NCBI GenBank assembly: GCA_011321845.1
Contig: DROQ01000134.1
Coordinates: 10,891-74,890 of the forward strand
Length of the DNA: 64,000 nucleotides
Reading direction: 5' to 3'
From: Planctomycetota bacterium
GTDB taxonomy: Bacteria; Planctomycetota; UBA1135; GCA-002748355
Made by a program: the position numbers and the translations under genes
Shown here: piece by piece, positions 1 to 64,000 of the stretch
Layout of the letters: each line of letters begins with the position of its first letter
Position numbering within the stretch: the stretch's first letter is position 1
The notes under the pieces: generated by a model
The model's input: the letters and a program-made list of their open reading frames with translations, nothing else
Databases searched by the model: none
What the model was told of the DNA's origin: nothing

Positions 1-2
1 GG

Positions 3-1664
3 GCGGCCTTCGCGAACAACTCCGCCTGTCTGCTGTTCTGCCTGGGCAAGGACCGGGAGGCTTGGACCGCGCTTCGCATTGCCGAGGCTACCCCCCAGGC
101 GAGGATCAACCGCGAACGGGTCCTGGCGGCTCGGGAGCAGGGGACCCGGCTCTTCCCTCCCCAGCTCGCCTTTCTTTCCCTGGAGAGCCCCTTCGTGGAG
201 GCTTCGAGGCGCGGGGAGGCCTTGGAGTGGGACGGGGAGGCTTGGGTGCGGCCCCAGGATCCCGTCCCCCAGGTTCCCTGGGATGTTTATCAAGGACCCA
301 ACGGGATCCCTCTCGAGGAGGGCGAGTTGCAGGCCGCCCGCCAATGCCTTCCCCGATCCCAGGCCCCAAGGCTTCCCGAGCTCCGACCGCAGCCGGGAGG
401 CCGCAAAATCCTGATTTGCATGTATGGCTGGGAGGAGAGTGGTGGGGGCACCATCCTGCCCCGGGATGTCGCCCTGGCCTTCGCCGCCCGTGGCCACGAG
501 GTCAGCGTATTCTACGCGGGGGCCGTCGAGAGGCCCGACCTCGCCCCCTACGGGATCGAGCGCAGGACCGAGCAGGGCGTCGAGCTGTTCGGCGTCTTCA
601 ACCGGCCCAGCCTCTTCCTGGACGGGACGAACCCGGCCCGGGAGATCGACGATCCCAAACTCCTGGCCCTCTTCGAGGAGGTCCTCGAGGAGAGAGACCC
701 GGAGATCGTCCACTGCTTCAACCTCCACAACCTGGGGATGAGCCTGGCCGCTGCGGCAAAGGCCCGGGGCAAGACGGTGATCTACAGCTCCAACAACTAC
801 TGGCCCCTCTGCCCTCGCCTCTATCTCTTCCACGAGGATCTGCGGCTTTGCGGGGGACCCTGGGATTCGGGGGAGAACTGTGCCGCCTGCCTGAAACGAC
901 CGGAGGAGAAGTCCGCCTTCGCTCTCCGGAGGGCCGCCGGCCGCATGCTCCTGAACGAGGCCATCGATTTCCACCTGGCCGTCTCGGAGCGGGTCCGCGA
1001 GATCTACCTGGCCCATGGCGCGAGAGCCGAGACCCTCTTCGTCCTCCCCCAGCAACCCAAGAGTCTGGACGCGATCTGGAAACACACCGGCAAGATCCGC
1101 CTCGCCACCCCGCGCCCGGAGGGTCCTCTTCGGGTGGGCTTTATCGGTTCCCTTCTCCCGCACAAGGGACCCCAGGTTCTCCTCGAAGCCCTCCGCGGTT
1201 TCACTCCCTCGGAGCTGCAAGCCCAGCTCTTCGGCCACTTCGAGGGCCCCTTCGCCGACTACCTCCAGGCCAAGAGCCCCCCCGGGCTCTGCCATTTCCA
1301 CGGCGCCTACCGTCCCGAGGACCTCCCCCGGATTCTCGCCCAGGTCGATGTCGTTGTCGTTCCCTCCATTTGGGAGGACTGCGCCCCCTTCGTAGTGGCC
1401 GAAGCCCTCGCCGCCCGCGCCCCCGTCCTCGGCAGCCGCATCGGCGGCATCCCCGATTTCATCGAGGAGGGCCGCACGGGCCTGCTCTTCCCTCCCGGGG
1501 ACGCCCAGGCCCTGCACCTCCATCTCCGGCGCCTCGTCCGGGAGCCCGGGACTCTTCGAGGGATGCAGGAGGCCATCCAGGCTCCACTGGGATTCGACGC
1601 CTACCTGGACCACCTCTGCGAAGTCTACGAACTCATCCAGGACCCCAGCCTCGCCGAGGCATGA
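3..1664 (+). CDS. Glycosyltransferase family 1 (GT-B, GT4-like). The 5' end is uncertain: the frame is open to the window edge and the ORF-track start at 195 is a GTG.
   Basis: N-terminal GT-B motif KILICMYGWEESGGGT...ARGHEV. C-terminal donor-binding region VVVPSIWEDCAPFVVAEALAARAPVLGSRIGGIPDFIEEGRTGLLF. The same frame runs without a stop from position 3, with G/C-rich third positions. Confidence 0.8.
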   Translation, partial: AAFANNSACLLFCLGKDREAWTALRIAEATPQARINRERVLAAREQGTRLFPPQLAFLSLESPFVEASRRGEALEWDGEAWVRPQDPVPQVPWDVYQGPNGIPLEEGELQAARQCLPRSQAPRLPELRPQPGGRKILICMYGWEESGGGTILPRDVALAFAARGHEVSVFYAGAVERPDLAPYGIERRTEQGVELFGVFNRPSLFLDGTNPAREIDDPKLLALFEEVLEERDPEIVHCFNLHNLGMSLAAAAKARGKTVIYSSNNYWPLCPRLYLFHEDLRLCGGPWDSGENCAACLKRPEEKSAFALRRAAGRMLLNEAIDFHLAVSERVREIYLAHGARAETLFVLPQQPKSLDAIWKHTGKIRLATPRPEGPLRVGFIGSLLPHKGPQVLLEALRGFTPSELQAQLFGHFEGPFADYLQAKSPPGLCHFHGAYRPEDLPRILAQVDVVVVPSIWEDCAPFVVAEALAARAPVLGSRIGGIPDFIEEGRTGLLFPPGDAQALHLHLRRLVREPGTLRGMQEAIQAPLGFDAYLDHLCEVYELIQDPSLAEA

Positions 1665-1779
1665 AGAGCCTTTCGCCCCCGTTGCGAAATCTCTAGGTCC
1701 GCCTGGGCAGACCAGGTCCCTGTGGGACTTGGTGTTGGGCCTAGGCTTTTCCCTGATCTGTTCTCCTGGACCTGGCCGG

Positions 1780-2343
1780 CTATCGCCCGTGCTTGGCCAG
1801 GTATTCCTTGGCCCGCACCAGGTAACCGGGAGTGCGCATCCCCACCTCCTTGGCTTCGGCGATGGCCTGCTCCAAGGGGATCCCCCCGTCCAGCACCCTC
1901 CAGACCAACCAGATCGCTCCGACGCGGTTGGCCGAGGCGCAGTGGAGGAGCAGCGGCTTCTCACTGTCGTTGAGGAGCTTCCTCGTTCGGTCGTAGACTT
2001 CGTCCGTCAGGAGCTTGGGCCCGTTCCAGGGGAGATAGACGTAGTTCATCCCATGGGACCTGGCCAGGGCCTCCTCGTTGAAGGGAAGCCGCTCACGGTA
2101 GTTCATCTGGATGACGGTTTTGATTCCCATCTTCTTGAGAAGGGCGAAGTCTTCCGGCTTGGGCTGTCCCGCCAAAAGGATCTTCCCAAAGCGGTGCACA
2201 TTGTAGATCGTGCCGATCTTCGCCTTCTCCAGTTTGACAGGGACAGAGGGTTTGGAGGCGGTCTTAGGTTCCGTCGAATGCGTGCTGCAAGCCAGTAAGA
2301 AAAACAGGAGAGAAGCCCCGAGGGCATCTTTGGCATATCTCAT
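1780..2343 (-). CDS. Lipoprotein, Cys-based phosphatase-like (DUF442 / dual-specificity PTP-like)
   Basis: ATG at 2343 opens a signal peptide with lipobox (MRYAKDALGASLLFFLLAC-S). P-loop-like HCASANRVG. The upstream 25 codons of the track ORF (to 2418) are Arg-rich and precede the signal peptide. Confidence 0.6.
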   Translation of the reverse strand: MRYAKDALGASLLFFLLACSTHSTEPKTASKPSVPVKLEKAKIGTIYNVHRFGKILLAGQPKPEDFALLKKMGIKTVIQMNYRERLPFNEEALARSHGMNYVYLPWNGPKLLTDEVYDRTRKLLNDSEKPLLLHCASANRVGAIWLVWRVLDGGIPLEQAIAEAKEVGMRTPGYLVRAKEYLAKHGR

Positions 2344-2656
2344 TTCGTTGTTCCTTGTCTGTGTTCTGCAGGACCTCGAATGAACCAGGCCACCCGCCCG
2401 TCCATCCGAGGTTTCCAAAAAAGATCCTGAGCCGATGGGTCCTATCTTCTCAGAATCCTCCCTCTACGGCCCAAAGAATGGCCATACAGGACCCTTGCAC
2501 AACCCTTTTCTCCCCGCAATTCCCCCCATCCGACATTCCAGCTCCCCCAACCCCCTTCCCCATCCAGCTCGAGTACCTCCCCCCCCTTCTCCCCGAAGCA
2601 GGCAGCCTCCCCCCCAATCCAAGCTCTCGATCCCCAATCCCAGACCCCAAGCTGAA

Positions 2657-2729
2657 CTCGGACTCCTCCAAGGGCTTTGGCCGACTTCGCCGAAGGCGCC
2701 TGAGGCCAAAGCCCTTGGAGGAGTCCGAG
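2657..2729. repeat. Perfect 26-bp inverted repeat (hairpin) with a 21-nt loop, in a ~560-bp noncoding gap
   Basis: The arm CTCGGACTCCTCCAAGGGCTTTGGCC (2657-2682) is the exact reverse complement of GGCCAAAGCCCTTGGAGGAGTCCGAG (2704-2729). The loop contains a small CGCC-GAA-GGCG hairpin. Confidence 0.9.
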
Positions 2730-2907
2730 CCGCGCGGAGGAAGAGTTTGCACGGCAGGGTGCCGAGGACGGGCTAAGGCCGGGGAACTCCCTCGGGGAGA
2801 TTACGAAAGACCAGGAAGGATCAGGATAGACCCGCCCATGGGATTTGAGCTTGCATCCCATGGGCGTGGGAAAAGAAAGACCTGCATCGGCTCTCTCCAG
2901 GGATCCT

Positions 2908-5427
2908 TCAACGGTTCCCGCCCAACTTGGTTTCGAGGCCATTGCTGAAGTACCATCCGAGCCGGTTCTTGGAAAAGGCGAGGACGAGGAACTGGCTGTA
3001 GACCTTGAGTCCGATCAGCTTGGGGTCCTGGGGAATGGTGAGGATGATGTCCGCGTTGCCTTGGATGTTGGTCTTGGTGGGTATCAGGAGATCCATGGAC
3101 TGGTAGAGAAAGCAGGAGGGGGCGCCCAAGGTCTTGAGATCCAGGGGAAGGGCCAGCAGACCCCAACGTGTGTTGCTCACTCCCAGGGAGAGGATGACGT
3201 TCGAGAAGGTGGCTTTTCGCAGGCTGAAGGCGACCCTCCCCCCGAGGACAGGCTCGTTGTTCGTTGCCGACCCGATGTGGAGGTTGGCCTTGCCCGGGCT
3301 CGGGCAGCTTGTCCCGAAGGTGCGCATGCTCCCCGGGACATGGGTCCAGTATTCCACCGTGACTTTGTGGGAGCGGTCCATGAGGAGGCTGAGCTGGTAG
3401 GGGGGGGAGGGGATGATGGCCCTTCCATCGACTACCCAACGGCGGATCGGATGAATCCCGAGTTTGGCAGGTGCCCTGAGGCTGACCCTCGCCCTGTCCG
3501 CATAGAGGAGGGCGAAGGGAGTGAGCCCCGTGTTCCTCTGATTGAAGTCGAGGGGGCTGGCGTAGACCCTCACCCCGCGGTTCGGGTTGGAGGAGTAGAT
3601 CTCCAGCTTTCTGCCCGCCTTGTATTCGGCGACCGCGGTCTCGGGGGTCGTTCCCGGGGCGCTGCTCATGAACTTGTGGAGGGTCCGGGTTCCAAGTGCC
3701 TGGGGAACCCCGTTCCAATGCCAGCGCTGGAACAGCCAGGTCCCGTTCCGGTTGACGAGGGAGGGGGCCGAGAGTTGGAGCTCCTGCTGCGGAACGAAAC
3801 TCCGCAGGAAGGGCGTCGAAGCGTTGCCTTGTCCATTCAGGTCCTTGACGCTGAGGCTGATCGGCGCTCCCCCGCTGAGCCCCCTGGAGGTCACCGAGAG
3901 GCCTGCGAAGCGGGGAAGGTCCCGGCTGCGCCCGAACCAGACATAACGGCACTGCTGGTTGGAGGCATTGGGTCCCCCCCGCAGCACGTTCATTGTTCCG
4001 ATCCAGGAGTTGGGCGCCAGGGGATGGGGAATGGAGGTGAAGTAATCTCCCCAGAGGTTGGAGGAAGGCCCTGAGGTTCCCCAAACCACCGTGGCATTGT
4101 CCAAGGGTTGGAAGGAGGGGCGGAGGTCGTCCACGATCCAAACGAGGTTGGTGGGGTACCACCCATTGCCCCCCACGGCGATCGTGCCCCCCAGGTACCC
4201 CTTGCTGTTGACGCTGACCGAGGGCCAGGCGAAGGCAAGGCGCGGGTTCCAAACCGTCTCCTCCTTCAGGAGCTTGCGGTCCGACTCTCTGAAGCGCAGC
4301 GCCCTCACGAAGGGACGTGGGAATTGCCCCCCCTTGGCCGAGGACCAGAGGAAACCGATTTCCCCGCGGGATACCCATGCTCCCATGGGCCGGGAGGAAG
4401 CCCGGCCCATCCACTTGCGCCCGTCGGGGCCGGGGCTGACCTTGGGGCCCGCGTACCAGAGGCCGTGGTTTCGGTCGTCCCAGGAGATGGTGTTGGACCC
4501 CTCTTTCCAGCGATAGATCCGGAACTTGCTCGTGCTCAGGTGGTCCCCGAAGTAGAGCGTGTGGGTTCCTCCAAAGGCCATCCGCCAGCCGGGTTGGCTG
4601 TTCTTGAGCGGCCACACCGAAAAGCCGAAGGGCTTGTGCGCCTTGATGGGTTTGAGGGGCAGGCGCGCGAGGACCTTGCCGCGTTCTCCCCCCGTCTCCC
4701 CGGGAAAGACCCAGGCCGTGAAGTAGAGGTAGTTGTCGGTATAGACCAGGTGGGGATAATCCAGCCAGGATTTGGGCTTGAAGCCCATGAGGGAGGGGCG
4801 AACGTAGAACGACCACCACTGACCCTTCTTGAGTTCCTCCCGGTTCGCCACCGCGATCCGGTAGCCGCCATTCTTGGTGGTCTTGCTGTACTGGTATTGG
4901 AGGAGCCAGACCGTGAGTCCCCATTTGGGAATGTAGATCGAATACTGGTCGCAGCAGAACGGTCCATCGACTACGGGGAACTTGGTGTAGGGGTTGATGT
5001 AGTTCCAGTCGCTTCCCCCATTCTGGGAGACCGCTGCCCACCAGTTGCCGGTCATGAAAGAGACATCCCGGTCCGCGGTGGCCGTGGGTTCCCCCACGAG
5101 GCTCCTCGAGCGGGCGGCGGGCGTGGCGTCCATGTTCAGCATGATTCGAATCTGCGTGGCCCCCGGACTCGGAGCGTTCACCAGGGTGGGGGGAGGGAGC
5201 GGGAGATCCTTCCCTGTTCCCACGGGGACGGGAGGGATCTTGGGCCTTGGGGGAAGGTTTCCGATCTTGGGCTTTTCCGGCAAGACCTTGGAAAAACCCG
5301 GTTTGGAGAGGATCGGAGCTTCCATCCAGAACTTCTTGGCTTGCACGGATCCCTGAGAGGGGCAGAGGCTCGCCAGGAAGAAAAGAAGGGGGAAAGAAAG
5401 GAAGAAAACGGAGGCTCTCGTACTCAT
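2908..5427 (-). CDS. Secreted hypothetical protein (839 aa) with the shared C-terminal Cys-pair module
   Basis: Signal peptide MSTRASVFFLSFPLLFFLASLCPSQG. Normal amino-acid composition, unlike the overlapping Arg/Pro-rich frames. N-terminal region carries WWAAVSQNGGSDW...FCCDQYSIY. The C-terminal 136 aa align to the ELWxxDGT protein C-termini. Confidence 0.8.
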   Translation of the reverse strand: MSTRASVFFLSFPLLFFLASLCPSQGSVQAKKFWMEAPILSKPGFSKVLPEKPKIGNLPPRPKIPPVPVGTGKDLPLPPPTLVNAPSPGATQIRIMLNMDATPAARSRSLVGEPTATADRDVSFMTGNWWAAVSQNGGSDWNYINPYTKFPVVDGPFCCDQYSIYIPKWGLTVWLLQYQYSKTTKNGGYRIAVANREELKKGQWWSFYVRPSLMGFKPKSWLDYPHLVYTDNYLYFTAWVFPGETGGERGKVLARLPLKPIKAHKPFGFSVWPLKNSQPGWRMAFGGTHTLYFGDHLSTSKFRIYRWKEGSNTISWDDRNHGLWYAGPKVSPGPDGRKWMGRASSRPMGAWVSRGEIGFLWSSAKGGQFPRPFVRALRFRESDRKLLKEETVWNPRLAFAWPSVSVNSKGYLGGTIAVGGNGWYPTNLVWIVDDLRPSFQPLDNATVVWGTSGPSSNLWGDYFTSIPHPLAPNSWIGTMNVLRGGPNASNQQCRYVWFGRSRDLPRFAGLSVTSRGLSGGAPISLSVKDLNGQGNASTPFLRSFVPQQELQLSAPSLVNRNGTWLFQRWHWNGVPQALGTRTLHKFMSSAPGTTPETAVAEYKAGRKLEIYSSNPNRGVRVYASPLDFNQRNTGLTPFALLYADRARVSLRAPAKLGIHPIRRWVVDGRAIIPSPPYQLSLLMDRSHKVTVEYWTHVPGSMRTFGTSCPSPGKANLHIGSATNNEPVLGGRVAFSLRKATFSNVILSLGVSNTRWGLLALPLDLKTLGAPSCFLYQSMDLLIPTKTNIQGNADIILTIPQDPKLIGLKVYSQFLVLAFSKNRLGWYFSNGLETKLGGNR

Positions 5428-5555
5428 TGGAAGGTTCCTTTGTTTCAGTGGACCTTCCGGGAAAGGGACAAATCCCTCCCGTTGTCACAGGTTTTTTTGA
5501 AAACGGGCAGGGAGGAGAGGAGCCAGGGAGGAGAGGAAGCGAGGGGGAGGAGGAT

Positions 5556-5632
5556 TGGTACGCCCGACAGGATTCGAACCTGTGACCTTCGGTTTAGGAA
5601 ACCGATGCTCTATCCTACTGAGCTACGGGCGC
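5556..5632 (-). tRNA. tRNA-Arg (anticodon CCT), 77 nt, CCA encoded
   Basis: The reverse complement reads GCGCCCG-TA-GCTCAGTAGGATAGAGC-A-TCGGT-TTCCTAA-ACCGA-AGGTC-ACAGG-TTCGAAT-CCTGT-CGGGCGT-A-CCA. All four stems pair (one G-U in the acceptor). The anticodon loop TTCCTAA gives CCT. Confidence 0.9.
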
Positions 5633-5771
5633 CCGGGGGATGCGTTTTTCCGGCAGGGGCGGGAAGATAGCGAATGGTAGGGGGGGATTCCAGTCTTAGG
5701 GAGGGACTGGCCGAAAAGAGGGGAGAGCATGGGGAGATGGGGAGAATGATGGGGGGAACGCGGGAGGTCTG

Positions 5772-6389
5772 ATGTTTGTTCGGCTTTGGATGACGGAGAA
5801 TCCCTTGACAGTGGGACCCAAGGAAAGGCTTGGGAAGGTCAAGGAGTTGATGGAGATCAACGAGATCCGGCGGATTCCCGTGGTCCAGGAGGGGAACTTG
5901 CTGGGCCTGGTGACCGAAGGGGACCTCAGGATCCTGCCCCCCGAGCGGCTCATGAGCCCCGCTTCGGAGATCATGGTGACCGAAGTGCTGACGATCTCCC
6001 CCTATGCGCCGCTCGAGGACGCGGTGCACATCATGCGCTCGAACAAGGTGGGATCCCTCCCCGTGGTCCACGAGGAGAAGCTGGTGGGGATCATCACGGA
6101 CTCCGATCTCTTCCATGCCATCGAGACCTTCATGGAGGCGGGGGCGGATTCGGCCCGCCTGACCTTCGATCTGGAAGGGAGCAAAACAGCCCTGGTCCTT
6201 CTGGGAAAGCTCGTCGAGGAGTTCGACCTGGAGGTCGACAACCTGGTCCTCCATCGCAGGATGGCCAATCCGGGGCGCAAGATCGCGGCGATGCGGGTCC
6301 GAGGGGATCGGGTGGAGGAATTCGTGGAACGCCTCTGGACCGATGGATACCGGGTTTTGCAGGTGGAAATTCCCCATCCCCACCCCTGA
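5772..6389 (+). CDS. CBS-pair domain protein with C-terminal ACT-like region (AcuB-like)
   Basis: Two CBS units (MTENPLTV...IRRIPVVQEGNLLGLVTEGDL and MVTEVLTISPYAPLEDAVHIMRSNKVGSLPVVHEEKLVGIITDSDL), followed by a ~70-aa alpha/beta tail. Confidence 0.85.
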   Translation: MFVRLWMTENPLTVGPKERLGKVKELMEINEIRRIPVVQEGNLLGLVTEGDLRILPPERLMSPASEIMVTEVLTISPYAPLEDAVHIMRSNKVGSLPVVHEEKLVGIITDSDLFHAIETFMEAGADSARLTFDLEGSKTALVLLGKLVEEFDLEVDNLVLHRRMANPGRKIAAMRVRGDRVEEFVERLWTDGYRVLQVEIPHPHP

Positions 6390-6449
6390 TCCTGTTCGGG
6401 ATCTCGAGAAGGGGGGGATCCCTCCTGGATTGAAGGGTATCCTTTGGGG

Positions 6450-8942
6450 ATGGATTCTCCCCTTTCCAGACGCTGCTTTTGGATCTGCGCCCTCCCTCTC
6501 TTCCTGCTGGCTGCCTGCGACCGGAGCGGGGGATCGGCCTCGGGCGCGCGCGTCGGGGGGCAGGGTTTGCGCCGGGAGCAGGGCTCCCTCCAGGTCGAGG
6601 GCCAGGCGGCCCTCGCGGCCTCCCTTCTTGCGGCCGACCCGCGGCGGGTGGGGGAGCCCTGGACCAAGGGGCCGGCCTCCCTCCTGGGGCAGGAGATGGG
6701 AGCCATGGGGGAGTCGGCCCTCCGGAGCCTCTTTTTGGAGAGCGGACAGGGCAGCTCTCTGCTCTGGTCTCCCTGGCTGCAACGAAAGGCGGAGGCGAGA
6801 AAGGCCCCCAAGGACCGGAACGCCAAGGCCGGGAACCTGGACGAGGTCCTGGACGCGCTGCGGCTGCAGTACGCCTTTCGCACCAACGCCAGGCTGCCCG
6901 AGGGTTTGGCGCAGGGCTATCTCCTCCCCGGGCGCCTGCTCCCCCGGCTCGCCTCGAGGCCCCGGGGCCGCGAGGATTACGGCCGGCTGCGGCTGCAAGC
7001 GCTGGCCGAACCGAGTCATGAGCTGAGGCCTGGGCAGCTCGGACAATCTCTGCTGGCGCTCAGTCGCGCCGCCAGCCTCCTCCTGGGGCGGGGGCGCGGA
7101 GACCTCTATGGGAGGACACCCAAGGAGGGGATGATCGGCCTGCTCCTCCTGGAGAAGGCCCTCGCCACCGAACGGCTCCTGCTGGCCCAGTGCGCCTTCG
7201 ACGGCAAGGCCCTGAGCGCCATCTCCGACCCTGAGCGCTTCGACCCCAAACTCAGCCCGCGGATCTTCCCCGCGCGCCTGCGCTGGACGGTGGAGTCCCC
7301 AGGCGCGGGTCTGCCCCCGCGCCCCGCTGGTTTCGTCCCTGTCGATCGCGGCGCGCAGCTCGCGGACCTGGCCGCCCTGCTGCGGGGGGCCGCCGCGCTC
7401 AGCTGGCTGGCGGATCCCAGGCAACCCAACCCCCTCCTGCGGCGGCTCTTCGAGGGGGACCCCTTTGGGGAGCCGGGGATCGGCGGGACCTCCGCCTCCT
7501 CCACCAACAAGACTCCTCCCTCCCAAGGGGCCGGGCTCTCCAGCGGGGTGATCTCCTGGGAGAAGCACACCAAGGGCCTGATCCAAGGCTACTGCCTGTC
7601 CTGCCATTCTCCGCCCGGCCCGAACGGCGGGTTCTCGGTGACGAGCTACAGCAACCTGCTCAAGGGGGGAAACCACCAGAAGACCAACCCCATCCTCGTC
7701 CCGAAGGATCACGGCAAGAGTCTGCTCTGGCAGATCCTGACCCCCACGCCGCCCAAGGGCTTCGACCGCATGCCCCAGTTCGGGCCCTACCTCAAGCCGG
7801 CGGAGATCCAGTTGATCGCGGACTGGATCGACGGGGGCGCCCTGGAGAAGGATCCGGGTGGTCGCGAGGTCCGTCCCCGGCCCGGTCTCGACAGCCTGCA
7901 GGTCTGCCTGCGGATGATGGCAGCCTCCTTCAGGGACCCGACCTCGGGAGCGCTGGTGGATCGGGCCGACCTCCAGGGGCGCGGGCAGGCCGTCTTCGCC
8001 GATTCCCTGGGGCAGGCCCTGCTGGCCCTGGCCGAGGCTCTCGAGGTGCGGCCGGAGGAGAGCCTCGCCCGGACTCTGCTCATGAGGAGCATGGAGTTCG
8101 CGAGTCGTTACCTCCTGGGCAAGGATGGGGAGGTCTTCGCGAGCTTCGACCTCGTGGCGGGGAAGGCCAGGGCCGGCGAGGCCGACCTCGGGCCGGCCGC
8201 CCGGCTGCTGACCGGGCTGCTCGAAGCCTCCCGCGTCCTGCGGCGCAGCGACCTCCGGGCGCGGGCTTTGCGGGCGGCAGCCGCCCTGCGGGCCAGGTTC
8301 TTGGACCAGGGAGGGCTGAGGCGCAGCTTCGCCACAGGGGAGGCCCTGCGGCTCGACCCGGGAACGGCGGCGGGGGTTCTGGATTTCCTCGCGGTCGAGG
8401 CGCGGGTGGGGACCGACCCTGGAGCAGCGCAGCGCTACCGGGATTTCTTCAAGCAGCTCAAGGGGATGGGGCTCATCCTCGCCGAGTGGCCGGAGGCGGG
8501 CGAGGCCTTTGGCGACGGAAACCCGGACAGCGATGGGGACGGGGTGCCCGAGGTGGGCAGCGCGGGGCTCCCCCCCTTGTTCGCGGCCGCGGTGGTCAAT
8601 GGGGATTTCGTGGCGGGGCGGGGCCTTCCCCAGCGGCCTATCCATTATTCCCGGGACGTCCTCCCCCTTCTCCTGCAGAAGTGCGGGAGCTGCCACGCGG
8701 GCGGGAACCGGCGCGGAGACTTCGCCCTGGACAGCTTTGGCGATCTCTTCAGGGGCGGGGCTTTTCGGGACCGGACGCGCATCCTCGTGCCGGGAGACCC
8801 CGGGGCCAGCTTCTTCTACCAAAAGGTGGAGCTGCGCAAGCCCCCCTTCGGAGTGCAGATGCCCCTAGGCTTCCCCCCCCTGGGGGGCAGCGGTCGGGCG
8901 CTGCTCCGTTCCTGGATCCAGGGAGGGGCCCGCAGGGACTGA
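6450..8942 (+). CDS. Lipoprotein with two planctomycete-type cytochrome c (PSCyt1-like, CxxCH) domains and alpha-helical repeat regions
   Basis: ATG at 6450 gives MDSPLSRRCFWICALPLFLLAAC-D (lipobox). CLSCH at 7593-7607 is followed by LLKGG...PILVPKDHGKSLLWQIL...MPQ...LKPAEIQLIADWIDGGA. CGSCH at 8682-8696 is followed by ILVPGDPGASFFYQKV...MPL...LLRSWIQGGA. Confidence 0.8.
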   Translation: MDSPLSRRCFWICALPLFLLAACDRSGGSASGARVGGQGLRREQGSLQVEGQAALAASLLAADPRRVGEPWTKGPASLLGQEMGAMGESALRSLFLESGQGSSLLWSPWLQRKAEARKAPKDRNAKAGNLDEVLDALRLQYAFRTNARLPEGLAQGYLLPGRLLPRLASRPRGREDYGRLRLQALAEPSHELRPGQLGQSLLALSRAASLLLGRGRGDLYGRTPKEGMIGLLLLEKALATERLLLAQCAFDGKALSAISDPERFDPKLSPRIFPARLRWTVESPGAGLPPRPAGFVPVDRGAQLADLAALLRGAAALSWLADPRQPNPLLRRLFEGDPFGEPGIGGTSASSTNKTPPSQGAGLSSGVISWEKHTKGLIQGYCLSCHSPPGPNGGFSVTSYSNLLKGGNHQKTNPILVPKDHGKSLLWQILTPTPPKGFDRMPQFGPYLKPAEIQLIADWIDGGALEKDPGGREVRPRPGLDSLQVCLRMMAASFRDPTSGALVDRADLQGRGQAVFADSLGQALLALAEALEVRPEESLARTLLMRSMEFASRYLLGKDGEVFASFDLVAGKARAGEADLGPAARLLTGLLEASRVLRRSDLRARALRAAAALRARFLDQGGLRRSFATGEALRLDPGTAAGVLDFLAVEARVGTDPGAAQRYRDFFKQLKGMGLILAEWPEAGEAFGDGNPDSDGDGVPEVGSAGLPPLFAAAVVNGDFVAGRGLPQRPIHYSRDVLPLLLQKCGSCHAGGNRRGDFALDSFGDLFRGGAFRDRTRILVPGDPGASFFYQKVELRKPPFGVQMPLGFPPLGGSGRALLRSWIQGGARRD

Positions 8943-8945
8943 GGC

Positions 8946-10826
8946 ATGCTCGGGCAGGCTAGGAGAGGAGGGAGGACCTGGCCCTGGGGCCTGGGGGCGG
9001 CGCTCGTCCTCCTGCTCCTCGCCCTCTGGGTGCACGACCCCCGGGGACTGCACTTCAAGGCCGACGATTTTCCCACGATCGCCTACGCGAGCGAGTTCGG
9101 GCGGGTGCTCCGGGACTTCGCCGGGCCCCAGTACGACCTGAGTTTCTTTGTGTTCCACCGGCCTCTGATCACCCTCTCCCTCTGGGGGGACTTCCAATTC
9201 TTCGGGGTCCAGCCCCTGGGCTTTTTCGTGATGAACCTCCTGGCCTTTTGGATTTCCCTGGTTCTGCTCCAGCGGATCCTCGCCCTCGCGATGGGGGGGG
9301 CCGCCGGGGAGATCGCCGGGTTGGTTCTCGCCCTGCTCTGGCTCTTCCACCCCGTCCCCATCGCTTCCCTGGAGTGGGTGGTGGGGCGGGTGGACACCCA
9401 TGTCGTCCCCTGGATCCTGGCGGCGGTCTATTTCCATCTCCGGGCGCGCAGGGGGGGAGCGGTTTGGCCCGTCTGGCTCTCCGCCGTTCTCGCCCTGCTG
9501 ACCAAGGAGTCCGCCCTGGGCCTTCCCCTGATCCTCCTGGGGGTGGACCTCCTGGACCGGGGGAAGAATGCCCCGAAGCAACCGGGCCTCCCCTCGCTCG
9601 TCTTCCTGGTTCTCATCCCCCTGAACCTCCTCTTTCGTTGGATCTATCTCGGACAACTCCTCGGAGGCTACGGCTTTTTGAAGGCCGCCCGCCTCGACCT
9701 CCCCGCCATGCTCGAGGGTCTTGCCAACACCCTCTCCCTCTCGCTCTTTCCGCGGGAGGTCTCCAGCCCCCTGCTCCAGTGGGGTCTCCCCGCTCTCCTC
9801 GTGGCAGGCCTTCTCCTCTTCTGCCGGCAGGCGGGAAAAGGGGGCTGGCGGCGCCTGGCCGGCATCCTTCTGCTGGGGATGGGGCTCTTCGGACCGCTGG
9901 CCCTGCTGCTGCCTTCGATGCGGGATCCCGCCAACCAGCGCTACGCCTATCTGGCCTGCATGGGACCTTGGCTCGGAGCCCTGGCCCTGCTCCAACTCCC
10001 CGCCCGTGAGGGGTCGCGGCCCAGGACCCTCTCCCCCCTGTTTCTCCTCGCCCTGCTCTGGCTCCTTCCCGCCCAGACGCGGGAGAAGGGCCGAATGGCG
10101 GTGCATGACCGCTTCGTCGCCCAGACCCTGCGCCTCATGGGAGAGGCCGCCCGCATGGAGGCGGGCATTGCGCCGAACCTGCCCCTGGTCCTCTCGGGCC
10201 GGGCCGGGGCGGCCTGCCATCCCCAGCGCTTCCTCTGGGGTCTGGGTTCGATTCAGAAGCCTCCCTTCGTGCGCGCGCCCCAGTTCCAGCGGGAGGTGGT
10301 CAGCCTGCGCGCCCTGCATCCGAGCGCCACCCCCGTCCCCGAGTCTCTCGCCGCCGCCGGCCTCAAGGCCGTGGTCCGGGTCCGGGAGGATGGTGACAGC
10401 CTGCGCCTGGTCCTCCGCCGGGCGCAGAGGGTCCGCGAGGCCCGCCCCCTCGGTTTCACGGGGCGCCTCGATCTCGCGGTACAAAAACGCGCCAAAGCCC
10501 AGGGGGACAGGGGACCGGGTTTCGCCCTTGGGCCCGGGTTCGGGGGAGAGGTGGCCCTCTGCACCAGCCTGGGCTCCTACCTGCTCCGGCTCCCGACGCG
10601 GCCCCGGGAGCGCCTGAGCCTGTGGGAGCTGCTCACCCTTCCCATCCAGTCGGAGGGCGCTCCGCTGCCCGGCCTCTGGATCCTCTGGAACGCCTTCGAT
10701 CTCTGTCCCGAGCAGCCCCTCCAGCTCTTTTGGCGGGAAGGGGGGGAAGTGGTGCACGCCCGCCTTTTTGTTGACCGGGCCTTTACCAAGGGGTTGGCCC
10801 GCGCCATGGAGGGAGCCCGTCGATGA
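8946..10826 (+). CDS. Polytopic membrane protein, putative GT-C-type glycosyltransferase (PMT/TMTC-like N-terminal region)
   Basis: About 11 hydrophobic segments. First loop FKADDFPTIAY...FHRPLITLSLWGDFQFFGVQPLGFFVMNLL resembles the PMT_2/TMTC-type acidic-loop region. Starts 3 nt after the upstream stop (TGAGGCATG). Confidence 0.65.
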   Translation: MLGQARRGGRTWPWGLGAALVLLLLALWVHDPRGLHFKADDFPTIAYASEFGRVLRDFAGPQYDLSFFVFHRPLITLSLWGDFQFFGVQPLGFFVMNLLAFWISLVLLQRILALAMGGAAGEIAGLVLALLWLFHPVPIASLEWVVGRVDTHVVPWILAAVYFHLRARRGGAVWPVWLSAVLALLTKESALGLPLILLGVDLLDRGKNAPKQPGLPSLVFLVLIPLNLLFRWIYLGQLLGGYGFLKAARLDLPAMLEGLANTLSLSLFPREVSSPLLQWGLPALLVAGLLLFCRQAGKGGWRRLAGILLLGMGLFGPLALLLPSMRDPANQRYAYLACMGPWLGALALLQLPAREGSRPRTLSPLFLLALLWLLPAQTREKGRMAVHDRFVAQTLRLMGEAARMEAGIAPNLPLVLSGRAGAACHPQRFLWGLGSIQKPPFVRAPQFQREVVSLRALHPSATPVPESLAAAGLKAVVRVREDGDSLRLVLRRAQRVREARPLGFTGRLDLAVQKRAKAQGDRGPGFALGPGFGGEVALCTSLGSYLLRLPTRPRERLSLWELLTLPIQSEGAPLPGLWILWNAFDLCPEQPLQLFWREGGEVVHARLFVDRAFTKGLARAMEGARR

Positions 10827-12619
10827 AGCGGCCCAGGACCTGGACCCTCCTGGTGGGGCTCATGGGCTCCGGCCTGGGAGCGGCATCCCCTTTTTCGCAG
10901 GGAGCGCCCCCCGCCCTCGAGTTCGTCAGGATGCAGCGCAGGCAGTGGGGGAGTTCTGAAATAAGGGTCCTGAGGCGGCGGGGGAGGATCGTCGGGGTGG
11001 TCCTCCAAAAGGCGCCCCCCTCCCTCGAGGGGATCGAGTTGCCCTTCGCCTTTCCTTTTCCGACTTCCTGCGAGCGGATCGAGGTCTGGGAGCCTCCCGG
11101 AGGCAAGGGCCTGGTCCTTTTCGAGGCCGGGGTGCGGGAGGACCTCTGGGTGCATGTGATCCGTCGCTGGGGGGAGTCCTTCCACGGCTACAGCTTGAAG
11201 GTCCCGGGCGGGCGCCTTCCGCCTCTGCGCTTTGCTCCCATCATGGACCTTGCGGGGGAGACTCTGAGTTTCCTTTACGAGGACCGAGGGGGGATCCACT
11301 TCGAGGTGCACTCCTTTACGGCGCGGGCCCTGCCGGTTCTTTTCAGCAGGACTCTCGCTTCCCTTCCCACCCGGGTCCAGCTTCAGACGGTTTTGCACGA
11401 TCCTTGGATCGAGGTGCGTGTGGATGGCGCGAGGTGGAAGGGACCCGGGGAGCGGGTCTTCCGCGAGGGCTCCTTCCGGGAGGATCGCTTCCTTCACCCG
11501 CTCGCGGCCTTTCCCATTCCCTCGGTCCCCCTGCTGGACCTGGGAGGCATCCCCGAGAAGGGGGAAAAAACCGCGCAATTCTTTTTGAAAAACCCCGGGC
11601 GCCTGCCTCTGCCCCTGCAATGGTCCTTTTCCAAGAAAAGCGGCTGGAAACTCAGGATCCGTCCCCAGGCGGGGACCCTCAAGCCGGGGGAGAAGCGCGC
11701 CTTTACCCTCAGGGTCCAGGATGGGGGGCCGGGCGGGAGCCCGACCCTTTCCCTGGGCCTGATTGCCCGAAGCCCCAGCGGGGGAGGGGATCCTCTCGTG
11801 GAAATCCCCCTGCGGGGCCGGCGGAGCGCGGTCCCCGACCAGACTCCCCCGGAGCTGCGCCCGGAGCGGATCCGGCTGCGGTTCGCGCCGGAGATGCGCA
11901 TCCTTGTGGAGGGCCTGCCGGGAGCGGTCCGTGACAGCCATCCCCCGATCCGCTTGGGAGGACCGGGGGGCAAGGAGGCCCTGGCCTCCGAGGACGGGGC
12001 CTTCCGTCTCCTTGTTCCGCGGACACCTGGGGGGAAGGTCCTGCTCTGGACCCAGGACGCCCTCGGCAACCGCGGCCGCCCGATTTCCGTGGGCCGGCTC
12101 GAGGACCGGGAGCCGCCCAAGTGGGATCCGTCCAGGATCCGACTGAGCCTTCCCGTAAACGGCAAGGTGCAGCTCCTGGGCGCTCCTGGCGCACTCCGGG
12201 ATGACACCCCTCCCCTGGAACTCGAGGTCGAGATCGACGGGAAAACCCTCCCCAAATCCTTTCCCGTTCGCCGGGATGGATCCTTCCGGCTGCGCCTCGC
12301 GGCTCGGCCCGGGCAGCGCATCCTCCTGGTTGCTCGGGACAGTTCCGTTCCCTCCAGGCGCTCGCTCAAGCTGCCGGTGGGGATCGTCCTCCCCTATCTC
12401 GAGCGAAGCAGTTCCAAGGAGGCCTTGCTCCACGGTCCCCCCTTTGCTCCCTTCGAGCTGATCTTTCGGGCGGGCAAGACCCCTCTATCCAAGCGGAGGG
12501 GACGCTTGGACTCCAAGGGCAGAGCCAGTTTCGCCCTCCACCAAAAACTCTGGAGGGTCGAGCGGGTCCGCGTCCAGGACCCCGCCTCGGAGCGCTGGTA
12601 TGAGCTGCAATGGAAATAG
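10823..12619 (+). CDS. Secreted hypothetical protein with Ig-like repeats
   Basis: ATGA overlap with the upstream gene. Signal peptide MKRPRTWTLLVGLMGSGLGAASPFSQG. Internal ~90-aa duplication (DQTPPELRPERIRLRF...DGAFRLLV... and DREPPKWDPSRIRLSL...DGSFRLRL...). Confidence 0.7.
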   Translation: MKRPRTWTLLVGLMGSGLGAASPFSQGAPPALEFVRMQRRQWGSSEIRVLRRRGRIVGVVLQKAPPSLEGIELPFAFPFPTSCERIEVWEPPGGKGLVLFEAGVREDLWVHVIRRWGESFHGYSLKVPGGRLPPLRFAPIMDLAGETLSFLYEDRGGIHFEVHSFTARALPVLFSRTLASLPTRVQLQTVLHDPWIEVRVDGARWKGPGERVFREGSFREDRFLHPLAAFPIPSVPLLDLGGIPEKGEKTAQFFLKNPGRLPLPLQWSFSKKSGWKLRIRPQAGTLKPGEKRAFTLRVQDGGPGGSPTLSLGLIARSPSGGGDPLVEIPLRGRRSAVPDQTPPELRPERIRLRFAPEMRILVEGLPGAVRDSHPPIRLGGPGGKEALASEDGAFRLLVPRTPGGKVLLWTQDALGNRGRPISVGRLEDREPPKWDPSRIRLSLPVNGKVQLLGAPGALRDDTPPLELEVEIDGKTLPKSFPVRRDGSFRLRLAARPGQRILLVARDSSVPSRRSLKLPVGIVLPYLERSSSKEALLHGPPFAPFELIFRAGKTPLSKRRGRLDSKGRASFALHQKLWRVERVRVQDPASERWYELQWK

Positions 12620-12720
12620 CCGCTCCCCGAGGGTGGGAGCGGCGAGGAGCTTCGGGGGCCTGGCCCGAGTTCGGCCCCGACCGAGGATCTGGGAACCGGA
12701 ACGCAATGGCTCCGATAGGC

Positions 12721-14139
12721 TCAGAACCATAGTGGCATGAGGATGGGAGAGGGCCGGATGTCTCCCTCCTGATCCCCGAGCCGGATCGGGTTTCCCTTGT
12801 CGTCCACCCAGACGCCCTTTTTGTTGGGGAAGCCCCGCCATGCCAGGTATTTTTGCTTTTGGGCTCCGGTCAAGGGCTTTCCGTTTCGGAGGATGCGCAC
12901 CCTGTCGTCCAGGATGGTGTTGGTTCCATCCCTGTTTTTCCCGTCCACGGGGACGATGAACTGGACGATCCCCATTCCACCCAGGCCGCCCAAGTTCCCG
13001 GCCATCGACCGGCTGGGAGGGAAGGCGTATTTTTTGGAAAAGGGCTCCGAAGAGGTTTTCCCCAAACCGGAGACCCCGCCATCCGCGCTCACCGAGAAGG
13101 AATTGTCCTTTTCACCATAGGTCCCGCCATGCACATGGAGGTCAATGCCCTTTCTCGAGGCGAGGATGACCATTCCCCCTGATCCTCCTCCTCCGGCGCC
13201 TCCCCATTGGCTGCTTCCCCCGGGTTCGCCCCCACCCCCGTCTCCACCGTTGGCGCTGATCTGCCCCTTGGGACCGACGATGATCTTGCCGAGGGCGTAG
13301 ACGAGGACTGCACCTCCTCCTCCGCCCCCTCCGGCGCCCTTTTCGTCGAGACGGAAGTTCGGGCGATAGTAGCGGTCGCCCCCGCCTCCTCCTCCGCTCC
13401 CTCCAAAGGGTCGGAGGATTTCCCCGTGGATGAGCCGCTTTTGATGGACATCCACCGCCCATCCCCAGAAATCGTTGTCCTTGCGACGATCGAAGAGGAG
13501 GAGAGAGCCGGGGGCTCCTCCCAAGACCTTGCTTCGGCCCTGGCCAAAACCCCCAAAGCCGATCTGTTGGACATTGCGGAGCGTTTTGGGATCAAAGCGG
13601 AGGGGGAAATAGGGGTCTCCCTTGGTGGAGAAGCTCCCACCACCCCCTCCCGCGCCGGAGATCCCGCCCGTGGTGTTGGCCAATCCTCCCACCCCGCCCA
13701 GTCCGAGGATCCCGAAGGGGCCGAAGCCCATTTCGCCTCCAGGGCTGTGTCCGGTGGAGTTGGGGGATCCCCGCCCTCCCGCGCCCCCGGCGGGTCCGGG
13801 CTTACCCCCGGGAGAGGGGAAGTTGGCGGAGTTCAAAGTGTCTACGTTGGGTGCGTTCTGTCCATCGCCATCCAGCCGCCCGTTTACGACCAGGTCACCG
13901 AGGGAGACCAGGATCAGGGGGTTGGGGCCTTCGGCGTGGACGCGGATTCCCTGGTCGATTTGGACTCTGTTGAAAACAAAGATCCCCCCTTTGAACACCT
14001 TGGATCCAATCTTTTGGCTGGCGGTGTTCAGCACCAGGCTTTTTTTGGGCTGGAAAACGGTCTGGGCTTGGAGCCCAGGGGCGCCGAGCAAAGCGAGCAG
14101 AAGGGACGAGGGAAGAAAGGGGAAGCGGGTGGATTCCAT
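12721..14139 (-). CDS. Secreted glycine-rich protein (predicted beta-solenoid)
   Basis: AGGAGG sits 6 nt before the ATG at 14139. Signal peptide MESTRFPFLPSSLLLALLGAPGLQAQ. Gly runs GGGGGGG alternate with short beta-like segments (AVLVYALGKIIVGPKGQISANGGDGGGG, GGMVILASRKGIDLHV). Confidence 0.8.
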   Translation of the reverse strand: MESTRFPFLPSSLLLALLGAPGLQAQTVFQPKKSLVLNTASQKIGSKVFKGGIFVFNRVQIDQGIRVHAEGPNPLILVSLGDLVVNGRLDGDGQNAPNVDTLNSANFPSPGGKPGPAGGAGGRGSPNSTGHSPGGEMGFGPFGILGLGGVGGLANTTGGISGAGGGGGSFSTKGDPYFPLRFDPKTLRNVQQIGFGGFGQGRSKVLGGAPGSLLLFDRRKDNDFWGWAVDVHQKRLIHGEILRPFGGSGGGGGGDRYYRPNFRLDEKGAGGGGGGGAVLVYALGKIIVGPKGQISANGGDGGGGEPGGSSQWGGAGGGGSGGMVILASRKGIDLHVHGGTYGEKDNSFSVSADGGVSGLGKTSSEPFSKKYAFPPSRSMAGNLGGLGGMGIVQFIVPVDGKNRDGTNTILDDRVRILRNGKPLTGAQKQKYLAWRGFPNKKGVWVDDKGNPIRLGDQEGDIRPSPILMPLWF

Positions 14140-14266
14140 TGCTGTCCTCCTGGAAAAGGAAAAGGGGGCTGTCCAGGAAGAAATAGGCGCGAAGGGGAGC
14201 CCGCGTAATGCGTCCTACTTGCAAATCATTGTTTTTTTGGTGGGAGGAATCGCTTCCCCCCTCGGG

Positions 14267-14683
14267 CTAGGTCGCGCCCGGGGTCTGGTTGAGCGAGGTG
14301 AAGTGGGAGGTCACCACGCGCCAGTCTTTGCCGGGGAAGAGGACGAGGGCCATGCTGAGATGGCCGCCGGTCTCGACCTCGTGGCCAGTGGGATCCACCT
14401 GGAGCAGGTTCCACTCGAGGACGACCGAAGAGAAGCGATCCTCGAAGACCTGGATCCTGGGGTTCTTGAAGGAGAGCTTGACGTTGTCGAGGTAGCGGAA
14501 TTCCTGATCGAGGGCTTCCTCAAAGGCTCCCCATCCCTGGTCCAGGCGACCCGAGTGGTCGATGTGCAGGAATTTGGGGTTCGTCCAGAAGTACGACCGA
14601 AAGGTCTTGAGATCCTGGCTGTTAAAGGCTTGGCGGATCTCACGGAGTCGGTCTTCGATGGCTTTGATCGTTCCTGAGCTCAT
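14267..14683 (-). CDS. NTF2-fold protein (SnoaL/DUF4440-like)
   Basis: Its length and the pattern IKAIEDRLREIRQAFNSQDLKTFRSYF...VVLEWNLLQVDPTGHEVETGGHLSMALV..DWRVVTSHFT are typical of NTF2-like proteins. I preferred the ATG at 14683 to the GTG at 14692. Confidence 0.65.
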   Translation of the reverse strand: MSSGTIKAIEDRLREIRQAFNSQDLKTFRSYFWTNPKFLHIDHSGRLDQGWGAFEEALDQEFRYLDNVKLSFKNPRIQVFEDRFSSVVLEWNLLQVDPTGHEVETGGHLSMALVLFPGKDWRVVTSHFTSLNQTPGAT

Positions 14684-14828
14684 GGTCCTCACAGATGCTC
14701 ATGGTCTCGGTCGGAGGAGATCCCTCCGGCCACGAATGGACGAAATCCGAATGACTGGTCCCCAGAGGGCTTTCTTCCCGAGAGCCGCAGCCTGGAGCCA
14801 CTCAATCGAAACGGTTGATAAGGGCGAT

Positions 14829-16160
14829 CTAGTGGTTTTTCAAACCTTTGTAGAAAGGCTCCTTTTCCTTTTCGTATCGAATCTTACCGAGGACGATGGC
14901 GGTCTCAACGAAGGATTTGTAAGAGAGAGGGTCCCCGTCCAGGATCAGGATGTCCGCGTCCTTGCCGACCTCCAGGGAGCCGATCCGGTCGTCCACTCCC
15001 AGGATCTTGGCGGCTTGGAGGGTGATGGTGGAGAGGGCCTTCTCATTGTCCATTCCGCCACGGACGGCGAAGCAGGCATCCATGAAGGGGGTGTTCAGAT
15101 CCCGGCCCAGGAGGCCCCCGAGGCCCATTCCGTTTCCGCCGAACCGCCCGGGGGGAGGAGTGACGGTCAAAGGAACCCCAGCCTTGGCCAGGATGTAGGG
15201 GCCTTGGATGTTGGAGCCGTTCTCTTCGATGCGAGTGGGGTCGGGCTCCACGTGGACTCGGGGCTGAAGAATACAGGAGGAGTGGGTGGCGGCGATTTCA
15301 TCGGGGATGATCCAGGCCTCGACGGGTCCATTGAGGACGATGCCTTTGCCAAGGAGTTTGGCGAGCCTCAAGGCTTCGCGGATCTGGGACACGGTCCGCG
15401 CTCCGGAAATGAGGAGTTTGGCCTTGCCTTCGAGGATGGGGAGGAGGGCGAGGCTGGCCTTGTCCGCCTTGGGGGCCTTGACCTTGGTGTCCCCGGCGAC
15501 TTTTTTCGCTTCATAGGCCGCTTTCTCCTTCTGGTACTTCCGGGTTTTTTCCAGGGCTTCTCTCAGCTTTTTCCAGGCGGAGGGGGAGGAGGGAACAGAC
15601 ATGGATTTCAATGTTCCCGCCTTGACGAGGATCTCGTCCAGCTCCCTGGGGATCAGCCTGAGGACTGCGGAATTGCCCGAAGGGAGGGTCCCCCCACGGG
15701 CGGGCATGTAGAGGTAACTGGTGATTCCGACCGCGATCGCCCTCCGGATCGTCTGGTCAAAGGGGTTGTAGTAGTCCTGAAAATCCTTGGACGGCCTGCC
15801 TCGCAGTCCCAAGGCAGGGGCCTGGACCATGATGAAGCCGGGGGAAATGTGCTTGTCCTTGGCGTCGAGGATCTTGCACCCCTTGGGGAGGTCCAGATGG
15901 AAACCGAAGGCTTTGATCTTGCCGTCCTCGACCAGAAGGGTGGCGTCCCGAACCACCTTGCCGTCTCCGATGTGGAAGGTTCCTCCCTGGATGGCCAGGG
16001 GCCGGGTTTTGGCCTTCTTGGCGGTTTTTTTCGCCGGAGCCTTGGGGGTGCTGGGTGGGGCGGCCTTTTTACTCCGCCGGCTCGAAGGACGAGTCTGGGA
16101 AGAAGCCCCGAGAGCGAGCATCCCAGTGGCGAGGGCGATCATTGCGTAGCTGCGTTTCAT
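14829..16160 (-). CDS. Secreted amidohydrolase-fold protein, module 9 (HxH motif absent)
   Basis: Signal peptide MKRSYAMIALATGMLALGASSQ from the ATG at 16160. N-terminal LLVEDGKIKAFG...ILDAKDKHISPGFIMVQAP, where HxH would be expected. C-terminal DDRIGSLEVGKDADILILDGDPLS. Confidence 0.75.
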   Translation of the reverse strand: MKRSYAMIALATGMLALGASSQTRPSSRRSKKAAPPSTPKAPAKKTAKKAKTRPLAIQGGTFHIGDGKVVRDATLLVEDGKIKAFGFHLDLPKGCKILDAKDKHISPGFIMVQAPALGLRGRPSKDFQDYYNPFDQTIRRAIAVGITSYLYMPARGGTLPSGNSAVLRLIPRELDEILVKAGTLKSMSVPSSPSAWKKLREALEKTRKYQKEKAAYEAKKVAGDTKVKAPKADKASLALLPILEGKAKLLISGARTVSQIREALRLAKLLGKGIVLNGPVEAWIIPDEIAATHSSCILQPRVHVEPDPTRIEENGSNIQGPYILAKAGVPLTVTPPPGRFGGNGMGLGGLLGRDLNTPFMDACFAVRGGMDNEKALSTITLQAAKILGVDDRIGSLEVGKDADILILDGDPLSYKSFVETAIVLGKIRYEKEKEPFYKGLKNH

Positions 16161-16209
16161 TTCAGTCTTGGTCCTGGTTTGTTCCTTCCATGTTTCGGGC
16201 TTGAAATGC

Positions 16210-17778
16210 CTAGTCCTGGTCTTGGTCCGAGGGGAGGGGGTGGACCCTGCGCCCTTCGAAGTAAATGGCCTCGAGTCTGGTCGCCGGGCCAAAGGGGGTC
16301 CCCACCAGGTGGATCAAGTTGGCGGCCCTGCCTTTTTGGATGAAACCCAACTCCTTGTCGACTCCCAGTGACTTGGCGACTTCACCGGTGCAGAGGGAGA
16401 CGAGCTTGGCCAAGGAGATGCCGGCCTGGCGGAAGCGACTCATCCGGAAGGAGAGGCTCGCCAGGGAAGCGGCGTTGTCTCCGGGAACCAGGGCGAGGGG
16501 GACGCCTGCGTCGAGGAGGCGCTTGGCCGGGCAGATGAACCATTGGGTGTCCTCGGCGAAGGCCAGCTGCACGGGGAGGACCACGCGAGCCTTGTACTTC
16601 TTGAGGAGGGGGATGACCTGGTCCAGGGTCTCCCGGGAGAGGCGCGAGTACTTTTGGACCACGGTCAAAGAGATTTTGTAGGTTTCCAGGTAGGAGGAGA
16701 GGGCTCTCAAGCCTTGGAGCAACTCTCCCAGGCCGCCGACCTGGAGGACGAGGGGACGTTTGCCCTCGAGGACTTCTGCGAGGACGACCAGCTTGGGGTC
16801 CTCCTTGGGGGCGGCCTTTTTCTTGGGGGCCGGTTTGGGGGCAGTCTTTTGGGCCGGCTTGGTCCTTGGCTTTTGGGGGGCGGGTTTCGGAGCCGGTTTC
16901 GGGCTTGGTTTGGGACTCGGCTTGGGGCTCGGCTTGGGGCTCGGCTTGGGAACAGGCTTTGGGGTCGGCTTGGGATGGGATCCCTTTCCCTTGCTCGGCG
17001 TCCCTTTGCTCGGGGAGGAAGCCTTGGAAGGGCCGGCTGTTTTGCCTTTTTTGGGGGCAGCCGCCTTCTTGCGGGCTTTGAGGAGTTGGACGGCTTTGTC
17101 GAAGTTCGTTTGGATCGCTTTTTGGGCATTGGAGCCGTAGCCCATGCGGAGCCAGAGGAAGAGCCCGTCTTTGAGCACCCATTTCTTGGGATCGCCGATC
17201 CCGATGCGCAGAACGGATTCTTGCCCAACGATTCCCGTGCGCGAGGGATGGACAGCCACGGTGGTGACGCCTCCCCGGAGGAGGTCTCTCCAGAGGGTGT
17301 TGTTGGGGTTCACCATGGAGCTGGCTTTGGCGGTGGGGTTGAAGGCAAAGCTCCCCGAACTACGGGCGGAGGGTTGGGGCATGCGCCGCCTGCGCCGCCT
17401 GTGGGGGTTGGGTCTGCCTGGCCGTTTCAGCTGGGGCGCCGTGGAGGCGGGGAGGGCAGCGTGGACGAGGCCGGGGATCAAGGCTCCACCTTCGACTCGT
17501 TTCATCGAGGGAGGGATGCGAAGTTTCGCGCCCATGTCCAGGATCTTGCCCTTGCGGACCAGGACCGTCTGGTTCCTGAGGACCTTGCCGCTTCCGTCAT
17601 AGACATCGACGTGGAGGAAGGCGATGTCCTCCGCCTTCTTGTCGAGGACCTTCTCGGCCGGGGTTCGTTTGTCCTTTTGGTCTTCGTCTGCGCGCGTTTT
17701 CGCTCCCAGCCTGGGAGCGAGACTCCCGAGGAGGAGGAGTCCCGTGAGGAGGGAGAGCGTTCGTTTCTTGGTCGACAT
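16210..17778 (-). CDS. Secreted amidohydrolase-fold protein, module 8 (HxH absent), with a long Lys/Pro linker
   Basis: Signal peptide MSTKKRTLSLLTGLLLLGSLA from the ATG at 17778. GALIPGLVHAALPAS in place of HxH. PKPTPKPVPKPSPKPSPKPSPKPSPKPAPKPAP linker. Degenerate C-terminal DKELGFIQKGRAANLIHLVG. Confidence 0.7.
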   Translation of the reverse strand: MSTKKRTLSLLTGLLLLGSLAPRLGAKTRADEDQKDKRTPAEKVLDKKAEDIAFLHVDVYDGSGKVLRNQTVLVRKGKILDMGAKLRIPPSMKRVEGGALIPGLVHAALPASTAPQLKRPGRPNPHRRRRRRMPQPSARSSGSFAFNPTAKASSMVNPNNTLWRDLLRGGVTTVAVHPSRTGIVGQESVLRIGIGDPKKWVLKDGLFLWLRMGYGSNAQKAIQTNFDKAVQLLKARKKAAAPKKGKTAGPSKASSPSKGTPSKGKGSHPKPTPKPVPKPSPKPSPKPSPKPSPKPAPKPAPQKPRTKPAQKTAPKPAPKKKAAPKEDPKLVVLAEVLEGKRPLVLQVGGLGELLQGLRALSSYLETYKISLTVVQKYSRLSRETLDQVIPLLKKYKARVVLPVQLAFAEDTQWFICPAKRLLDAGVPLALVPGDNAASLASLSFRMSRFRQAGISLAKLVSLCTGEVAKSLGVDKELGFIQKGRAANLIHLVGTPFGPATRLEAIYFEGRRVHPLPSDQDQD

Positions 17779-17834
17779 GATCTGTACGCCTTTACTTGCT
17801 TTTGGATCTCTTGCTTGCATCACCCGCATCCGGG

Positions 17835-19250
17835 TTAGAACTTGCGTCGCTTGTGGTTTTTTCCACCCGGGTCGCAGTTGTAGTAAAAGGTTCCGTTCAC
17901 CATGGCCCGGCGGACATAGTTGCGGGGGTCGAGGGGATCTCCAGTCCAGAGGACGAGGTCAGCGTCTTTGCCCACCTCGATGCTTCCGACCCGGTGGTCC
18001 GCGCCGATGAATCGGGCGGGGTTGATCGTGAGTCCCCGGATCGCGTAGGAGTCGGGCAGCCCGAGACGCACTGCCATGGCCGCTTGGACCGAGAGTTCCT
18101 CCTGGGGGACGACAGGGGCGTCCGTGTTGATCGCGATGCCATCCCGGCCGACCCCCGGGACTCCCTCGGGCCAGCCCAGCTTGCCTCCGAGAGCCCATCC
18201 CGCCGCAAGGCCGATGAACCGGCTGGTGTCACGATCGAACTGGTACTGCCGCGGCCCCAGGGCGATGGGGACTCCCCGCTTGAAGGCTTCTCCCGCCAGG
18301 CGGTAGGCGTCGAAGGTTCCGTGATCCACAAAGGTCCAGAGCCCGAACTCGTCGTGCAGCTCTCTCAGGGTTTCCAGGCAGACCTGGTAGGCCTGGGTGT
18401 GGACGCTGACGGGATACTCGTTGCGGAAGAGGCCGCGCAGGTATTCGAGGTCGGGTTGGAACTCGGGCTTTTCCTTGAGCTTGCCCGCGTCGTAGGCCTC
18501 CCATTTCTGGTAGTAGGCGCGCCCTCGCTCGAACATGGCCCGTAGGCCGAAATTCATGCCGATCCTCCCCGCGCCCATGTCCCCCGCGCGGCGCTCGGGG
18601 TTGCCCGCCTGGGCGACCTTGAGACTGCCCGGGAAGCGGATCAGGGCTTCGCTGGCGCTTCTGCCCGCAGTCTTGGTCAGAGTGCCGAAGCCTCCCGAGT
18701 TGGAACCCGAGCCGGGGATGTAGAGGACGGAGGTCACTCCACCGGCGAGGGCGCGCTTGATCTGTGGATGGTGGATGCCGACCAGGTCGAGGGTCCGAAA
18801 CTCGGGGTTGGTCGGATGGACGGTGTCGTTGAGGTCCCAGCCCGCCCCCGCGATGTGGCAGTGCAGGTCAACGAACCCTGGGAGCAGCCAGCCATCCCCC
18901 AGCTCGACTCTTTGGTAGCCTTGGGGGATCTTGATTTCCGAGGCTGGTCCCACGGCAAGGATCTTGCCCCGGTGGACCAGGACCACCCCGTCTTCGATGG
19001 GGGCTGAGGTCACAGGGAGGATGCGGCTCGCGAAAAGGGCGAGGTCCTTCGAATCGAAATCCTTGGGACCCCATTTGGCCACCTTGTAATCCTTTTCCTC
19101 CTTGGGCCGGTGCCCGAAGTCGATCTTGAAGGTCGCGGCCTGGGCCGGGCTCTTCCTGGGAGAAGTATCCTTCTCCTGCCCCAAGAGAGGAGAGAGGAGA
19201 AGGGTGGCGGTGAAAAAGACGGTGTAAGGGTTCTGGATCCGATGCATCAT
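17835..19250 (-). CDS. Secreted amidohydrolase, module 7. This is the only member with an intact HxH metal motif.
   Basis: LLPGFVDLHCHI (D-x-H-x-H). Later candidate ligands are VSVHTQ, FVDHGT and AINTDAP. C-terminal DHRVGSIEVGKDADLVLWTGDPLD. ATGA overlap with the upstream gene (ATG 19250, TGA 19249-19247). Confidence 0.85.
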   Translation of the reverse strand: MMHRIQNPYTVFFTATLLLSPLLGQEKDTSPRKSPAQAATFKIDFGHRPKEEKDYKVAKWGPKDFDSKDLALFASRILPVTSAPIEDGVVLVHRGKILAVGPASEIKIPQGYQRVELGDGWLLPGFVDLHCHIAGAGWDLNDTVHPTNPEFRTLDLVGIHHPQIKRALAGGVTSVLYIPGSGSNSGGFGTLTKTAGRSASEALIRFPGSLKVAQAGNPERRAGDMGAGRIGMNFGLRAMFERGRAYYQKWEAYDAGKLKEKPEFQPDLEYLRGLFRNEYPVSVHTQAYQVCLETLRELHDEFGLWTFVDHGTFDAYRLAGEAFKRGVPIALGPRQYQFDRDTSRFIGLAAGWALGGKLGWPEGVPGVGRDGIAINTDAPVVPQEELSVQAAMAVRLGLPDSYAIRGLTINPARFIGADHRVGSIEVGKDADLVLWTGDPLDPRNYVRRAMVNGTFYYNCDPGGKNHKRRKF

Positions 19251-22069
19251 TTGTTCTCCCCTGCGTTTTCCTGGAGGCCGTTCGCGGTCTTGGCGCTGTT
19301 GTCCACGGCCAGCTTTCCATGCACCCATACTTTGAGAATCCGGCTGCGAAGATCGAAGGGGTCCCCACTCAGGAGGACGAGGTCAGCGTCGCAACCTCGG
19401 TCGATCCTGCCGATCCTTTTGTCCAAGCCGTAACCCGCCGCGGGTGCACCGGTAATGGCCTTGCGCGCCTGCTTGGGGCTCATGCCCTGAGAAACCGCCC
19501 AGGCAGCGTGGACGGGAAGGAACTTGGTTCCTGCCTGCGCCCTTGTAATCAGGGCGATGTCCAGTCCCTGGCGATCCAGAGCGTCCGCGAGGGAGTGGTA
19601 GACCCCCTTCTCCATGTAGCCCAGTTCCTCGGGGCGGAGAAGAATCGTCAGCCGCGTTCCCTTGGGGAGCTTGAGGGGGTGTTCGGCGATTTCACGAGCG
19701 GATCCCTGGAGGACGAGCTGGAGTTTGGATTGGACCAGGACGCTGTCCACGGCGGCCTGGGCCGCGTCCCGGTTGGCGCAGCTGACGACCAGAGCGGCCC
19801 CGTCCTCGAAGACCGCCCGGAAAGGTTCCAGGCTCTTGTTGGTCTTGTCCTTGGTTTCCTCCTCCGGTTCGCTTTCGGCTTTGCTTGGGCTCCCTCCTCC
19901 TTCGGTCCTGTCCAACTCAAAGGTGATGGGGATGGGGACGGGAGCGTTCTTGACACTTCCTTCCATGTGATCCCCCGAAACCTCCGCTTCGATGTTCACA
20001 GAAGCGCCTTGAATTTTGGCCTTGAAGGTCAGGCGGGGAGGGTTCCAGTCCCCGGTGAGTTGGATCTTGCGAGGCCCGGTCATTTTGGCCTGAAGGGTCG
20101 CTTGCACCTTGGAACCGTTCAGACTCATGATCACCTTGAGTTCCGAACGCATGCTTCCTGCTTTGACCGTTCCCTTCCAGGTCCCGCTGATGGGATCCTT
20201 CTTCTGCTTCTTGGGTTTGGGGCTCGGGGCGGGCTTGGCCTTTGCGACCTTTTTTGGGTAGAGGTAGTCCTTGGCTTTTTTGAGGATGCCCTGGATCTGC
20301 GCCACCCCGCTCTTGCCTCCCCGGGAGAGGAGCAAGCGGATGCCCGCAATCTCCTTGAGCACAAAATCCTCCCGGTCCCCCTTGGGGTCCAGGTAGGTTT
20401 TGACTGCAGGAACGCGGGAACTGACCGGACCCGAATCGTCCGGGCTTACGAAAAGGGTGGTGATCCCCGCCTCGAGGGCGTCTCGAAAGGCGGGATCCCT
20501 CGGATCCAGGGCCGCGGCCACGTCGACACTGGTCGAGGCGGTGATCCTGGTCCCGGAACTCTGGTGGAGGCCAAGCTTGGAGGCGGCCGCGATCATGCCG
20601 GGCATGAGGACGGCGCTGGGAAACTCGAGGATCTTGGCGCCGGGTGGGATCAGGGCTTCGGGACCGAAGTCGAGGATCTTGCCGTCCTGGACGACGACGA
20701 GGGAATTGTGTTGTTCGGTTCCATTTCCCAAGAGGATGCGCCCGCAGCGGAGGGCGAAGGTCTCCCGCACCCTCTTTTTCGCATAGGCGTTCTTGCCGTC
20801 CACCCAGACTTCGAGGATGCGGGTGCGGGCGTCGAAGGGGTCCCCGGTGAGAATGATGAAGTCGGCGTCCTTGCCTTCTTCGAGAGAACCGATCCGGTCG
20901 GCGACGCCGCTGGCTCTCGCGGCTTCGAGGGTGATGGCCTTGATGGCTTCGTGTTCCGGGAGGCCGTAGCGGCAGGCCAGGCCCGCGAGCATGAGGAGTT
21001 TGTCCAGGTCGCGGTCCGTGCCGGGGACGAGGGCGATCGGCACACCGGCCTTGGAGAGGATGCCGGCTGTAGCCGGTGCGTTGAAGGGCTTGCCTCCCGG
21101 GATCCGGTAATCCCCCTGGAGCGGGTGGGCGGGATCCAGGGGGAGGCTCAAGATGGTGGTGACGGCTTGCTTCCCCAGCTCCGCCTTGAGCGCGGCGGCT
21201 TCGAGAGGACGATCCAGCACGATCGAGGCTCCAAGGCGCCTGGCGAGGTCGAGACCCTGCAGGATCTCCCCCGTGGTCTCCGCGTGGAGGTGGATGGGGA
21301 GCTTGCCCTGGGTGACCGCCCGGAGCGGACCGAGGTCGGTCCTCTTGCCGAACTCCGGGGTGGTCCGGAGCTTGGGATCCTTGGCGAGGTCGAAGGCTTT
21401 TTCCAGGATCTCGATCTGACTGGAAAGGCTGGTACCCCACTGCTTGCGGGCAGGGCGGAGGGGATTGTCCGCGGTGGGGGCCGCAACGGGCTCGAACACG
21501 GGAGGGGGGACCCTCGAGTTCCGGGTCAAGTTGATATCGAGGCCGGCGGCGTTGGAAAGGCTGCGGGCGGCCTCCCCGGGACCCGCGAGCTTGACGACGG
21601 AGCCCAGGCCGGGGACGAGCCGGCTTTTTCCGGGAGAAAGGTACATCGAGGTGATGCCCCCGGCGAGGAGCCTGCTGTGATCCGCGAAGGAGTCGAAGTT
21701 GTCCTCGGCCACGAGGTCGGGCCGGATGTTGTCCTCCACGTCCCGGGCGGCCAGGCCTGTGTAGGCAGCGACGATGCCCGGCATGAGGGTGTTCCGGGAG
21801 GCGTCGATCACCTTGGTCCCCTTGGGGATGGGGCCCTTGTCCTTTTGGATCTTGAGGATCTTGCCATCCTGGAGGTAGATGCGAACTCCCTCGAGGACAC
21901 GACCGTCGCCCACGTAGACCCGGCCCGCGCGGATGCAGGTGCTCGGAACCTGGGCGCTGGAGGTTTTGGCCTCCGGAGCCTTGGGGGTCGTGGATTGTGC
22001 GGGGACCGCCAGGGAGAAGGCCCCGAGGCAGAGGCCTCCCAAGCTGGATTTCAAGAGTCTTCCCCTCAT
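19247..22069 (-). CDS. Secreted fusion of two amidohydrolase-fold modules (modules 5 and 6, both lacking HxH), with an embedded small beta-sandwich-like insert
   Basis: Signal peptide MRGRLLKSSLGGLCLGAFSLAVPAQS. Two lead-ins (MPGIVAAYTGL and MPGMIAAASKL). Two C-terminal signatures (ADRIGSLEEGKDADFIILTGDPFD and DKRIGRIDRGCDADLVLLSGDPFD). Insert ISGTWKGTVKAG...VSGDHMEGSVKN. Confidence 0.75.
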   Translation of the reverse strand: MRGRLLKSSLGGLCLGAFSLAVPAQSTTPKAPEAKTSSAQVPSTCIRAGRVYVGDGRVLEGVRIYLQDGKILKIQKDKGPIPKGTKVIDASRNTLMPGIVAAYTGLAARDVEDNIRPDLVAEDNFDSFADHSRLLAGGITSMYLSPGKSRLVPGLGSVVKLAGPGEAARSLSNAAGLDINLTRNSRVPPPVFEPVAAPTADNPLRPARKQWGTSLSSQIEILEKAFDLAKDPKLRTTPEFGKRTDLGPLRAVTQGKLPIHLHAETTGEILQGLDLARRLGASIVLDRPLEAAALKAELGKQAVTTILSLPLDPAHPLQGDYRIPGGKPFNAPATAGILSKAGVPIALVPGTDRDLDKLLMLAGLACRYGLPEHEAIKAITLEAARASGVADRIGSLEEGKDADFIILTGDPFDARTRILEVWVDGKNAYAKKRVRETFALRCGRILLGNGTEQHNSLVVVQDGKILDFGPEALIPPGAKILEFPSAVLMPGMIAAASKLGLHQSSGTRITASTSVDVAAALDPRDPAFRDALEAGITTLFVSPDDSGPVSSRVPAVKTYLDPKGDREDFVLKEIAGIRLLLSRGGKSGVAQIQGILKKAKDYLYPKKVAKAKPAPSPKPKKQKKDPISGTWKGTVKAGSMRSELKVIMSLNGSKVQATLQAKMTGPRKIQLTGDWNPPRLTFKAKIQGASVNIEAEVSGDHMEGSVKNAPVPIPITFELDRTEGGGSPSKAESEPEEETKDKTNKSLEPFRAVFEDGAALVVSCANRDAAQAAVDSVLVQSKLQLVLQGSAREIAEHPLKLPKGTRLTILLRPEELGYMEKGVYHSLADALDRQGLDIALITRAQAGTKFLPVHAAWAVSQGMSPKQARKAITGAPAAGYGLDKRIGRIDRGCDADLVLLSGDPFDLRSRILKVWVHGKLAVDNSAKTANGLQENAGENK

Positions 22070-23388
22070 TTGCCTCGACCTCCTCCGGCCGAGGTCCGGC
22101 TGCCCTTGACTCCGGTCAGCGCCTTGACACGGGGGTCCTTGCTCCGTTGGTAGATCAGCTTGCCTCCGGCCAGCAGGTGGGTTACCACGCTCTCAGGTTC
22201 GAAGGGGGGCGCGGAGCGAACCTGGATAAAGGCTTCCATTCCCTTTTGGATCTTCCCCACCCGCCTGGAGAGCCCGAGAACGGCGGCGGCCTCAGTGGTG
22301 AATCCTTCGAGAGCTTTTTCGGGACTCAGGCCGTAGCGGATGGCGGTTCCGCATTGCCAGGTGGGGTAGTTCAGGGTTGGGCTCGAGCTGCGTCCCCAAC
22401 GCCCGGAGGTCGCGGGGGTGGTCAGGGCGAAACGAAGACCCGCGTCGGCGAAGACCCGGGCCGGGCTGACCCGTTTCTGGTCCTTGGTGATGGGGTCGGT
22501 TTCGATGATCTCCAGATTGGGATCCAGGACCAGGGGAATCCCCCGCAGCTTGACAAAGGGCTGGAGGAGCTTGACCGCCTTGTAGCAGTCTCCCCCCAGA
22601 ACAAAGGTCACGGGGAAACGGAAGCGCTGGCAGAGCCGGATGGCCGCGGGCACATCCGTCGCTCCGGGGATGTAGAGCATGGCGCGGATCTTCCCCTCGA
22701 GGAGGTCGACCAGGGGTTTCTTGAGGGGATCGAGAACCTCTTCGAATTCCTTCTTGGTGGTGGCTCCGTTGGCCTTGTCCTCCTCGAACTCTTTCTTTCT
22801 CCGTTCGAAGTCGCTCTTGGCGTTCTTGGCATCCTCCAAGGCGGTCAAGATGGTTCGGTAGTGATCCGCCCTGCTTCCCCGTGTCGGTTTGAGAGAGATC
22901 TTCAGGACCGAGGGCTCGAGGATCTGCATTTCCTCCGGGGTTTTTCCCCAGGGTTGGAAGACTCCGCCTGTTCCCCCGATGGCGCAGGCGTTTCCGGGGA
23001 CGACATGGATCACGCCGTACCCCGCGCGCCGGCAGTTCTCGAAGAAGGTGTCGACGGGGTTGATGGAGTCCATCACGCTGAGGAAGGGGGTCACAGGCAT
23101 GGACTCATTTTCCCTGTCCATTCCTCCCGAGCCGTGGGCCAGCACGAAGGCGGGCATCACGTATCCCTTGCGGGCGTCGATGACGCGGGCGTTCCAGGGG
23201 ACTTGGATGTCCTTGCCGATCTCCCGGATCTTGCCGTCCTTGATCAGGATGGTCACGTTCTCGAGAGTGCTCCCCGGCTCGAGCATGACCTTGCCCGCCC
23301 GGATGGCGAGCTGGTCCTGGGCCTTGGAGGCCGGGCCGAGGAGGAAGGGGGTGAGGGAAAGGAGCGAAACTGCGAGGAGCTTGTTCAT
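22066..23388 (-). CDS. Secreted amidohydrolase-fold protein, module 4 (HxH absent)
   Basis: The ATG at 23388 opens signal peptide MNKLLAVSLLSLTPFLLGPASKAQ. An alternative TGATG-coupled start at 23463 would add 25 non-signal residues. YVMPAFVLAHGSG in place of HxH. Degenerate C-terminal SRRVGKIQKGMEAF. Confidence 0.7.
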   Translation of the reverse strand: MNKLLAVSLLSLTPFLLGPASKAQDQLAIRAGKVMLEPGSTLENVTILIKDGKIREIGKDIQVPWNARVIDARKGYVMPAFVLAHGSGGMDRENESMPVTPFLSVMDSINPVDTFFENCRRAGYGVIHVVPGNACAIGGTGGVFQPWGKTPEEMQILEPSVLKISLKPTRGSRADHYRTILTALEDAKNAKSDFERRKKEFEEDKANGATTKKEFEEVLDPLKKPLVDLLEGKIRAMLYIPGATDVPAAIRLCQRFRFPVTFVLGGDCYKAVKLLQPFVKLRGIPLVLDPNLEIIETDPITKDQKRVSPARVFADAGLRFALTTPATSGRWGRSSSPTLNYPTWQCGTAIRYGLSPEKALEGFTTEAAAVLGLSRRVGKIQKGMEAFIQVRSAPPFEPESVVTHLLAGGKLIYQRSKDPRVKALTGVKGSRTSAGGGRGK

Positions 23389-23462
23389 CGGTACCAAAAG
23401 GTTGAAGGAACGAAAGATACGGTGCTGGTTCTTGGAGGAAGGACCTTGGATCGGGAGGTTCA

Positions 23463-24680
23463 TCAGCGCTTGGCCTCCCCTTGGACGGTTCTCCCTGAAA
23501 TCAGGACCCTCACGGGGTGGCTGCCCAGGGAGAGAGGATGTCCCGACCAGAGAACGAGGTCGGCGTCGAGACCCTTTTTGATGCTGCCTACGCGATCGGC
23601 GATCCCCAGGATGTCCGCGGGGACGGAGGTGACCGCCGCGAGGGCCTGCTCTCGGCTGAGGCCGCCACGCACGGTGAAGGCCGCCTCCTGGATCAGTGGG
23701 AGCCTGGTGATTCCGCGCCCCGTCTGGATCGCGAAACGGATCCCTTTTTTGGCGAGAAGGGTTGCGGTGTCCAAGTGGGGGGTGGCCCCGTCGGGGACCA
23801 GGCTCGCCGAGGGGGCGGTGAGGAGGACGGGGAAACCTGCCTTCTCGAGCTGGTCCAGTGCGAAGTAGGCCTCGGAGGCCCCGTCGATGACGATTTTGAG
23901 CCCGAACTCCCTGGCCAGCCGGAGAGCGGTCCGGATGTCCTGATCGGCCCGGGCCGTCATGCGGCAGCGGATCTTGCCTTGGAGGGTGCCCAGGAGGACC
24001 TTGGTTCCCCGGTCGGGTTCGCGGCGGACCTTGGTGTCCCGATATTTCATGGCTTTGTAAAAGGCTCGGCGGATCTCCCAGATGGTTCCCATGCGGGTCG
24101 TAGGCCTGCGGTTGTAGAGGGAAGTGGGCTTGCCCCAGCGGGGGGGGCGGTTGCCGTATCCCGGCAGGGTGCCGAGAGTGACGCGGAGTCCGCTCCCTGA
24201 TTTCAGGAGGCGCTCCTGGAGGGGTCCCCCGGTCTTGAGGATGGCGTCGAGGCCTCCGATGACGTTGTAGCCACCCGGACTGACGCAGGCCGTGGTCACC
24301 CCGTTCTCGAGGGCGAAGCGGAAGGCGGGGCTCTTCAGGTCGATCGCGTCCTTGACCTGGATGGCCGGGGTGACTTCTTCGGACTGTTCGTTTTCCTGGT
24401 CGCTCGGGAGGCCGAGGGCGGTGTTGGCGTCAACGAGGCCGGGGGTGAGGAAGAGCCCGCTCGCGTCGATGACCTGGTCACTGGGCAGTGGTTCGACCTT
24501 GCCGACGGCCTGGATCTTGCCGTCCACGATGCGAACCGAGATCCCCTTGGTGAACCCTCCCTCACCCGTGAAGACCTGGGCTCCCTGGATGACGATCGGT
24601 TTCTCCTGGGCTCCGCCCGAGGCACAGAGGAGGGTAGCGAAAAGGCCGGACAACAGCCATTGCTGCGCTTGTGTGTTCAT
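23463..24680 (-). CDS. Secreted amidohydrolase-fold protein, module 3 (HxH absent)
   Basis: The ATG at 24680 gives MNTQAQQWLLSGLFATLLCASGGAQ. LTPGLVDANTALGL in place of HxH. C-terminal ADRVGSIKKGLDADLVLWSGHPLS. Confidence 0.75.
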   Translation of the reverse strand: MNTQAQQWLLSGLFATLLCASGGAQEKPIVIQGAQVFTGEGGFTKGISVRIVDGKIQAVGKVEPLPSDQVIDASGLFLTPGLVDANTALGLPSDQENEQSEEVTPAIQVKDAIDLKSPAFRFALENGVTTACVSPGGYNVIGGLDAILKTGGPLQERLLKSGSGLRVTLGTLPGYGNRPPRWGKPTSLYNRRPTTRMGTIWEIRRAFYKAMKYRDTKVRREPDRGTKVLLGTLQGKIRCRMTARADQDIRTALRLAREFGLKIVIDGASEAYFALDQLEKAGFPVLLTAPSASLVPDGATPHLDTATLLAKKGIRFAIQTGRGITRLPLIQEAAFTVRGGLSREQALAAVTSVPADILGIADRVGSIKKGLDADLVLWSGHPLSLGSHPVRVLISGRTVQGEAKR

Positions 24681-24685
24681 TGGAT

Positions 24686-25894
24686 CTACTTTTCTCCCTG
24701 ATTGGAGTTTTTCTTGGGCTGGGTCCTGGTCTTCCAGACCACCTTGCCGGAGCGGACCACGCAGAGGAGTTTGCTGCGCAGGTCCCAGGGGTCTCCGCTC
24801 CAGATGCAGAGGTCGGCGCGGCGGCCCTTGAGGAGGCTGCCCACCTGATCCTGGATTTTGAGCAGGGAGGCGGGGACCGAGGTCAAGGAGGCGAGGGCGA
24901 GCTTGGGGTCCAATCCCTGCCGGACGGCGGTCCATAGGGTGAAGCCGAAGCGCGGCAGGCCGGCCTTGTCGAAGCCTTCGCCGCTGAAGGCGAAGGGGAT
25001 CTTGGCTTTGGCGAGCTTGAGGGGGAGGCGGAGGGCTTTTTTGGAGCTGTTGGGGCTGAGGGGGTCGAGGACGACTCCGATCTCCAGCTCCTTGATGCGG
25101 GGGAGGCTGAGGGCGGCCTCGTTGGCGTGAATGAGGAATCCCTCGAGCTTGTCCTCCTCGAAGAGGTCCAGCGCGGCTTGGATCTGGGGGAGGGTCCGGC
25201 AGGCGATGCCCACCACCCGGCCTCCTCCCAGCGCGGAAGCGAAGACGGAGAGCACCGGGTCGTTTCCCTTCTCAAGAGGGTTTCTGGCGTCCTCAAAGCT
25301 GTTGCGCAGGATGTCGACCGCTCCCAGGAGACTGGTGGGGGGGCGCCCCCGGTTGAGCACCGCGTTGGTGAGGGAGAGCTTGAGATAGGCTTCTCCCTGG
25401 GCTGTGAGGGAGGAGGGCCCTGGCTGGATCCAGGCTGCGCTGCCCCCGGCCAGGTTCCCGTCGTCGGGGGCCAGGGCGATGGTCGTGACGCCGCGGCGCA
25501 GGAGGGCTTTCCAGCGAGGGGCGAAGGGGTCGTAGGCGCTTTTTGCGTTCCATTTTGGAGCCATCGCGAAATTCCGCTCCCGCAGCTCCCCCGCTCGGGC
25601 GAGATCGGGGGGGAGGCAGTGGATGTCGATGAAGGCTGGTGTCACGACCGCTCCCTCGTAGACCAGTTTGTTCGGGGTCAGGGAGTCGAAGGGGAGGTCT
25701 CCCGGCTTTCCGCTCCGTTCCGCAACATCCTGGATGCGCCCCTTCTCGATCAGCAGGCTGCCTCTGGCCAGGACCTGTTGACCGGAGAGATGGATCCTTC
25801 CCGCGCGGACGACGAGCCGTTCTTGGGCGTGGGTCCTGGAGAGGAAGAGGGAGAGAGCGAGGAGGGGGAGGAACCCCCGCAGCTGAACCTTCAT
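24686..25894 (-). CDS. Secreted amidohydrolase-fold protein, module 2 (only the first His retained: IDIHCL)
   Basis: Signal peptide MKVQLRGFLPLLALSLFLSRTHAQ. VVTPAFIDIHCLPP. C-terminal QDQVGSLLKGRRADLCIWSGDPWD. ATGA overlap with the upstream gene (25894/25891). Confidence 0.75.
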   Translation of the reverse strand: MKVQLRGFLPLLALSLFLSRTHAQERLVVRAGRIHLSGQQVLARGSLLIEKGRIQDVAERSGKPGDLPFDSLTPNKLVYEGAVVTPAFIDIHCLPPDLARAGELRERNFAMAPKWNAKSAYDPFAPRWKALLRRGVTTIALAPDDGNLAGGSAAWIQPGPSSLTAQGEAYLKLSLTNAVLNRGRPPTSLLGAVDILRNSFEDARNPLEKGNDPVLSVFASALGGGRVVGIACRTLPQIQAALDLFEEDKLEGFLIHANEAALSLPRIKELEIGVVLDPLSPNSSKKALRLPLKLAKAKIPFAFSGEGFDKAGLPRFGFTLWTAVRQGLDPKLALASLTSVPASLLKIQDQVGSLLKGRRADLCIWSGDPWDLRSKLLCVVRSGKVVWKTRTQPKKNSNQGEK

Positions 25895-27540
25895 TGTTGT
25901 TCCTCAATCTTTTGCAGCTTGCTGCGTCTGAGAAGATAGATGGGGCGTGATCCGGGGGAGAGGGGGGCTCCCTTCCAGACGATCCAGGGGATGGTGGCCC
26001 GCTTGGAGAGCACTCCGCAAACCTTGAAGGCCGATGGCCCCAACATCGCGATGGCGTCCCTTTCGCTCGCCCCAAAGGTTGTTGCCCGCGCCGCCACCGC
26101 GGGTAGCAGCCTGGCATGGAGTTTCCCTCCCGAGCCCAAGGCTACGGGGATCCCTTCCTTGGCCAGGGTGGCCGCCGAATAGGCCCAATGCTGCTCCCGG
26201 AGGGCGAGGCGCCTGGCCGGGACCGAACTCTCTTCGGGGAGGGCCTGGGGGATGAGGAGGACATTGGCTTCTTCCCCCCGAATCTCCGCGGCGACCTTCC
26301 AGGCCTCGGTCCCCCCGGCGATCGTGAGATGCTTGAGGGAGTGGCGATGGGCGAGGTCGAGCAGAGCGAGGATCTCCTTGGCCCGGTGGATTTCGACGAT
26401 GAGGGCCAGTTTCCCGTCCAGGATCTTGCGGAAAGCTTCGAGCTGGGGGTCTCGTTTGGGCCTTTTGGGATAGGCCGGACGTTTGGGGGCCTTGCCGGTC
26501 TTGGCTCCCTGGGTGGATGGGGCTTTCGGTTTTTTGGCGACGGATTTGGCCTTGGCCTTTTTGAGCGCTTCTTGCTGGAGTCGCATCTGCTTCTCGAGCT
26601 GCTTGCGAACCCGGTCCCGGATCTGTGGGGGATAGCGCTTCAGGATCTTATTGATGAGTTCGGGAGTGAGGAGGGGCATCTTTCGCCGGCGTCCCCTTCG
26701 TTTCGTCGGTTTCGGGGCGGCAGAGACCACCTTCTCCCCCGGTTTCAGGGGGTGCTTCTTGTAGTAAGAAAGGAATTCCTTGCGCTTTTTCTGGTATTCC
26801 TGCAACTCCTTCTCGAACTTCTTCCAGGCCTTTGCATAGGCCTTGGCCTTTTTGAAAAGGTTCTCCAGGGGCTGGACCACCTTGTCGTAGGAAAGATTGT
26901 TCACCGGGCTTGTGGGAGAGGAGAGTTTCATCCAGACCGCCCCGGGGAGGGAGCCGAGGAAACCCTTCTTCATGTCCACCAGGACGAGGGCGCCCGGCCC
27001 CGTTGTGGAAGGCCTGGGGGAACCTGGAACGTAGAACCCCCCATAGCCTTCCTGGCTCAGGAGGGGGCGATACCCGGTCTGCCAGGGTTCCAGGGAGGAG
27101 CGGAGAGGCATCCCCGCGAGGAGCTTGCTGTCCCCCAGGGCCGCCTTGGAGAGGAATTGGGTGGAGCAGGCATCGATGAAAGCGGGAGAGAGGGTGGATC
27201 TAGGGACCGCACTCAGGTCTATGACCTTGGCCTTGATCTTGTCCTTGGCAAGGGGCAGCTCCTTCTCCTGGCGTGGGAGGAGATCGATCAGGCGGCCCCG
27301 CCGAAAAACGGCCCAAAACCCCTGTTTTCCGGGTTTGCGATCCGCCAAGGGGCCTTCGGGGGTCCAGGAGACCCGGGCCAGGCCCAGGACCAGGACCCTC
27401 CTCTGGCCGAGCCAGCGCTCCAGGGGGCCGACCGGCTTTTGGGCTGGGACCTTCCTTGGGCTCGGTTGTTGCCCTTGCGTTGGTTTGGATGTCTGGGCAG
27501 GGAAGAGGCTTAGGCCAACGAGGAGGGAGGTCCAGATCAT
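25891..27540 (-). CDS. Secreted amidohydrolase-related protein, module 1 (most degenerate), with a ~140-aa highly basic insert
   Basis: N-terminal hydrophobic leader MIWTSLLVGLSLFPAQ. KVIDLSAVPRSTLSPAFIDACSTQ aligns to the PGFIDxHxH region of its paralogs. GIPVALGSGG is like the GVPIALVPG of the paralogs. Lys/Arg-rich insert KKAKAYAKAWKKFEKELQEYQKKRKE...KRPKRD. Confidence 0.6.
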   Translation of the reverse strand: MIWTSLLVGLSLFPAQTSKPTQGQQPSPRKVPAQKPVGPLERWLGQRRVLVLGLARVSWTPEGPLADRKPGKQGFWAVFRRGRLIDLLPRQEKELPLAKDKIKAKVIDLSAVPRSTLSPAFIDACSTQFLSKAALGDSKLLAGMPLRSSLEPWQTGYRPLLSQEGYGGFYVPGSPRPSTTGPGALVLVDMKKGFLGSLPGAVWMKLSSPTSPVNNLSYDKVVQPLENLFKKAKAYAKAWKKFEKELQEYQKKRKEFLSYYKKHPLKPGEKVVSAAPKPTKRRGRRRKMPLLTPELINKILKRYPPQIRDRVRKQLEKQMRLQQEALKKAKAKSVAKKPKAPSTQGAKTGKAPKRPAYPKRPKRDPQLEAFRKILDGKLALIVEIHRAKEILALLDLAHRHSLKHLTIAGGTEAWKVAAEIRGEEANVLLIPQALPEESSVPARRLALREQHWAYSAATLAKEGIPVALGSGGKLHARLLPAVAARATTFGASERDAIAMLGPSAFKVCGVLSKRATIPWIVWKGAPLSPGSRPIYLLRRSKLQKIEEQQ

Positions 27541-27665
27541 ATTCCGTCTGCGGTCGTTAAGGAAAAGGATGTCGGGGAAGGAGGGCAGCTGCCGTCATAC
27601 GAAAAGAGGGGCAATCCTGCCAGCGGCATTCTGAAATTCGAGCCGTTCATGTTACCCTTCTCCCG

Positions 27666-28259
27666 ATGCGTAGCCCGACGGTTTATTGTGGTCCGATGTG
27701 GGGGGGGAAGACCGAGGCCCTGATCTCCCGCCTTGTCCGTGCCCGGATCCAGGAGATCCCTGTTCTCGCGTTCAATCCGCACTTGAACGACCGCTATGGG
27801 ACGCGGGACATCCGCGCGCACTCGGGGGCGAGCTTTCCCGCGACTCCGGTGCATTCCGGGGAAGAAATCCTCGAGGTGGTCCGCCGGGAGCAGCCACAGG
27901 TTGTGGGGATCGACGAGTTTTTCATGATCCCTTCTGCCCTGGCGGCGGTCGAGTACATGGTCCACCGGAGGATCAAGGTCGTGGTCTCCACTCTGGACCT
28001 GGATTCCGAGGGCGTCATTTGGGAGGGACTGGGGCAACTGCTCGCCATGGCTGAGGAAGTCGTCAAATGCCCTGCCGTATGCGCGGTCTGCAAAGCCGAC
28101 GCGTATTTCACCTTCCGCAAGGGCTACGCTCCCTCCGAGCGGGTTCTGGTGGGGGCGGATGAGTTTTACGAGCCCCGCTGCCGCCGTTGCTTCGACCAGG
28201 GGCAGGAGGCCAAGCGAGCGGCTACGGGGGAGGGCTCCCTTTTTGACGGGGGGTCTTGA
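27666..28259 (+). CDS. tdk: Thymidine kinase
   Basis: P-loop GPMWGGKTEALI, DEFFM (Walker B-like), and the C-terminal Cys cluster CPAVCAVC...PRCRRC typical of type II thymidine kinases. Confidence 0.9.
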   Translation: MRSPTVYCGPMWGGKTEALISRLVRARIQEIPVLAFNPHLNDRYGTRDIRAHSGASFPATPVHSGEEILEVVRREQPQVVGIDEFFMIPSALAAVEYMVHRRIKVVVSTLDLDSEGVIWEGLGQLLAMAEEVVKCPAVCAVCKADAYFTFRKGYAPSERVLVGADEFYEPRCRRCFDQGQEAKRAATGEGSLFDGGS

Positions 28260-28356
28260 CGCTCAGGAAGGATTGCGGAAGATTCCCATGTTATGGAAGG
28301 TCTCATGTGCCCTCCGTGGAAAACGCCATCCTTGTTCGCCGAAAAAAAGAGGAATC

Positions 28357-28536
28357 ATGCCGATCTATCGTTTCTTATGTGGCACGGATATCTTTGAATA
28401 TGAAATGCCCACCAAGGCCGAAGCCCAATTCCTATGCCTCCAAGAGCATGGAAGCCCCTGCGTGTTCCAGGAGGAGGTGGAAATCCCCCCTGCTGAGGAG
28501 CAGAGTCGTTCCGACCAGGAATCTTCCTCTACCTAG
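28357..28536 (+). CDS. Small hypothetical protein (59 aa); the N-terminus resembles a degenerate FmdB-type zinc-ribbon start
   Basis: AAGAGGA sits 4 nt upstream of the ATG at 28357. Begins MPIYRFLCGTDIFEYEM (compare the MPIYEYRC..C...FE family start) but lacks paired CxxC motifs. Acidic tail. Confidence 0.35.
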   Translation: MPIYRFLCGTDIFEYEMPTKAEAQFLCLQEHGSPCVFQEEVEIPPAEEQSRSDQESSST

Positions 28537-28602
28537 GGCATCTTCTCCACGTAGCGGATGGGAAGCCCTCTCTCCCCGGAAGCAGCCTGAACCTGGGGAA
28601 GC

Positions 28603-31089
28603 ATGGAAATAGAGGGCTATGAAATCCTCGGATCCTTGGGCGCTGGGGGAATGGGGGATGTCTATCTTGCTCGAGATGTCAAGCTGGACCGGATGGTTGC
28701 GCTCAAGCTGCTCTCGGAGAAGCTTTGCGCCCAGGCAGGGTTTCGCACGCGGTTCCTCCGGGAAATCCATGCTCTCGCACGGCTCAAACACGCCAACCTC
28801 GTCCCTGTTTTCGAGGGCGGCATCCATGGAAGAACGCCTCATTATTCCATGGCTTTTGTCCCGGGCCGGAGCCTCCAACAGGTTCTGAGAGTCCTGCGCG
28901 CCCGGCGGGACAGGGGTCTGGAATGGTTTACTCCCGAAGCCCTGGAAGAAGCGGCCGGTCTCCAATTCACGGGCACCAGCTATATCGAAATGATCCTCTG
29001 GTGGATCCTGGGCCTCGCCGACGCCCTCACCCACGCCCACCAGAAAGGAATCCTGCACCTGGATCTCAAGCCCTCCAACGTCATGATCACCCCGGATGGG
29101 ACACCCATTCTCCTGGATTTCGGGGTGGCCCAGATCCTCGAGAAGGGCTGGGGCAAGGGGGAGTTCTGTGGGACCCCCTCCTACATGGCTCCCGAGCGCT
29201 TGCTGAGTCGGGGAAGGCATGTGGGGGAGTTTTCGGACGCTTACAGCCTGGCGGTTCTCTTGTTCGAACTCCTGACTCTGGAGTTGCCGGTTCCCGGGAG
29301 GGGGATGATCGAGCTTTGTCGGAACCACCGGAACGGGGTCCTCAGGGATCCCCGAGACCTCCAGGAGAAGATCCCCGTCGAGCTGGCCCAGATCCTGAGG
29401 AAGGCTCTGGCCAAGGAGCCCGCGGTGAGCTATCTCGATGTCCGTTCCTTCGCGGAGGACTTGACGAAGTTTCGGGATTTCGAGCCCTTGCAGCTTCCGG
29501 GCATTCCTCTCGGCCTGCGTCTTCGGCGCATCGCCCGGAAATGGCGCCGCCCTCTTCTCCGCGGAGCGGGGGGACTGGTTTTGGGGGCTTGCCTCCTTCT
29601 GCTCTTTTTCTATGGGGCCCGATGGAGAAAAGGAGCTAGCGAGACGGAGAGGGAGGCGGAGGTCCAGGCTTACTCCTTTTTGAGTATGGCCAGGAAGGCT
29701 TTGGAGAGCCGGGATCTGAGGGGGACCCAACATTTTCTCCAGCTTGCCCGGGGGATGTCCAAGGATCCCAGGCTTGTGGAAGGGGTCGCCGGCCTCGAAA
29801 CGAGCCTGGCCGCGGAGAGGGACCAGGCCATCCGCCTGCTGAGGAACAAGGTTTTGGCCAAGGACGCTGGAGGAGTCGGCGAGCTGGTCCAGCGCCTGCG
29901 CCCCCTGATCCAGGGGGATCCCCATTTGCGTCCTCTCCTGCTCCAGGGAATGGCTCTTGAGCGAGAAAGGAGGGAGAGGGACTGGCTCCTTTCCAAGGAC
30001 GAGGAAGTTCAGAAGGCGGCGCTTTTTCGGCTCGCCTGCGATCTTTCCAAGGGGGTTGTCAGCGAGGGGGCGAGGCTCCTGGCCTTTCGCAAAATCCTTC
30101 AGGAGGCGCGTCTTCCCGAAGAAGCGTTGCTCTGTCTTTGGGCCGGGGGTTGGAGTCGATGGAAGGGAGAGCTGCGGGTGGGAATCGGGCGATGGGAGGA
30201 TCATGTCCAGCTCACCCTCCTCCTCCTTCTCGCCTATGACCCCAAGGAACCCTTCGCGACCTGGGCGAGGAGGCAGAACAAAAAGTATTTCGACTTCAAG
30301 TGGAAGGACAGCAGGATCCAAAGGCCCCTTCTTCCGGGCCTGGCGACCTATCAGCGAGAGGCCAGAGCGCAGGGAGCCGAGGCTCTCTACCAAAAGTTGC
30401 GTGGTTTCGGGCGCTTCTTGCGCTTCTACCAGAGAGGGGCTTTTCAATGGCCGGGGATTGGATTCGCGGTGTATCGGGCTCCCCTGTTCTATGGGCTCCA
30501 GCTCCGTCTCGCCTGGGGGCTCCCACTCGAGGAGAGAGAGGGGCTGGAGTTGCTCCGAATCGCCCCTCTGCGGCTCAGGCTCAAGGTCCTCTGGGCCCTT
30601 TTTTGGTCCCGAAGGGGTCCCCCCTCTCCAGAACTTCTGGAACTCCTCGGCTCCCGTTGGAAGGGAGGAATGAACCGGGATGAAGGGGAAATGCTCTCCA
30701 TCCTCGCCCATTGGAACCCAAGCTCCGCTTGGGCTTTTTTTCAACGATTCGGTTTGAACAAGGGGTTGGATCCTAGGGAGTTTGCGTTCTTCTTGAGTGC
30801 GATTCCACCGGCCAAGACCGAGTCCTTTTGCAAGGAGGTTCTTGGGGATCTGGCCTCTCCCAGGGTCTACCGGGAGGGGGTTCAACGGTTCCATGCTGGA
30901 TTCAAAGCGCCCTCTCTGGCTTCGCGGAATTTGGAAGGAGGTGATCCCCGGATCCTGGCGGATGCGCTCGCCCTCATTCGAGCGGCGGATGTGAGCGACA
31001 TTCCCATGCTGAAGCGCCTCTCCGAAAGTCCCTTCATGATGATTCGAGAAGAGGCCTCGAAGCGGATGCGCGCTCTGGAGGGGAGGTGA
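28603..31089 (+). CDS. Membrane Ser/Thr protein kinase (non-RD: HLD catalytic loop) with a large helical C-terminal domain
   Basis: LGAGGMGDVYLA (G-loop), VALKLL, GILHLDLKPSNVMI, LLDFGVAQ, GTPSYMAPE. TM segment GGLVLGACLLLLFFYGA. C-terminal HEAT-like helices. Confidence 0.9.
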   Translation: MEIEGYEILGSLGAGGMGDVYLARDVKLDRMVALKLLSEKLCAQAGFRTRFLREIHALARLKHANLVPVFEGGIHGRTPHYSMAFVPGRSLQQVLRVLRARRDRGLEWFTPEALEEAAGLQFTGTSYIEMILWWILGLADALTHAHQKGILHLDLKPSNVMITPDGTPILLDFGVAQILEKGWGKGEFCGTPSYMAPERLLSRGRHVGEFSDAYSLAVLLFELLTLELPVPGRGMIELCRNHRNGVLRDPRDLQEKIPVELAQILRKALAKEPAVSYLDVRSFAEDLTKFRDFEPLQLPGIPLGLRLRRIARKWRRPLLRGAGGLVLGACLLLLFFYGARWRKGASETEREAEVQAYSFLSMARKALESRDLRGTQHFLQLARGMSKDPRLVEGVAGLETSLAAERDQAIRLLRNKVLAKDAGGVGELVQRLRPLIQGDPHLRPLLLQGMALERERRERDWLLSKDEEVQKAALFRLACDLSKGVVSEGARLLAFRKILQEARLPEEALLCLWAGGWSRWKGELRVGIGRWEDHVQLTLLLLLAYDPKEPFATWARRQNKKYFDFKWKDSRIQRPLLPGLATYQREARAQGAEALYQKLRGFGRFLRFYQRGAFQWPGIGFAVYRAPLFYGLQLRLAWGLPLEEREGLELLRIAPLRLRLKVLWALFWSRRGPPSPELLELLGSRWKGGMNRDEGEMLSILAHWNPSSAWAFFQRFGLNKGLDPREFAFFLSAIPPAKTESFCKEVLGDLASPRVYREGVQRFHAGFKAPSLASRNLEGGDPRILADALALIRAADVSDIPMLKRLSESPFMMIREEASKRMRALEGR

Positions 31090-33872
31090 GCGGCCCTTCT
31101 CCGATACCCACTCCCTTTGGGAGTTGGAAAAAGGGTCCCTTCCATCTGGGACCCTGGGTTCTCCTTGCCCTTGTTTCCAGGAACGATCGATTCTTGATGT
31201 TCGAGGCCAAAGACAGGGCAATGGATCGTCGGGTCTTTCTTGTCTTTTCCTGGGAGGGGGAGCCCGCCTTGCTGGATCTCCACCAAGCCTGGGGGAAGTT
31301 TTCAGGACCTCCCCTTCCCCGAGTTCTCCAGCTTGCCAAGGTGGATGGACCCGAAGGGGAGAGCCTCTCCTGTTTGGTCCTCGAAGGAATGCAGGGAGTG
31401 GCCTTCCCCCCCCGACTCAAGAGAGCCCGGTGGATCGAGTTGGGGCAGACCCTCTGCCTGGCGATGCAGGAACTCCTGGATTCGGGTCTGGGATACTCCG
31501 AGTTTTCATCCCAGGATCTTCGCATGGATCGGGAGGGGGAGGTTCTCCTGTTGCCTCCCTTTCCTTCCTCTGGGGCTCAAAAGGGTGGGGGGCTTTCCCA
31601 GCATTCCGGGCGCCGGGCGGTGAGAAGCATCGCCGGGCTGTTGCTTCAGGGACTCAAGGGATCCAAGCAGAGGGACCTGGGAGAGCAGGGAAGGGACTTG
31701 AAGGGGCTCCCCGCCGATCTTCGCTTGGTGCTGCGCAATTGCTTCAGGGGTGAGGCTGGGACGAGATACGCAAATCCTCGGCAATTGGGATGGGAACTGG
31801 GGAGGATTCTCCGTCATGAGCCGGTCCCGAATCCCGGGCGGAATCTGAGGAAGGGACTGGAACGGATCCTGGGGGCGATCCTGCTTGTCGCGGTTCTGCT
31901 CCTTTTTGCCCAGGGAGCCTTGCGCCTTCTCCAGGCTCGCAGCCAGGCTTTGTCCCTGGAGGCCCAGAGGATCGAAAACTTCGGTTTGCTCCTGGGTGAC
32001 TTTCGCGCGGGTTTGGAGGAGGGATCCTTCGAGAGGGCGGCCAAGCTCCTGGAAAATCTGGAGGCGATGAAGCTTCGGCAGGGGGAGAAGCTTCTCAACC
32101 AGGCGAAGGGAGATTTTCAAAGGAAATTGCGCGAACACTTTGGAGAACTCTTTCTTTTGGCCGAAGCGAAACCCGATTTGAAGCGGATTCGGACCTTGGC
32201 CCAAGGCTTGTTTTTCTTGCGCTGGGGTCCTTCCCATCTATGGCCCAGGCCTGGAAAGGAATTCCTGCAAAAGATCCAAAAGGTGCGAAGGCAGGCGGAG
32301 CACGCGAGCCATTTCCTCCAGTCCTTCACTTCGCTTCCCACCTTCCTGGAAGGACAAACCCTGCGGCGGGTGATGAGTCCGGATCCTTTGCGGAAACAGT
32401 TCCAGCGTCTTTGTAGGGACAAGCCCGACTGCCTCCCCTATGCAGAACAGGCCCTCATGGAGTTGAGAAAGGGCTTGGACCCGAGATCCTCCCTCCTTCT
32501 TCTGGAAGTGTTTCTGGCCCTCCCCGAGGACCGACGGCTTGAATGGTTGCAGCAATGGCTGCCCGAGGCGTCGACCGAGGAAATCCTTTTTGTCTGTCTT
32601 TCCTCGGCCTTTCGGGAGCGGGAGCGGTCCCTGCCGATTCTCGACAAGGTTCTCGATGTTTTGGAAAAGAGATCGTCCGAGGTCCTTCAGGGGAGAGACC
32701 TTTTTGGAGATGAGGTCCACAACCGAGTCTCCAGGGCGCTTGTGACGGTCTATTCCGCCAAGGAGACCTGGCCTTTTTGGAAAAAGCATTATCCCCTTTT
32801 CGAACCCCTTTGCTTCGGCTACCCCCGAACTCTGGGATCGTCCCTTCTCCTCATGCGGGGGATCCTGGACCCCAAGGGAACGGAGAAGCGTTGGCACAAC
32901 TGGGTGCGGAGGGGGGACCTCAGGGTCTTCTTCCACCCGGAGCTTTGCACGGATCCCAGGCTCCAGGCAGAGGCCGAAGGCCTGGTTCGTCTCTGCGTCC
33001 GCCCCGCTTCGAAGAGCGTCTCCGTGCCCGCCTATTGGAGCAAACCCGGCTTTCGGAATTTGGCCCCCTTCGCCCTCCTCTACTTTTTTTCACGGAGCCC
33101 ACAGCACTTTCCCCTGCAGGATCCCCAACTTCGATCTTTGTTCTGGGTCAAGGTCTTCGAGAGCTTTTCCGAAGGGGGATTTACCTTCAGGTCCTTCCCA
33201 ATCGTGAAACGTTTCCCCGAGAAGGACTGGGCTCTTCCCCTCTTTCGCCGTTTCCTCCGGCTCAATGGGGATTCTCATATGGCCCTTTGGCAATTCTATT
33301 TCCAAGGAGAGGGCCGCTATCTTCTCCTGGACTGCCTGGTCCAAAAGCGCGCCTTCCCTTTCCTGGAGGACCATCTCGGGGAGATCCTGGAGTCGGACCG
33401 TTTCCCCGCGCAAAAGTTTTGCCTGAGCCTGTTGCTCAAGGCCCGCCAGGCCGGATTGCTTTCCGAGCTTTGGGGTCCTCGCTTACGCTCTTATCTATCG
33501 AGAGTCGCGAGCCCCTACCTTCGATCCCTTGCCCTGGGATGCTTGGAGGAAGTGGGCGCCCTGGAGATCCAAACCTTTCTTGAGCTTCGCTCCTCTTCGC
33601 TGCCCACGGTTCGGAAACGGGCTTGGACCTGGCTCCTTGAGGCGGGGCATCTGGAGAAAGCCTGGGACATCCTTGGGGGGAGCGAGGTCCCCCCCAAGCT
33701 TCTGCCTCCCCTCGGAGACTTGAAGATGGTCGAAACCCTCTTCCAGCGCCTGGCCCAAACTTCGGCCCGCGGTGGGGCTGCCCAAGGGGAGGGAGGTCCC
33801 AAGGAGGTTCCCATCCTCTCCGCCAGGAGAGCCCATTATTTCAAAGCCCTTGAATCCTTACGGAATCGGTGA
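31086..33872 (+). CDS. Membrane pseudokinase-like protein with a long HEAT/ARM-like C-terminal domain
   Basis: GTG start overlaps the kinase stop (GTGA at 31086-31089). The ~250-aa N-terminal region has kinase-like spacing, but I see no recognisable G-loop, VAIK Lys, HRD or DFG (GYSEFSSQDLRMDREGEVLLLPPFPSS). TM segment ILGAILLVAVLLLFAQGAL. The start codon is uncertain. Confidence 0.65.
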   Translation: MSGPSPIPTPFGSWKKGPFHLGPWVLLALVSRNDRFLMFEAKDRAMDRRVFLVFSWEGEPALLDLHQAWGKFSGPPLPRVLQLAKVDGPEGESLSCLVLEGMQGVAFPPRLKRARWIELGQTLCLAMQELLDSGLGYSEFSSQDLRMDREGEVLLLPPFPSSGAQKGGGLSQHSGRRAVRSIAGLLLQGLKGSKQRDLGEQGRDLKGLPADLRLVLRNCFRGEAGTRYANPRQLGWELGRILRHEPVPNPGRNLRKGLERILGAILLVAVLLLFAQGALRLLQARSQALSLEAQRIENFGLLLGDFRAGLEEGSFERAAKLLENLEAMKLRQGEKLLNQAKGDFQRKLREHFGELFLLAEAKPDLKRIRTLAQGLFFLRWGPSHLWPRPGKEFLQKIQKVRRQAEHASHFLQSFTSLPTFLEGQTLRRVMSPDPLRKQFQRLCRDKPDCLPYAEQALMELRKGLDPRSSLLLLEVFLALPEDRRLEWLQQWLPEASTEEILFVCLSSAFRERERSLPILDKVLDVLEKRSSEVLQGRDLFGDEVHNRVSRALVTVYSAKETWPFWKKHYPLFEPLCFGYPRTLGSSLLLMRGILDPKGTEKRWHNWVRRGDLRVFFHPELCTDPRLQAEAEGLVRLCVRPASKSVSVPAYWSKPGFRNLAPFALLYFFSRSPQHFPLQDPQLRSLFWVKVFESFSEGGFTFRSFPIVKRFPEKDWALPLFRRFLRLNGDSHMALWQFYFQGEGRYLLLDCLVQKRAFPFLEDHLGEILESDRFPAQKFCLSLLLKARQAGLLSELWGPRLRSYLSRVASPYLRSLALGCLEEVGALEIQTFLELRSSSLPTVRKRAWTWLLEAGHLEKAWDILGGSEVPPKLLPPLGDLKMVETLFQRLAQTSARGGAAQGEGGPKEVPILSARRAHYFKALESLRNR

Positions 33873-34884
33873 ACTCGGTCTCCTTGGTGGCGGGGTTCAG
33901 GATTACGCATTGGACCCAAAAATTGCGGAAACCCTTGGGGAAGAGGGCGAAGGGGTAGACCCTGGTTTTTCCTTTGCCGAAGGGATCCAGGGTCGTGGCC
34001 TCGAGAAGGAAGGGGAAGGGAGGGGTGAGGCTCAGATGCCATTCTCCCACAGGGCCGGGGATGGGAGTTTTCAGGAGACCAGGGGAGAGATAAACGATCC
34101 CCAATCCCGAGGCGCCGATCTGTCCTCCCTGGATCTCGAAAAAGAGCTTGTCCTTGCGTCCGGCGTCCGGGTGCAGGGTCTCGATGCCTTTGAGGGTCTC
34201 CTCTCCGAGCCCATAGGCCTTGGAGATCAAAACGGTCTGGAGGACCGGTTCGATGAACACCCCCGTGGTCTCGAGGACGTCCAAGGTTCTCCCGCCCAGC
34301 GGGAGGGCGCGGGTTTGGCCGGCGGGCCGCTCGAAGGCGTAGACCTCTTTTTGAAAAGGGGCGGGGACCCGGGGCCTTTGGCTGTCCCGAGGGAGGTTCA
34401 GTTGCCCATGGATCGAGGGCCCATCCAAGGGCCATTTGGGGGCTTTGGGGAGGGCGATCTTGATCCCGAAATTCTGGGGGATCTGTTGGGGGAAGCCGAC
34501 GGTGAGCAAGAAGTTGTAGGCCTTTTGTCCTTGGTCCCCGAAACCGAAGAGGCGGAAGCTGGATTTGAGGACCTCTTTGTTCAGGTCGGGGTGCACTCCA
34601 TCCTTGTCATAGGGGACGTAGGAGAGGGTGATGTTTTCCTGCGTTGCGGCTTCCTCGTCCTGGGCCGTGAGGCGAAAACCGACCGCCGAGAACTTTCCGT
34701 TGAGGTAGCCTCTCGGTTGCATCATGAAAAGTTCGGTGGCTCCTCCCCGGGCGAGCCCTCGAACGGTCCCGTTGATTTTCCGGTTGGAAAACGCCTTCTC
34801 GAAAAAACCGTGGGCCATGAGACTGGAGCCCAGGAGAAGAAGGAGAAGCACCAAGAGCAGGAGGAGGCGTGGGGAGGGTCTCAT
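33841..34884 (-). CDS. Secreted hypothetical protein, paralog B of a tandem pair
   Basis: ATGA overlap with the upstream paralog (34884/34881). Signal peptide MRPSPRLLLLLVLLLLLLGSSLMAHG. Collinear similarity to the 34881-35894 product (F.MQP..., GFR...QD, F.LFG.G, FGI...LP...WP.DG). Confidence 0.75.
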   Translation of the reverse strand: MRPSPRLLLLLVLLLLLLGSSLMAHGFFEKAFSNRKINGTVRGLARGGATELFMMQPRGYLNGKFSAVGFRLTAQDEEAATQENITLSYVPYDKDGVHPDLNKEVLKSSFRLFGFGDQGQKAYNFLLTVGFPQQIPQNFGIKIALPKAPKWPLDGPSIHGQLNLPRDSQRPRVPAPFQKEVYAFERPAGQTRALPLGGRTLDVLETTGVFIEPVLQTVLISKAYGLGEETLKGIETLHPDAGRKDKLFFEIQGGQIGASGLGIVYLSPGLLKTPIPGPVGEWHLSLTPPFPFLLEATTLDPFGKGKTRVYPFALFPKGFRNFWVQCVILNPATKETEFTDSVRIQGL

Positions 34885-35894
34885 TGGGCCTTGACTCTGG
34901 CTGCGTCGGAGAAGCTGAGATGAAAGGGTTTGACCTGGAGGAAGGCGGCCTGTGCCCAGATGGTGGTTTTGGGGGGGAGGGTGAGGCTGGGGGTGGTGGC
35001 CTTGCCTTGCTTGTCCAGGGGGACGGCGGGGAGGTAGAGGCTCCCTGCAAGTGTGGGGAAGACGGTCCCGAAGGGGGTCGAAAGGGGAGTGGCGGCCTTG
35101 CTGCCCGAGATCAGGATGATGCCGAAGCCGCCGCCGAAGCGATCTCCAGCGAGCCGGAATCCCGTCTTGTCCGAGCGGCTCACAAGGGGAAAGAGGGACT
35201 CGGGGCCGAAGAGTTTCTCGTTGCTCCCGTAGGCGGAGGACTCGTTGAAGAACTGGAGGACGGGTTGGTCGAGCAGGACCCCGAGGCGGAAGGTGGAACC
35301 GGCCGGGCCGAAGGCCTGGGCGCTCCCGTTGCTCGCCTTTTTATAGGTCCACTGGGGTTTGGGAGTTGCGCTGCCCAGCTTGAGATTGGTTCCCGCCTGG
35401 TAGTGGACGGTGACACCGTCCTGAGGCCAGGTTCCTCGTGGGATAGGGAGGGTGAGGCGGATACCGAATTGTGCGGGGGCAACCACTGGGGTTCCGAGAG
35501 TGAGGGTATAGGAGTAGGCCGCGCTTCCCGAGCCACTGCCGAAGAGCTTGAAGTTCATCGAGGAACCCGCGACGACTCCTCCTGCGCTCGTGTCCGGTTT
35601 CCCCGTTGTTCCGGCAAAGCGGACGAGGGCCAGGTTGATGGTCTCCGCCGTGGACTGATCCTGGTCCTGCAGGACGATCCGGAAGCCACTGACCTTGCCG
35701 TAGCCCGTGTGCGCCTCGGGGGGCTGCATGAAATACAGAGTGTCCACCGTGCCTCCACCGTCCCGGACCGTCGCGGAGGTGTGGTTGGTGTTGTAAAAGG
35801 TCTTCTCGTTACGACCCTGGGGTGCCTGGGCCTCGAGGCCGGTGGTCAAACTGAGGAGGCAGGGAACCAGGAGAAGGAATAGCTGTTTTTTCAT
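34881..35894 (-). CDS. Secreted hypothetical protein, paralog A of a tandem pair
   Basis: The ATG at 35894 gives signal peptide MKKQLFLLLVPCLLSLTTGLEAQA (the track start at 35906 is a TTG). Located 49 nt downstream of the leuS stop, on the same strand. Confidence 0.75.
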   Translation of the reverse strand: MKKQLFLLLVPCLLSLTTGLEAQAPQGRNEKTFYNTNHTSATVRDGGGTVDTLYFMQPPEAHTGYGKVSGFRIVLQDQDQSTAETINLALVRFAGTTGKPDTSAGGVVAGSSMNFKLFGSGSGSAAYSYTLTLGTPVVAPAQFGIRLTLPIPRGTWPQDGVTVHYQAGTNLKLGSATPKPQWTYKKASNGSAQAFGPAGSTFRLGVLLDQPVLQFFNESSAYGSNEKLFGPESLFPLVSRSDKTGFRLAGDRFGGGFGIILISGSKAATPLSTPFGTVFPTLAGSLYLPAVPLDKQGKATTPSLTLPPKTTIWAQAAFLQVKPFHLSFSDAARVKAQ

Positions 35895-35943
35895 TGGTGA
35901 ATCCAAGGAAGAGGGGGGACTTCTCCAAGGATACCACAGCGGT

Positions 35944-38601
35944 TCAGGTCGCGACCAGGTTTACGAGCCTCCCGGGGACATAAATCTCCTTACGGAGGGT
36001 TTTTCCCTCGAGTTGGGACTTGACGGCTTCCTTGGCTTTGCTGAGCACAAATTCTTTCTCCGCGTCCTTGGGGATCTTGATCCTCGCGCGGACTTTGCCC
36101 AGGACCTGGACCGCGATCTCGACCTCCTCGTCCACGAGGAGGGCGGGGTCGTAGGAGGGCCAGGGTTCATAGGCGAGACTCTCGGTGTGGCCCAGTCGCT
36201 CCCAGAGTTCCTCGGCGAGATGGGGGGCGAAGGGAGCCAGGAGCAGGAGGAAACGCTCGGCCTGGGTTCTTTCCAACTGGTCCACTCTTTTTGTGGCTTC
36301 GTTGACGAAGACCATCATCGCCGAGATCGCAGTGTTGAACCGCATCCCTTCCAGATCCTGTCCGACCTTGGCGATACAGCGGTGCAGGGCCTTCTCAAGC
36401 TCGGGATCGGGCGTGCCCGGATTCGCGAGATGGGGCCGAAGGGGGGGCGGGTTCTCCTTCCCCTCAGGGACGAAGAGGCGCCAGACCCTCCCCAGAAAAC
36501 GATGTACTCCGGGGAGGTCGTCGGGGTTCCAGGGGCAGCTCGCTTCGAGGGGGCCCATGAACATCTCGTAGAGCCGCATGGTATCCGCCCCCCAGTTCCG
36601 GATGACATCATCGGGGTTCTCGACGTTCTTCAGGGACTTGGACATCTTGGCGACGATGCGTTCCAGTTCCTCCCCTGTTTCCTTGTGGTAGAACTTGTTT
36701 CCTCGTTCCTCTGCCATATCCACGGGGACGAGGGCGCCGCGGGAATCCTTGTAGGCATGGCTGAGGACCATCCCCTGGTTGAAGAGTTTTTGGAAAGGCT
36801 CTTTGGTGTGGACGAGACCCAGGTCATAGAGGACCTTGTGCCAGAAGCGGGCGTAGAGCAGGTGCAGGACAGCGTGCTCGGCTCCTCCGACATAGAGGTC
36901 TACAGGACCCCAGTATTGTTCGGCCTCCTTGGACCAGGCTTCCTTGTCGTTGTGGGGATCCATGAAACGCAGGTAGTACCAACAGGAACCAGCCCATTGC
37001 GGCATCGTGTTGGTCTCCCGGAGAGCAGGTTTCCCTGTCTCGGGGTCCACCGTCTCCAGCCAGTCTTTGGCCTTGGAGAGGGGTGGAGCGAAGGTTCCAC
37101 TCGGTTTGAAGTCGTCCATTTCGGGGAGAGTGACCGGCAGATCCTCGTCCCGAACCCGTTTGATGGTCCCGTCCTGCAGGTGGAGGATGGGGAAGGGTTC
37201 CCCCCAATACCTCTGCCTCGAAAAAAGCCAGTCCCGCAGGCGGTAGGTCACCTTGGCCTGACCCAGTCCCTTGGACTCCAGCCACTGGGTCATCTTGGCC
37301 TTGGCCTCGTCGGTGGGCAGGCCATCCAGGGAGATCTCGGCGTTGGAGGAATGGACGGCAACTCCTTTTCCCACGAAGCACTCGAGGATCTCTCCGTCTC
37401 GCTCGACTCTCCGGACAAAGCCCTTCTTCTCGGCCTCCTTGGGATCCTTGGGTCGCTCTCCGCCATCGACGACCTGGAGGATCTTCAGCCCATATTGCAG
37501 GGCGAAGTCGAAGTCCCGCTCATCCCCTCCCGGGACTGCCATGATGGCTCCGGTCCCATAGCCCATGAGCACGTAATCTGCGATCCAGATCGGGATCCGC
37601 GCCCTTGGATCGTCCTCGGGGAAAACCGGATTCAGGGCATAGGCCCCCGTGAAGACCCCTGTTTTGTCCTTGTTGAGTTCGGTGCGGGCGAGATCCGTCT
37701 TGGTCGCCGCCTCCCTCTGGTACGCCGCGACCTCTTCTCTTTGCTCGGGGGTGGTAATCTCGTTCACAAGAGGATGCTCCGGGGCCAGCACCATGTAGGT
37801 CGCCCCAAAGAGGGTATCCGGGCGGGTAGTGAAAACGGCCAGTTCCTCCTCCGGCCTGTCCGCCAGGCGGAACCGGACCTCCGCCCCCTCGCTGCGCCCG
37901 ATCCAGCTGCGCTGCATGGCCTTGACCGATTCCGGCCAGTCCAGTTCCTCCAGGTCCTCCAGCAGTCGGTCCGCGTAGGCCGTGATCTTGAGCATCCACT
38001 GTTTGAGCGGCTTCCGCTCACAGGGGTGGTCTCCTCGCTCGCTCCGTCCGTCGATGACTTCTTCGTTTGCGAGGACGGTGCCCAGAGCGGGGCACCACCA
38101 GACGGGAACTTCGGCCTGGTAGGCCAGCCCCATGTCGAAGAGCCTCGTAAAAATCCATTGGGTCCAGTGGTAGTATCGGGGATCCGTGGTCGCGATCTCA
38201 CGGCTCCAGTCATAGCTGAAGCCGAGGCTCTTCAACTGCTTCTTGAAGCCTTGGATGTTCTTGGAGGTCGTGACCGCAGGGTGGGTCCCGGTCTGGATCG
38301 CGTATTGCTCCGCAGGGAGTCCGAAACTGTCCCAGCCCATGGGATGGAGGACGTTATAGCCTTGCATCCTTTTGAACCGGGCGAGGATGTCCGTCGCGGT
38401 ATAGCCCTCCGGATGCCCCACATGCAACCCTGCCCCCGAAGGGTAGGGGAACATATCGAGGATGTAGAACTTGGGTTTGTTCGGGTCGAAGGAGTCTTCT
38501 CCCGGATTCGGAGCTTTGAAGATCTCTTTCTCTTCCCAAATCTTCTGCCACTTCGCCTCAATGGCCTGGGGCACGTACTGGTTTCTCTGTTTCTCTTCCA
38601 T
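35944..38601 (-). CDS. leuS: Leucyl-tRNA synthetase
   Basis: [26 protein letters not shown] (HIGH region), KMSKSLKN (KMSKS), and full-length collinearity with bacterial LeuS. I chose the ATG at 38601 ([19 protein letters not shown]) because the upstream 65 codons of the track ORF translate the repeat region. Confidence 0.95.
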
Positions 38602-38671
38602 AACGATGGGCGTCCTACGATTGAACCCGCGTGTTTCAAGGCCTAAACCATACATCCCTCCCCAACCCCCC

Positions 38672-38792
38672 CCCCACGCTTTTCCCCAGAAACCCCAGCA
38701 GATAACCCCAGTAGGGAACGCCTCCAGGCGTTTCATGTAGAAAACCCCTTCAGGGGTTTTAAGTAGGAAACGCCTCCAGGCGTTTCCTATCC
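38672..38792 (+). repeat. REP-like array (left): 2 half-units plus 3 GTAG-headed palindromic hairpins
   Basis: GTAG-GGAACGCC-TCCA-GGCGTTTC, GTAG-AAAACCCC-TTCA-GGGGTTTT and GTAG-GAAACGCC-TCCA-GGCGTTTCC at 38711-38787. They are preceded by CAGAAACCCCA and GCAGATAACCCCA half-units. Confidence 0.85.
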
Positions 38793-38813
38793 CCAACTTC
38801 CACTCCCCCCCCC

Positions 38814-39278
38814 ATGTCCTATATTCCCCCCATGTCCAAAACCGACTACATCCCCCGCCCCATGCCCCCCTGGGAACTCATCTTCTGGCTCCTCCTCGAC
38901 GCCGCCATCCTCTACCTCCTCATCCGAGTCGGCCTCACCCACCCCGACGCCCGCGGGATCGGCACCCACGAACAGCTCGGAAGACCCCCCTGCTCCTGGC
39001 CCATCCTCTACAACATGCCCTGCCCCACCTGCGGGGTGACCACCGCCACCGCCCACCTCCTGCACTTGCATCCGATTCGGGCCTTCCTCACGCAGCCCTT
39101 TGGAATGGCCTTGGCGCTCAGCGCGGTGGGGATGGTTCTGGGTTCGATTTGGTTTGGAGTTCGTGGGGAGAGTTTGTTGTTTCGGTTGTCGCGGTGGAAT
39201 TGGGGTTTGGTTTTGCTGGGGGGGGTGGTGTTGTTGTTGGTTTCGTGGTGGTGGAAGGTCGCGACTTGGGGGGGGTGA
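38814..39278 (+). CDS. DUF2752-like small membrane protein
   Basis: [25 protein letters not shown] matches the CPxCGxTR-type motif of DUF2752. 3-4 hydrophobic segments. The start could also be a downstream Met. Confidence 0.7.
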
Positions 39279-39280
39279 GG

Positions 39281-39436
39281 GGGAAACGCCTGGAGGCGTT
39301 TCCTACTTAAAACCCCTGGAGGGGTTTTCTACGCAAAACCCCTGGAGGGGTTTTCTACTTGAAACGCCTGGAGGCGTTCCCTACTGGGGTTTCCTACTGG
39401 CGTTTCCTACTGGGGTTTTCTGCGGGTGTTTTCTAG
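39281..39436 (-). repeat. REP-like array (right, inverted relative to the left array): 4 GTAG-headed hairpins plus 4 half-units of 13 nt
   Basis: The minus strand reads GTAGGGAACGCCTCCAGGCGTTTC, GTAGAAAACCCCTCCAGGGGTTTT (twice) and GTAGGAAACGCCTCCAGGCGTTTCC. These are preceded by GCTAGAAAACACCC, GCAGAAAACCCCA, GTAGGAAACGCCA and GTAGGAAACCCCA. The array overlaps the last ~18 codons of the adjacent GT gene. Confidence 0.85.
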
Positions 39437-40616
39437 CGGGGGGGGCTTGGAGGGCTTGGAGGCGGGTTTGGGTGATGGATTGCCAGGAGAGTTGGGTTTC
39501 GGCGTAGGTGCGGGCGGCTTTTCCGAGCTTGGTTCGTTTTTCGTGGCTCTCCTGGAGGGGGAAGAGGAGGTCGAGGAATTCTTGGACCTGGGAGAAGAGG
39601 AGGATGCCCCGGGTTTCACCGCTCTCGAAGCCGCGGGCTCCGAAAGGGGTGCTGAGGACGGGGAGTCCGGAGGCGAGGTATTGGCAGACCTTCTGGTTCA
39701 TGCCGCTCCCGCTGAACATAGGGTTGATCGCGCAGTCGGCGGCTCGGAAGCAGGGGAGGAGATCGTCTAAGGGGCCGGTCTCCAGGAGGCGGGGGGACTT
39801 GGAGGGGCGAGGGCAGACCGACCCGGCGACGAGGAAGAAGCTGCGGGCATCGCTGAAAGGATGAAGCTCCTGGTGGATGTAGGCGAGGGCTTCTTTGTTG
39901 GGATGGTGGGCCGAGCCCGTGAAGAGGATGACGTGGACGTCCCGGGGGATCCCCAGTTGTTTTCGAGCTTGAAGTCGCTCTTCCTGGGTGGCGGGGCGGT
40001 AGGCTTCGATGTCCACTCCGGGCGGGCTGATCCAGGTGGGGCCACCGGGGCTGCCAAAGCACTCCTCGAACTGCCTGGCTTCTCCCTCATGGTAGACGAA
40101 GCGGTGATCGGCCTCCCTCCAGGCTCGGCCTTCGACTTCCTTGGCCTGGAGAAGGGCTTTGCCTCCCCCCCGAAGGAGGAGGGCGGATTCGTGAAGATCG
40201 GTTTCGAGATTGTGATGGATCAAGAGGATCGGGCCACGAACATGGCGCTTCGCGAAGGCAAAGGGCCAGGGGCTCTCCACGATGGCGGCGTCCGCCTCCT
40301 GCAAGAGGTTGCGGACGGTGGGAGGAGCCTTGCGCTCCAGCAGCCGGGAAAGCTGAACAGGAGGAAGTCGGCCTGTTCCACGGAGTTTGCGGTTCAGCAG
40401 GTCCCAGAGGGAGAGGACGCGGTGTTCCCGGAGCCCGCCTCCGATGTCCTGCTCGAAGGAGTGGAAATGGAGGGGTTCAAAGGAGCGGAGCCCCGCGGTG
40501 ACGAGGGAAACCTCATGGCCCAGGGAGAGCAGGCGACGAGCCGGCTCGAGGACGGCGATGTGGGCGGCGGAGCGGGGGGGGAAGACGCCGAATGGGGCCA
40601 GGACGACGAGCTTCAT
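39381..40616 (-). CDS. Glycosyltransferase family 1 (GT4-like)
   Basis: MKLVVLAPFGVFPPRSAAHIAVLEPARRLLSLGHEV (N-terminal GT-B). FTGSAHHPNKEAL...INPMFSGSGMNQKVCQYLASGLPVLSTPFGARG (C-terminal domain). ATGA overlap with the upstream gene (40616/40613). Confidence 0.85.
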   Translation of the reverse strand: MKLVVLAPFGVFPPRSAAHIAVLEPARRLLSLGHEVSLVTAGLRSFEPLHFHSFEQDIGGGLREHRVLSLWDLLNRKLRGTGRLPPVQLSRLLERKAPPTVRNLLQEADAAIVESPWPFAFAKRHVRGPILLIHHNLETDLHESALLLRGGGKALLQAKEVEGRAWREADHRFVYHEGEARQFEECFGSPGGPTWISPPGVDIEAYRPATQEERLQARKQLGIPRDVHVILFTGSAHHPNKEALAYIHQELHPFSDARSFFLVAGSVCPRPSKSPRLLETGPLDDLLPCFRAADCAINPMFSGSGMNQKVCQYLASGLPVLSTPFGARGFESGETRGILLFSQVQEFLDLLFPLQESHEKRTKLGKAARTYAETQLSWQSITQTRLQALQAPPARKHPQKTPVGNASRKPQ

Positions 40617-41659
40617 TTTCGGTGGGGCGGGCTCGAGGGGGGCCGGTTCGGAGGAAGGAAGCGCAGCACCGTGAAGATCGCGGGGCGGCCTTCGCTCCCG
40701 TAGAGGACACCTCCGCCCCCGGGCAAAAAGTCGATTGCCTCGTGGAGTCCTCGCCGGCCGAGTTTGAAGCTGGCCAAAAGCTTGGGGGGCTGGGAGGAAC
40801 CGCCGGGACCTCCCGCATCCTTGGCCTGGGGGTCGGGGAGGGCGTAGATCCGGAGAAACAAAAAACCGAGGAGTGCAAGGCTGCGGGTCTCGGGGTCCAC
40901 CGAGGCGCCCGAAATGCTCCGGCTGCGACCCGTGGGTCCGTCGATCTGAATGGTGGTGAGAAGGCGGGCTTCGACCCGGTGGCTGATGGGGAGTTTTTTA
41001 TAGCGAACCCAGGGTTCGAAGGTGTAGATGCGGGCCCGTCCTCCGAACTCCCGCTCCACAAGGCCGAGGACCTTGCCCCCGGGAAACAGGAAGAGGGATT
41101 CGACGTTGGGAGGGCGAAGTTCTTTTTCTCTTGGGGAGGGCTTGGGGGAGAGGAAGAAGTGCAGCTCGAAGCGGCTGGCGAATGCGGAGCGATATAGGGG
41201 GGGCGGACTGCCTTGGGGAGGAAGAGGGAGATCCTTGCCGATGACAGGCTCGGGGATGGCGAAAACGAGGGAAGCGGGACCCTTGGAGGTGCCGAAGATG
41301 TTTCGCCCGGTGTCCGCGATGTAGATCCAGGGGCGTCCTCCCGGCCCCTTGCCGATACAGAGGTCCTCCCAGTCGATGGAACGTGCGCCCCGGACTCGCA
41401 GCCGGAAGCGCAATTTCCGCTTGGGGCCGATCGCGTAGAGGTAGGGCCCGTCTCCCGAGTCGTTGTGGACCCAGATCCAACCCGGGTTGGCTCGGGAAAA
41501 CGCGAGTCCGCTCGTTTCCTTGAGGTAGGGGGAGTCGATCCGGAAATCCTGGACGGATGGGGGCGCTGCTTTTGTCGGGGCCTGGGAGGGTCTGAGAACC
41601 AACCCCAATGCGAGGAGGCTCAACAAGGATCCACCTCCTCCGGGAGGGGGGGGATCCAT
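40613..41659 (-). CDS. Secreted hypothetical protein, possibly beta-propeller (SdiA-regulated/phytase-like pattern)
   Basis: The ATG at 41659 gives MDPPPPGGGGSLLSLLALGLVL. ETSGLAFS...WVHNDSGDGPYLYAIG...IDWEDLCIG...PWIYIADTG resembles E-SGL...D-SG...DxEd...yiaD repeats. The start overlaps the upstream gene by 40 nt and is uncertain. Confidence 0.55.
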   Translation of the reverse strand: MDPPPPGGGGSLLSLLALGLVLRPSQAPTKAAPPSVQDFRIDSPYLKETSGLAFSRANPGWIWVHNDSGDGPYLYAIGPKRKLRFRLRVRGARSIDWEDLCIGKGPGGRPWIYIADTGRNIFGTSKGPASLVFAIPEPVIGKDLPLPPQGSPPPLYRSAFASRFELHFFLSPKPSPREKELRPPNVESLFLFPGGKVLGLVEREFGGRARIYTFEPWVRYKKLPISHRVEARLLTTIQIDGPTGRSRSISGASVDPETRSLALLGFLFLRIYALPDPQAKDAGGPGGSSQPPKLLASFKLGRRGLHEAIDFLPGGGGVLYGSEGRPAIFTVLRFLPPNRPPSSPPHRK

Positions 41660-42090
41660 CCGGGGTGGGAGTCGTGGCGGCAGAGGCGGAGGATGTTCTC
41701 GCCCTCTTCGCTCCTCTGGAAGGAGACCTCGCCCATGACCCCTTCGAGGATTCCAAGGCCCCTTCCCCCCTCTTGTTCCGGGGAGGGGAGAGGACGTTTT
41801 CCGGGCGTCTTTTTCCAACCGCTTCCCTTGTCTCGGAGAACCAGTTGGATGTCTTGGTCCGTGGCAATGAACTCCAGGTCGATGGGACCCGCATGGTCCT
41901 GGTAGCTGTGGCGGGAGATATTGGAGAGGGCCTCGTCGAGAGCGAGCTGCATCTCGTGTATGGCGGCCTCGTCCAGCGGTTTTCCCGTGGCGCGGAGGAA
42001 ACGTTCCAAGCGCCGCCGGGCATCGGCATGACGCTCGAGCTCGCTGGAGATCTGAAATCGAAGCCGCAAATTCATTGGATGTCTATCCAT
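41620..42090 (-). CDS. RsbW/SpoIIAB-like anti-sigma-factor serine kinase (HATPase_c_2-type)
   Basis: N-box LALDEALSNISRHSY, G1 LRDKGSG, G2 GGRGLGILEGVM, ~150 aa. The start is either ATG 42090 or ATG 42075. Confidence 0.75.
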   Translation of the reverse strand: MDRHPMNLRLRFQISSELERHADARRRLERFLRATGKPLDEAAIHEMQLALDEALSNISRHSYQDHAGPIDLEFIATDQDIQLVLRDKGSGWKKTPGKRPLPSPEQEGGRGLGILEGVMGEVSFQRSEEGENILRLCRHDSHPGWIPPLPEEVDPC

Positions 42091-42113
42091 GGCTCCATGG
42101 ATTGTCGCTCTCT

Positions 42114-43211
42114 TCAGCGATAACGCAAGGCGATGATGGGGGCGGTCCCATTCTGGAGGGTCCCTTTTTTGGCTTTGAGGTCGTTGATCGCGAAGACACG
42201 GGCCGTTCGGATGGGGCCGAGAATCTGGACCTTGCGACCCTTGCTCAGAACGAGGCCCATGGGGTTGGCGCTGAGATCCGCGCTGACCGCCTGTGCGAAG
42301 ATCCATTGGTTCCAGAGATCCTGACGCTTGGGGAGGGGAAAGACCCAACCTCCTGTTCCCTGTTTGCTTGTCTTGAAGGCTCTGGCCAGGACCCAATTGG
42401 TGTTGACGTAGCAGCCTTTCGCCCCGAAGGGTCCTAGGTGAAAAGGGGTCACCTTGCCGAAGGCGAGCCCCGGAGGTTCGTGGGTCCCCATGGCGATCAT
42501 GGCCGGGACCTCGGGGGGGGCGCCCACCAGCTTCCAGGCGATCGAGCCTCCCGCTTGAAAGCTGGGGCTGTTGGTCAGAACGAGAGGTTTGCCCGTTGTG
42601 CTGACTTTGCAGGCGGGTCCGACACTCCCAAAATCCTGGGCCGGGCTGGTCGGGAAGAGGGGCGAGTCGAGGCGATACGCTCCTTTGGGTTGGGCTTTGA
42701 TAGAGATCTCGAGGAGCAGGGGGCCCTTGGTTTGGAGATAAACAAAGGGCTTGTCGAGCTTGAGGACAATGTTGAAGGGGCGCGGCCCTTTGGGGAGTTT
42801 GGGCTGGCTGGGGAGGGCGAGCCGCTTGTCCGCAATGACCACGGTGTCGTCATCGCCCCGGTTCTTGGCGAAGATCTCGCTCAGGTTGTCGAAGCTGCGT
42901 GGGCTATGGCTGAGGAAGAGCTGGAGGTGGACATAGGCCTTGGCGCTGATGGTATCTGCCCCTTTCTGGTCGGACCAGTCGGCCCGGATCGCGATTTCCG
43001 TGATGGATTTGGGTTTGTTCTCGATGACCCAGGGTTGGTAGATGGCCTGCATTCGGATCGGCAGCGAGAGCCCAAAGGGGAGGCTCGTTCCCGCCCTTCC
43101 TTCGACCTTTTCGAATCCTTCGGGGAGGATCAGGGTCTTTTGCGTTTGGCCCATCCCGGTGAGGAGGGGGAGGGCGCAACCGAGAGAGCAGAAAAATTTT
43201 CCAAGATTCAT
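42114..43211 (-). CDS. Secreted hypothetical protein (365 aa) with the shared C-terminal Cys-pair module
   Basis: GGAGG sits 6 nt before the ATG at 43211. Signal peptide MNLGKFFCSLGCALPLLTGMGQTQ. The C-terminal GPACKVSTTGKPLVL...LVGAPPEVPAMIAMG...LGPFGAKGCYVN...QWIFAQAV...ANPMGLVLSKG aligns to the ELWxxDGT C-termini. Confidence 0.75.
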   Translation of the reverse strand: MNLGKFFCSLGCALPLLTGMGQTQKTLILPEGFEKVEGRAGTSLPFGLSLPIRMQAIYQPWVIENKPKSITEIAIRADWSDQKGADTISAKAYVHLQLFLSHSPRSFDNLSEIFAKNRGDDDTVVIADKRLALPSQPKLPKGPRPFNIVLKLDKPFVYLQTKGPLLLEISIKAQPKGAYRLDSPLFPTSPAQDFGSVGPACKVSTTGKPLVLTNSPSFQAGGSIAWKLVGAPPEVPAMIAMGTHEPPGLAFGKVTPFHLGPFGAKGCYVNTNWVLARAFKTSKQGTGGWVFPLPKRQDLWNQWIFAQAVSADLSANPMGLVLSKGRKVQILGPIRTARVFAINDLKAKKGTLQNGTAPIIALRYR

Positions 43212-43380
43212 TGGAGACCTCCAGCCCCAAGGGGGGCGGTGAATGACCGAAACCTCCCTTGAGATCGGCCTTTTCGGGGGGGGAGCTGAAACCTCGGATC
43301 CAGACCTCCCCGCCACCTCGAACTTCCTCCTCAAGGGGACTGTTGCAAATTCCGACAAGGCATTCGGAAAAGGGGGGTAC

Positions 43381-44901
43381 ATGGTGGATCAGTCGCTGCA
43401 TCTTGAATCAATCGGGGAAGTGCCGAAGGAAGTGAACTACGGGGTTCGGTACGCCCAACTTCATCGCGATATCGAGAAGGGATTGGAGTCCGAAAAGGTC
43501 TGGGAAGAGCTTTGCAGGATTTGTGTGCTCACCGATCGGATGGGGGAAGCAGTTTATGCCTTTCGGAAGGTGACCAGCCCTCATCTTGTAGAAACTTTGG
43601 CGATGATGTTGGCCAAAAAGGGCGTGCATGTGCATGGAACCGCGACGCCTTCGCCTTCCGTTGCGCCTTCTACGGATCCTGCTGTTTCCAGGCCGGCTCG
43701 TTCTCCGAAAAGGCGCAGTTCCATCGGAACCCCCAGGGGTTCTCAGAGGGGAGTCTCTGGGGCGCCCCGCCCGGCGGCCTCCCGTGGATCCGTGGGGGGG
43801 ACTCTCAGGACTCATAGGAATACCAGTAGCAGGCGGTCCATGGGGCAGCCCGGGGTTCGGAGTCACGCCTCCTCTCAGGCCCCTGTGGGGGAAGTTCCCG
43901 AAACTCTAGGGGAAAGGGTGCAGGACGCGTTCCAATACCTTTTCCTGGATTCCATGCCTGTGTCGCTGACTTTGCTGACCCTGGCCTTCCCCCTGGCTGC
44001 CGCGGTGGGGATGCTCTTGCCCCCGGTGGGCTGGGGGCCTCTGGACACGGTCTTGAAAAACTTGCCCTTTTTGGCCGCCCTGCTGGTTTTGACCAAGGCG
44101 GCTTCGGCCATTCATCAAGCCTCGATCCAGGGTGAGGAGGATCCTCCGAGATTGTTCGAAGGGTTTCCGATGAAGGGGCTGCGGGTCTTTGGGAACTCCC
44201 TCTTTCTTGTGGGCCTGTTTTTGGGGCCGGGGGCGGTCTCGCTTTTGGCGGGGCTCCCTGCCTCCGTCTGGATGAGTCTGGGTGCGGGAGGGCTCTTTCT
44301 CCTTCCAGCTGCCTTTCTTTGCCTTTCGATGACCGAGAGGCTCGAGAATGTCTTCTCCCACCGTCTCCTAGTGGTTCCCTTCGCGAAACCCAGTGAATAC
44401 TTCCAGCTTTCTCTGACCTTCTTGGTGGGTGCTGGGATCCCCGGCCTGATCCTGGCGTTGCTCTCAGGTCTGCCTTCGTACGTGGGGCCGGCCCTGCTGG
44501 GACCGCTCTTCGTAGTTCCGGCGATCGCCCTTGCGCGGTTTTCGGGCCACTTCATCTACGCGAACCTTGCCGACCTCCAGCGAGCCTTCGGGATCGAGCC
44601 GAAGTCCGCGCTGCGCCGGGTTCGCAAGCGGGCTCCATCGAGGCCCCGGGTGCGGGCTCTTCCCTCCTGGGATCAGCAGGCCGCGCCTCGGCTGAAGGGG
44701 ACCGCTCCCGCTCACCGCAGGATCAGCACTCCAGGACCCAAGGCCGCGCCCGCCCCGGTGACCCGCAAAGCCGCGCCCCCCGCCCAGGGGTCCAAGCCTC
44801 AACCCGCGCGCAAGCAGGTTCGTGGCCGCCAGGCAGCACGGAAATCCCGGACTCGCGAGCCGGGCATGATCGGCAACCACAAGCACACACCTCTGCGCTG
44901 A
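43381..44901 (+). CDS. Hypothetical membrane protein with disordered Ser/Arg/Pro-rich linker and basic C-terminal tail
   Basis: AAAAGGGGGG precedes the ATG at 43381. About 6 hydrophobic segments lie between roughly aa 200 and 420. The tail is Arg/Lys/Pro-rich. The upstream part of the track ORF (from 43243) is optional. Confidence 0.6.
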   Translation: MVDQSLHLESIGEVPKEVNYGVRYAQLHRDIEKGLESEKVWEELCRICVLTDRMGEAVYAFRKVTSPHLVETLAMMLAKKGVHVHGTATPSPSVAPSTDPAVSRPARSPKRRSSIGTPRGSQRGVSGAPRPAASRGSVGGTLRTHRNTSSRRSMGQPGVRSHASSQAPVGEVPETLGERVQDAFQYLFLDSMPVSLTLLTLAFPLAAAVGMLLPPVGWGPLDTVLKNLPFLAALLVLTKAASAIHQASIQGEEDPPRLFEGFPMKGLRVFGNSLFLVGLFLGPGAVSLLAGLPASVWMSLGAGGLFLLPAAFLCLSMTERLENVFSHRLLVVPFAKPSEYFQLSLTFLVGAGIPGLILALLSGLPSYVGPALLGPLFVVPAIALARFSGHFIYANLADLQRAFGIEPKSALRRVRKRAPSRPRVRALPSWDQQAAPRLKGTAPAHRRISTPGPKAAPAPVTRKAAPPAQGSKPQPARKQVRGRQAARKSRTREPGMIGNHKHTPLR

Positions 44902-44936
44902 CCCAGGGATTGGGGCCTGGCAAAAAACCAACCAAG

Positions 44937-44970
44937 AAGCCTTTTCACTCTCCAGCGAAAAGGCTTTTTT
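44937..44970 (+). terminator. Rho-independent terminator
   Basis: AAGCCTTTTC (44937-46) pairs with GAAAAGGCTT (44957-66), followed by a T-run to 44970, 36 nt after the stop at 44901. A second GC hairpin, CCCGCGGC-CGGA-GCCGCGGG at 44980-44999, faces the convergent gene. Confidence 0.75.
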
Positions 44971-45030
44971 CCTAAGGTTCCCGCGGCCGGAGCCGCGGGC
45001 TTTACCGCAGGGATTCAGGGAGGATCGTGC

Positions 45031-45441
45031 TTACCTGCCTTCTCCGGTTTCGGCGTCGCCCTTTTCCGGCTGCTCGTCGAAGAAGGTGCCCTGGTAGATC
45101 TGCAGGGGCTCGATCTTGGGGCCATTGGGGTTCAGTTCCGCCAGGCCATAGAAAGGCGTGGCGACAAAATCCAGCGCGTGCAGGGCGCAGGAAATCGTGT
45201 GATCGAAGAGGCGGTAGGTAAAGGTGAAGGGGAAGAAGACGACCTGGGTCGCGTCTCCGCTTTCGAAGCCCTTCTGAATGTTCGCGGCGTCCGCCGCCCC
45301 ATCCGTTCCTGCGCCATAGAGAATGATCCCGGGGGATGCCACGGTGATCAGGAGATCCTTCCCTGCTCTGCGAGCAGTGCCGCAGCTAGCGGCCATCATC
45401 AGGAACGAGCCAAGAAGGGCGAAAAGGAGATGCTTCTTCAT
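45031..45441 (-). CDS. Hypothetical lipoprotein (136 aa)
   Basis: The ATG at 45441 gives MKKHLLFALLGSFLMMAASC-G (lipobox). The upstream part of the track ORF is non-signal sequence. Confidence 0.65.
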   Translation of the reverse strand: MKKHLLFALLGSFLMMAASCGTARRAGKDLLITVASPGIILYGAGTDGAADAANIQKGFESGDATQVVFFPFTFTYRLFDHTISCALHALDFVATPFYGLAELNPNGPKIEPLQIYQGTFFDEQPEKGDAETGEGR

Positions 45442-45666
45442 TTCCGTGAAACCTGCGATCTCAGAAGACTTCCCACGACAAGGGTTCCAGGCGAGATAAA
45501 CCCGGCACAAACCCTCAGGGGACAAATGGACTTGTCTCGACACCGGATGAGTCCTTAGTAGCGGCATCATCCAGGTTTACGAGGGGGGCGACCCATCTCC
45601 GATGGATGGGAGGACCCATTCTTGACAAGAGCCGGGCTCCTGCCAAGGACTTTTTTTCCAGGAGGC

Positions 45667-47037
45667 CTAGTCTCCTGCCGTCACGACACTTACCTTGGCC
45701 TCGATTTTCTCCTTCCGGATCAGGGCGGGCCAGTAGCCAATGATCTCCTGGGCCTTGGGGCGGCCCCCCGCGAAGCCCGTGACTCCGGGGGGGCCCGAAG
45801 TGACGAGAGGCACGATTTCCATGCCAAAGCGGTCCACCTTGGCCCGATCCGGCCCCCTGACTCCCATGCGCAGGACGACCTCGGGGGGCTGTTCCACCGT
45901 GGGCCAGATCCCTTCGAAGCAGACAGAGGTCCCGAGGAATTCGACGAGACGCTGGTCCTCATCAAAGGTGACGCCATCGCTGGCGAGGCGCTCCCAGACG
46001 ATCTGGGCCGAGAGCCTGGCTTTTTCCAGGGCGTCGGGACCGGAGACCGTGAGTTGTCCAAGGGCCTTGTATCCGTCGCGGTAGGAGATGGAGACCTTGT
46101 AGAAGGGGGTCGCGGGTTTGCCTTTGACACCGGAAACGGCGACGCGGTTTTCCCCTTCCTGGCTCAATTGAATGGTCGTGAAGTCGGCGACCACCTCGGG
46201 GCCGATGTAATCGTTGGGGTCACCCATTTCGTAGACCAGCTGGCTCCGCACCGTGTCCAGGTCCACGAGGCCACCGGTTCCCTCGTGTTTCGTGACGACA
46301 AAGTTGCCATCGGGCCGGGCTTCGATCACGGGATAGCCGACCCGGGCCAGGTTGGGAATCCTTCGCCAATCACTGAAATTGCCCCCGGTGCATTGGGCAC
46401 CGCACTCCACGATGTGCCCTGCGACCGTTCCGGCCGCCAGCTTGTCCAGGTCCTCGAAGGTCCAGCCGAATTCATGGATCATCGGGGCCAGGACCAGGGA
46501 GGGGTCGGTCAACCTGCCGCCCACGATGATCTGCGCACCCTGCTTCAGGCACTCGACGATGGGGGCCGCGCCCAGGTAGACGTTGGCGCTCAGGATCCGG
46601 TCTCGGACGGTTTCCAGGGGTTCGCCACTGTCCATGTTGCGGAGTTCCTCGCCCCCGCTCATGAGCGCGTCCAGGTCGGCGAGGATGTCATCTCCCTCGA
46701 TCATCCCGATCTTGAGATCGGCCATTCCTTTCTGTTTCGCCAGTTCCTGGATGGCCGCGACGCAGGCCTGGGGGTTGACCCCGCCCGCGTTGGCGATGAC
46801 TTTGACTCCTTTTTCGACGATTTCGGGGAGGAGCCGGTCGAGCATGCGCACAAAGTCAGTGGCGTAGCCCGCATCGGGCCGGCGGCTCTTCTGCTTTTGC
46901 ATGATGCTCATGGTGACTTCGGCCAGATAGTCGAGGGTCAGATAGTCGAGCGGGCCTTCGCGAAGGAGGCGGATGGGGCCGAGGATCGAATCCCCCCAAA
47001 ACCCTTGTCCGTTGGCGATGCGTACGAGCTTTTTCAT
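45667..47037 (-). CDS. AtuA-like protein (DUF1446, acyclic terpene utilisation family)
   Basis: The ATG at 47037 gives MKKLVRIANGQGFWGDS...LDYLTLDYLAEVTMSIM...GYATDF...KVIANAGGVNP...IGMIEGDD, the characteristic DUF1446 N-terminal pattern. Confidence 0.8.
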   Translation of the reverse strand: MKKLVRIANGQGFWGDSILGPIRLLREGPLDYLTLDYLAEVTMSIMQKQKSRRPDAGYATDFVRMLDRLLPEIVEKGVKVIANAGGVNPQACVAAIQELAKQKGMADLKIGMIEGDDILADLDALMSGGEELRNMDSGEPLETVRDRILSANVYLGAAPIVECLKQGAQIIVGGRLTDPSLVLAPMIHEFGWTFEDLDKLAAGTVAGHIVECGAQCTGGNFSDWRRIPNLARVGYPVIEARPDGNFVVTKHEGTGGLVDLDTVRSQLVYEMGDPNDYIGPEVVADFTTIQLSQEGENRVAVSGVKGKPATPFYKVSISYRDGYKALGQLTVSGPDALEKARLSAQIVWERLASDGVTFDEDQRLVEFLGTSVCFEGIWPTVEQPPEVVLRMGVRGPDRAKVDRFGMEIVPLVTSGPPGVTGFAGGRPKAQEIIGYWPALIRKEKIEAKVSVVTAGD

Positions 47038-47272
47038 TTGGCGTCTCCAGTGCCTGGTGTCAGCCTCGGATTGAACACCATTGGAGGCGGGGGGACAATG
47101 CGGTTCTTGATGGGTGTGGGGGAAAAAGCGCTTGTTGGGCGATCCGCTTTCGCGGGTTCCCGGGCCATCGCGGATGTTTCCCGCCCTTGCGGGATTGGCC
47201 GAGCGGAGAAAGGGAGGACCCTGGCGGAAAGGGGAGAACGGCCAAGGTGGGGCGGCTCCGCCCAACAGGCAG

Positions 47273-48856
47273 TCAGGAGCTGGGTTGAACCCGGGGCTTG
47301 GTCCGCTTTCCGAAGCGGAGCTTGTTTTTGATCCAGATCCAGGACTTGCGCTTGAGCTCGATCAAGAAGGTTTCCATCTTCCGGGTTTCTTTACCGCGGA
47401 GGACATTCCAGGTCAGGGTGAAAACCCGCCAGGGGTGGGTCAGCATGGAGACGGCGTAGAAGTTGAGGAGGATCTTATATTTCCAGGCTGTCAGCTCCTT
47501 GGCGCTCAAGTGGTCGCAGTAATTGTTGCGCTCTTCGAGCTTCTCGTCGTTGGCGAAGATGGGGGTGAGGAGGAACTTGTCCGAGAGGTCGATTCTTCCC
47601 TGTTCCATGAGTTCCCGGTAGAGCTGGGTGTTGGGGATGGGGAAGAAGAAGCCGATGGCCACGTCGTCGATGCCGGCGCGCCCCAGCTTGCGGGCCAGGC
47701 GCGCGGTCTCCTTGAGGTCTTCCTTGGTGTCGTGGGGAAAGCCGATGACGATGAAGGCCGTGATGTTGAGCTTGTGCTTGACCGACGCGCGGACCGCCCG
47801 CATCAGGGAGTCTTCCTTCATCTGCTTGCGGATGAGTTTGCGGGTGCGCTCGCTTCCGCTTTCGGGAGCGAAGGCCAGGGAGCGTCCGTTCGTGAGGTGC
47901 AGGAGGCGGGCGACCTCGTCGTCGATGACTTCGCAGCGGGTTCCCGAGGGGAACTGCCAGGAGATCTTGAGGTTCCGTTTGAGGATCTCGTTGCAGAACT
48001 CGATGATCCAGGGCTTTTTCAGGATGGCAGTAAGGTCCTGGAAGGGGAAGTTGGTCGCCCCGTACTCCTTGACGTAGAACTCGATCTCATCGACCACGTT
48101 GGAAGGGGTCCGGGCATACCAGCGGGTGGTCCACATGCCGGGGTTGGAGCAGTAGGTGCACTGGTAGGGACAGCCCCTCGTCGCGAGAATGGGGATGGTT
48201 TTCCCCATGTTCAGGCCATTGATGAGGTCGTATTTGTTGTAGGTCTCGATGTCGAAGAGGTCCCAGGCGGGCCAGGGGATGTCGTCCAGATCCTTGCGGC
48301 GGACACGCCTTTCGTTGCGGATGGGTTTGCCCTCGGGGTGGCCCCCTTCCCGGTAGCAGACACTCTTGATCCCGGGGAATTCCCGCTGCCCCTTTTCGAG
48401 AGCGTCGAAGAGCTCGACCGCAGCCTCTTCCCCCTCCCCCAGAATGATGGCATCGATGGGAGCCTGTTCCATGGAAAGCTCCGGGAGCCCCGAAAAATGC
48501 TCTCCACCGCAGATGATGGGGAGGTCGGGGTGGTCCCTGCGAATCTGCTGGATGATGCGCCGGACCAGGGGCCAACTGAAGGACCAGAGGTTGGTGATCG
48601 CCACAGCTTCGGTCTCGGGTCGGATCCTGGCGCTGATCTCCTGAGGAGAGAGCCCGAGCCGGAAAATGGATTTGTCCAATTCGTCCTGGACCACTTCTTC
48701 GGGGGCTTCGGCCACGGCATCGATGACACTGAGCTTATGCCCTGCCTCGCGGAGGCTCCCCGCGATATAGGCCAGCCCCAGCGGCAGGGCCGGCCTGAGG
48801 GCGGTCATTGCGTGGACGTTGAGATAGACCGGTGGATGGATCAGTTGGATGTTCAT
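47273..48856 (-). CDS. B12-binding-domain radical SAM protein
   Basis: The ATG at 48856 gives MNIQLIHPP...LGLAYIAGSLREAGHKLSVID (B12-binding-like Rossmann). ATRGCPYQCTYCS (CxxxCxxC). FPHDTKEDL region. Confidence 0.85.
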   Translation of the reverse strand: MNIQLIHPPVYLNVHAMTALRPALPLGLAYIAGSLREAGHKLSVIDAVAEAPEEVVQDELDKSIFRLGLSPQEISARIRPETEAVAITNLWSFSWPLVRRIIQQIRRDHPDLPIICGGEHFSGLPELSMEQAPIDAIILGEGEEAAVELFDALEKGQREFPGIKSVCYREGGHPEGKPIRNERRVRRKDLDDIPWPAWDLFDIETYNKYDLINGLNMGKTIPILATRGCPYQCTYCSNPGMWTTRWYARTPSNVVDEIEFYVKEYGATNFPFQDLTAILKKPWIIEFCNEILKRNLKISWQFPSGTRCEVIDDEVARLLHLTNGRSLAFAPESGSERTRKLIRKQMKEDSLMRAVRASVKHKLNITAFIVIGFPHDTKEDLKETARLARKLGRAGIDDVAIGFFFPIPNTQLYRELMEQGRIDLSDKFLLTPIFANDEKLEERNNYCDHLSAKELTAWKYKILLNFYAVSMLTHPWRVFTLTWNVLRGKETRKMETFLIELKRKSWIWIKNKLRFGKRTKPRVQPSS

Positions 48857-48875
48857 CGAGTCGTGGAAGAGAGGT

Positions 48876-48976
48876 GCGGAACGCTTCCGTGCAGCATGCT
48901 CTTGCGAAGAACGTTCTTGGGAAGAACCTTCCTGCGCAGAACCTTTCTGCACGGAAACTTTGCAGAACCTTTCTAC
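48876..48976 (-). promoter_or_regulatory. Array of ~7 tandem 13-15-bp dyad-containing repeats in the leader of the radical SAM gene
   Basis: Plus-strand units: GCGGAACGCTTCCGT, GCAGCATGCTCTTGC, GAAGAACGTTCTTGG, GAAGAACCTTCCTGC, GCAGAACCTTTCTGC, ACGGAAACTTTGC, AGAACCTTTCTAC. The array lies 20-120 nt upstream of the ATG at 48856. Confidence 0.6.
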
Positions 48977-49112
48977 GCCGAACCCAGCCGGTTCCGCGCA
49001 GAGGTTGTGACCATGGAGGGCCTGAAGCACTCATTCCCCCCACCCTGGGAGTATACCGGGGTCCTCCCTTCGCGGCAGAGCTTAGAAGCTTTTCTTTCGA
49101 AAGATTTGCAAC

Positions 49113-50459
49113 TTACATTCGCTCGATGATGGCGTTCCCAAAGCCCGAACAGCTCAACTCCTCGATGTCTTCCCGGCCTTCTCCTCGCATCAACCGGGCC
49201 AGGTCATAGGTGACCCTACCCTGCTGGATCGCCTCCGAGAGCCCCTTGCGGATCAGAATCGCCGCCTCGTTCCAGCCCAGGTGCTCCAGCATCATGACGG
49301 CGGAGAGGATCAGGGAGCCCGGATTGACCTTGTCCATGCCCGTGTATTTGGGGGCCGTGCCGTGGGTCGCTTCGAAAAGTCCCACAGTATCGGACATGTT
49401 CGCTCCCGGCCCCAGGCCCAGGCCTCCGACCAGGGCGATGGCCGCATCCGAAAGGTAGTCCCCGTTCAGGTTGGGGGTCGCGAGAACGCTGTATTCCCCA
49501 GGCCTGGTCTGGATCTGCTGGAAGATGGAGTCCGCAATCCGGTCCTTGATCAGGATTTTCCCATCGGGCACTTTGCCGTCGAACTCGTCCCAGACGCGTT
49601 TTTCGCTGATCGTCTGGTCCTTGAACTCCCGTTCGGCCAATTCGTAGCCCCATTTCGCAAAGGAACCCTCGGTGAACTTCATGATGTTCCCCTTGTGGAC
49701 CAGGGTGACCGAGGGGAGCCTCTGATCAATGGCCCATTGGATGGCCTTGCGGACCAGGCGTTCGGTTCCGAAGAGGGAGATGGGTTTGACTCCGATTCCC
49801 GAGTCGGGCCTGATTTCGCGACCGGTCTTGGCCTTGATCAGGTCGATGATCGCGAGAGCCATCTCGCTTCCACGCTCATAATCGAAGCCTGCGTACACGT
49901 CCTCGGTGTTTTCGCGGAAGATGACGAAGTCCACCTGGTTCGCGAATTTGTTGGGTGCCGGGACCCCCTCGAAGTATTTGATGGGCCTTACACAGGCGAA
50001 GAGGTCGAGATACTGCCGGAAGCGGACATTGATGCTCCTGAAGCGGGGACAGACCGAATCGGTTTTTCCGCAGTTGTCGCATTTGCCCTCATGGTTCTGC
50101 TGGTGCGCGCAGTTGAGGCAGACATGGGTTTCTTCTCCGATGGGGGTGGTAAAGGGTCCCTTGATGGCCACCTTGAGATAGCGGATGGCCTCGACCGTCT
50201 CCTCGGGGAACTCGCTGCCATACTTCTGCAAGCCCTCGTAGCCCGCGTAGAGGGGGCACCAGGCGATGGCGCGGTCCCCGCCATAGGCTTTGTCGACGGC
50301 GGCGTTCACCACATTCTGCATCACGGGAGTGATATCGATCCCGATCCCATCGCCTCGCAAGACTCCGATGATGGGCTTGCTCCCAACCACCATCTTTCCA
50401 TCCCGGTATTCGATCAAATCGCCTTCGGGAATCGTTACTTTTTCGAATTTCATTTTCAT
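49113..50459 (-). CDS. icd: NADP-dependent isocitrate dehydrogenase (homodimeric type) carrying a Cys-rich insertion
   Basis: Collinear with E. coli-type Icd (GVLRGDGIGIDITP, TLVHKGNIMKFTEG, LNGDYLSDA, ATHGTAPKY, VNPGSLILSA). Extra segment EETHVCLNCAHQQNHEGKCDNCGKTDSVCPRF. Confidence 0.95.
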   Translation of the reverse strand: MKMKFEKVTIPEGDLIEYRDGKMVVGSKPIIGVLRGDGIGIDITPVMQNVVNAAVDKAYGGDRAIAWCPLYAGYEGLQKYGSEFPEETVEAIRYLKVAIKGPFTTPIGEETHVCLNCAHQQNHEGKCDNCGKTDSVCPRFRSINVRFRQYLDLFACVRPIKYFEGVPAPNKFANQVDFVIFRENTEDVYAGFDYERGSEMALAIIDLIKAKTGREIRPDSGIGVKPISLFGTERLVRKAIQWAIDQRLPSVTLVHKGNIMKFTEGSFAKWGYELAEREFKDQTISEKRVWDEFDGKVPDGKILIKDRIADSIFQQIQTRPGEYSVLATPNLNGDYLSDAAIALVGGLGLGPGANMSDTVGLFEATHGTAPKYTGMDKVNPGSLILSAVMMLEHLGWNEAAILIRKGLSEAIQQGRVTYDLARLMRGEGREDIEELSCSGFGNAIIERM

Positions 50460-50609
50460 CGTCCTCGGACTGGAAACCTAAACTGAGGCCAGAGCATAGG
50501 GCTTGGGAGGCCGAGTTACAGAGGGAGAGTGGAGCCATTCGGGGCGGATTGTCGCAAAAAGCCCCGAGGCCCTGGAGGCCCATGTCCCAGTTGAAGGAGA
50601 ATCGAGGTC

Positions 50610-53600
50610 TCAGTTTCCGAAAGCGCTGAAGACGCCGTTGCTCATCTCCCATTGAAGGGCTGGGAGGATGAGATACCAGGTCTGGTAGGCGATGCGGACC
50701 CCCTTGAGAGTGGGGGTGTTGGGGACCGGATAGTTCTGGGTCCAGGTGCCGGAGGCCGGGACCGGGAAGGTGGACAGGGGCATCCAGAAGGAGAGCAGGT
50801 TGATATAGCTCATGCAGCTTGCGCCGAGGGTTGGAAGGGGGATGGCGTTGGGGTCCACCTGGACTCCCTGGAGCTGAATGCCGATGGCGCGGGGCTTGGC
50901 GCCGGCCCCACGCAGGTTCATGGTCCCGCCGAGGATCGGATCGGTGCCGGCCAGGGTCGGGAAGCGGGTTGCCGAAGTGCTGCAGGGATGTCCGACGGGC
51001 TTGCTGTTGGCGCCGGGGAAGTATTTGAAAAGCTCGGCACCCTTGGTGGGATGCGTTGCCCGCATCAGGATCTGGCCCCTGGAGAGGGTCATGTAATCCG
51101 GTGCGCTGGAGGCTTTTCCGGGTCGAACTTCGGGGACGAGCACCGTTCCAGCCGAGGTCCCATCGGTTCTCCAAAGCTCGCTTCCTGAAGCGAGGTTGAA
51201 AGCCAGGAAGTAAACATAGCGCGATCCTAAGCGGGTGTACCGATAGGAATAGGTAGATTCCTTGCCCTTGGAGATGTCTTTTAAAAGATGGGTTCCTCCT
51301 GAAGTCCCATCCGAAACCCATATCTCATGACCGTTGATTCCATCATAGGCCCGGAAAAGGAGTTTGCCGTTCAGGGCGATGAGGTTGGTCGGGGCCGAAG
51401 TGAAGAATCCGGGGCGGATGTCTTTGACCATGCGGGTTCCAGCCGCTTTACCGTTGGAGACCCAGAGTTCTTTGCCATAAGTTCCCCCATCGGCGGTGAA
51501 AAAGAGCTTGTTTCCGACGGCGGTCAACTGGAGTGGATCCGAACCCCTGCTCCCGGGTCGGAGATCCTTGACCAGGGCGGTGCCCGAAGAGGTCCCGTCA
51601 GTGACCCACAGTTCGGACCCAAGGCCGGATTTATAGGCTCTGAAGTAGAGCTTGCCGCCCATGGCCGCGAAGGGCCCCGGGCTGGAACTGGAGGCGCCGG
51701 GGTTGATATCGGCGACCATCCTGGTTCCCGAGGCCGTCCCATCGGTGGCCCAAAGCTCGGATCCGTTGCTTCCATCGTTGGCTCGGAAATAGATCTTGCC
51801 CTTCCAAAAGTAGAAGCCGGCCGGATCGCTGGGGTTGGCACCCGAACGGATATCTTTGAGCATCCTGGTCCCAGCCGAAGTGCCATCGCTGATCCAGGGT
51901 TCCAAGCCATTCGTGCCGTCGGAGGCTTTGAAAAGGAGCCAGGATCCAAAGGCTGTGAGTTCGTCGGGAAAGGATCCCAAGGATCCGCTTCGAATGTCTT
52001 TGACCATCGCCGTCCCCGCGCGGCTCCCATTGGTGGCCCAAAGTTCGGTGCCGTTGAGTCCGTCATTCGCCCGGAAGAAGACTCGGTTTCCTGCCTGGGT
52101 GAGGTTACCGATTTTGGAGCCGAAAAAGCCCGGCCGGATGTCCTTGAGGAGGAAGGTCCCTGCGCTGGTCCCATTGGAGGTCCAGAGTTCGTCTCCCTTG
52201 ATCTCATCGTTGGCGACGAAGATGGTTTGATTGAATTTGTCAGTCAAGAAGGATGGATGAGAACTCCTGTTTCCATTGGTGGCAAGGTCCTTGAGGAGAG
52301 TCGTTCCCACAGTCGTACCATTGCTCACCCAAGGCTCCAACCCATGAGTGCCGTCATTGGCCCTGAGGTAGACTCTTCCAAAGCTGGTGAAGAGTTCAAA
52401 GGCGAGGGAACCCGTGCTCCCCGGACGAATGTTCTTGAGCAAACTGGTCCCCGCGCTGGTCCCATCCGTGATCCAAAGCTCAGTGCCGTTGGTTCCATCG
52501 TTTGCGGTAAAGAGCGCTTTTCCGGGTGCGAAGGCGGTGATCCAATCCGGATTGGAGCCGGCTTTCCCCGTTCGGATGTCCTTGACCAGGGTGGTTCCGG
52601 CTGCGGTGCCATCGCTGATCCACAGTTCCCTACCGCTGTTGGGATGGAAGGCCCGGAAGAGGAGCTTGGACCCAAAGGCTGCGAGTTTATGGGGGAGGGA
52701 TCCCAAGAGTCCGCTTCGGATGTCCTTGACCATTTTCGTTCCTGCGCTGGTTCCATCCGTGACCCAGAGTTCCAATCCATGGACTCCGTCATTTGCCTGG
52801 AAGTAGAGCTTGTTTCCCACGGTGGTCAGGAAACGGGGAGCCGAGTAAAGGGGGCCTGGTCGGATGTCCTTGACCAAGGTGGTCCCGGCTGCGGTGCCAT
52901 CGCTCACCCAGAGCTCAAAGCCTCTGACTCCATCTGTCGCTGCGAAGTAAACCTTGGAGCCCATGCGGGTCAAGTGAATGGGGTGAGAGCTGCCGGCACC
53001 CCCATCGATGTTCTTGATCATATAGGTTCCTTTGGCGGTGCCATCGGAGACCCAAAGTTCAAATCCATGGATGCCGTCGTCGGCACGGAAGATGATCTTG
53101 TTGCCCAATGCGGTAAAGTCTCCGGGGTAGGAAGGGTGGCTACCGGGGAAGATATCCTTGACTCTCCTGGTCCCGGCCCGAGTCCCATCGGAGACCCAAA
53201 GCTCGCGGCCGGAGATTTGATCGTCAGCCACGAAGAAGACTTTGTTTCCCGCAGAGGTGAGAATGTCGGGGTTGGAGTTCTTCGATCCCGGCCAGATGTC
53301 TTTCATCAGTTTTGTTCCGGCGGACGTTCCGTCCGAGATCCAGAGTTCGCGACCATGAGTCTTTTCAGAAGCGGAGAAGAGGATCTTGGAGCCCAACCTG
53401 GTCAAGTACAAGGGAGAAGAACCCATTCCCCCCTTCTGAATATCTTTGACAAGCACTGTGGACCGGGAGGATCCGACCGTTTTGAAGAGTTCGGTCCCTG
53501 TCGAAGGCGTCGAGGCTTGGAAATAGACGACGGGTCCCACCCTTGTCCAACCGGAGGGATAGGAAGAGGGATTGTTGATGGCCTGGGTGTTGATGTCCTT

Positions 53601-53705
53601 GACCAGGGTGGGTGCTTGGGAGAAGGACGGACTAGCCAGTGTGAGGGAGACCATGAGGGGCATACCGAGCTTTGAGATCGCTCTTGCTAGATGGGTTGTT
53701 GTCAT
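50610..53705 (-). CDS. Secreted ELWxxDGT repeat protein, paralog 1 (~17 repeats of ~48 aa plus the C-terminal Cys-pair module)
   Basis: GGAG sits 7 nt before the ATG at 53705 (the track start at 53717 is a TTG). Signal peptide ...MPLMVSLTLASPSFSQA. Repeats G.ELW(V/I)SDGT.AGT.(L/M)VKDI.PG...S.P..L...G.K..F.A.D. This is the ELWxxDGT repeat family of NCBIfam/TIGRFAMs. Confidence 0.9.
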   Translation of the reverse strand: MTTTHLARAISKLGMPLMVSLTLASPSFSQAPTLVKDINTQAINNPSSYPSGWTRVGPVVYFQASTPSTGTELFKTVGSSRSTVLVKDIQKGGMGSSPLYLTRLGSKILFSASEKTHGRELWISDGTSAGTKLMKDIWPGSKNSNPDILTSAGNKVFFVADDQISGRELWVSDGTRAGTRRVKDIFPGSHPSYPGDFTALGNKIIFRADDGIHGFELWVSDGTAKGTYMIKNIDGGAGSSHPIHLTRMGSKVYFAATDGVRGFELWVSDGTAAGTTLVKDIRPGPLYSAPRFLTTVGNKLYFQANDGVHGLELWVTDGTSAGTKMVKDIRSGLLGSLPHKLAAFGSKLLFRAFHPNSGRELWISDGTAAGTTLVKDIRTGKAGSNPDWITAFAPGKALFTANDGTNGTELWITDGTSAGTSLLKNIRPGSTGSLAFELFTSFGRVYLRANDGTHGLEPWVSNGTTVGTTLLKDLATNGNRSSHPSFLTDKFNQTIFVANDEIKGDELWTSNGTSAGTFLLKDIRPGFFGSKIGNLTQAGNRVFFRANDGLNGTELWATNGSRAGTAMVKDIRSGSLGSFPDELTAFGSWLLFKASDGTNGLEPWISDGTSAGTRMLKDIRSGANPSDPAGFYFWKGKIYFRANDGSNGSELWATDGTASGTRMVADINPGASSSSPGPFAAMGGKLYFRAYKSGLGSELWVTDGTSSGTALVKDLRPGSRGSDPLQLTAVGNKLFFTADGGTYGKELWVSNGKAAGTRMVKDIRPGFFTSAPTNLIALNGKLLFRAYDGINGHEIWVSDGTSGGTHLLKDISKGKESTYSYRYTRLGSRYVYFLAFNLASGSELWRTDGTSAGTVLVPEVRPGKASSAPDYMTLSRGQILMRATHPTKGAELFKYFPGANSKPVGHPCSTSATRFPTLAGTDPILGGTMNLRGAGAKPRAIGIQLQGVQVDPNAIPLPTLGASCMSYINLLSFWMPLSTFPVPASGTWTQNYPVPNTPTLKGVRIAYQTWYLILPALQWEMSNGVFSAFGN

Positions 53706-54095
53706 TGTTGACTCCAATGAAAAGAAGGGGAGATGCCTCGAAAAAGAGGCGGAGAAACAGCTCGACTCAGGTGGGTAGGAAAGAAGATTCCTTTACCCTT
53801 CGAAGGGTAGGGGGGGCCTCGGAATGATTTGGGAATCCTGAGAACGAAAGGAAAACAAAAGAGAAAACAAAAGATAGGGCAGCCCTTTCCAGGGAGAAAT
53901 CCTGGGGGAATGCCCAGGGGGAAAGATCCTTGAATCCGACACAGCCCTGAAGAGAACACTACAGACAGCCCTCCAAAAGGGATTCTGCCAGAATCTGTTT
54001 CTGGGCATGTGTTTTTCCCAAGCGCCAGGCGAGCGTTTGATGAGGAAGTTGCGGTGGGTGGGGGAGATTCTTCCAGAACATGCTGGAGAGTCTTC

Positions 54096-54124
54096 ATTGT
54101 GAGAAACAATGTGACATCCGTCAA
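54096..54124 (-). promoter_or_regulatory. Putative sigma70-type promoter of ELW paralog 1
   Basis: The minus strand reads TTGACG-N17-CACAAT (TTGACGGATGTCACATTGTTTCTCACAAT). A CATTGT-N5-ACAATG dyad overlaps the -10 element. The analogous element is present upstream of paralogs 2 and 3. Confidence 0.4.
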
Positions 54125-54193
54125 TAGCTGGATTTGGGGGGCTCGACGCGATCTGGAAGGGGGCAAGGGAGATCCGCCAAGGAATCTCGGCCG

Positions 54194-54229
54194 AAAAAAA
54201 AGCCCAGCTCCCTCGAAAAGGGGCTGGGC
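54194..54229 (-). terminator. Rho-independent terminator of ELW paralog 2
   Basis: The minus strand reads GCCCAGCCCC-TTTTCGA-GGGAGCTGGGC followed by T8, 42 nt after the stop at 54271. Confidence 0.8.
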
Positions 54230-54270
54230 CGATCCCTCAGGTTTCCCTGAGAGTGTTCCGCTCGGGAAAC

Positions 54271-57200
54271 TCAGTTTCCGAGGGCGCTGAAGACGCCGTT
54301 GCTCATCTCCCATTGAAGGGCGGGGAGGATGATGTACCAGGTCTGGAAAGCGACGCGGACGCCCTTGAGGGTGGCGTCATTGGGGACCGGGTAGTTCTGG
54401 GTCCAGTTTCCGGAGGCCGGGACGCCGAAGGTCGACAGGGGCATCCAGAAGGAGAGGAGGTTGATGTAGCTGTTGCAGCCCGCGCCCAGAGCGGTGAGGG
54501 GGATGGCGTTGAGATTGACGCCGGCTCCCAGGAGCTGGACGCCGACGGCGCCGGGCTTGGCACCCGCACCCCGGAGCTTCATGGTCCCGCCGATGACGGG
54601 ATCGGTGCCCATCAGGTGGGGACGGCGCGTCGCCGAGGTGCTGCAGGGGTGGCCAACCATCTTGGTGTTGGCTCCCGGGAAGAACTTGAAGGGCTCGGTT
54701 CCCTTGACAGGGTCCGTAGCCCGGAAGATCAGCATCCCGTTGGAGAGGACGAGTCCGCTCGGTGTGCTGCTGTTTGTCCCGGGCCTGATGTCTGCGACAA
54801 GGGAGGTCCCCGCGGTCGTTCCATCGGTCTTCCAAAGCTCGGTTCCCGTTGTGGCATCCCTCGCCACGAAGAATCCGAAGCGAGAGCCGGTCGTGAGGAA
54901 GTTAAAGGGGAAGGAACTCGAGGAACCGGAGTAGATGTCCTTGAGGAGGGTCGTCCCCGCCGATGTGCCGTCCGAGATCCAAGGCTCGGTTCCCTTGGTC
55001 CCGTCGTTGGCCCGGAACAGGAGCTTTCCGTTCAGGTCCCCAAGGATGGTGATGCTTGAGCTGAAAGAGCCGGCGCGGATGTCTTTGACCATCTTGGTTC
55101 CCGTGGAGGTTCCATCGCTGACCCAAAGCTCAGAGCCGTTGGTTCCGTCGTTCGCGACGAAGAAGACCTTTCCCCCGGAGGCAGTCAGGGAGGAAGGGAA
55201 GCTGCTCAAGGACCCGGGGCGGATATCCTTGACCTGTGCCGTCCCTGTGCCGGTCCCGTCCGTGGCCCAAAGCTCAGTTCCCGCACCTGACTTGAAGGCC
55301 CGGAAGAAAAGCTTGTTCCCATTGGCGGTCAGATTCGAGGGCGAGGAGCTGGAAGAGCCCGGGTTGATGTCGGCGACCATGGTGGTTCCAGTGGCCGTTC
55401 CGTCCGTTTTCCACAGTTCCGTCCCTTTGAGTCCGTCATTGGCCGTGAAGAAGAGCATGCCCTTGAAGGAAACAAAGTTGCTCGGGAAGCTGCTGAAAAC
55501 GCCGGATCGAATGTCCTTGACCAGGACGGTTCCAGCAGCGGTTCCATCCGAAATCCAAAGCTCCGAACCCTTGGTGCCGTCGGAAGCCCGGAAGAGGACC
55601 TTGTCACCCATCGGGGTCAGGAAGCTGGGGAAGCTACTGAGGGATCCAGGCCGGATATCCTTGACCAATTTCGTCCCTGCCGGTGTTCCATCACTGACCC
55701 AAAGCTCGGTCCCGTTCGTCGTATCGAATGCCCGGAAGAACATCTTGTTTCCTGCCAGGACGAAATTGGAGGGAGAGGAACTCAGGCTGCCCGTGCGGAT
55801 GTCTTTGAGCATTTTTGTTCCCGCCGCGCTTCCATCCGTGATATAGAGCTCGGTTCCGGAGACCCCGTCATTCGCCGAGAAGAGGCTCCGGTTGAACTTA
55901 TCCGTGAAGCCGAAGGGGAAGGAGGAGCTTGTTCCACCCGCGTTTCCGTTGAGGTCTTTGACAAGCTTGGTCCCCGAAGAGGTCCCATCTGTGATCCAGG
56001 GCTCGCTCCCCACGACGCTGTCATTGGCGCTGAAGTAAGCTTTTCCGAAAACGGCGTGGAAGCCGAAGGGGAAGGAGCTGAAGGATCCAGCGCGAATGTC
56101 CTTGAGAAGGCTAGTCCCCGCTGCAGTCCCATCTGTGACATAGAGTTCTGTTCCCGTAGTGCTGTCGGAAGCCGTGAAGACCATCTTGCTGGCGGACAAG
56201 GCTGTAAAATTCCGGGGGGAGGAGCTACTGGAACCGGAGCGGATGTCTTTGAGGAGAGTGGTCCCAGCGGCGGTTCCATCGGAAATCCAAAGCTCGGATC
56301 CTGCGGTCGAGGTGAAGGCTCTGAAGACAAATTTGCTGCCTAGGGCCGTCATGCCGAAGGGAGAGGAACTTCCCGAACCCGAACGAATATCCTTGACGAG
56401 CTTGGTTCCTGAGATTGTTCCATCCGTGACCCAGAGTTCCCGGCCGTTCGTGGAATCGAAGGCAGAGAAATAGATCTTGCTCCCGATCCGGGAAAAGGAG
56501 CTGGGGGAGGAGCTTCCTGATCCCGCCTGGATGTTTTTCAGAAGAGAAGTCCCCACAGCGGTTCCATCCGTGATCCAAAGCTCGGTACCATTGGTCCCGT
56601 CATTGGCGCTGAAGACGACTTTGCTTCCCAAAGTCGTAAAGTTGAAGGGGAAGGAGCTGAATGGACCTGAGCGAACGTCCTTGAGAAGAGTCGTTCCGGC
56701 TGCCGTTCCATCCGAGACCCAGGGCTCGGTGCCATTGGTCCCATCATTGGCGCGGAAGATGACTTTGGAGCCGACCGCGGTCAGACCAAAGATCGAGGAA
56801 CTGGACGCTCCCGCCCGGATGTCTTTGACCAACTTTGTCCCAGCAGTGGTCCCATCGGTGACCCAAAGTTCAGCTCCATTGATTCCATCGTTAGCAATGA
56901 AGAAGACCTTGGTCCCGGCAACGACCATCCCGAAGGGGCTGGAGGAGTTTGCGCCCGGTCGGATGTCTTTGAGCAAGGTCGTTCCAGCGCTGGTTCCATC
57001 GGAAATCCAGAGTTCACGGCCTTTGGTGGGTCCGAAGGCGCTGAAAAGGATTTTGGTTCCCAAAACAACGAGGCTGCTGGGAGAGGAACTGGAGCTTCCC
57101 GAGCGGATGTCCTTGACGAGGGTCGTGCTTGCTGGGGTCCCTATCGTTCGAAACAGTTCGGTCCCGGTTGTGCTGGTGAAAGCGGAAAAATAGGTGAGAG

Positions 57201-57390
57201 GACCGATATTTACGAAATTCCTCGGAGAGGAGGAAGGATTGGGAAGAGGTTTGGTGTTGATGTCCTTGATCAGGGCTGGCCCCTGGGAACTCGCGGTTCC
57301 CGGAAGAAAGAGGGCTACCCCCAAGGAAAGGGCACTTAGAAGAGGTACATAGAATTCCCGGATACCCCGGCGGAAAGATGGCTCTACCAT
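54271..57390 (-). CDS. Secreted ELWxxDGT repeat protein, paralog 2
   Basis: TTGGAGTAAACAATG start context, conserved with paralog 1. Signal peptide ...LLSALSLGVALFLPGTASSQG. About 17 ELW..DGT repeats. C-terminal module ...GHPCSTSATRRP...ALGAGCNSYINLLSFWMPLSTF...QWEMSNGVFSALGN. Confidence 0.9.
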   Translation of the reverse strand: MVEPSFRRGIREFYVPLLSALSLGVALFLPGTASSQGPALIKDINTKPLPNPSSSPRNFVNIGPLTYFSAFTSTTGTELFRTIGTPASTTLVKDIRSGSSSSSPSSLVVLGTKILFSAFGPTKGRELWISDGTSAGTTLLKDIRPGANSSSPFGMVVAGTKVFFIANDGINGAELWVTDGTTAGTKLVKDIRAGASSSSIFGLTAVGSKVIFRANDGTNGTEPWVSDGTAAGTTLLKDVRSGPFSSFPFNFTTLGSKVVFSANDGTNGTELWITDGTAVGTSLLKNIQAGSGSSSPSSFSRIGSKIYFSAFDSTNGRELWVTDGTISGTKLVKDIRSGSGSSSPFGMTALGSKFVFRAFTSTAGSELWISDGTAAGTTLLKDIRSGSSSSSPRNFTALSASKMVFTASDSTTGTELYVTDGTAAGTSLLKDIRAGSFSSFPFGFHAVFGKAYFSANDSVVGSEPWITDGTSSGTKLVKDLNGNAGGTSSSFPFGFTDKFNRSLFSANDGVSGTELYITDGSAAGTKMLKDIRTGSLSSSPSNFVLAGNKMFFRAFDTTNGTELWVSDGTPAGTKLVKDIRPGSLSSFPSFLTPMGDKVLFRASDGTKGSELWISDGTAAGTVLVKDIRSGVFSSFPSNFVSFKGMLFFTANDGLKGTELWKTDGTATGTTMVADINPGSSSSSPSNLTANGNKLFFRAFKSGAGTELWATDGTGTGTAQVKDIRPGSLSSFPSSLTASGGKVFFVANDGTNGSELWVSDGTSTGTKMVKDIRAGSFSSSITILGDLNGKLLFRANDGTKGTEPWISDGTSAGTTLLKDIYSGSSSSFPFNFLTTGSRFGFFVARDATTGTELWKTDGTTAGTSLVADIRPGTNSSTPSGLVLSNGMLIFRATDPVKGTEPFKFFPGANTKMVGHPCSTSATRRPHLMGTDPVIGGTMKLRGAGAKPGAVGVQLLGAGVNLNAIPLTALGAGCNSYINLLSFWMPLSTFGVPASGNWTQNYPVPNDATLKGVRVAFQTWYIILPALQWEMSNGVFSALGN

Positions 57391-57641
57391 TGTTTACTCC
57401 AATGAAGGGATTTGGAAAACCTCGGAAGGAGGTCATGAAAAAGAAGAGAGTCCGATTTCTTTGGAGGAAACCCGCGGGAAAAAACCGGTGAGGGTCCCCT
57501 GGGAATCGAACATTGTCCTTTGCAGAGGAGTGTTGGTAGAAAATGGGTCCAAACCTCTTCTCCAAAGCCCTGGTCAGGATTCAGGTTCAAAAAAGAAGGT
57601 TGGTGTGAGAGGTTGGTTCAGGAAGTCCCTGAAGAACCTCC

Positions 57642-57670
57642 ATTCTGGGAAAAAAAGCTGTTTCCGTCAA
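57642..57670 (-). promoter_or_regulatory. Putative sigma70-type promoter of ELW paralog 2
   Basis: The minus strand reads TTGACG-N17-CAGAAT (TTGACGGAAACAGCTTTTTTTCCCAGAAT). Confidence 0.4.
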
Positions 57671-57813
57671 CGACCGTGTTTGGGGAAGGATTTCCTGGTC
57701 GCATATCCACCTGGAAGGATTCCCACAGGTCTTCCTCTTTCGATCAAGACGTTCGGTCAAGATGATTGAGGGGATCGGGGCGACAAGGGGCCGATCGAGG
57801 AAAACCTGCCAAG

Positions 57814-57846
57814 AAAAAGCCCAGCCCCTTCAGGAAGGGGCTGGGC
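57814..57846 (-). terminator. Rho-independent terminator of ELW paralog 3
   Basis: Perfect 12-bp stem GCCCAGCCCCTT-CCTG-AAGGGGCTGGGC followed by TTTTT on the minus strand. Confidence 0.85.
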
Positions 57847-57886
57847 GGATCCACTTGGTGTCACCGAAGGTTTTCCGCTCGGAAAC

Positions 57887-60800
57887 TCAATTCCCGAGAG
57901 TGCTGAAGACTCCGTTGCTCATCTCAAAGGCAACGGGGGAGAGGAGGATGTACCAGGTCTGGAAGCCGACATGGATCCCCTTGAGGGAGGGATCGTTGGA
58001 GATGGTGTAATTCCGGGTCCAGGAGCCGGTGGGGGAGACGTTGAACGTGGATATGGGCATATAGAAGGCGTTCGGGTTGATGTAGCTCATACAATTGGGG
58101 CTGAGGGGCGGGATGGGGGAGGCGTTGTTGTTCACCTGGACTCCCAGGAGTTGGATGGCGACCGCGCCGGGTTTGGCACCCTTGCCGTGAAGGCTCATTG
58201 TGCTTCCGATGACTGGGTCGGTGCCGACCAGGATCGGGAAGCGGGTCGCAGACGTGCTGCAGGGATGGCCGACGGGCTTGCTGTTGGCGCCGGGGAAGTA
58301 TTTGAAGAGTTCGGAGCCCTTGGTTGGGTGCGTGGCCTGCATCATGAGTTGACCGTTGGAGAGCACCAAGTTGTTGGGGGAGCTGCTGGCACTTCCAGGC
58401 CGTACCTCGGGAACCAGGATGGTTCCTGCTGGGGTTCCATCCGTCCTCCAGAGCTCCTTTCCGTTCGTGGGATTCGTGGCTGAGAAGAAGATGTAGCGGG
58501 AACCTTTTCGGGTGAACTGGGAGGGATAGGAAGAGCCTGAACCGCTGGAGATGTCCTTCAGGAGGCTGGTCCCGGTGGAGGTTCCATCGGAGACCCAAGG
58601 CTCGAAGCCGTTGGTCCCATCACTTGCGCGGAAAACGAGCTTGCCGTTCAATGCGGTGAGATAGGAGGGAGATGAGGAGGAGGATCCACTGCGGATGTCC
58701 TTGACCAACATCGTTCCGGCGGCTGTGCCGTTGGAGACCCAAAGTTCGGTGCCCTTGGTCCCATCGTTTGCGGTGAAGAAAAGTTTGTTTCCAATCGCCG
58801 TGAGGAAGGAGGGGGTGGAACCGGAGGTTCCGGAACGGATGTCCTTGACCATCGTGGTTCCCGTGGAGGTTCCGTCTGTCACCCAGAGTTCGTATCCTGC
58901 TCCTGTCTTTTTGGCCCGGAAGTAGAGCTTGCCACCCATGGCCGCAAAATAGGAGGGGTTGGAGCTGGCGGAGCCCGGGTTGATATTGGACACCATGGTG
59001 GTCCCCGCGGTCGTCCCATCGGTGACCCAGAGCTCGGTGCCGTTGGAGCTGTCGTAGGCGGAGAAGTAGACCTTACCCTTCCAGAGGTAGAAGCCGCTGG
59101 GATAGCTGCTGAAGGACCCCGAACGAATATCCTTGAGTATCATGGTCCCGGTCACGGTTCCATCGCTGATCCAGAGCTCGTAGCCTTTGGTGCCATCGTT
59201 GGCCCTGAAGAGGATCTTGTTTCCGAAGGCGAACAGGTTCGAAGGACTGCTGCTGGAGGCTCCAGGGTTGATGTTCTTGACCATGGCCGTGCCGGCGGGG
59301 GTCCCGTTGGTGGCCCAAAGCTCGTAGCCGTTGACCCCGTCATTGGCGCGGAAGAAGACCCGGTTTCCTACAATGGTAAGATAGTTGGGGCTCGAGCCGG
59401 AGGAGCCTGCCCGGATATCCTTGAGGAGGGCGGTCCCTGCTGTGGTTCCATTGGAGGCCCAGAGTTCGGTTCCATGGATTCCATCGTTGGCCACGAAAAC
59501 CGTTCGGTTGAACTTGTCGGTAAGGTTGGTGGGAATGGAGCTGGCGGTTTTGCCTAAAGTGTTCGCAATGTCTTTCAGAAGCGTGGTCCCTGCGGCGGTG
59601 CCGTTTGTCACCCAGGGCTCATAGCCGTGGGTCCCGTCATTGGCCCGGAAGTAAACCTTGCCAAATGCAGCGAAGAGATAGAAGGGGGAGGAACTGAGGC
59701 TGCCGGAACGGATGTCCTTGAGCAGGCTGGTCCCAGCGCTCGTTCCGTCGGTAACCCAAACCTCGTTCCCCTTCGTGCCGTCATTCGCTGTGAAAACCGC
59801 CTTGCTGGTTGAAATCGGGGTGATCCAATTCAGATTGGGACTGAAGCTTCCTGTGCGGATCTCCTTAACCAAGGTGGTTCCGGTCCCGGTGCCGTCACTG
59901 ATCCAGAGCTCGGAGCCATGGGTGGTGTCTCTCGCCTGGAAGAGGAGCTTGGAGCCAAAGGCGGTGAGCCGGCTGGGGTCGGAGCCGAAAGATCCGCTGC
60001 GGATGTCCTTGACCAGGACCGTTCCAGCACTTGTCCCGTTGGTGACCCAGAGCTCGTTCCCCGTGGTTCCATCGTTTGCCTGGAAGTAGACCTTGCTCCC
60101 GACCCTTACCAGGTTGCTGGGGTAGGAGCTTAAAGATCCGCTGCGGATGTTCTTGACCAGTACCGTTCCAGCGCTTGTCCCGTCGGTGGCCCAGAGCTCG
60201 GTGCCGGTGGCCGGGGAAGAAGCGGAAAAGTAGACCTTGGAACCCATGACTGCCATGTAAGCAGGATTGGAGCCAGGCGATCCCGCATAGATGTCCTTGA
60301 CCATGGTGGTCCCGGCGGAAGTGCCATCCGAGATCCAAAGCTCCTTGCCCTTCGTGCCGTCGTTGGCGCGGAAGAGGATTTTGTTTCCGAATGGAGTGAT
60401 GTTGGAGGGGAAGGAACCACTTGGACCGGAATAGATGTTCTTGACCATCGTGGTCCCCGCGGAGGTCCCGTCGGTCACCCAGAGTTCGTAGCCGTTGATT
60501 CCATCGTTGGCGACGAAGAAAACTTTGCCTCCTGCGGCTGTTAGGTTGTAGGGCGAAGAACTCGGTGAGCCTGAACGAATGTCCTTGACCATCGAGGTTC
60601 CCGCTGAGGTTCCGTCGGTGATCCACAGTTCCTGCCCGTTGGTTGTATTCCTAGCAACGAAGACAACCTTGCTTCCCAACCTGGTGAGGTAGGAGGGGTT
60701 GGAACCGGAGGTTCCGGACCGGATGTCCTTGACCAGGACCGTGGACGCGGAGGACCCACCTGTCTTAAAGAGTTCGCTCCCAGTGGTGGGAGTCGAAGCC

Positions 60801-60988
60801 TTGAAATAAACGACCGGCCCGATGTTCACCCAGTTCGAGGGATAGGAGGAGGGGTTGGGGAGAGGTTGCGTGTTGATGTCCTTGACCAGGGTTGGTGCCT
60901 GGCCCAAAGAAAGGCTACCCAGCGCGAGGGAGGCCAAGAGAGACAAGCCGAGCTTGGGCATTGTTTTGGAGGATGTGATTTTTTTCAT
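57887..60988 (-). CDS. Secreted ELWxxDGT repeat protein, paralog 3
   Basis: Signal peptide MKKITSSKTMPKLGLSLLASLALGSLSLGQA. About 17 repeats. C-terminal module. Visibly closest in sequence to paralog 4 across the shared region. Confidence 0.9.
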   Translation of the reverse strand: MKKITSSKTMPKLGLSLLASLALGSLSLGQAPTLVKDINTQPLPNPSSYPSNWVNIGPVVYFKASTPTTGSELFKTGGSSASTVLVKDIRSGTSGSNPSYLTRLGSKVVFVARNTTNGQELWITDGTSAGTSMVKDIRSGSPSSSPYNLTAAGGKVFFVANDGINGYELWVTDGTSAGTTMVKNIYSGPSGSFPSNITPFGNKILFRANDGTKGKELWISDGTSAGTTMVKDIYAGSPGSNPAYMAVMGSKVYFSASSPATGTELWATDGTSAGTVLVKNIRSGSLSSYPSNLVRVGSKVYFQANDGTTGNELWVTNGTSAGTVLVKDIRSGSFGSDPSRLTAFGSKLLFQARDTTHGSELWISDGTGTGTTLVKEIRTGSFSPNLNWITPISTSKAVFTANDGTKGNEVWVTDGTSAGTSLLKDIRSGSLSSSPFYLFAAFGKVYFRANDGTHGYEPWVTNGTAAGTTLLKDIANTLGKTASSIPTNLTDKFNRTVFVANDGIHGTELWASNGTTAGTALLKDIRAGSSGSSPNYLTIVGNRVFFRANDGVNGYELWATNGTPAGTAMVKNINPGASSSSPSNLFAFGNKILFRANDGTKGYELWISDGTVTGTMILKDIRSGSFSSYPSGFYLWKGKVYFSAYDSSNGTELWVTDGTTAGTTMVSNINPGSASSNPSYFAAMGGKLYFRAKKTGAGYELWVTDGTSTGTTMVKDIRSGTSGSTPSFLTAIGNKLFFTANDGTKGTELWVSNGTAAGTMLVKDIRSGSSSSSPSYLTALNGKLVFRASDGTNGFEPWVSDGTSTGTSLLKDISSGSGSSYPSQFTRKGSRYIFFSATNPTNGKELWRTDGTPAGTILVPEVRPGSASSSPNNLVLSNGQLMMQATHPTKGSELFKYFPGANSKPVGHPCSTSATRFPILVGTDPVIGSTMSLHGKGAKPGAVAIQLLGVQVNNNASPIPPLSPNCMSYINPNAFYMPISTFNVSPTGSWTRNYTISNDPSLKGIHVGFQTWYILLSPVAFEMSNGVFSTLGN

Positions 60989-61319
60989 TGGTCGCTCCGA
61001 AAAAAAGGGTGGAAAGAAGCCTCCGGAAAGAGACGCGAAAAAAAACTAAAAAAATGCCAAGCTGGATGAAGATCCCTTCACCCTGTGAAGGGACTGAGAC
61101 ATTCCCAGGAGGAGGCGAAAAAAGGCCTCATTTCAAAGAGGTAATTTCTTGGGGCTCGGGGACATCTATCCTGGAATCGAACCCAGCATTTTTTTGATTT
61201 GCGAACGTTGGAAAAAAGGGTCCTGGCCTTCCTGCCTATCCCCTAGCAATGATCTGGAGGCGAACTTCAAAGGAAACGCTTAGGGTGGGGTAAACCTAGG
61301 GAAAAGCCATGAAACCCAC

Positions 61320-61347
61320 ATTTTGAGAAAAAAAAGAATGATGTCAA
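61320..61347 (-). promoter_or_regulatory. Putative sigma70-type promoter of ELW paralog 3
   Basis: The minus strand reads TTGACA-N16-CAAAAT (TTGACATCATTCTTTTTTTTCTCAAAAT). Confidence 0.4.
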
Positions 61348-61492
61348 GGACCCGATTCGCCGCAGGGTTTTCTTCGTCGCTCATCTGGGGGGAGGGTGGA
61401 GATCACCTTTTTCCCTCCGACAGGGCAAGGAGGGGGCGAGGCCAAGAGGAAAGAGGAGGAAAGGGGCTAAGGGTAAGGGGGAATCAGCCAAG

Positions 61493-61526
61493 AAAAAAGC
61501 CCAGCCCCTTCAGGAAGGGGCTGGGC
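61493..61526 (-). terminator. Rho-independent terminator of ELW paralog 4
   Basis: The stem-loop sequence is identical to that of the paralog 3 terminator (GCCCAGCCCCTTCCTGAAGGGGCTGGGC), followed by T6. Confidence 0.85.
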
Positions 61527-61600
61527 GGATACCTCAGGGGATCCTGAGGGTTTTCAGCTCGGATCCCTCAGGGAATCCTGAGGGATTCCGCTCGGAAAAC

Positions 61601-64000
61601 TCAGTTTCCGAGGGTGCTGAAGAAGCCGTTGCTCATCTCCCATGTGACGGAGGGGAGGATCACATACCAGGTCTGGAAGCCGACTTGGACACCCATGAGG
61701 GTGGCGTCGTTGGGGACCGGGAAGCTCTGGGCCCAATTTCCGGTGGCGGAAACGCCAAAGGTGGACAGGGGCATCCAGAAGGAGAGCAGGTTGATGTAGC
61801 TCACGCAGTTGGTGCCGAGGGCCACGAGGGGGATGGCATTGTTGTTGACCTGGACTCCCAGGAGTTGAACGCCGATGGCGCCTGGTTTGGCATTGTAGCC
61901 GCGGAGGTTCATCACGCTTCCGATGACCGGGTCGGTGCCGACCAGGGTCGGGTAGCGGGTCGCAGACGTGCTGCAGGGATGGCCGACGGGCTTGCCGTTG
62001 GCGCCGGGGAAGTATTTGAAGAGCTCGACGCCCTTGGTCGCGTGCGTTGCCCGCATCATGAGTTGACCATTGGAGAGGGTCATGTAGTTGGGAGCAGTGC
62101 TGGCGCTTCCGGGACGGACCTCGGGCACCATGACGGTGCCGGCCGTTGTTCCATTCGTCCTCCAGAGCTCGTTCCCGTTGGTGGGATTCGAGGCGGAGAA
62201 GAAGGCGTAGCGGGATCCCGTCCGGGTGAACCGGTAGGGATAGGAGGAACCGGAGCCGCTGGAGATGTCCTTCAGGATGCTGGTCCCGGCGGTCGTTCCA
62301 TCGGAGATCCAAGGCTCATAGCCGTTGGTCCCGTCATTCGCCCGGAAAAGAAGCTTGCCGTTCAAGGCCGTGAAATAGTTGGGGAAGGAGGAGGAGGAGC
62401 CACTGCGGATGTTTTTGACCAACATCGTTCCGGCGGCCGTGCCGTTGGAGACCCAAAGCTCGGTTCCGTTGGTTCCATCGTTCGCGGTGAAGAAGAGTTT
62501 GTTTCCAACCGTCGTGAGGTAGGTGGGGTAGGAACTGAGAGATCCGGAACGGATGTCCTTGACCATGGTCGTACCCGTGGAGGTTCCGTCAGTGACCCAG
62601 AGCTCGGTCCCGAAGCCTGTTTTATAGGCCCGGAAGTAGAGCTTGCCTCCCATGGCCGCGAAGGAATAGGGGCTGGAGCTTGCGGAGCCCGGGTTGATGT
62701 TGGCGACCATGGTGGTCCCCGCAGCCGTCCCGTCGGTGACCCAGAGCTCGGTTCCGTTGGTTCCGTCGTTGGCCGAGAAGTAGACCTTGCCCTTCCAGAA
62801 GTAGAAGTTGCTGGGATAGCTGCTGAAAGACCCAGACCGGATATCCTTGAGCATCATGGTTCCGGCCGTAGTGCCGTCGCTGATCCAAAGCTCGGATCCA
62901 TTGGTGCCGTCATAGGCGCTGAAGAGGAGCTTGTTGCCGAAAGCGAAGAGGTAGGAAGGATTGCTGCTTGCGGAGCCCGGGCGGATGTTTTTGACCATGG
63001 CCGTGCCGGCGGGGGTTCCGTTGGTGGCCCAAAGCTCGTAGCCATTGACTCCGTCATTGGCGCGGAAGAAGACCAGATTCCCCACCAGGGTCAGATTGCT
63101 GGGATACGAGCTGGAGGAGCCTGCCCGGATATCCTTGAGGAGGGCGGTTCCTGCCGCCGTTCCATTGGAGGCCCAGAGCTCGGTTCCATTGACCCCGTCG
63201 TTGGCGGTGAAGATCGTGCGGTTGAACTTGTCGGTCAGGTTGCTGGGATAGGAACTGGCGGTTCCGCCTGAAACGTTTGCCAGATCCTTCAGGAGGGTGG
63301 TTCCTGCGGCCGTGCCGTTGCTCACCCAGGGCTCGGTGCCGTGGGTTCCGTCATTGGCCCGGAAGTAGACCCTGCCAAAAGCGGCGAAGAGATAGTAGGG
63401 GGAGGAACTGAAGCTGCCGGGGCGAATGTCCTTGAGCAGGTTGGTCCCAGCGCTGGTCCCGTCGGTGATCCAAAGTTCGCTTCCATTCGTTCCGTTGTTC
63501 GCCGTAAAGAGTGCCTTGCTGGTCGAGATCGGGGTGATCCAATCCGGATAGGCGCTGGAGCCTCCGGACCAGATATCCTTGACCAGAGTGGTCCCGGCCG
63601 AGGTGCCGTCGCTGATCCAAAGCTCGTACCCACTGGTACCGTCGTTCGCCCGGAAGAGGAGCTTGGAGCCAAAGGCCGTGAGCCGGTAGGGGTAGGAACC
63701 GATGGATCCGCTGCGGATGTTCTTGACCAGAACCGTTCCCGCGCTGGTCCCGTCGGAGGTCCAGAGTTCGTCTCCATTGGTGCCATCGTTGGCCCGGAAG
63801 AAGATCTTGCTCCCGACGGTTACCAGGTAGCGGGGGTAGGAACTGGAGGACCCAGTGCGGATGTTCTTGATCATCACCGTTCCCGTGCTGGTCCCGTCGG
63901 TGGCCCAGAGTTCAGTACCATTGGTTCCGTCGTTGGCCGCAAAGTAGACCTTGGAACCCAGGACCGCCAGGTAGGAAGGATAGGAGCTGCCGGATCCTGC
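61601..64000 (-). CDS. Secreted ELWxxDGT repeat protein, paralog 4 (5' end lies beyond the window)
   Basis: The frame stays open past the track Met at 63877 to position 64000 (...GSGSSYPSYLAVLGSKVYFAANDGTNGTELWATDGTSTGTVMI...). Collinear with paralog 3. C-terminal module present. Confidence 0.9.
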   Translation of the reverse strand, partial: AGSGSSYPSYLAVLGSKVYFAANDGTNGTELWATDGTSTGTVMIKNIRTGSSSSYPRYLVTVGSKIFFRANDGTNGDELWTSDGTSAGTVLVKNIRSGSIGSYPYRLTAFGSKLLFRANDGTSGYELWISDGTSAGTTLVKDIWSGGSSAYPDWITPISTSKALFTANNGTNGSELWITDGTSAGTNLLKDIRPGSFSSSPYYLFAAFGRVYFRANDGTHGTEPWVSNGTAAGTTLLKDLANVSGGTASSYPSNLTDKFNRTIFTANDGVNGTELWASNGTAAGTALLKDIRAGSSSSYPSNLTLVGNLVFFRANDGVNGYELWATNGTPAGTAMVKNIRPGSASSNPSYLFAFGNKLLFSAYDGTNGSELWISDGTTAGTMMLKDIRSGSFSSYPSNFYFWKGKVYFSANDGTNGTELWVTDGTAAGTTMVANINPGSASSSPYSFAAMGGKLYFRAYKTGFGTELWVTDGTSTGTTMVKDIRSGSLSSYPTYLTTVGNKLFFTANDGTNGTELWVSNGTAAGTMLVKNIRSGSSSSFPNYFTALNGKLLFRANDGTNGYEPWISDGTTAGTSILKDISSGSGSSYPYRFTRTGSRYAFFSASNPTNGNELWRTNGTTAGTVMVPEVRPGSASTAPNYMTLSNGQLMMRATHATKGVELFKYFPGANGKPVGHPCSTSATRYPTLVGTDPVIGSVMNLRGYNAKPGAIGVQLLGVQVNNNAIPLVALGTNCVSYINLLSFWMPLSTFGVSATGNWAQSFPVPNDATLMGVQVGFQTWYVILPSVTWEMSNGFFSTLGN

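Follow-up and report, generated by a model that had tools for sequence, protein, structure and literature searches.

A conserved planctomycete gene array encoding nine amidohydrolase-fold modules with one complete metal-binding set: a candidate periplasmic hetero-oligomeric hydrolase

In the window analysed here, a stretch of planctomycete DNA of 64,000 nucleotides, eight co-directional minus-strand genes (27540-14829, 12.7 kb) encode nine amidohydrolase modules, of which a single one, the product of g3, has a complete metal-binding set. The array occurs in a fixed order across all the related genomes examined, thus suggesting a multi-subunit periplasmic machine. We slightly favour the view that its products form a periplasmic hetero-oligomeric hydrolase, in which one catalytic subunit would be combined with eight scaffold or binding subunits; the assembly, stoichiometry, chemistry and substrate given below for this hydrolase are what we infer. 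A full-text literature search found no published description of such an array.

Layout of the array and predicted export

The sequence-only reading had described eight consecutive minus-strand genes together with their junctions, and the ORF tables and third-position GC bear it out: the minus-strand frames show third-position GC of 0.77-0.85 vs. 0.58-0.65 for the overlapping plus-strand ORFs. The first gene, g8 (25891-27540, 549 aa), is followed by g7 (24686-25894, 402 aa), g6 (23463-24680, 405 aa), g5 (22066-23388, 440 aa) and g4 (19247-22069, 940 aa), the latter consisting of two fused modules, g4N (20768-22069) and g4C (19247-20767). Then come g3 (17835-19250, 471 aa), g2 (16210-17778, 522 aa) and the final gene of the array, g1 (14829-16160, 443 aa). 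ATGA overlaps are present at the g8/g7, g5/g4 and g4/g3 junctions, g7 and g6 are separated by 5 nt, and the remaining gaps (g6/g5, g3/g2 and g2/g1) amount to 74, 56 and 49 nt, respectively. Independent gene calls in three other genomes revealed overlaps of 4 or 1 nt or gaps of 2-17 nt. Judged by its junctions, the array is somewhat more probably than otherwise a translationally coupled operon, for which we propose a single transcription unit.

Between g8 and the divergent plus-strand gene for thymidine kinase (27666-28259) lie 125 nt (27541-27665), in which the array presumably has its promoter. No match to the sigma-70 consensus was found in this region, and Rfam revealed neither a family nor a riboswitch upstream of g8, the only Rfam match in the window being a tRNA. 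No strong terminator-like site was present on the minus strand within the array. The scan yielded 28 terminator-like sites vs. 23 ± 5 in shuffled sequence, and, since the promoter and terminator counts did not rise above the shuffled level, it is uninformative.

All eight proteins, in the window as well as in three other genomes, have a hydrophobic N-terminal segment, in most cases with AQ or GQ at its end (hydropathy scan, inspection by eye). The signal peptide that had been noted on every product thus reappears as a signal-like N-terminus on eight of eight, and we infer that the array proteins are exported to the periplasm.

A ninth co-directional gene conserved with the array, sno (14267-14683, minus strand), is absent from the sequence-only account. 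It is located 145 nt 3′ of g1, which it follows in 61 of the 63 loci extending far enough, and encodes a 138-aa NTF2-like protein (SnoaL_3/DUF4440) showing no hydrophobic N-terminus in the hydropathy scan. Its match to Pfam SnoaL_3 (E 3e-4, 21.4 bits) comes close to the cut-off of 22, and the sequence search against the PDB gave a single weak match, an uncharacterised protein. Pfam detected nothing significant for the 472-aa protein downstream of the array.

Fold, family and active sites of the modules

Profile-profile comparison of the ortholog sets with hhalign clearly showed that all nine modules, including g8, are homologous to g3 along their full length (100% probability, E from ~1e-42 to 1e-73), the E-values against g3 being 9e-42 for g8, 4e-51 for g7, 2e-73 for g6, 2e-59 for g5, 7e-50 for g2 and 1e-54 for g1. 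The paralogs in the window are just 22-31% identical (for pairs aligning along most of their length), so the duplications are old, in agreement with the earlier statement that the modules are diverged and do not stem from a recent duplication. In a neighbour-joining tree of the modules, the deep branches are very short. Pfam Amidohydro_1/3 models match seven of the eight proteins, the matches being confined to 40-90 residues at the C-terminus. The cut-off is reached by five of these proteins and narrowly missed by g2 and g5; g4 shows two sets of matches. For g8 there is no Pfam or NCBIfam match, and no NCBIfam model reaches its cut-off for any array protein.

The AlphaFold2 model of g4 (pLDDT 85.4; pTM 0.65, i.e., moderate global confidence) has its best PDB match in 3OOQ (TM 0.82, E 1e-26), all others remaining at TM ≤0.61. 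The same entry is the best match of the g8 model (pLDDT 72.7; TM 0.67, E 3e-15, the next match having E 2e-7), and it is also found with the g3 profile over the full length (E 6e-64, next match 7e-16). Both models match amidohydrolases over whole modules, and together with the hhalign results for all nine they predict amidohydrolase barrels with a composite beta-sandwich domain. The shared amidohydrolase-superfamily layout, with nine modules arising from eight genes because one gene bears two, is thus upheld by hhalign for all nine modules, by the AlphaFold2 models of g4 and g8, and by Pfam for seven of the eight proteins.

The entry 3OOQ is a Thermotoga maritima amidohydrolase of unknown function deposited by structural genomics; among solved structures it stands closest to both the live and the dead modules. 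About 390 of its residues align with g3, all ligand motifs being in register, and a helical-hairpin insert between the barrel halves is common to 3OOQ and the array modules. In both sequence and structure this similarity is clearly the highest, which places the array modules in a 3OOQ-like subfamily for which we found no curated family name. At E ≤ 1e-30, some 1,200 representative clusters fall into this branch, and no assigned function or substrate was found for it. Xaa-Arg/Lys dipeptidases and imidazolonepropionases, initially suggested for superposition, had to give way as nearest relatives to this uncharacterised subfamily. With NF051886 (XaaProDiPepCaul, cut-off 500 bits), g4 scored 95 bits, g3 71, the other matching proteins 25-43 and g8 none, so that membership among the Xaa-Pro or Xaa-Arg/Lys dipeptidases-carboxypeptidases was rejected; the imidazolonepropionase model (HutI, TIGR01224) was likewise discarded, as it gave 27-50 bits, on terminal segments alone, vs. 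a cut-off of 298. The next-best matches in sequence and structure are COG1228-type peptidases, namely the Cc2672 Lys/Arg carboxypeptidase (3MTW) and the Sgx9260/eah89906 prolidases (3MKV, 3FEQ, 3N2C). They share with the array the superfamily, the composite beta-sandwich to which both termini contribute and the C-terminal motif GS.e.GK.ADL, but are far more distant than 3OOQ (E about 1e-16 and TM about 0.55) and, unlike the array, form homo-oligomers with all subunits active.

The superfamily binds its metals through HxH on beta-1, Lys/Glu on beta-4, His on beta-5, His on beta-6 and Asp on beta-8. In g3 the set is complete (H130, H132, K193, H284, H310, D377), and among 75 orthologs the four histidines are invariant, K193 being retained in 74 and D377 in 73. 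We presume g3 to be the catalytic subunit. The full set is also found in g3b, a g3 paralog present in other genomes. The eight other modules of the window lack the set, as does every set of their orthologs, and besides g3 and g3b the modules hold two of the six ligands at most. The metal ligands are absent from g8 and g1; g7 has one His left, at a position variable among 59 orthologs; g5 has lost all save one conserved His, and g2 all except the Asp position. In g6 the ligand positions are occupied by N, A, K, T, G and G. Both halves of g4 are devoid of ligands, g4N bearing Y and G at the HxH positions. The residues of the dead modules at the ligand columns are varied, the beta-4 Lys being present in g6, g4N, g4C and g1. 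Having the amidohydrolase fold and no ligand set, these eight modules are members of the superfamily by fold and pseudoenzymes by active site. The sequence-only expectation that most of the products are inactive was therefore correct, and can be sharpened to exactly one module of nine with metal ligands.

Conservation of the array and module fusions

Relatives of g3 were found in 226 species-level genomes. The order g8-g7-g6-g5-g4(x2)-g3-[g3b]-g2-g1 and the gene orientation are the same in each of the 41 loci of sufficient length from species-level MAGs of Planctomycetota, and none of these complete loci misses a core gene; the array is thus conserved, and its genes are not scattered in related genomes. 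Nine modules are encoded by 15 of the 41 arrays, ten by 25 and eleven by one, the tenth module being the extra live paralog g3b. The most divergent arrays (L081, L088 and L090) have nine modules each.

The most conserved gene of the array is g3, with a median ortholog identity of 60% and dN/dS of 0.029; the median identity is 45% for g6 and 45% for g1. In comparison with the nearest relative, L005, dN/dS for g1-g6 ranges from 0.03 to 0.15 (0.076 for g6, 0.048 for g5), these values being rough because dS is saturated (~1.8). By this sequence measure, the six genes tested are under purifying selection. A comparison with L002 was discarded because the sequences were too diverged.

The fusion of g4N with g4C is present in 75 of the 75 loci covering g4. 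In L090, g8, g7 and g6 are joined by acidic linkers into one protein of 1364 aa that lacks internal signal peptides. The closest members of the 3OOQ branch are mostly multi-module proteins as well: of the 132 closest representatives of the family with a length of 380 aa or more, 101 bear two or three modules, and 86 of these 101 carry exactly one HxH motif. Natural fusions of this kind give indirect support to a physical association of the modules. A protein of 869 aa in L001 looks like a fusion of g3b with g2 but was not accepted as one, since part of a module lies in another frame; it probably reflects a frameshift in a long-read assembly.

A possible hetero-oligomeric assembly and its alternatives

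The mechanism we propose may be outlined as follows. The operon would export nine 3OOQ-type paralogous modules (ten in most relatives) to the periplasm, where g3, through an active site of the binuclear-metal type, would hydrolyse an amide-like bond in an extracytoplasmic substrate, the remaining eight modules being pseudoenzymes. The modules would assemble into one large pseudo-symmetric hetero-oligomer derived from a homo-oligomeric ancestor, each paralog taking a dedicated position as a scaffold, gate or substrate-binding subunit for the catalytic one. One loop may have been elaborated module by module to provide position-specific functions. For instance, g8 carries a helical, strongly basic insert of 157 aa (50 K+R), envisaged as a basic helical hairpin; g2 has a low-complexity Pro/Lys-rich insert of 129 aa (32 K+R, 28 Pro), envisaged as a tail; and g4C bears an all-beta insert (residues 629-723, coordinates 19901-20185), envisaged as a beta domain, for which Pfam gave nothing significant.

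Along with the fusions, the hetero-oligomeric assembly is indirectly supported by analogy with 3OOQ, an entry of 10 chains, which a benchmark of assemblies of 10-30 chains includes as a dihedral homomer (a crystal-derived assignment, reported second-hand). As a homomer, 3OOQ has all the aligned ligand motifs, in contrast to the array with its 9-10 distinct paralogs, one or two of them live. The array paralogs also bear signal-like N-termini, and the printed alignment with 3OOQ begins at residue 7, thus leaving no space for a signal peptide. One may tentatively imagine that every position of an ancestral 3OOQ-like decamer ring has been filled by a dedicated paralog, only one or two of which are catalytic; on this view, the two- and three-module fusions seen in the wider family would represent intermediates of the process. 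Exactly ten modules are found in 25 of the 41 complete arrays but not in the window, so the decamer is a candidate geometry only. A decamer with one paralog per position is a poor fit to the nine-module window and to L081, L088 and L090, and not all of the relatives with two or three modules per protein would fit it.

A comparable transition from a homo-oligomeric ancestor to fixed, diverged paralogs, one per position, underlies the beta ring of the eukaryotic 20S proteasome and CCT/TRiC, and in the proteasome a minority of subunits are still catalytic. This is a functional analogy only: fold and chemistry are unrelated, and those assemblies are experimentally established whereas that of the array is proposed. 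A precedent for ligand-less amidohydrolase-fold proteins as structural or binding partners is provided by the dihydroorotase-like domain of fungal CAD (5NNL) and by CRMP/DPYSL (2GSE), both of which appeared as weak matches in our searches. These systems comprise one dead copy each, are cytoplasmic and belong to other branches of the superfamily; neither is an array of eight dead paralogs around a live one.

Several other explanations were weighed against the hetero-oligomeric hydrolase. The eight dead modules could be independent, soluble periplasmic binders derived from enzymes, each of which would take up its own substrate or variant and pass it to g3 or to transporters, and which would form no stable complex, in line with the signal-like N-terminus on each protein, with the module-specific inserts and with the modules' own partly conserved residues at former ligand positions (the beta-4 Lys and the His of g5 mentioned above). 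Independent binders, however, should show gain, loss and shuffling from lineage to lineage, while here both the set and the order are fixed in every complete locus; moreover, the modules are repeatedly fused to one another and to live modules, the nearest solved homolog is a large homo-oligomer, and gene calls in three other genomes revealed no transporter genes conserved beside the array. We consider this explanation unlikely.

Still less probable is a primarily structural role, in which the products would form a periplasmic or envelope lattice or anchor, g8 and g2 would attach to anionic polymers of the envelope through their very basic inserts, and catalysis by g3, e.g., in polymer remodelling, would be secondary. 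The inserts themselves agree with such a role, as do the signal-like N-termini and the lack of catalytic residues in eight of nine modules. Nevertheless, Pfam and NCBIfam revealed no lipoprotein box, membrane anchor or known cell-wall-binding domain in the array, and the strongest conservation falls on g3, thus indicating catalysis as the core function. In part, this role overlaps with the scaffold function proposed above rather than excluding it.

We regard as very improbable that the seemingly dead modules are enzymes with unconventional active sites, in which case the operon would encode nine different hydrolases acting in successive steps of an extracytoplasmic pathway. Acidic residues do occur at the HxH positions in some ortholog sets (among 70 sequences of g4N orthologs, D occupies the two positions in 58 and 56, respectively), and the beta-4 Lys is kept. 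However, g4N of the window has other residues at these positions, the residues vary among orthologs in contrast to those of the near-invariant g3 and g3b, and outside these two the ligand count never exceeds the maximum given above. Finally, although the loss of catalytic residues is just what functionless, degenerating duplicates of g3 would produce, decay is effectively refuted by the conservation data, i.e., intact reading frames, dN/dS well below 1 in the six genes tested and an order fixed across lineages in which g3 is only 45-60% identical, and it is at odds with the confident, well-folded AlphaFold2 models.

If the modules do assemble, the array would represent an unusually clear natural example of a homo-oligomeric enzyme turned into an obligate hetero-oligomer, in which 9-10 paralogs have differentiated and one active site is left, and this subunit differentiation would have occurred in bacteria and outside the cytoplasm. 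If the decamer reading proved true, the differentiation of subunits known from the eukaryotic proteasome and CCT would have a bacterial counterpart located outside the cytoplasm. The simpler relatives, with one live and one or two dead modules per chain, would make the evolutionary path testable when set beside the array, which in turn would supply a functional context for the 3OOQ branch of the amidohydrolase superfamily. As a conserved 12.7-kb system with predicted export, the array likely matters for the processing of external substrates by the Planctomycetota that carry it. Judging by their records, the genomes bearing the array come from uncultured Planctomycetota of aquatic and engineered systems.

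Gene layout and fold of the array modules

The array consists of eight minus-strand genes named g8 to g1 in the order of transcription, each with a plausible start codon: g8 (25891-27540), g7 (24686-25894), g6 (23463-24680), g5 (22066-23388), the two-module g4 (19247-22069), g3 (17835-19250), g2 (16210-17778) and g1 (14829-16160). The G+C content of the window is ~62%; at third codon positions it reaches 0.77-0.85 in the eight ORFs (14829-27540) vs. 0.58-0.65 in the antisense ORFs, thus indicating that the former are real genes and not overlapping spurious ORFs. The ORF coordinates exactly reproduce the junctions described in the sequence-only reading, i.e., three ATGA overlaps, one 5-nt gap and gaps of 74, 56 and 49 nt; in three other genomes, the array junctions are mostly 4-nt or 1-nt overlaps.

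Upstream of g8 lies a divergent thymidine kinase gene (27666-28259). Downstream of g1, the minus strand carries an NTF2-like gene (SnoaL_3/DUF4440, 138 aa; 14267-14683) and a gene for a 472-aa secreted protein unrelated to the array (12721-14139), which had no Pfam match and is not conserved beside the array in other loci. Just past the latter gene is a terminator-like hairpin stronger than any other in the region (12619-12643, minus strand); 8 of its 9 pairs are G-C, and a T-rich tail comes after it. Three large plus-strand genes adjoin the array (6444-12619), encoding proteins of 832 aa (with PSCyt1, a planctomycete-type cytochrome domain), 626 aa and 598 aa (with an Ig-like domain). Genes similar in size and domain content occupy the same place in the related locus L002 (14973-21320), and no counterparts of the trio are found at that place in L001 or L003.

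At the N-terminus of all eight array proteins, a short polar segment precedes a hydrophobic core, which usually ends in A/G-Q with an acidic or polar residue next to it, as judged by a hydropathy scan and visual inspection. The same signal-like N-termini were found in three other genomes, where genes had been called independently of the window. In the NTF2-like protein, one ortholog of which is AtzH-like, the hydropathy scan revealed no hydrophobic N-terminal segment and hence no signal peptide.

Pfam recognized Amidohydro_1/3 in seven of the eight proteins, confined to the last 40-90 residues and with scores slightly below the cut-off for g2 and g5; g8 had no Pfam match. NCBIfam added short matches at the N-termini, with no curated family at or above its cut-off for any array protein. 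To compare whole modules, orthologs of each were collected from related loci and aligned, and the resulting profiles were compared with one another. All modules, including g8, aligned with g3 along the full length (probability 100%, E 1e-42 to 1e-73). AlphaFold2 models of g4 (53-sequence alignment; mean pLDDT 85.4, pTM 0.65) and g8 (8 sequences; pLDDT 72.7) both had as their top PDB match 3OOQ, a Thermotoga maritima amidohydrolase, far ahead of other amidohydrolases (E 1e-26, TM 0.82 and E 3e-15, TM 0.67, respectively), so that the fold holds even for the most divergent member. Paralogs in the window that align along most of their length share only 22-31% identity, hence the duplications are old. 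Taken together, the sequence, profile and model analyses confirm the amidohydrolase array noticed in the sequence-only reading, with its nine amidohydrolase-fold modules in eight genes, a signal-like N-terminus on every product and no recent duplication.

One live module in a conserved array

Among 75 g3 orthologs, little or no variation is seen at H130 and H132 (HxH), K193, H284, H310 and D377, which make up the established ligand pattern of binuclear-metal amidohydrolases. When the ligand columns were transferred to the other modules via profile alignments, the full set was found in none of the other eight, neither in the window nor in the ortholog groups. A complete ("live") set is thus present in one of the nine window modules, in line with the earlier prediction that most are inactive ("dead"). 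The median identity of orthologs to the window protein is 60% for g3, 45% for g6 and g1, 39% for g5, 37% for g4N (the N-terminal module of g4), 35% for g7, 31% for g4C (its C-terminal module), 29% for g2 and 27% for g8. The dN/dS values against the nearest relative are 0.03-0.15 for g1-g6, rough figures because dS is saturated. The dead modules are thus maintained despite the ligand loss.

Relatives of g3 number in the thousands, with identities to g3 of 56-84% for the best 120. Around three of these relatives, all eight genes recur in identical order, with the NTF2-like gene behind them. Among genomes sampled as one per GTDB species, 226 carry a g3 relative, the best 80 of them all being MAGs, nearly all labelled Planctomycetota. 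ORFs of related loci were labelled with module-specific HMMs, and everywhere among these loci the order is g8-g7-g6-g5-g4N-g4C-g3-[g3b]-g2-g1 on a single strand, where g3b is an extra g3 paralog. In the 41 loci with sufficient flanking sequence to hold a complete array, no core gene is missing; nine modules, as in the window, were counted in 15, ten in 25 and eleven in one. The array is therefore conserved in relatives, the point on which its first description had called for a check. Of 63 loci, 61 have the NTF2-like gene after g1, and the exceptions, L081 and L084, are the two most divergent arrays among these loci.

The g3b gene, located between g3 and g2 (about 10001-13000 in each of L018, L020, L021, L024-L026 and others), encodes a second live paralog, ~45% identical to g3 with all ligands kept; most related genomes carry it, but neither the window nor its nearest relatives do. 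Eleven modules result in L046 from a third g3-like gene. In a neighbour-joining tree, g3 and g3b split near the clade base but on very short branches, so that either nine or ten modules may be ancestral. An 869-aa g3b-g2 "fusion" in L001 (11434-14043) is probably a frameshift artefact of long-read assembly, since the C-terminal part of g3b sits in another frame (12194-12628).

The 3OOQ branch and its module fusions

Against PDB sequences, the g3 profile matched 3OOQ best (E 6e-64, ~390 aligned residues, every ligand motif in register), followed by the Lys/Arg carboxypeptidase Cc2672 (7e-16) and then by a putative prolidase, deaminases and imidazolonepropionase. The 3OOQ structure comes from structural genomics and comprises ten chains with a single sequence; a literature search found no paper on its function.

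The modules g4N and g4C form a single polypeptide in all 75 loci covering them. In L090, equivalents of g8, g7 and g6 are joined in one 1364-aa protein (2416-6510), followed by g5, g4, g3, g2 and g1; acidic linkers between the modules and the lack of an internal signal peptide mark it as a true fusion rather than an artefact of assembly. Its g7-like part bears an HxH-type pattern at residue 596 and may retain part of an active site. In more distant relatives (Gemmataceae, a candidate Aminicenantes MAG and other MAGs), a live and a dead module share one two-module protein, and in some cases a separate gene for another single dead module comes next. When 1.84 billion representative proteins were searched exhaustively with a profile, 1,176 matched at E ≤ 1e-30; the best 132 of at least 380 aa include 52 two-module and 49 three-module proteins, and 86 of these 101 have exactly one HxH motif. 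Judging from these fusions and counts, one live module accompanied by dead paralogs is the rule in the 3OOQ branch, and the putative operon of the window is the most elaborate, unfused form of this pairing. Both the amidohydrolase fold and its superfamily have been well described, and subunits that are pseudoenzymes have precedents in principle; our literature search found no description of the array or of the one-live-plus-dead-paralogs architecture of this branch.

Putative assembly and alternative explanations

We propose that the array proteins are exported and would then assemble into a hetero-oligomeric hydrolase, where g3 would provide the sole active site. The remainder of its pseudo-symmetric body, which would descend from a homo-oligomeric ancestor, would be formed by the eight dead modules. 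One loop between the barrel halves is elaborated differently module by module: in g8 it is a 157-aa insert with 50 Lys+Arg and two predicted long helices (residues 221-377; 26410-26880, minus strand), in g2 a Pro/Lys-rich stretch of 129 aa with (P-K-P-S/A)n-type low complexity (residues 212-340; 16759-17145, minus strand), and in the remaining modules except g4C it spans 34-58 aa. In g4C, an all-beta domain of ~95 aa (residues 629-723; 19901-20185, minus strand), conserved in g4 orthologs and lacking a significant Pfam match, occupies the site of a helical hairpin in other modules. Variation of this kind would be expected if each module had a role tied to its position, and the basic inserts of g8 and g2 may bind an anionic partner. 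Family resemblance points to no more than possible cleavage by g3 of an amide-like bond, with a peptide or a small extracytoplasmic molecule as substrate. The fusions are evidence that the modules may work together physically, and on balance we consider their assembly into one complex somewhat probable. The initial interpretation of the array is supported as far as sequence analysis reaches, its central claim of a physical assembly being a proposal.

3OOQ is listed as a dihedral homomer in a benchmark limited to 10-30-chain assemblies (10.64898/2026.08.06.736029, 2026 preprint), which together with its ten chains would imply a D5 decamer. The match with the ten modules of most arrays is suggestive; however, nine modules were counted in the window and in the most divergent arrays, and relatives with three modules per protein cannot add up to ten. 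A decamer is therefore one candidate geometry and not a conclusion.

The modules might instead act as separate binding proteins grouped around a single enzyme, but such a battery is rather unlikely, as it accounts poorly for the constant gene set and order of the array and for the repeated module fusions. A structural role in the envelope, which overlaps with the assembly proposed here, seems more doubtful still, although the very basic inserts are compatible with it. Catalysis by the dead modules at non-canonical sites is quite unlikely, given that residues at the former ligand columns vary between orthologs (in g4N, D/D in most genomes and Y/G in the window). Simple decay of duplicates is excluded by the conservation of the array.

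The window also contains, on the minus strand at 50610-63877, at least four consecutive large genes for proteins of ~1035 aa, the last one cut by the window end. Their products, with weak Pfam matches to PQQ_2 and DUF5980 and nothing more, are built of 'ELW.TDGT..GT..VKDI' repeats, and two of them are 62% identical across 1004 residues without gaps, which makes these genes a second array of paralogs within the window.

Follow-up and report, generated by a model that had tools for sequence, protein, structure and literature searches.

Which of the nine amidohydrolase-fold modules encoded side by side in this Planctomycetota locus could act as enzymes, and for what would the others be kept? The modules (M1-M9) are paralogous and are encoded by eight co-directional, tightly packed genes on the minus strand, from 27540 to 14829, of the 64,000-nucleotide stretch of contig DROQ01000134.1 analyzed here (the window). 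An initial annotation of this DNA had claimed that M7 alone keeps the His-x-His (HxH) pair of the canonical metal site, and that the remaining eight modules are predicted pseudoenzymes.

The GC content within the window is approximately 60-69%, and many long spurious open reading frames were present on both strands, despite which the gene series is unbroken (Table 1). Start and stop codons overlap at four junctions, by 4 nt at M1/M2, M4/M5-M6, and M5-M6/M7 and by 1 nt at M3/M4, and two further junctions have gaps of 5 nt. At the M5-M6/M7 junction, the start of M7 (MMHRIQ) shares an ATGA with the stop of the fusion gene; with this start, the interval assigned to M7 in the initial annotation corresponds exactly to its gene. 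The motifs quoted there were all found as written in the minus-strand translations: PAFIDACST in M1, PAFIDIHCL in M2, PGLVDANTA in M3, PAFVLAHGS in M4, PGIVAAYTG and PGMIAAASK in the 940-residue fusion, PGFVDLHCHI in M7, PGLVHAALP in M8, and PGFIMVQAP in M9.

Table 1. Genes of the operon, the adjacent gene, and metal-ligand codons of M7, in positions of the window
Feature	Position	Strand	Remarks
M1	25891..27540	-	549 aa; most divergent module; signal-peptide-like N-terminus
M2	24686..25894	-	402 aa; degenerate module; start overlaps M1 stop by 4 nt
M3	23463..24680	-	405 aa counted from MNTQAQQ; degenerate module
M4	22066..23463	-	Degenerate module; start at 23463 or 23388 (MNKLL)
M5-M6 fusion	19247..22069	-	940 aa; both halves degenerate
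M5 part of fusion	~20762..22069	-	
M6 part of fusion	~19247..20761	-	
M7	17835..19250	-	Sole module with full metal-ligand set; signal-peptide-like N-terminus
M7, GFVDLHCHI	18852..18878	-	
M7, strand-1 His-x-His (H-C-H)	18855..18863	-	His codons 18863-18861 and 18857-18855
M7, strand-4 Lys (SLKVAQ)	18618..18620	-	Aligns with GLKMAF of 3OOQ; 81/81 orthologues
M7, strand-5 His (VSVHTQ)	18399..18401	-	Alignment with 3OOQ and orthologue columns
M7, strand-6 His (FVDHGT)	18321..18323	-	Alignment with 3OOQ and orthologue columns
M7, strand-8 Asp (INTDAP)	18120..18122	-	Aligns with GTDAG of Cc2672 (3MTW) and CDHP of 3OOQ
M8	16210..17829	-	Degenerate module; start at 17829 or 17778 (MSTKKR)
M9	14829..16160	-	Degenerate module; 443 aa counted from MKRSYAM
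SnoaL/DUF4440-like (NTF2 fold)	14267..14692	-	141 aa; without signal peptide

Each of the eight proteins starts with a short run of charged residues, after which comes a hydrophobic segment of approximately 12 residues with an Ala-x-Ala or Ala-Gln motif near its end. Signal peptides were called by eye and from hydropathy, and because of these segments a Sec signal peptide was read for every protein, by which all eight would be exported. All modules are basic, with a pI of 9 to 10.7. Three modules also carry insertions at or near the stretch between barrel strands 4 and 5, which are Lys-rich in M1 (approximately 180 aa), Pro/Lys-rich in M8 (approximately 160 aa, KPSPKPSP...), and all-beta in M6 (approximately 95 aa, residues ~629-723 of the fusion). 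The lengths of the Lys/Pro-rich insertions in M1 and M8 are conserved.

The nine modules were identified as true paralogues by an all-against-all BLASTP comparison and by hhalign comparison to the M7 family. Full-length BLASTP identity between modules was 22-30%, and every module aligned to the M7 family in hhalign with a probability of 100% and an E-value of 1e-41 to 1e-73, including the most divergent module, M1 (E = 1.4e-41 over 418 columns). Searches of domain collections were much less informative. Pfam and NCBIfam matches were weak and restricted to both ends of the modules; in most modules the Pfam match covered the last ~60 residues only, and the Pfam search returned no match for M1. 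The best NCBIfam scores were 95 bits for the fusion and 71 bits for M7, compared to a cut-off of 500 (NF051886). The NCBIfam Xaa-Pro dipeptidase model was the best weak match for four of the eight proteins and the second-best for two. As these scores fall far below the curated cut-offs, no functional name, activity, or substrate can be transferred from them.

A structural relative was found in PDB entry 3OOQ, an uncharacterised amidohydrolase of Thermotoga maritima MSB8 solved by structural genomics. It was the top PDB match of M7 (full-length, E = 9e-53; profile E = 3e-64), of M3 (full-length, E = 3e-46), and of M9, and M3 was the closest to it among the pseudo-modules. The M5-M6 fusion, modelled with AlphaFold2 from 53 homologues (mean pLDDT 85.4, pTM 0.65), comprised two sandwich-plus-barrel modules, with an eight-stranded insertion in M6, and the best PDB match of the model was again 3OOQ (TM 0.82, E = 1e-26), followed by other amidohydrolases at approximately 1e-13. 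A (beta/alpha)8 barrel with an adjoining beta-sandwich was accordingly observed in the end-to-end alignment of M7 with 3OOQ, in the M5-M6 model, and in the hhalign comparisons. Every module falls within the 3OOQ clade.

Within this clade, M7 is distinguished by its metal ligands, for which strand numbers were assigned through the alignment with 3OOQ. The HxH, VSVHTQ, VDHGT, and NTDAP segments of M7 pair with HSH, RMHAH, EHGT, and CDHP of 3OOQ, which agrees with the later ligands that the initial annotation had proposed (VSVHTQ, FVDHGT, and INTDAP). A sixth ligand position, absent from that annotation, is the strand-4 Lys of SLKVAQ, which would be the bridging (carboxylated) Lys of the site. 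3OOQ shares with M7 the HxH pair, the Lys, both later His, and the Asp, as well as the helical segment that lies between strands 4 and 5. The six residues (H, H, K, H, H, and D) were invariant among 81 M7 orthologues, except that the Asp was counted in 79, with a gap in the other two. Close homologues of M7 number in the hundreds and almost all are from uncultured Planctomycetota, with orthologues of 57-92% identity in many metagenome-assembled genomes (MAGs). M7 thus shows every sequence-level feature of a binuclear amidohydrolase and is predicted to be the only catalytic subunit of the operon.

The equivalent positions in the other modules were read from MAFFT alignments of 19 to 81 orthologues per module, mapped onto M7 with hhalign. 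In the order strand-1 His, strand-1 His, strand-4 Lys, strand-5 His, strand-6 His, and strand-8 Asp, the residues in the window are C, T, W, E, A, and G in M1, where all six ligands are lost; N, A, R, T, G, and G in M3; Y, G, D, H, R, and G in M5, where the strand-5 His is non-conserved; and Q, P, S, S, N, and P in M9. The HxH pair is absent from M1, M3, M5, M6, M8, and M9, and only its first His occurs in M2 and M4. In M2 (IDIHCL), this His was found in 23 of 57 orthologues, and a strand-6 His is present but non-conserved. The second His of the pair is kept by most M6 orthologues, but not by M6 of the window. Outside M7, the strand-4 Lys was found in M4 alone, and the strand-8 Asp is absent or non-conserved in M1-M6 and M9.

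Across the eight families, the ligand-equivalent columns hardly ever carry a ligand-like residue, and their residues vary among orthologues of the same module. Retention of the ligands by M7 alone is hence not a chance observation, since its columns are invariant and those of the other eight families are both lost and variable. The claim that only M7 keeps the HxH pair was confirmed, with the pair present in 81 of 81 M7 orthologues, and the prediction of eight pseudoenzymes, with respect to the canonical metal-dependent chemistry, was strengthened by the finding that the loss extends beyond this pair to the Lys of strand 4, the His of strands 5 and 6, and the Asp of strand 8. As the fold is kept and the ligands are not, the eight modules are members of the fold and are not predicted enzymes; they are probably non-catalytic partners.

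Conservation of the operon was examined in two contigs (L001 and L002) through protein look-ups and in 80 genome loci with 10-kb flanks, all of the related genomes being MAGs. The order M1-M2-M3-M4-M5/6-M7-(M7b)-M8-M9 was conserved among approximately 80 Planctomycetota loci, down to an M7 identity of 45%, and M5 and M6 were fused in each related locus that covers both. M7b is a second, fully liganded copy that directly follows M7 and is approximately 45% identical to it; the same six ligands were invariant in 47 M7b sequences. It was present in about two thirds of the complete operons, which consequently have ten modules, and it was fused to M8 in L001. Module counts, read from the gaps between M7 and M9, were nine in the window and its nearest relatives and eleven in L044, while L025 and L070 contained fragments of M7b.

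Family profile scores placed M7 and M7b as sisters. The pseudo-module families scored 400-554 against each other, with M3 as the hub, and 279-409 against M7. Eight independent losses of the ligands are unlikely, because the pseudo-module families score higher among themselves than with M7, and the pattern would fit a site that was lost once or a few times, with duplication afterwards.

Relatives with several modules were also found outside the operon. Smaller relatives of the fusion protein occurred in other lineages, for example in Aminicenantes and Gemmataceae. On each of the contigs L083 and L084, a gene for a two-module protein precedes one for a single-module protein, and other relatives in the database carry three modules in one chain of 1200-1470 aa. 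In alignments to the M7 profile, exactly one HHKH(H/Q)D module was recognised beside degenerate ones in most of the multi-module relatives, and the intact module was the first, the middle, or the last. The combination of one putatively active module with degenerate paralogues is, judged by these motifs, a recurrent trait of the 3OOQ-like family. The recurrence of such fusions also argues for modules that touch one another.

Taken together, the operon would encode nine exported paralogous modules of the 3OOQ-type amidohydrolase fold, among which M7 alone would build the canonical binuclear metal site from the HxH pair, the strand-4 Lys, two His, and the strand-8 Asp. As only M7 can build this site, M7 alone is predicted to hydrolyse an amide-type bond. 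A first guess at its substrate, suggested by a resemblance to cog1228 enzymes, would be the C-terminal residue of a peptide or an N-acyl amino acid. The other eight modules would most likely serve as structural (scaffold), substrate-presenting or substrate-binding, or regulatory partners, and would join M7 in a periplasmic hetero-oligomer. The reading of the locus as a Sec-exported hetero-oligomer, with M7 as the catalytic subunit and eight pseudoenzyme partners, is the one that we consider likely, though well short of certain. Physical association is suggested by the conserved gene order, the 4-nt start/stop overlaps, and the recurrent gene fusions, whereas the difference in module number between operons (9, 10, or 11), which blurs the stoichiometry, counts against this reading.

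The alternative that survives best would keep the degenerate modules non-catalytic but separate from M7, as independent exported binding or envelope-associated proteins. The old barrel pocket or the basic insertions would then bind a ligand or polymer, and the genes would be regulated together with that of one enzyme in a shared pathway. This would agree with the strong divergence between modules, at 22-30% identity, with their uniformly basic pI, with the module-specific insertions of conserved length (the Lys/Pro-rich segments of M1 and M8 and the beta domain of M6), and with the variation in module number between lineages. However, strict order, start/stop overlaps, and recurrent fusions of catalytic with degenerate modules are the usual sign of interacting subunits, and the nearest solved relative, 3OOQ, is itself a large oligomer. 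We consequently regard independent proteins as a minority reading that still deserves some weight, and a complex around M7 as the preferred one.

The form of such a complex may be suggested by 3OOQ. The entry has 10 chains, and a benchmark that covers complexes of 10-30 chains (bioRxiv 10.64898/2026.08.06.736029) classes it as dihedral; together, these imply D5 symmetry. The operon could then encode a hetero-decamer derived from a 3OOQ-like D5 homodecamer, with a different paralogue at each position and one or two of the ten subunits catalytic. The genes would form five consecutive pairs, namely M1/M2, M3/M4, M5/M6 (fused), M7/M7b, and M8/M9, and the lineage of the window would have lost M7b and would use M7 twice. 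Ten is the commonest module count, in about two thirds of the complete operons, and it equals the number of chains in the dihedral 3OOQ assembly. On the other side stand the operons with nine or eleven modules and the relatives with three. A strict version with ten unique positions is weakened by the range of 9, 10, or 11 modules per operon and by the M7b fragments in L025 and L070. The decamer is hence a speculative refinement, and we doubt it more than we doubt independent proteins.

It is less probable still that some or all of the degenerate modules are enzymes with a non-canonical site, which might use other ligands or no metal at all. The amidohydrolase superfamily does include metal-independent enzymes, such as LigI, and several degenerate families have conserved residues at the ligand positions. 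In M4, the first His of the HxH pair was found in 62 of 67 orthologues and the strand-4 Lys in 66 of 67, with the remaining four ligands lost (S, Y, L, and a gap). A Glu is invariant at the strand-5 position of M1, and an Asp or Glu occupies the strand-8 position in 41 of 50 M8 orthologues, as the sole ligand remnant of that module. In most M5 orthologues outside the subclade of the window, D-x-D replaces HxH. Because of the conserved His and Lys of M4 and the D-x-D of these M5 orthologues, some modules may have residual ligand or metal binding, a point that counts against the preferred reading as well.

Several observations nevertheless speak against catalysis by the degenerate modules. The ligand-equivalent residues vary between orthologues in most modules, and M5 of the window has Y and G where its relatives have D-x-D. 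The strand-8 Asp, which to our knowledge is near-universal among active members of the superfamily, is absent from seven of the eight, and none of the modules combines as many as three conserved candidate ligands at the mouth of its barrel. A census of conserved (at least 80%) His, Cys, Asp, and Glu in the degenerate families identified no His/Cys cluster for a substitute site in any of them, and conserved His was almost absent, being limited to H85 and H128 of M4 and H418 of M6. The prediction of eight pseudoenzymes also withstood this sequence-level check for alternative ligands.

Decaying duplicates (pseudogenes) or artefacts of gene calling would be conceivable in a GC-rich window that yields many long spurious open reading frames on both strands, and where Pfam matches are confined to the final ~60 residues in most modules and lacking in M1, but this reading was rejected as having almost no chance of being correct, given approximately 80 conserved loci, intact reading frames with orthologues of each degenerate module in 19-73 genomes, profile-profile probabilities of 100% throughout, a confident M5-M6 model, and dN/dS values far below 1. 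The dN/dS values were 0.05-0.14 relative to the closest relative, L003 (for M3, M4, M5-6, M7, M8, and M9), and are rough, as dS was saturated at 1.4-3.9. By these measures, the degenerate modules are best read as real genes retained by purifying selection and not as decaying ones.

A complex of M7 and its pseudoenzyme partners would differ from known systems in several respects. 3OOQ is a single gene product that forms a homo-oligomer of 10 chains with dihedral symmetry, whereas the operon encodes nine or ten distinct paralogues, most of which lack the ligands. In addition, no signal peptide was seen in the aligned part of 3OOQ, in contrast to the predicted export of the operon proteins. The cog1228 enzymes belong to the same branch of the superfamily and include the Arg/Lys carboxypeptidase Cc2672 (3MTW), the Sgx9260-type prolidases (3FEQ/3N2C and 2QS8), and the ochratoxin amidohydrolase ADH3 (8IHQ). 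They align with M7 in the regions of the HxH pair and the strand-8 Asp, but the alignment is limited to the N- and C-terminal ~70 residues, and the scores lie far under the family thresholds (71 bits against a cut-off of 500). Judged from PDB chain counts, these enzymes form homo-octamer-type assemblies; they are homo-oligomers of a single gene in which each subunit is active, unlike the modules of the operon.

Non-catalytic oligomer subunits that have lost their metal ligands are known from the dihydropyrimidinase-related proteins (CRMP/DPYSL) and from the dihydroorotase-like PyrC' of Pseudomonas aspartate transcarbamoylase, and CRMPs were among the weak PDB matches of M3 and M9. In contrast to the operon, these are present as one or a few paralogues and belong to unrelated branches (hydantoinase and DHOase, respectively). 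We know of no CRMP or PyrC' case in which one active paralogue shares an operon with eight pseudo-modules, nor of one that is exported. A more distant parallel is found in the beta ring of the eukaryotic 20S proteasome and in CCT/TRiC, where a homo-oligomeric ancestor gave rise to distinct paralogous subunits, and where three of the seven beta subunits of the proteasome are catalytic. The parallel is an analogy only, since fold and chemistry are unrelated, and the hetero-oligomer positions established in those complexes are conjectured here.

Neither the operon nor a function for 3OOQ was described in any publication found by a full-text literature search. Active paralogues accompanied by pseudoenzymes are already known, usually with one or two such copies; the unusual aspect of this locus is the predicted ratio of eight pseudoenzymes to one active module, which is deeply conserved and in fixed order in a deep clade of uncultured Planctomycetota. 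This suggests that, in the 3OOQ-like amidohydrolase family, of which 3OOQ is the only structure, the usual working form is an asymmetric assembly whose subunits have mostly lost catalysis. If the complex is confirmed, the operon would offer a tractable bacterial model for the transition from homo-oligomeric enzymes to hetero-oligomers of specialised, mostly inactive subunits, and it would also warn against labelling all nine modules as "amidohydrolase family protein". If the hetero-decamer proved true, the complex would be a bacterial, periplasmic counterpart to the subunit differentiation of the proteasome and CCT.

A scan of positions 14000-28300 for promoters and terminators returned counts no higher than in shuffled sequence. 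The SnoaL/DUF4440-like gene was located directly 3' of M9 in 62 related loci as well as in the window, and it was also called in L001 and L002. A terminator-like hairpin was observed just 3' of this gene on the minus strand, at 14205-14188.

A second fully liganded paralogue of M7, here called M7b, was found in related operons, where it was carried by about two thirds of the operons and was missing from the window operon. M7b is approximately 45% identical to M7, and the ligand set HHKHHD (the HxH pair, strand-4 Lys, strand-5 and strand-6 His, and strand-8 Asp) was invariant among the 47 M7b sequences. M7b and M8 were fused into one protein in L001 and L014, L044 carried three copies with an intact ligand set, and only fragments of M7b were found in L025 and L070.

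Features of the window operon, its neighbors, and related loci. Positions refer to the window unless a locus is named.
Feature	Position	Strand	Remarks
M7b	L001 11434-14043		Directly after M7 in L016, L018, L020, and about 40 further loci
Two-module protein, then one-module protein	L083 8001-12358; L084 93-3873		
Protein with signal-peptide-like N-terminus	12721-14139	-	472 aa
SnoaL/DUF4440-like NTF2-fold gene	14267-14692	-	141 aa; 136 nt downstream of M9
M8 Lys/Pro-rich low-complexity insertion	~16790-17270	-	
M7 loop following HxH	~18780-18850	-	DLNDTVHPTNPEFRTLD
M6 eight-stranded all-beta insertion	~19900-20185	-	Fusion residues ~629-723; AlphaFold pLDDT mostly 84-91
M1 Lys/Pro-rich low-complexity insertion	~26390-26930	-	
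Thymidine kinase	27666-28259	+	Divergent from M1
Ser/Thr protein kinase	28603-31089	+	828 aa; next after thymidine kinase

Outside the clade of the window operon, the smaller systems L083 and L084 retained the HxH pair in exactly one of three modules. Database relatives of 1200-1470 aa combined three modules in a single fused chain, and each contained either a single HHKH(H/Q)-type module or a partial remnant of such a module.

The SnoaL/DUF4440-like gene may represent a ninth member of the cluster. Its place and strand were kept in 62 related loci (43-64% identity), its product has no signal peptide, and the copy in L002 additionally matched the AtzH-like family (PF11533). The 472-aa protein contains long Gly-rich runs (GGGGGG...), had no match in Pfam or NCBIfam, and was not found beside the operon in related loci. 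Among these loci, a thymidine kinase neighbored the operon only in L002 and L004. This gene and the Ser/Thr protein kinase, which has a long C-terminal region, appear to be ordinary neighbors that are not conserved alongside the operon.

The M7 loop was near-invariant, with conserved D, D, H, E, and D residues. A partial pattern (E/D...P...D) was retained in the degenerate modules M3, M4, M5, and M9, as well as in 3OOQ, an uncharacterized Thermotoga maritima amidohydrolase and the closest solved relative of the modules. The loop may have a structural role or form part of an interface, instead of acting in catalysis.

Insertions were located between barrel strands 4 and 5. The beta insertion of M6, which had no Pfam match, is predicted by the structural model to occupy the site where a helical hairpin is found in other modules. 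The long Lys/Pro-rich insertions of M1 and M8 (for example, KPSPKPSPKPSPKPAPKP) share one position between these strands. Orthologues maintain the length range of each insertion, at 138-211 aa for M1 and 131-171 aa for M8. The nine modules are all basic, with pI values of 9.0-10.7.

Follow-up and report, generated by a model that had tools for sequence, protein, structure and literature searches.

The window, by which we mean the whole 64-kb stretch of DNA analysed here, contains two adjacent genes whose stop and start codons overlap:

28603..31089, forward strand: gene 1, bitopic membrane Hanks-type Ser/Thr kinase, non-RD, 828 aa (ORF, Pfam, orthologues)
31086..31089, forward strand: GTGA start/stop overlap of gene 1 and gene 2 (GTG at 31086-31088 over TGA at 31087-31089)
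31086..33872, forward strand: gene 2, predicted bitopic membrane pseudokinase, 928 aa (ORF; orthologues P0002, P0003 and L006:12484-15213)

Both ORFs, and the GTG start of gene 2 over the stop codon of gene 1, lie as originally predicted. The GTG at 31086 is the first possible start codon in the gene 2 ORF. Conservation of gene 2 begins at residue 9 and a valid overlapping start is present in four lineages, placing its start at the overlap and not far downstream. The overlap reads GTGA in the window and in lineage L001, and ATGA in L003 and L006; in the window, L001 and L003 it is preceded at 4-9 nt by a G-rich stretch resembling an SD sequence. Translational coupling of the pair is thus supported by overlapping codons conserved across lineages. 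Four-nucleotide overlaps are the commonest overlap type in bacterial operons, so the overlap argues only weakly for a complex.

Three other lineages (L001, L003/L007 and L006) have kept both genes, at 46-55% identity and in the same synteny; L007, which is the same as L008, duplicates L003 and was not counted as a separate lineage. Nonsynonymous divergence in both genes (pN 0.30-0.36) is far below synonymous divergence (pS about 0.78), indicating purifying selection, and their codon-position GC resembles that of known genes across the 64-kb window. Taken together, the conservation, the low pN and the codon-position GC indicate that gene 1 and gene 2 are not chance ORFs. A 929-aa ORF antisense to gene 1 (28432..31221) was rejected as a gene, being open only in the window. 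Promoter and terminator scans at the locus gave results at chance level.

Each relative of gene 1 has a relative of gene 2 directly downstream, and vice versa, in 4/4 lineages, and no orphan copy of either gene was found among 5.8e9 or 1.84e9 proteins. Scans of word-indexed proteins, species-representative genomes and JGI metagenomes added one lineage only (L006). The co-occurrence check proposed with the original prediction thus found the pair together throughout. The surrounding genes, a TK gene, a pair of secreted paralogues that converge on gene 2 and a LeuRS gene, are conserved as well; because the whole neighbourhood is conserved, synteny alone has no power to single out gene 1 as the partner of gene 2.

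Gene 1, a non-RD membrane kinase

The features of gene 1 are as follows:

28603..29487, forward strand: kinase domain, aa 1-295, catalytic motifs complete (invariance in four lineages)
28885..28986, forward strand: conserved insert of ~30 aa between αD and αE of the kinase domain (aa ~95-128)
29056..29079, forward strand: catalytic loop HLDLKPSN, aa 152-159, non-RD (LHLDLKPSN identical in 4/4 lineages)
29116..29196, forward strand: short activation segment from DFG to APE, aa 172-198, 27 aa
29551..29622, forward strand: TM helix, aa ~317-340, N-in (the sole segment with a Kyte-Doolittle mean of at least 1.6)
29623..31086, forward strand: extracytoplasmic domain, 488 aa, without recognisable family

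The Pfam Pkinase model (PF00069) matches residues 6-273 of gene 1 with 122.6 bits (cut-off 31.7; E 2.5e-35). The glycine-rich loop (G13xGGMG18), K35 (VALK35), E54, D154, N159, D172-F-G and A196-P-E (APE 196-198) are invariant in the four lineages. The RD arginine is absent, with HLD found in 4/4 lineages, and gene 1 is therefore a non-RD kinase with complete catalytic motifs, as had been predicted. On the basis of these intact motifs, the kinase looks catalytically competent. No Ser/Thr is conserved between DFG and the P+1 loop in the alignment of four lineages, and the orthologue alignment likewise shows none in the juxtamembrane segment. The αD-αE segment is an insertion relative to 21 other kinases in the alignment and, besides the orthologues, is common only to the distant kinase P0019; many of its residues are invariant, namely R99, R102-D-R-G105, E107-W-F109 and S126-Y127.

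The kinase domain is well conserved (73% mean amino acid identity, pN 0.18), compared with 45% mean identity in the extracytoplasmic domain (pN 0.37 vs pS 0.75-0.80). Seven K/R residues precede the TM helix and three follow it, a positive-inside bias. The predicted arrangement of a single TM helix (317-340) followed by a domain of ~480 aa was borne out, the domain measuring 488 aa.

Gene 2 and the fold of its N-terminal domain

Gene 2 has the same order of parts, with the motifs of its cytoplasmic domain degraded:

31086..31820, forward strand: N-terminal extension and predicted pseudokinase domain, aa 1-245 (HMM, PDB profile, AF2 and Foldseek)
31152..31394, forward strand: pseudokinase N-lobe, aa 23-103, its best-conserved part
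31242..31244, forward strand: Val53, where kinases have the catalytic (VAIK) Lys (HMM and MAFFT; invariant Val in four lineages)
31494..31502, forward strand: Y137-S138-E139 at the HRD position (IPR, PPR and YPN in orthologues)
31554..31565, forward strand: invariant PPFP where β8/DFG is expected (alignments)
31851..31937, forward strand: TM helix, aa ~256-284, N-in (the sole hydrophobic segment)
31938..33869, forward strand: extracytoplasmic domain, 644 aa, without recognisable family

As a single sequence, the N-terminal ~250 aa of gene 2 gave no useful match to Pfam, NCBIfam or, by phmmer, the PDB, and Pfam's own Pkinase model is blind to this domain. An HMM built from the orthologues and searched against 1.84e9 proteins returned 28 remote matches with a library-wide E of at most 1e-3 (best 3.2e-7). 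All ten of these that were checked are canonical Pfam Pkinase proteins, and they are colinear with the query over their own kinase domains, from the N-lobe to αE and again over αH-αI. In 17 of the 28, the colinear stretch runs from the N-lobe into αE in kinase register and covers at least ~115 profile positions; five others align from β5 into αE. A MAFFT alignment reproduces the kinase register independently. In a profile search of the PDB, PknB accounted for nine of the best ten matches.

The AlphaFold model of the domain (pLDDT 86.3, pTM 0.82) has PknB, PknA, PknG and the Rv3910/MviN pseudokinase as its top Foldseek matches (E about 5e-11, TM about 0.6). Because the alignment behind this model consists mostly of canonical kinases, the model is biased towards the kinase fold. 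A control run of AF2 with only the three-orthologue alignment gave a poor model (pLDDT 49), which already places the elements in the order β-β-αC-β-β-αE-αF-αH-αI and whose structural matches are still kinases only. Agreement among the HMM, AF2/Foldseek and the control model supports the conclusion, anticipated in the original prediction, that the cytoplasmic domain of gene 2 retains a protein-kinase fold. That the likeness is confined to the C-terminal helix pair and juxtamembrane motif behind an unrelated N-terminal domain would account for the αH-αI/juxtamembrane stretch (profile positions about 190-250) being the strongest and most frequent local match, and for the low pLDDT of the orthologue-only model, but is extremely improbable in view of the 17 long alignments in register, the five from β5 into αE, the concurring MAFFT alignment and the kinase-like element order and kinase-only matches of that same model.

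Within this fold, the three catalytic residues (VAIK Lys, HRD Asp and DFG Asp) are all lost. The HMM and MAFFT alignments revealed no G-loop, catalytic Lys, HRD or DFG: the G-loop glycines are replaced (S31/N33/F36), Val occupies the Lys position, the catalytic-Asp position varies among lineages (E, R, R, N), the catalytic-loop Asn is now D/E, and DFG has either been deleted or given way to PPF. The equivalence of the PPFP motif is uncertain, one aligner placing it at DFG and the other at the P+1 loop, and the DFG Asp is missing under either. Between αE/β8 and αF the activation segment has lost at least 25 aa, and the αG region is shorter as well. Judging from these losses, ATP binding and phosphate transfer by gene 2 are both highly improbable. 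The original description of a kinase-sized region without recognisable G-loop, Lys, HRD or DFG, followed by one TM helix, therefore holds. About 255 aa precede the helix and 644 aa follow it, with four K/R residues before and one after.

Conservation within gene 2 is uneven. The N-lobe (69% mean identity, pN 0.21) approaches the gene 1 kinase domain in conservation, compared with 44-50% identity (pN 0.36-0.39) in the C-lobe and ectodomain, and aa 1-104 hold the majority of the 91 residues that are invariant in the cytoplasmic part. Invariant charged residues in the N-lobe and αE are E40, D43, R44, D64, H66, E100, E129 and R146. Ser/Thr is conserved at five positions of the cytoplasmic part (T/S9, S31, S55, S73 and S193); none of these lies in the loop remnant or the juxtamembrane segment, and the L003 loop is devoid of Ser/Thr.

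Gene 2 shows no special similarity to its neighbour. BLASTP and hhalign comparisons of gene 2 with gene 1 detected the αH-αI/juxtamembrane stretch only, and full-length hhalign yielded a single colinear alignment (82% probability), too weak on its own. With the gene 2 HMM, orthologues of gene 1 reach 12-20 bits, whereas the best-scoring unrelated kinases reach 32-46 bits. Together with the unrelated ectodomains, these scores led us to reject the idea that gene 2 arose recently from gene 1 by tandem duplication; the account of gene 2 as a duplicated, degenerated subunit is thus unsupported.

By hhalign the two ectodomains show no relationship (E 0.23), the only hint of HEAT repeats being a single weak motif of that kind shared near both C-termini. 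The gene 1 ectodomain has no Pfam match, including none to HEAT/ARM at E of at most 1, and its only relatives are its orthologues. The gene 2 ectodomain matches no Pfam family, HEAT/ARM included, at E of at most 10 in 4/4 orthologues, and has no relatives outside its lineage. Searches of PDB sequences with either domain returned nothing better than E 0.6. The labels originally given to the post-TM domains, "helical" for gene 1 and "HEAT/ARM-like" for gene 2, are therefore not backed by any of the sequence methods used (Pfam, PDB, hhalign).

A candidate two-subunit receptor

The intact motifs of gene 1 and the lost motifs of gene 2 fit the original picture of an active kinase with a membrane-anchored pseudokinase, in which "partner" is deduced from the overlap and the 4/4 co-occurrence. 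Given the conserved coupling and strict co-occurrence, we infer a heteromeric receptor. On balance, and with moderate confidence, we favor a reading in which gene 1 and gene 2 form a two-subunit receptor, with the pseudokinase as allosteric regulator or co-receptor and not as an enzyme. A single transcript, on which the stop codon of one gene overlaps the start codon of the next, would yield both proteins. They share an N-in/C-out topology and would assemble in the membrane, where their two different ectodomains would jointly sense a periplasmic cue. The pseudokinase domain would contact the kinase domain directly, most plausibly via its strongly conserved N-lobe and on the model of the back-to-back dimers that activate PknB-type kinases. 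The absence of conserved Ser/Thr in the loops and juxtamembrane segments of gene 1 and gene 2 argues against phospho-docking and for such a contact mechanism.

Association of the two proteins, contact through the N-lobe and the way in which regulation runs are all inferred, the mechanism being borrowed from the PknB-type dimer. The MviN pseudokinase forms a back-to-back dimer as canonical bacterial kinases do, and constraints in its family cluster in the N-lobe dimer interface (PMC12599244). The D76A mutant structure of PknB is among the Foldseek matches of the gene 2 model. PknB Asp76, a dimer-interface residue, aligns with invariant Gln82 in gene 2 and, in our own mapping, with Glu71 in gene 1, so a PknB-like interface here would differ in detail. 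A stronger version is tentative and, in our view, doubtful: the pair may be an obligate heteromeric receptor kinase in which a dead co-receptor with its own sensor ectodomain switches the non-RD kinase through the N-lobe, and gene 2 may represent a family beyond the seven catalogued.

Alternatively, gene 2 could serve mainly as a substrate of gene 1, which once phosphorylated would recruit an effector, such as an FHA protein, to the membrane as a docking platform. There is precedent in MviN, which binds FhaA after phosphorylation by PknB (PMC12599244); Rv3910/MviN, the closest structurally characterised bacterial analogue, is among the fold matches, and the cytoplasmic part of gene 2 does contain the five conserved Ser/Thr. 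We nonetheless consider this role unlikely, as no FHA, PP2C or other phospho-reader gene is present in the 64-kb window or within 10 kb of three orthologous loci, and most of the conserved Ser lie within core sequence blocks (FSWEG, FSGPPLP). Flexible regions are the usual place of such phosphorylation sites, and those of gene 2 (loop remnant and juxtamembrane segment) have no conserved Ser/Thr.

It is also rather improbable that gene 2 organises another envelope machine, or senses alone, with its adjacency to gene 1 reflecting shared regulation. YukC/EssB, a bitopic pseudokinase with degraded motifs, does scaffold without a kinase partner (PMC12599244), and the conservation of the neighbourhood as a unit (TK, secreted paralogues, LeuRS) would suit such a role. 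Against it, the overlap with the gene 1 stop codon is strictly kept across lineages that are only ~50% identical, the two genes co-occur in 4/4 lineages with no orphan copy of either among the proteins searched, and no secretion-system or machine genes were seen nearby. Divergent "pseudokinases" can be enzymes, as a recent review stresses (PMC12599244), and the invariant charged residues of the N-lobe and αE could be read as a non-canonical active site like those of SelO (AMPylation) or SidJ (glutamylation), but this is very unlikely for gene 2, in which the G-loop, Lys, catalytic-loop Asn (Asp/Glu) and DFG Asp have gone together, the activation segment is truncated and the catalytic-Asp position is unconserved.

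If the proposed receptor complex is real, the pair would offer a compact two-gene system in which to study the regulation of a non-RD bacterial kinase without activation-loop phosphorylation. Its practical weight is limited by its distribution, the pair having been seen in four uncultured Planctomycetota lineages only. Bacterial pseudokinases have been catalogued and few have been studied by experiment (PMC12599244). Gene 2, a pseudokinase candidate that escapes Pfam, NCBIfam and PDB sequence searches, could be recovered by exhaustive profile search and structure prediction. Catalogues of bacterial pseudokinases that rest on Pkinase-model hits therefore probably lack such families.

Comparison with known systems

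The literature searched suggests that a coupled membrane kinase and pseudokinase receptor pair has yet to be described for bacteria, in line with the original remark that such arrangements are rarely characterised there. The characterised MviN and YukC/EssB are neither of them encoded together with a kinase. MviN (Rv3910), of the ActPs3 family, resembles gene 2 in having a cytoplasmic kinase fold with degraded motifs, an activation-loop deletion, a TM helix on the C-terminal side and then an extracytoplasmic domain. It also works alongside an active Hanks kinase, as proposed here for gene 2, and in both the constraints concentrate in the N-lobe. MviN structures (3oun, 3otv, 3uqc, 3ouk) are among the Foldseek matches of the gene 2 model with E about 1e-9, and the ActPs3 hallmarks present in gene 2, which are not unique to ActPs3, are the activation-loop deletion (at least 25 aa) and the C-terminal TM helix (256-284). 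The constraints specific to the ActPs3 family are bulky aromatics that fill the ATP pocket and dimer residues of the L750/D793 type. In MviN, however, the pseudokinase is fused behind a polytopic flippase, carries a carbohydrate-binding ectodomain, is actinobacterial and is not encoded beside PknB, whereas gene 2 is stand-alone and bitopic, overlaps a kinase gene and has an unrelated ectodomain. Its host belongs to the Planctomycetota, outside the described actinobacterial distribution of ActPs3, and sequence identity with MviN is 15-19%, a likeness at fold level only.

The GLW family (O'Boyle et al., 2025; bacterial STK atlas preprint) likewise has lost all three catalytic residues and has a TM helix after the pseudokinase, and a hydrophobic residue in its Leu-rich β3 replaces the ATP-binding Lys (V-[FL]-L-V in gene 2). 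The GLW motif at the HRD position is missing from gene 2 (YSE, IPR, PPR, YPN). GLW proteins are described as predominantly proteobacterial and without family-specific indels (O'Boyle et al., 2025), unlike gene 2 with its two large deletions. YukC/EssB of type VIIb secretion is bitopic, with an N-terminal cytoplasmic pseudokinase, a degraded G-loop and motifs and a reduced activation loop, and acts via dimerisation and scaffolding (PMC12599244). It differs from gene 2 in belonging to Firmicutes, in lying within a secretion-system locus and in having no kinase partner; gene 2 has no such neighbours.

In the order of its parts (kinase, TM helix, ectodomain) gene 1 agrees with PknB-type kinases, and for the gene 2 domain no structure matches better than PknB. 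PknB is an RD kinase with activation-loop Thr phosphorylation, PASTA ectodomains and a long phosphorylated juxtamembrane linker, and forms homodimers. Gene 1 is instead non-RD, with no conserved Ser/Thr in the loop or linker and an ectodomain of no recognisable family, and a heterodimer with a dead partner is proposed in place of the homodimer.

In the eukaryotic pairs HER2/HER3, JAK JH1/JH2 and plant receptor kinase/pseudokinase, an active kinase is allosterically regulated by a dead homologue, and in the receptor pairs both partners are single-pass membrane proteins with different ectodomains. Under the obligate-receptor reading, gene 1 and gene 2 would be for prokaryotes what HER2/HER3 or the plant receptor-kinase/pseudokinase co-receptors are for eukaryotes. 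There is no evolutionary link between these systems, and the eukaryotic pairs are ligand-induced or fused, whereas an operon-encoded pairing is proposed here. If the complex forms, allosteric signalling by kinase-pseudokinase receptors would not be a eukaryotic invention.

Organization and conservation of the gene pair

Both members of the predicted pair are open reading frames on one strand, with the coordinates originally proposed:

28603..31089, plus strand: gene 1, ORF of 828 aa
31086..33872, plus strand: gene 2, ORF of 928 aa

The junction of the two genes in the window reads GGGGAGGTGAGC. The GTG at 31086-31088, which is the earliest possible start codon of the gene 2 ORF, overlaps the TGA stop of gene 1 (31087-31089) as had been predicted, and a start codon occupies this position in all four lineages that carry the locus (junction GTGA in two, ATGA in two), which share only about 50% identity. 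Conservation of the gene 2 protein begins at residue 9 (TPFGSW..G.HLGPWV), so the start lies at the overlap and not far downstream. Exactly one strongly hydrophobic segment was found in each protein (gene 1 residues 317-340, gene 2 residues 256-284), in agreement with the single TM helix proposed for each. Lys and Arg are more frequent on the N-terminal side of this segment in both proteins, and the sequences thus indicate an identical N-in/C-out topology.

Only three cluster relatives of gene 2 were found among 5.8 billion proteins. Gene order on their contigs is the same as in the window: amidohydrolase cluster (−), thymidine kinase (TK; +), kinase (+), gene 2 (+), two converging ~340-aa genes (−), LeuRS (−) and DUF2752 (+). 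The fourth lineage, on a 230-kb JGI contig (L006), was found by a search with the gene 1 ectodomain, the part after the TM helix. Its gene 2 orthologue is intact (12484..15213, 909 aa) though absent from the gene calls, so protein-database counts of the family are too low; the public calls give several short spurious genes there instead. A Planctomycetota MAG contig (L007, identical with L008) carries TK, gene 1 and the beginning of gene 2, and the partial gene 2 protein encoded there matches that of the orthologous contig L003 exactly. Genes 1 and 2 co-occur strictly, no orphan copy of either having been found among the 5.8 or 1.84 billion proteins searched, and only four lineages, all uncultured, carry the system. 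With pS saturated (about 0.75-0.8) and pN 0.18-0.46 in every domain, the pseudokinase of gene 2 is under purifying selection. Codon-position GC in the two genes resembles that of the window's known genes, with GC3 slightly lower.

An antisense ORF of 929 aa spans all of gene 1 (28432-31221, minus strand). It was rejected as a chance ORF, being open only in the window; antisense ORFs at gene 1 in the orthologous loci reach at most 165 aa. It is long enough to misguide longest-ORF gene calling.

The N-terminal domain of gene 2

Single-sequence searches with gene 2 gave no match in Pfam, NCBIfam or PDB, and pairwise comparison with gene 1 aligned no more than the two final helices plus the juxtamembrane motif (BLASTP E 0.008; hhalign 77% probability). 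When an HMM built from the three orthologous N-terminal domains was run against PDB, nine of the ten best matches were PknB kinase domains; at 0.04 the E-value was weak, yet two stretches were colinear. Against 1.84 billion representative proteins the HMM gave 30 matches at a library-wide E <= 1e-3, two of them orthologues and 28 remote (best remote 3.2e-7). Pfam Pkinase was present in 10 of 10 remote matches scanned, and HRDLKPxN-type and DFG motifs in the sequences of all 28. In 17 of the 28, another long stretch, of about 115 or more profile positions that begin within the N-lobe and end within αE, is colinear with the kinase domain of the match, and five further remote matches align from β5 into αE. 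This register was reproduced by MAFFT with gene 2, gene 1 and 21 of the remote kinase domains.

AlphaFold2 with an MSA of orthologues only gave a poor model (pLDDT 49), in which the order β-β-αC-β-β-αE-αF-αH-αI is already present; a 25-sequence MSA raised pLDDT to 86.3 (pTM 0.82). Foldseek searches of PDB with the latter model returned protein kinases exclusively, PknB being best (1mru, E 4.9e-11, TM 0.63), then PknA and PknG. Several entries for the 'kinase homology domain' of M. tuberculosis Rv3910/MviN, a known bacterial pseudokinase, were also returned. As this MSA consists mostly of canonical kinases and carries a risk of circularity, the search was repeated with the poor orthologue-only model as a control: the top matches were again all kinases (PknB best, E 6e-5), with 33 matches at E <= 1e-3 and, as expected, low TM-scores. 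The profile searches, alignment and models establish the N-terminal domain of gene 2 as homologous to kinases, bearing out the predicted fold, and gene 2 is very probably a pseudokinase.

The original prediction found no equivalent of the G-loop, catalytic Lys, HRD or DFG in gene 2, and the alignments agree. Kinase elements and their state in gene 2 are as follows (residue numbers of the window protein):

G-loop GxGxxG: S31-x-N33-x-x-F36
VAIK Lys: Val53, invariant 4/4
HRD: Y137-S138-E139 (YSE); orthologues IPR, PPR, YPN
Catalytic-loop Lys and Asn: Ser141 and Asp144 (orthologues: Glu or Asp)
β8/DFG: invariant PPFP (157-160)
Activation segment: shortened by at least 25 residues
αF Asp: lost
αG region: deletion of about 20 residues

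The catalytic-Asp position varies among orthologues, and PPFP is placed at DFG or at the P+1 loop depending on the aligner, with the DFG Asp in neither. The αH-αI region is retained together with a juxtamembrane 'HEP(I/V)' motif, which is typical of these membrane kinases. Judged by its residues, this loss pattern is that of a predicted pseudokinase without nucleotide- or metal-binding apparatus, and gene 2 would be unable to bind ATP. The N-lobe is its best-conserved part (69% identity, pN 0.21), close to the values for the active domain of gene 1 (73%, pN 0.18); of the 91 invariant cytoplasmic residues, over half lie within the first 104. Two conserved surface residues of the N-lobe, Q82 and M46, align with D76 and L33 of PknB.

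Full-length profile comparison joins gene 2 residues 57-328 and gene 1 residues 71-385 in one colinear alignment that crosses the TM helix (82% probability, E 1e-5). With the gene 2 HMM, gene 1 orthologues reach 12-20 bits, versus 32-46 bits for the best unrelated kinases, which are extreme values selected from 1.84 billion proteins. These lower scores provide no evidence for a recent tandem duplication, which was rejected as the origin of gene 2. Both genes fall among the bitopic Hanks kinases, a broad class that many Planctomycetota-like genomes share.

Neighbouring genes and the rest of the window

Other features of the window include the following:

5556-5632, minus strand: tRNA-Arg (CCT), the sole RNA gene in the window by Rfam or ARAGORN
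6444..8942, plus strand: PSCyt1 'Planctomycete cytochrome c' protein with two CxxCH motifs
8946..10826, plus strand: polytopic membrane protein
14829-24935, minus strand: amidohydrolase-family cluster of five genes, with ORFs without family match in between
28357-28536, plus strand: small ORF of 59 aa (MPIYRFLCG...), preceded by AGAGGA
33841-34884 and 34881-35906, minus strand: two tandem paralogues of about 340 aa (34% identity, BLASTP E 3e-31)
50610-63877, minus strand: four consecutive large ORFs of about 1035, 1039, 1033 and 758 aa

The small ORF, between the TK gene and gene 1, has conserved counterparts of 65 aa and 61 aa in the orthologous contigs L001 and L006; three Cys are invariant and an AEA motif is shared. 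It may be transcribed together with the kinase pair. L003 lacks it and has < 100 nt between TK and gene 1. Downstream, the 3' end of gene 2 overlaps that of the converging ORF 33841..34884 by 32 nt (33841-33872), as it does in L001, L003 and L006. Hardly any variation is seen in the final ~15 residues of gene 2 (RRAHYFKALESLRNR), which may reflect dual coding with the converging gene. The two tandem paralogues have signal-peptide-like N-termini and no Pfam match; they adjoin the kinase pair in all four lineages and might be periplasmic and connected with the proposed receptor. The amidohydrolase cluster is kept upstream of the pair in every orthologous locus.

The PSCyt1 protein fits Planctomycetota. 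Positions 6000-12000 have a GC of 0.69, versus about 0.60 in the remaining window, and a strongly negative AT skew, and are also covered by long antisense ORFs (GC1 0.84-0.86). The ORFs of 50610-63877 have similar weak sub-threshold Pfam matches (PQQ_2, POT1PC or DUF5980), suggestive of paralogues in a tandem array; GC1 in these four (0.46-0.52) is below that of the window's other ORFs.

Gene 1, the proposed receptor and known systems

Residues 6-273 of gene 1 match Pfam Pkinase (E 2.5e-35), and many NCBIfam kinase models match as well. The catalytic motifs (GAGGMG 13-18, VALK35, E54, HLDLKPSN 152-159, DFG 172-174, APE 196-198) are complete, as claimed originally, and the catalytic residues do not vary among the four lineages. 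HLD in place of HRD is likewise invariant, which makes gene 1 a non-RD kinase, again as proposed. The DFG-APE segment is short (27 aa), and across the four lineages neither it nor the ~20-aa juxtamembrane segment contains a conserved Ser/Thr before the P+1 loop. This fits non-RD kinases, for which activation-loop phosphorylation is as a rule dispensable. Further features of the two proteins are:

28885-28986 (gene 1 aa ~95-128): strongly conserved αD-αE insert in the kinase domain, ~30 aa, RDRG.EWF...A..AAGL....SYIE
Gene 1 ectodomain: 488 aa, no Pfam match at E <= 1
Gene 2 ectodomain: 644 aa, no Pfam match at E <= 10

The insert, which could be a docking surface, is common to just one other kinase, the distant P0019, which unlike non-RD gene 1 is an RD kinase and has a different ectodomain. 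A PDB sequence search with both ectodomains gave no match, no relatives of either were found beyond the four lineages, and the two show no detectable relation to each other (hhalign E 0.23). Their Leu/Arg/Ala/Glu-rich composition is compatible with helical proteins; the HEAT/ARM-like fold originally proposed for that of gene 2 is at most putative.

From the overlap, co-occurrence, topology and selection we infer a partnership of genes 1 and 2. No conserved phospho-acceptor sites were found in flexible segments of either protein, and no FHA, PP2C, sigma-factor or second kinase gene in the 64-kb window or orthologous loci. On all these grounds, the most economical reading, and one we favour by a little, is a heteromeric receptor in which the two different ectodomains would sense and the pseudokinase would regulate the gene 1 kinase through its N-lobe, the kinase not being controllable through its own activation loop. 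That the two proteins form a complex is somewhat probable; a specific allosteric contact at the N-lobe is a tentative detail. The MviN pseudokinase dimerises back-to-back, like canonical bacterial kinases, and the constraints specific to its family are concentrated at the dimer interface, in the N-lobe (PMC12599244). Gene 2 as an MviN-like phospho-scaffold would accord with the MviN structural matches, with T9, S31, S55, S73 and S193 of gene 2 as candidate sites, and would have to act with no conserved phospho-acceptor site in the flexible segments and no FHA gene nearby; we consider this unlikely. An independent YukC-like scaffold, compatible with the membrane anchor and degraded motifs, would have to explain strict co-occurrence with gene 1, and is less likely again. 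An atypical enzyme would combine the conserved N-lobe with a variable catalytic-Asp position and is very improbable, and an N-terminal domain without a kinase fold is hardly credible beside the profile and model results.

Large bacterial kinomes commonly include pseudokinases, and a membrane-anchored bacterial type in which every motif is degraded and the activation loop is shortened is already established (ActPs3/MviN, GLW, YukC/EssB). Gene 2 resembles these in its membrane anchor, degraded motifs and shortened activation segment, and by analogy would work as they do. The main text of the atlas preprint, which sorts about 300,000 bacterial kinases into 42 families (ActPs1-3, GLW, CP1, DYD and DLHK among them), is silent on Planctomycetes, on operon pairing and on non-RD kinases. 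Literature text searches, which leave absence unproven, found no description of a bacterial Hanks kinase in an operon with a membrane pseudokinase. Tested for the motif that gives the GLW family its name, gene 2 was found to lack it and is not assignable to that family. With ActPs3 the comparison is one of taxonomic range, and gene 2 falls outside that described for the family. We conclude that gene 2 probably represents a novel and very rare family of pseudokinases, paired with an active kinase in a genetic arrangement that is likewise new, and that the pair offers a clean testable prediction in an under-studied area.
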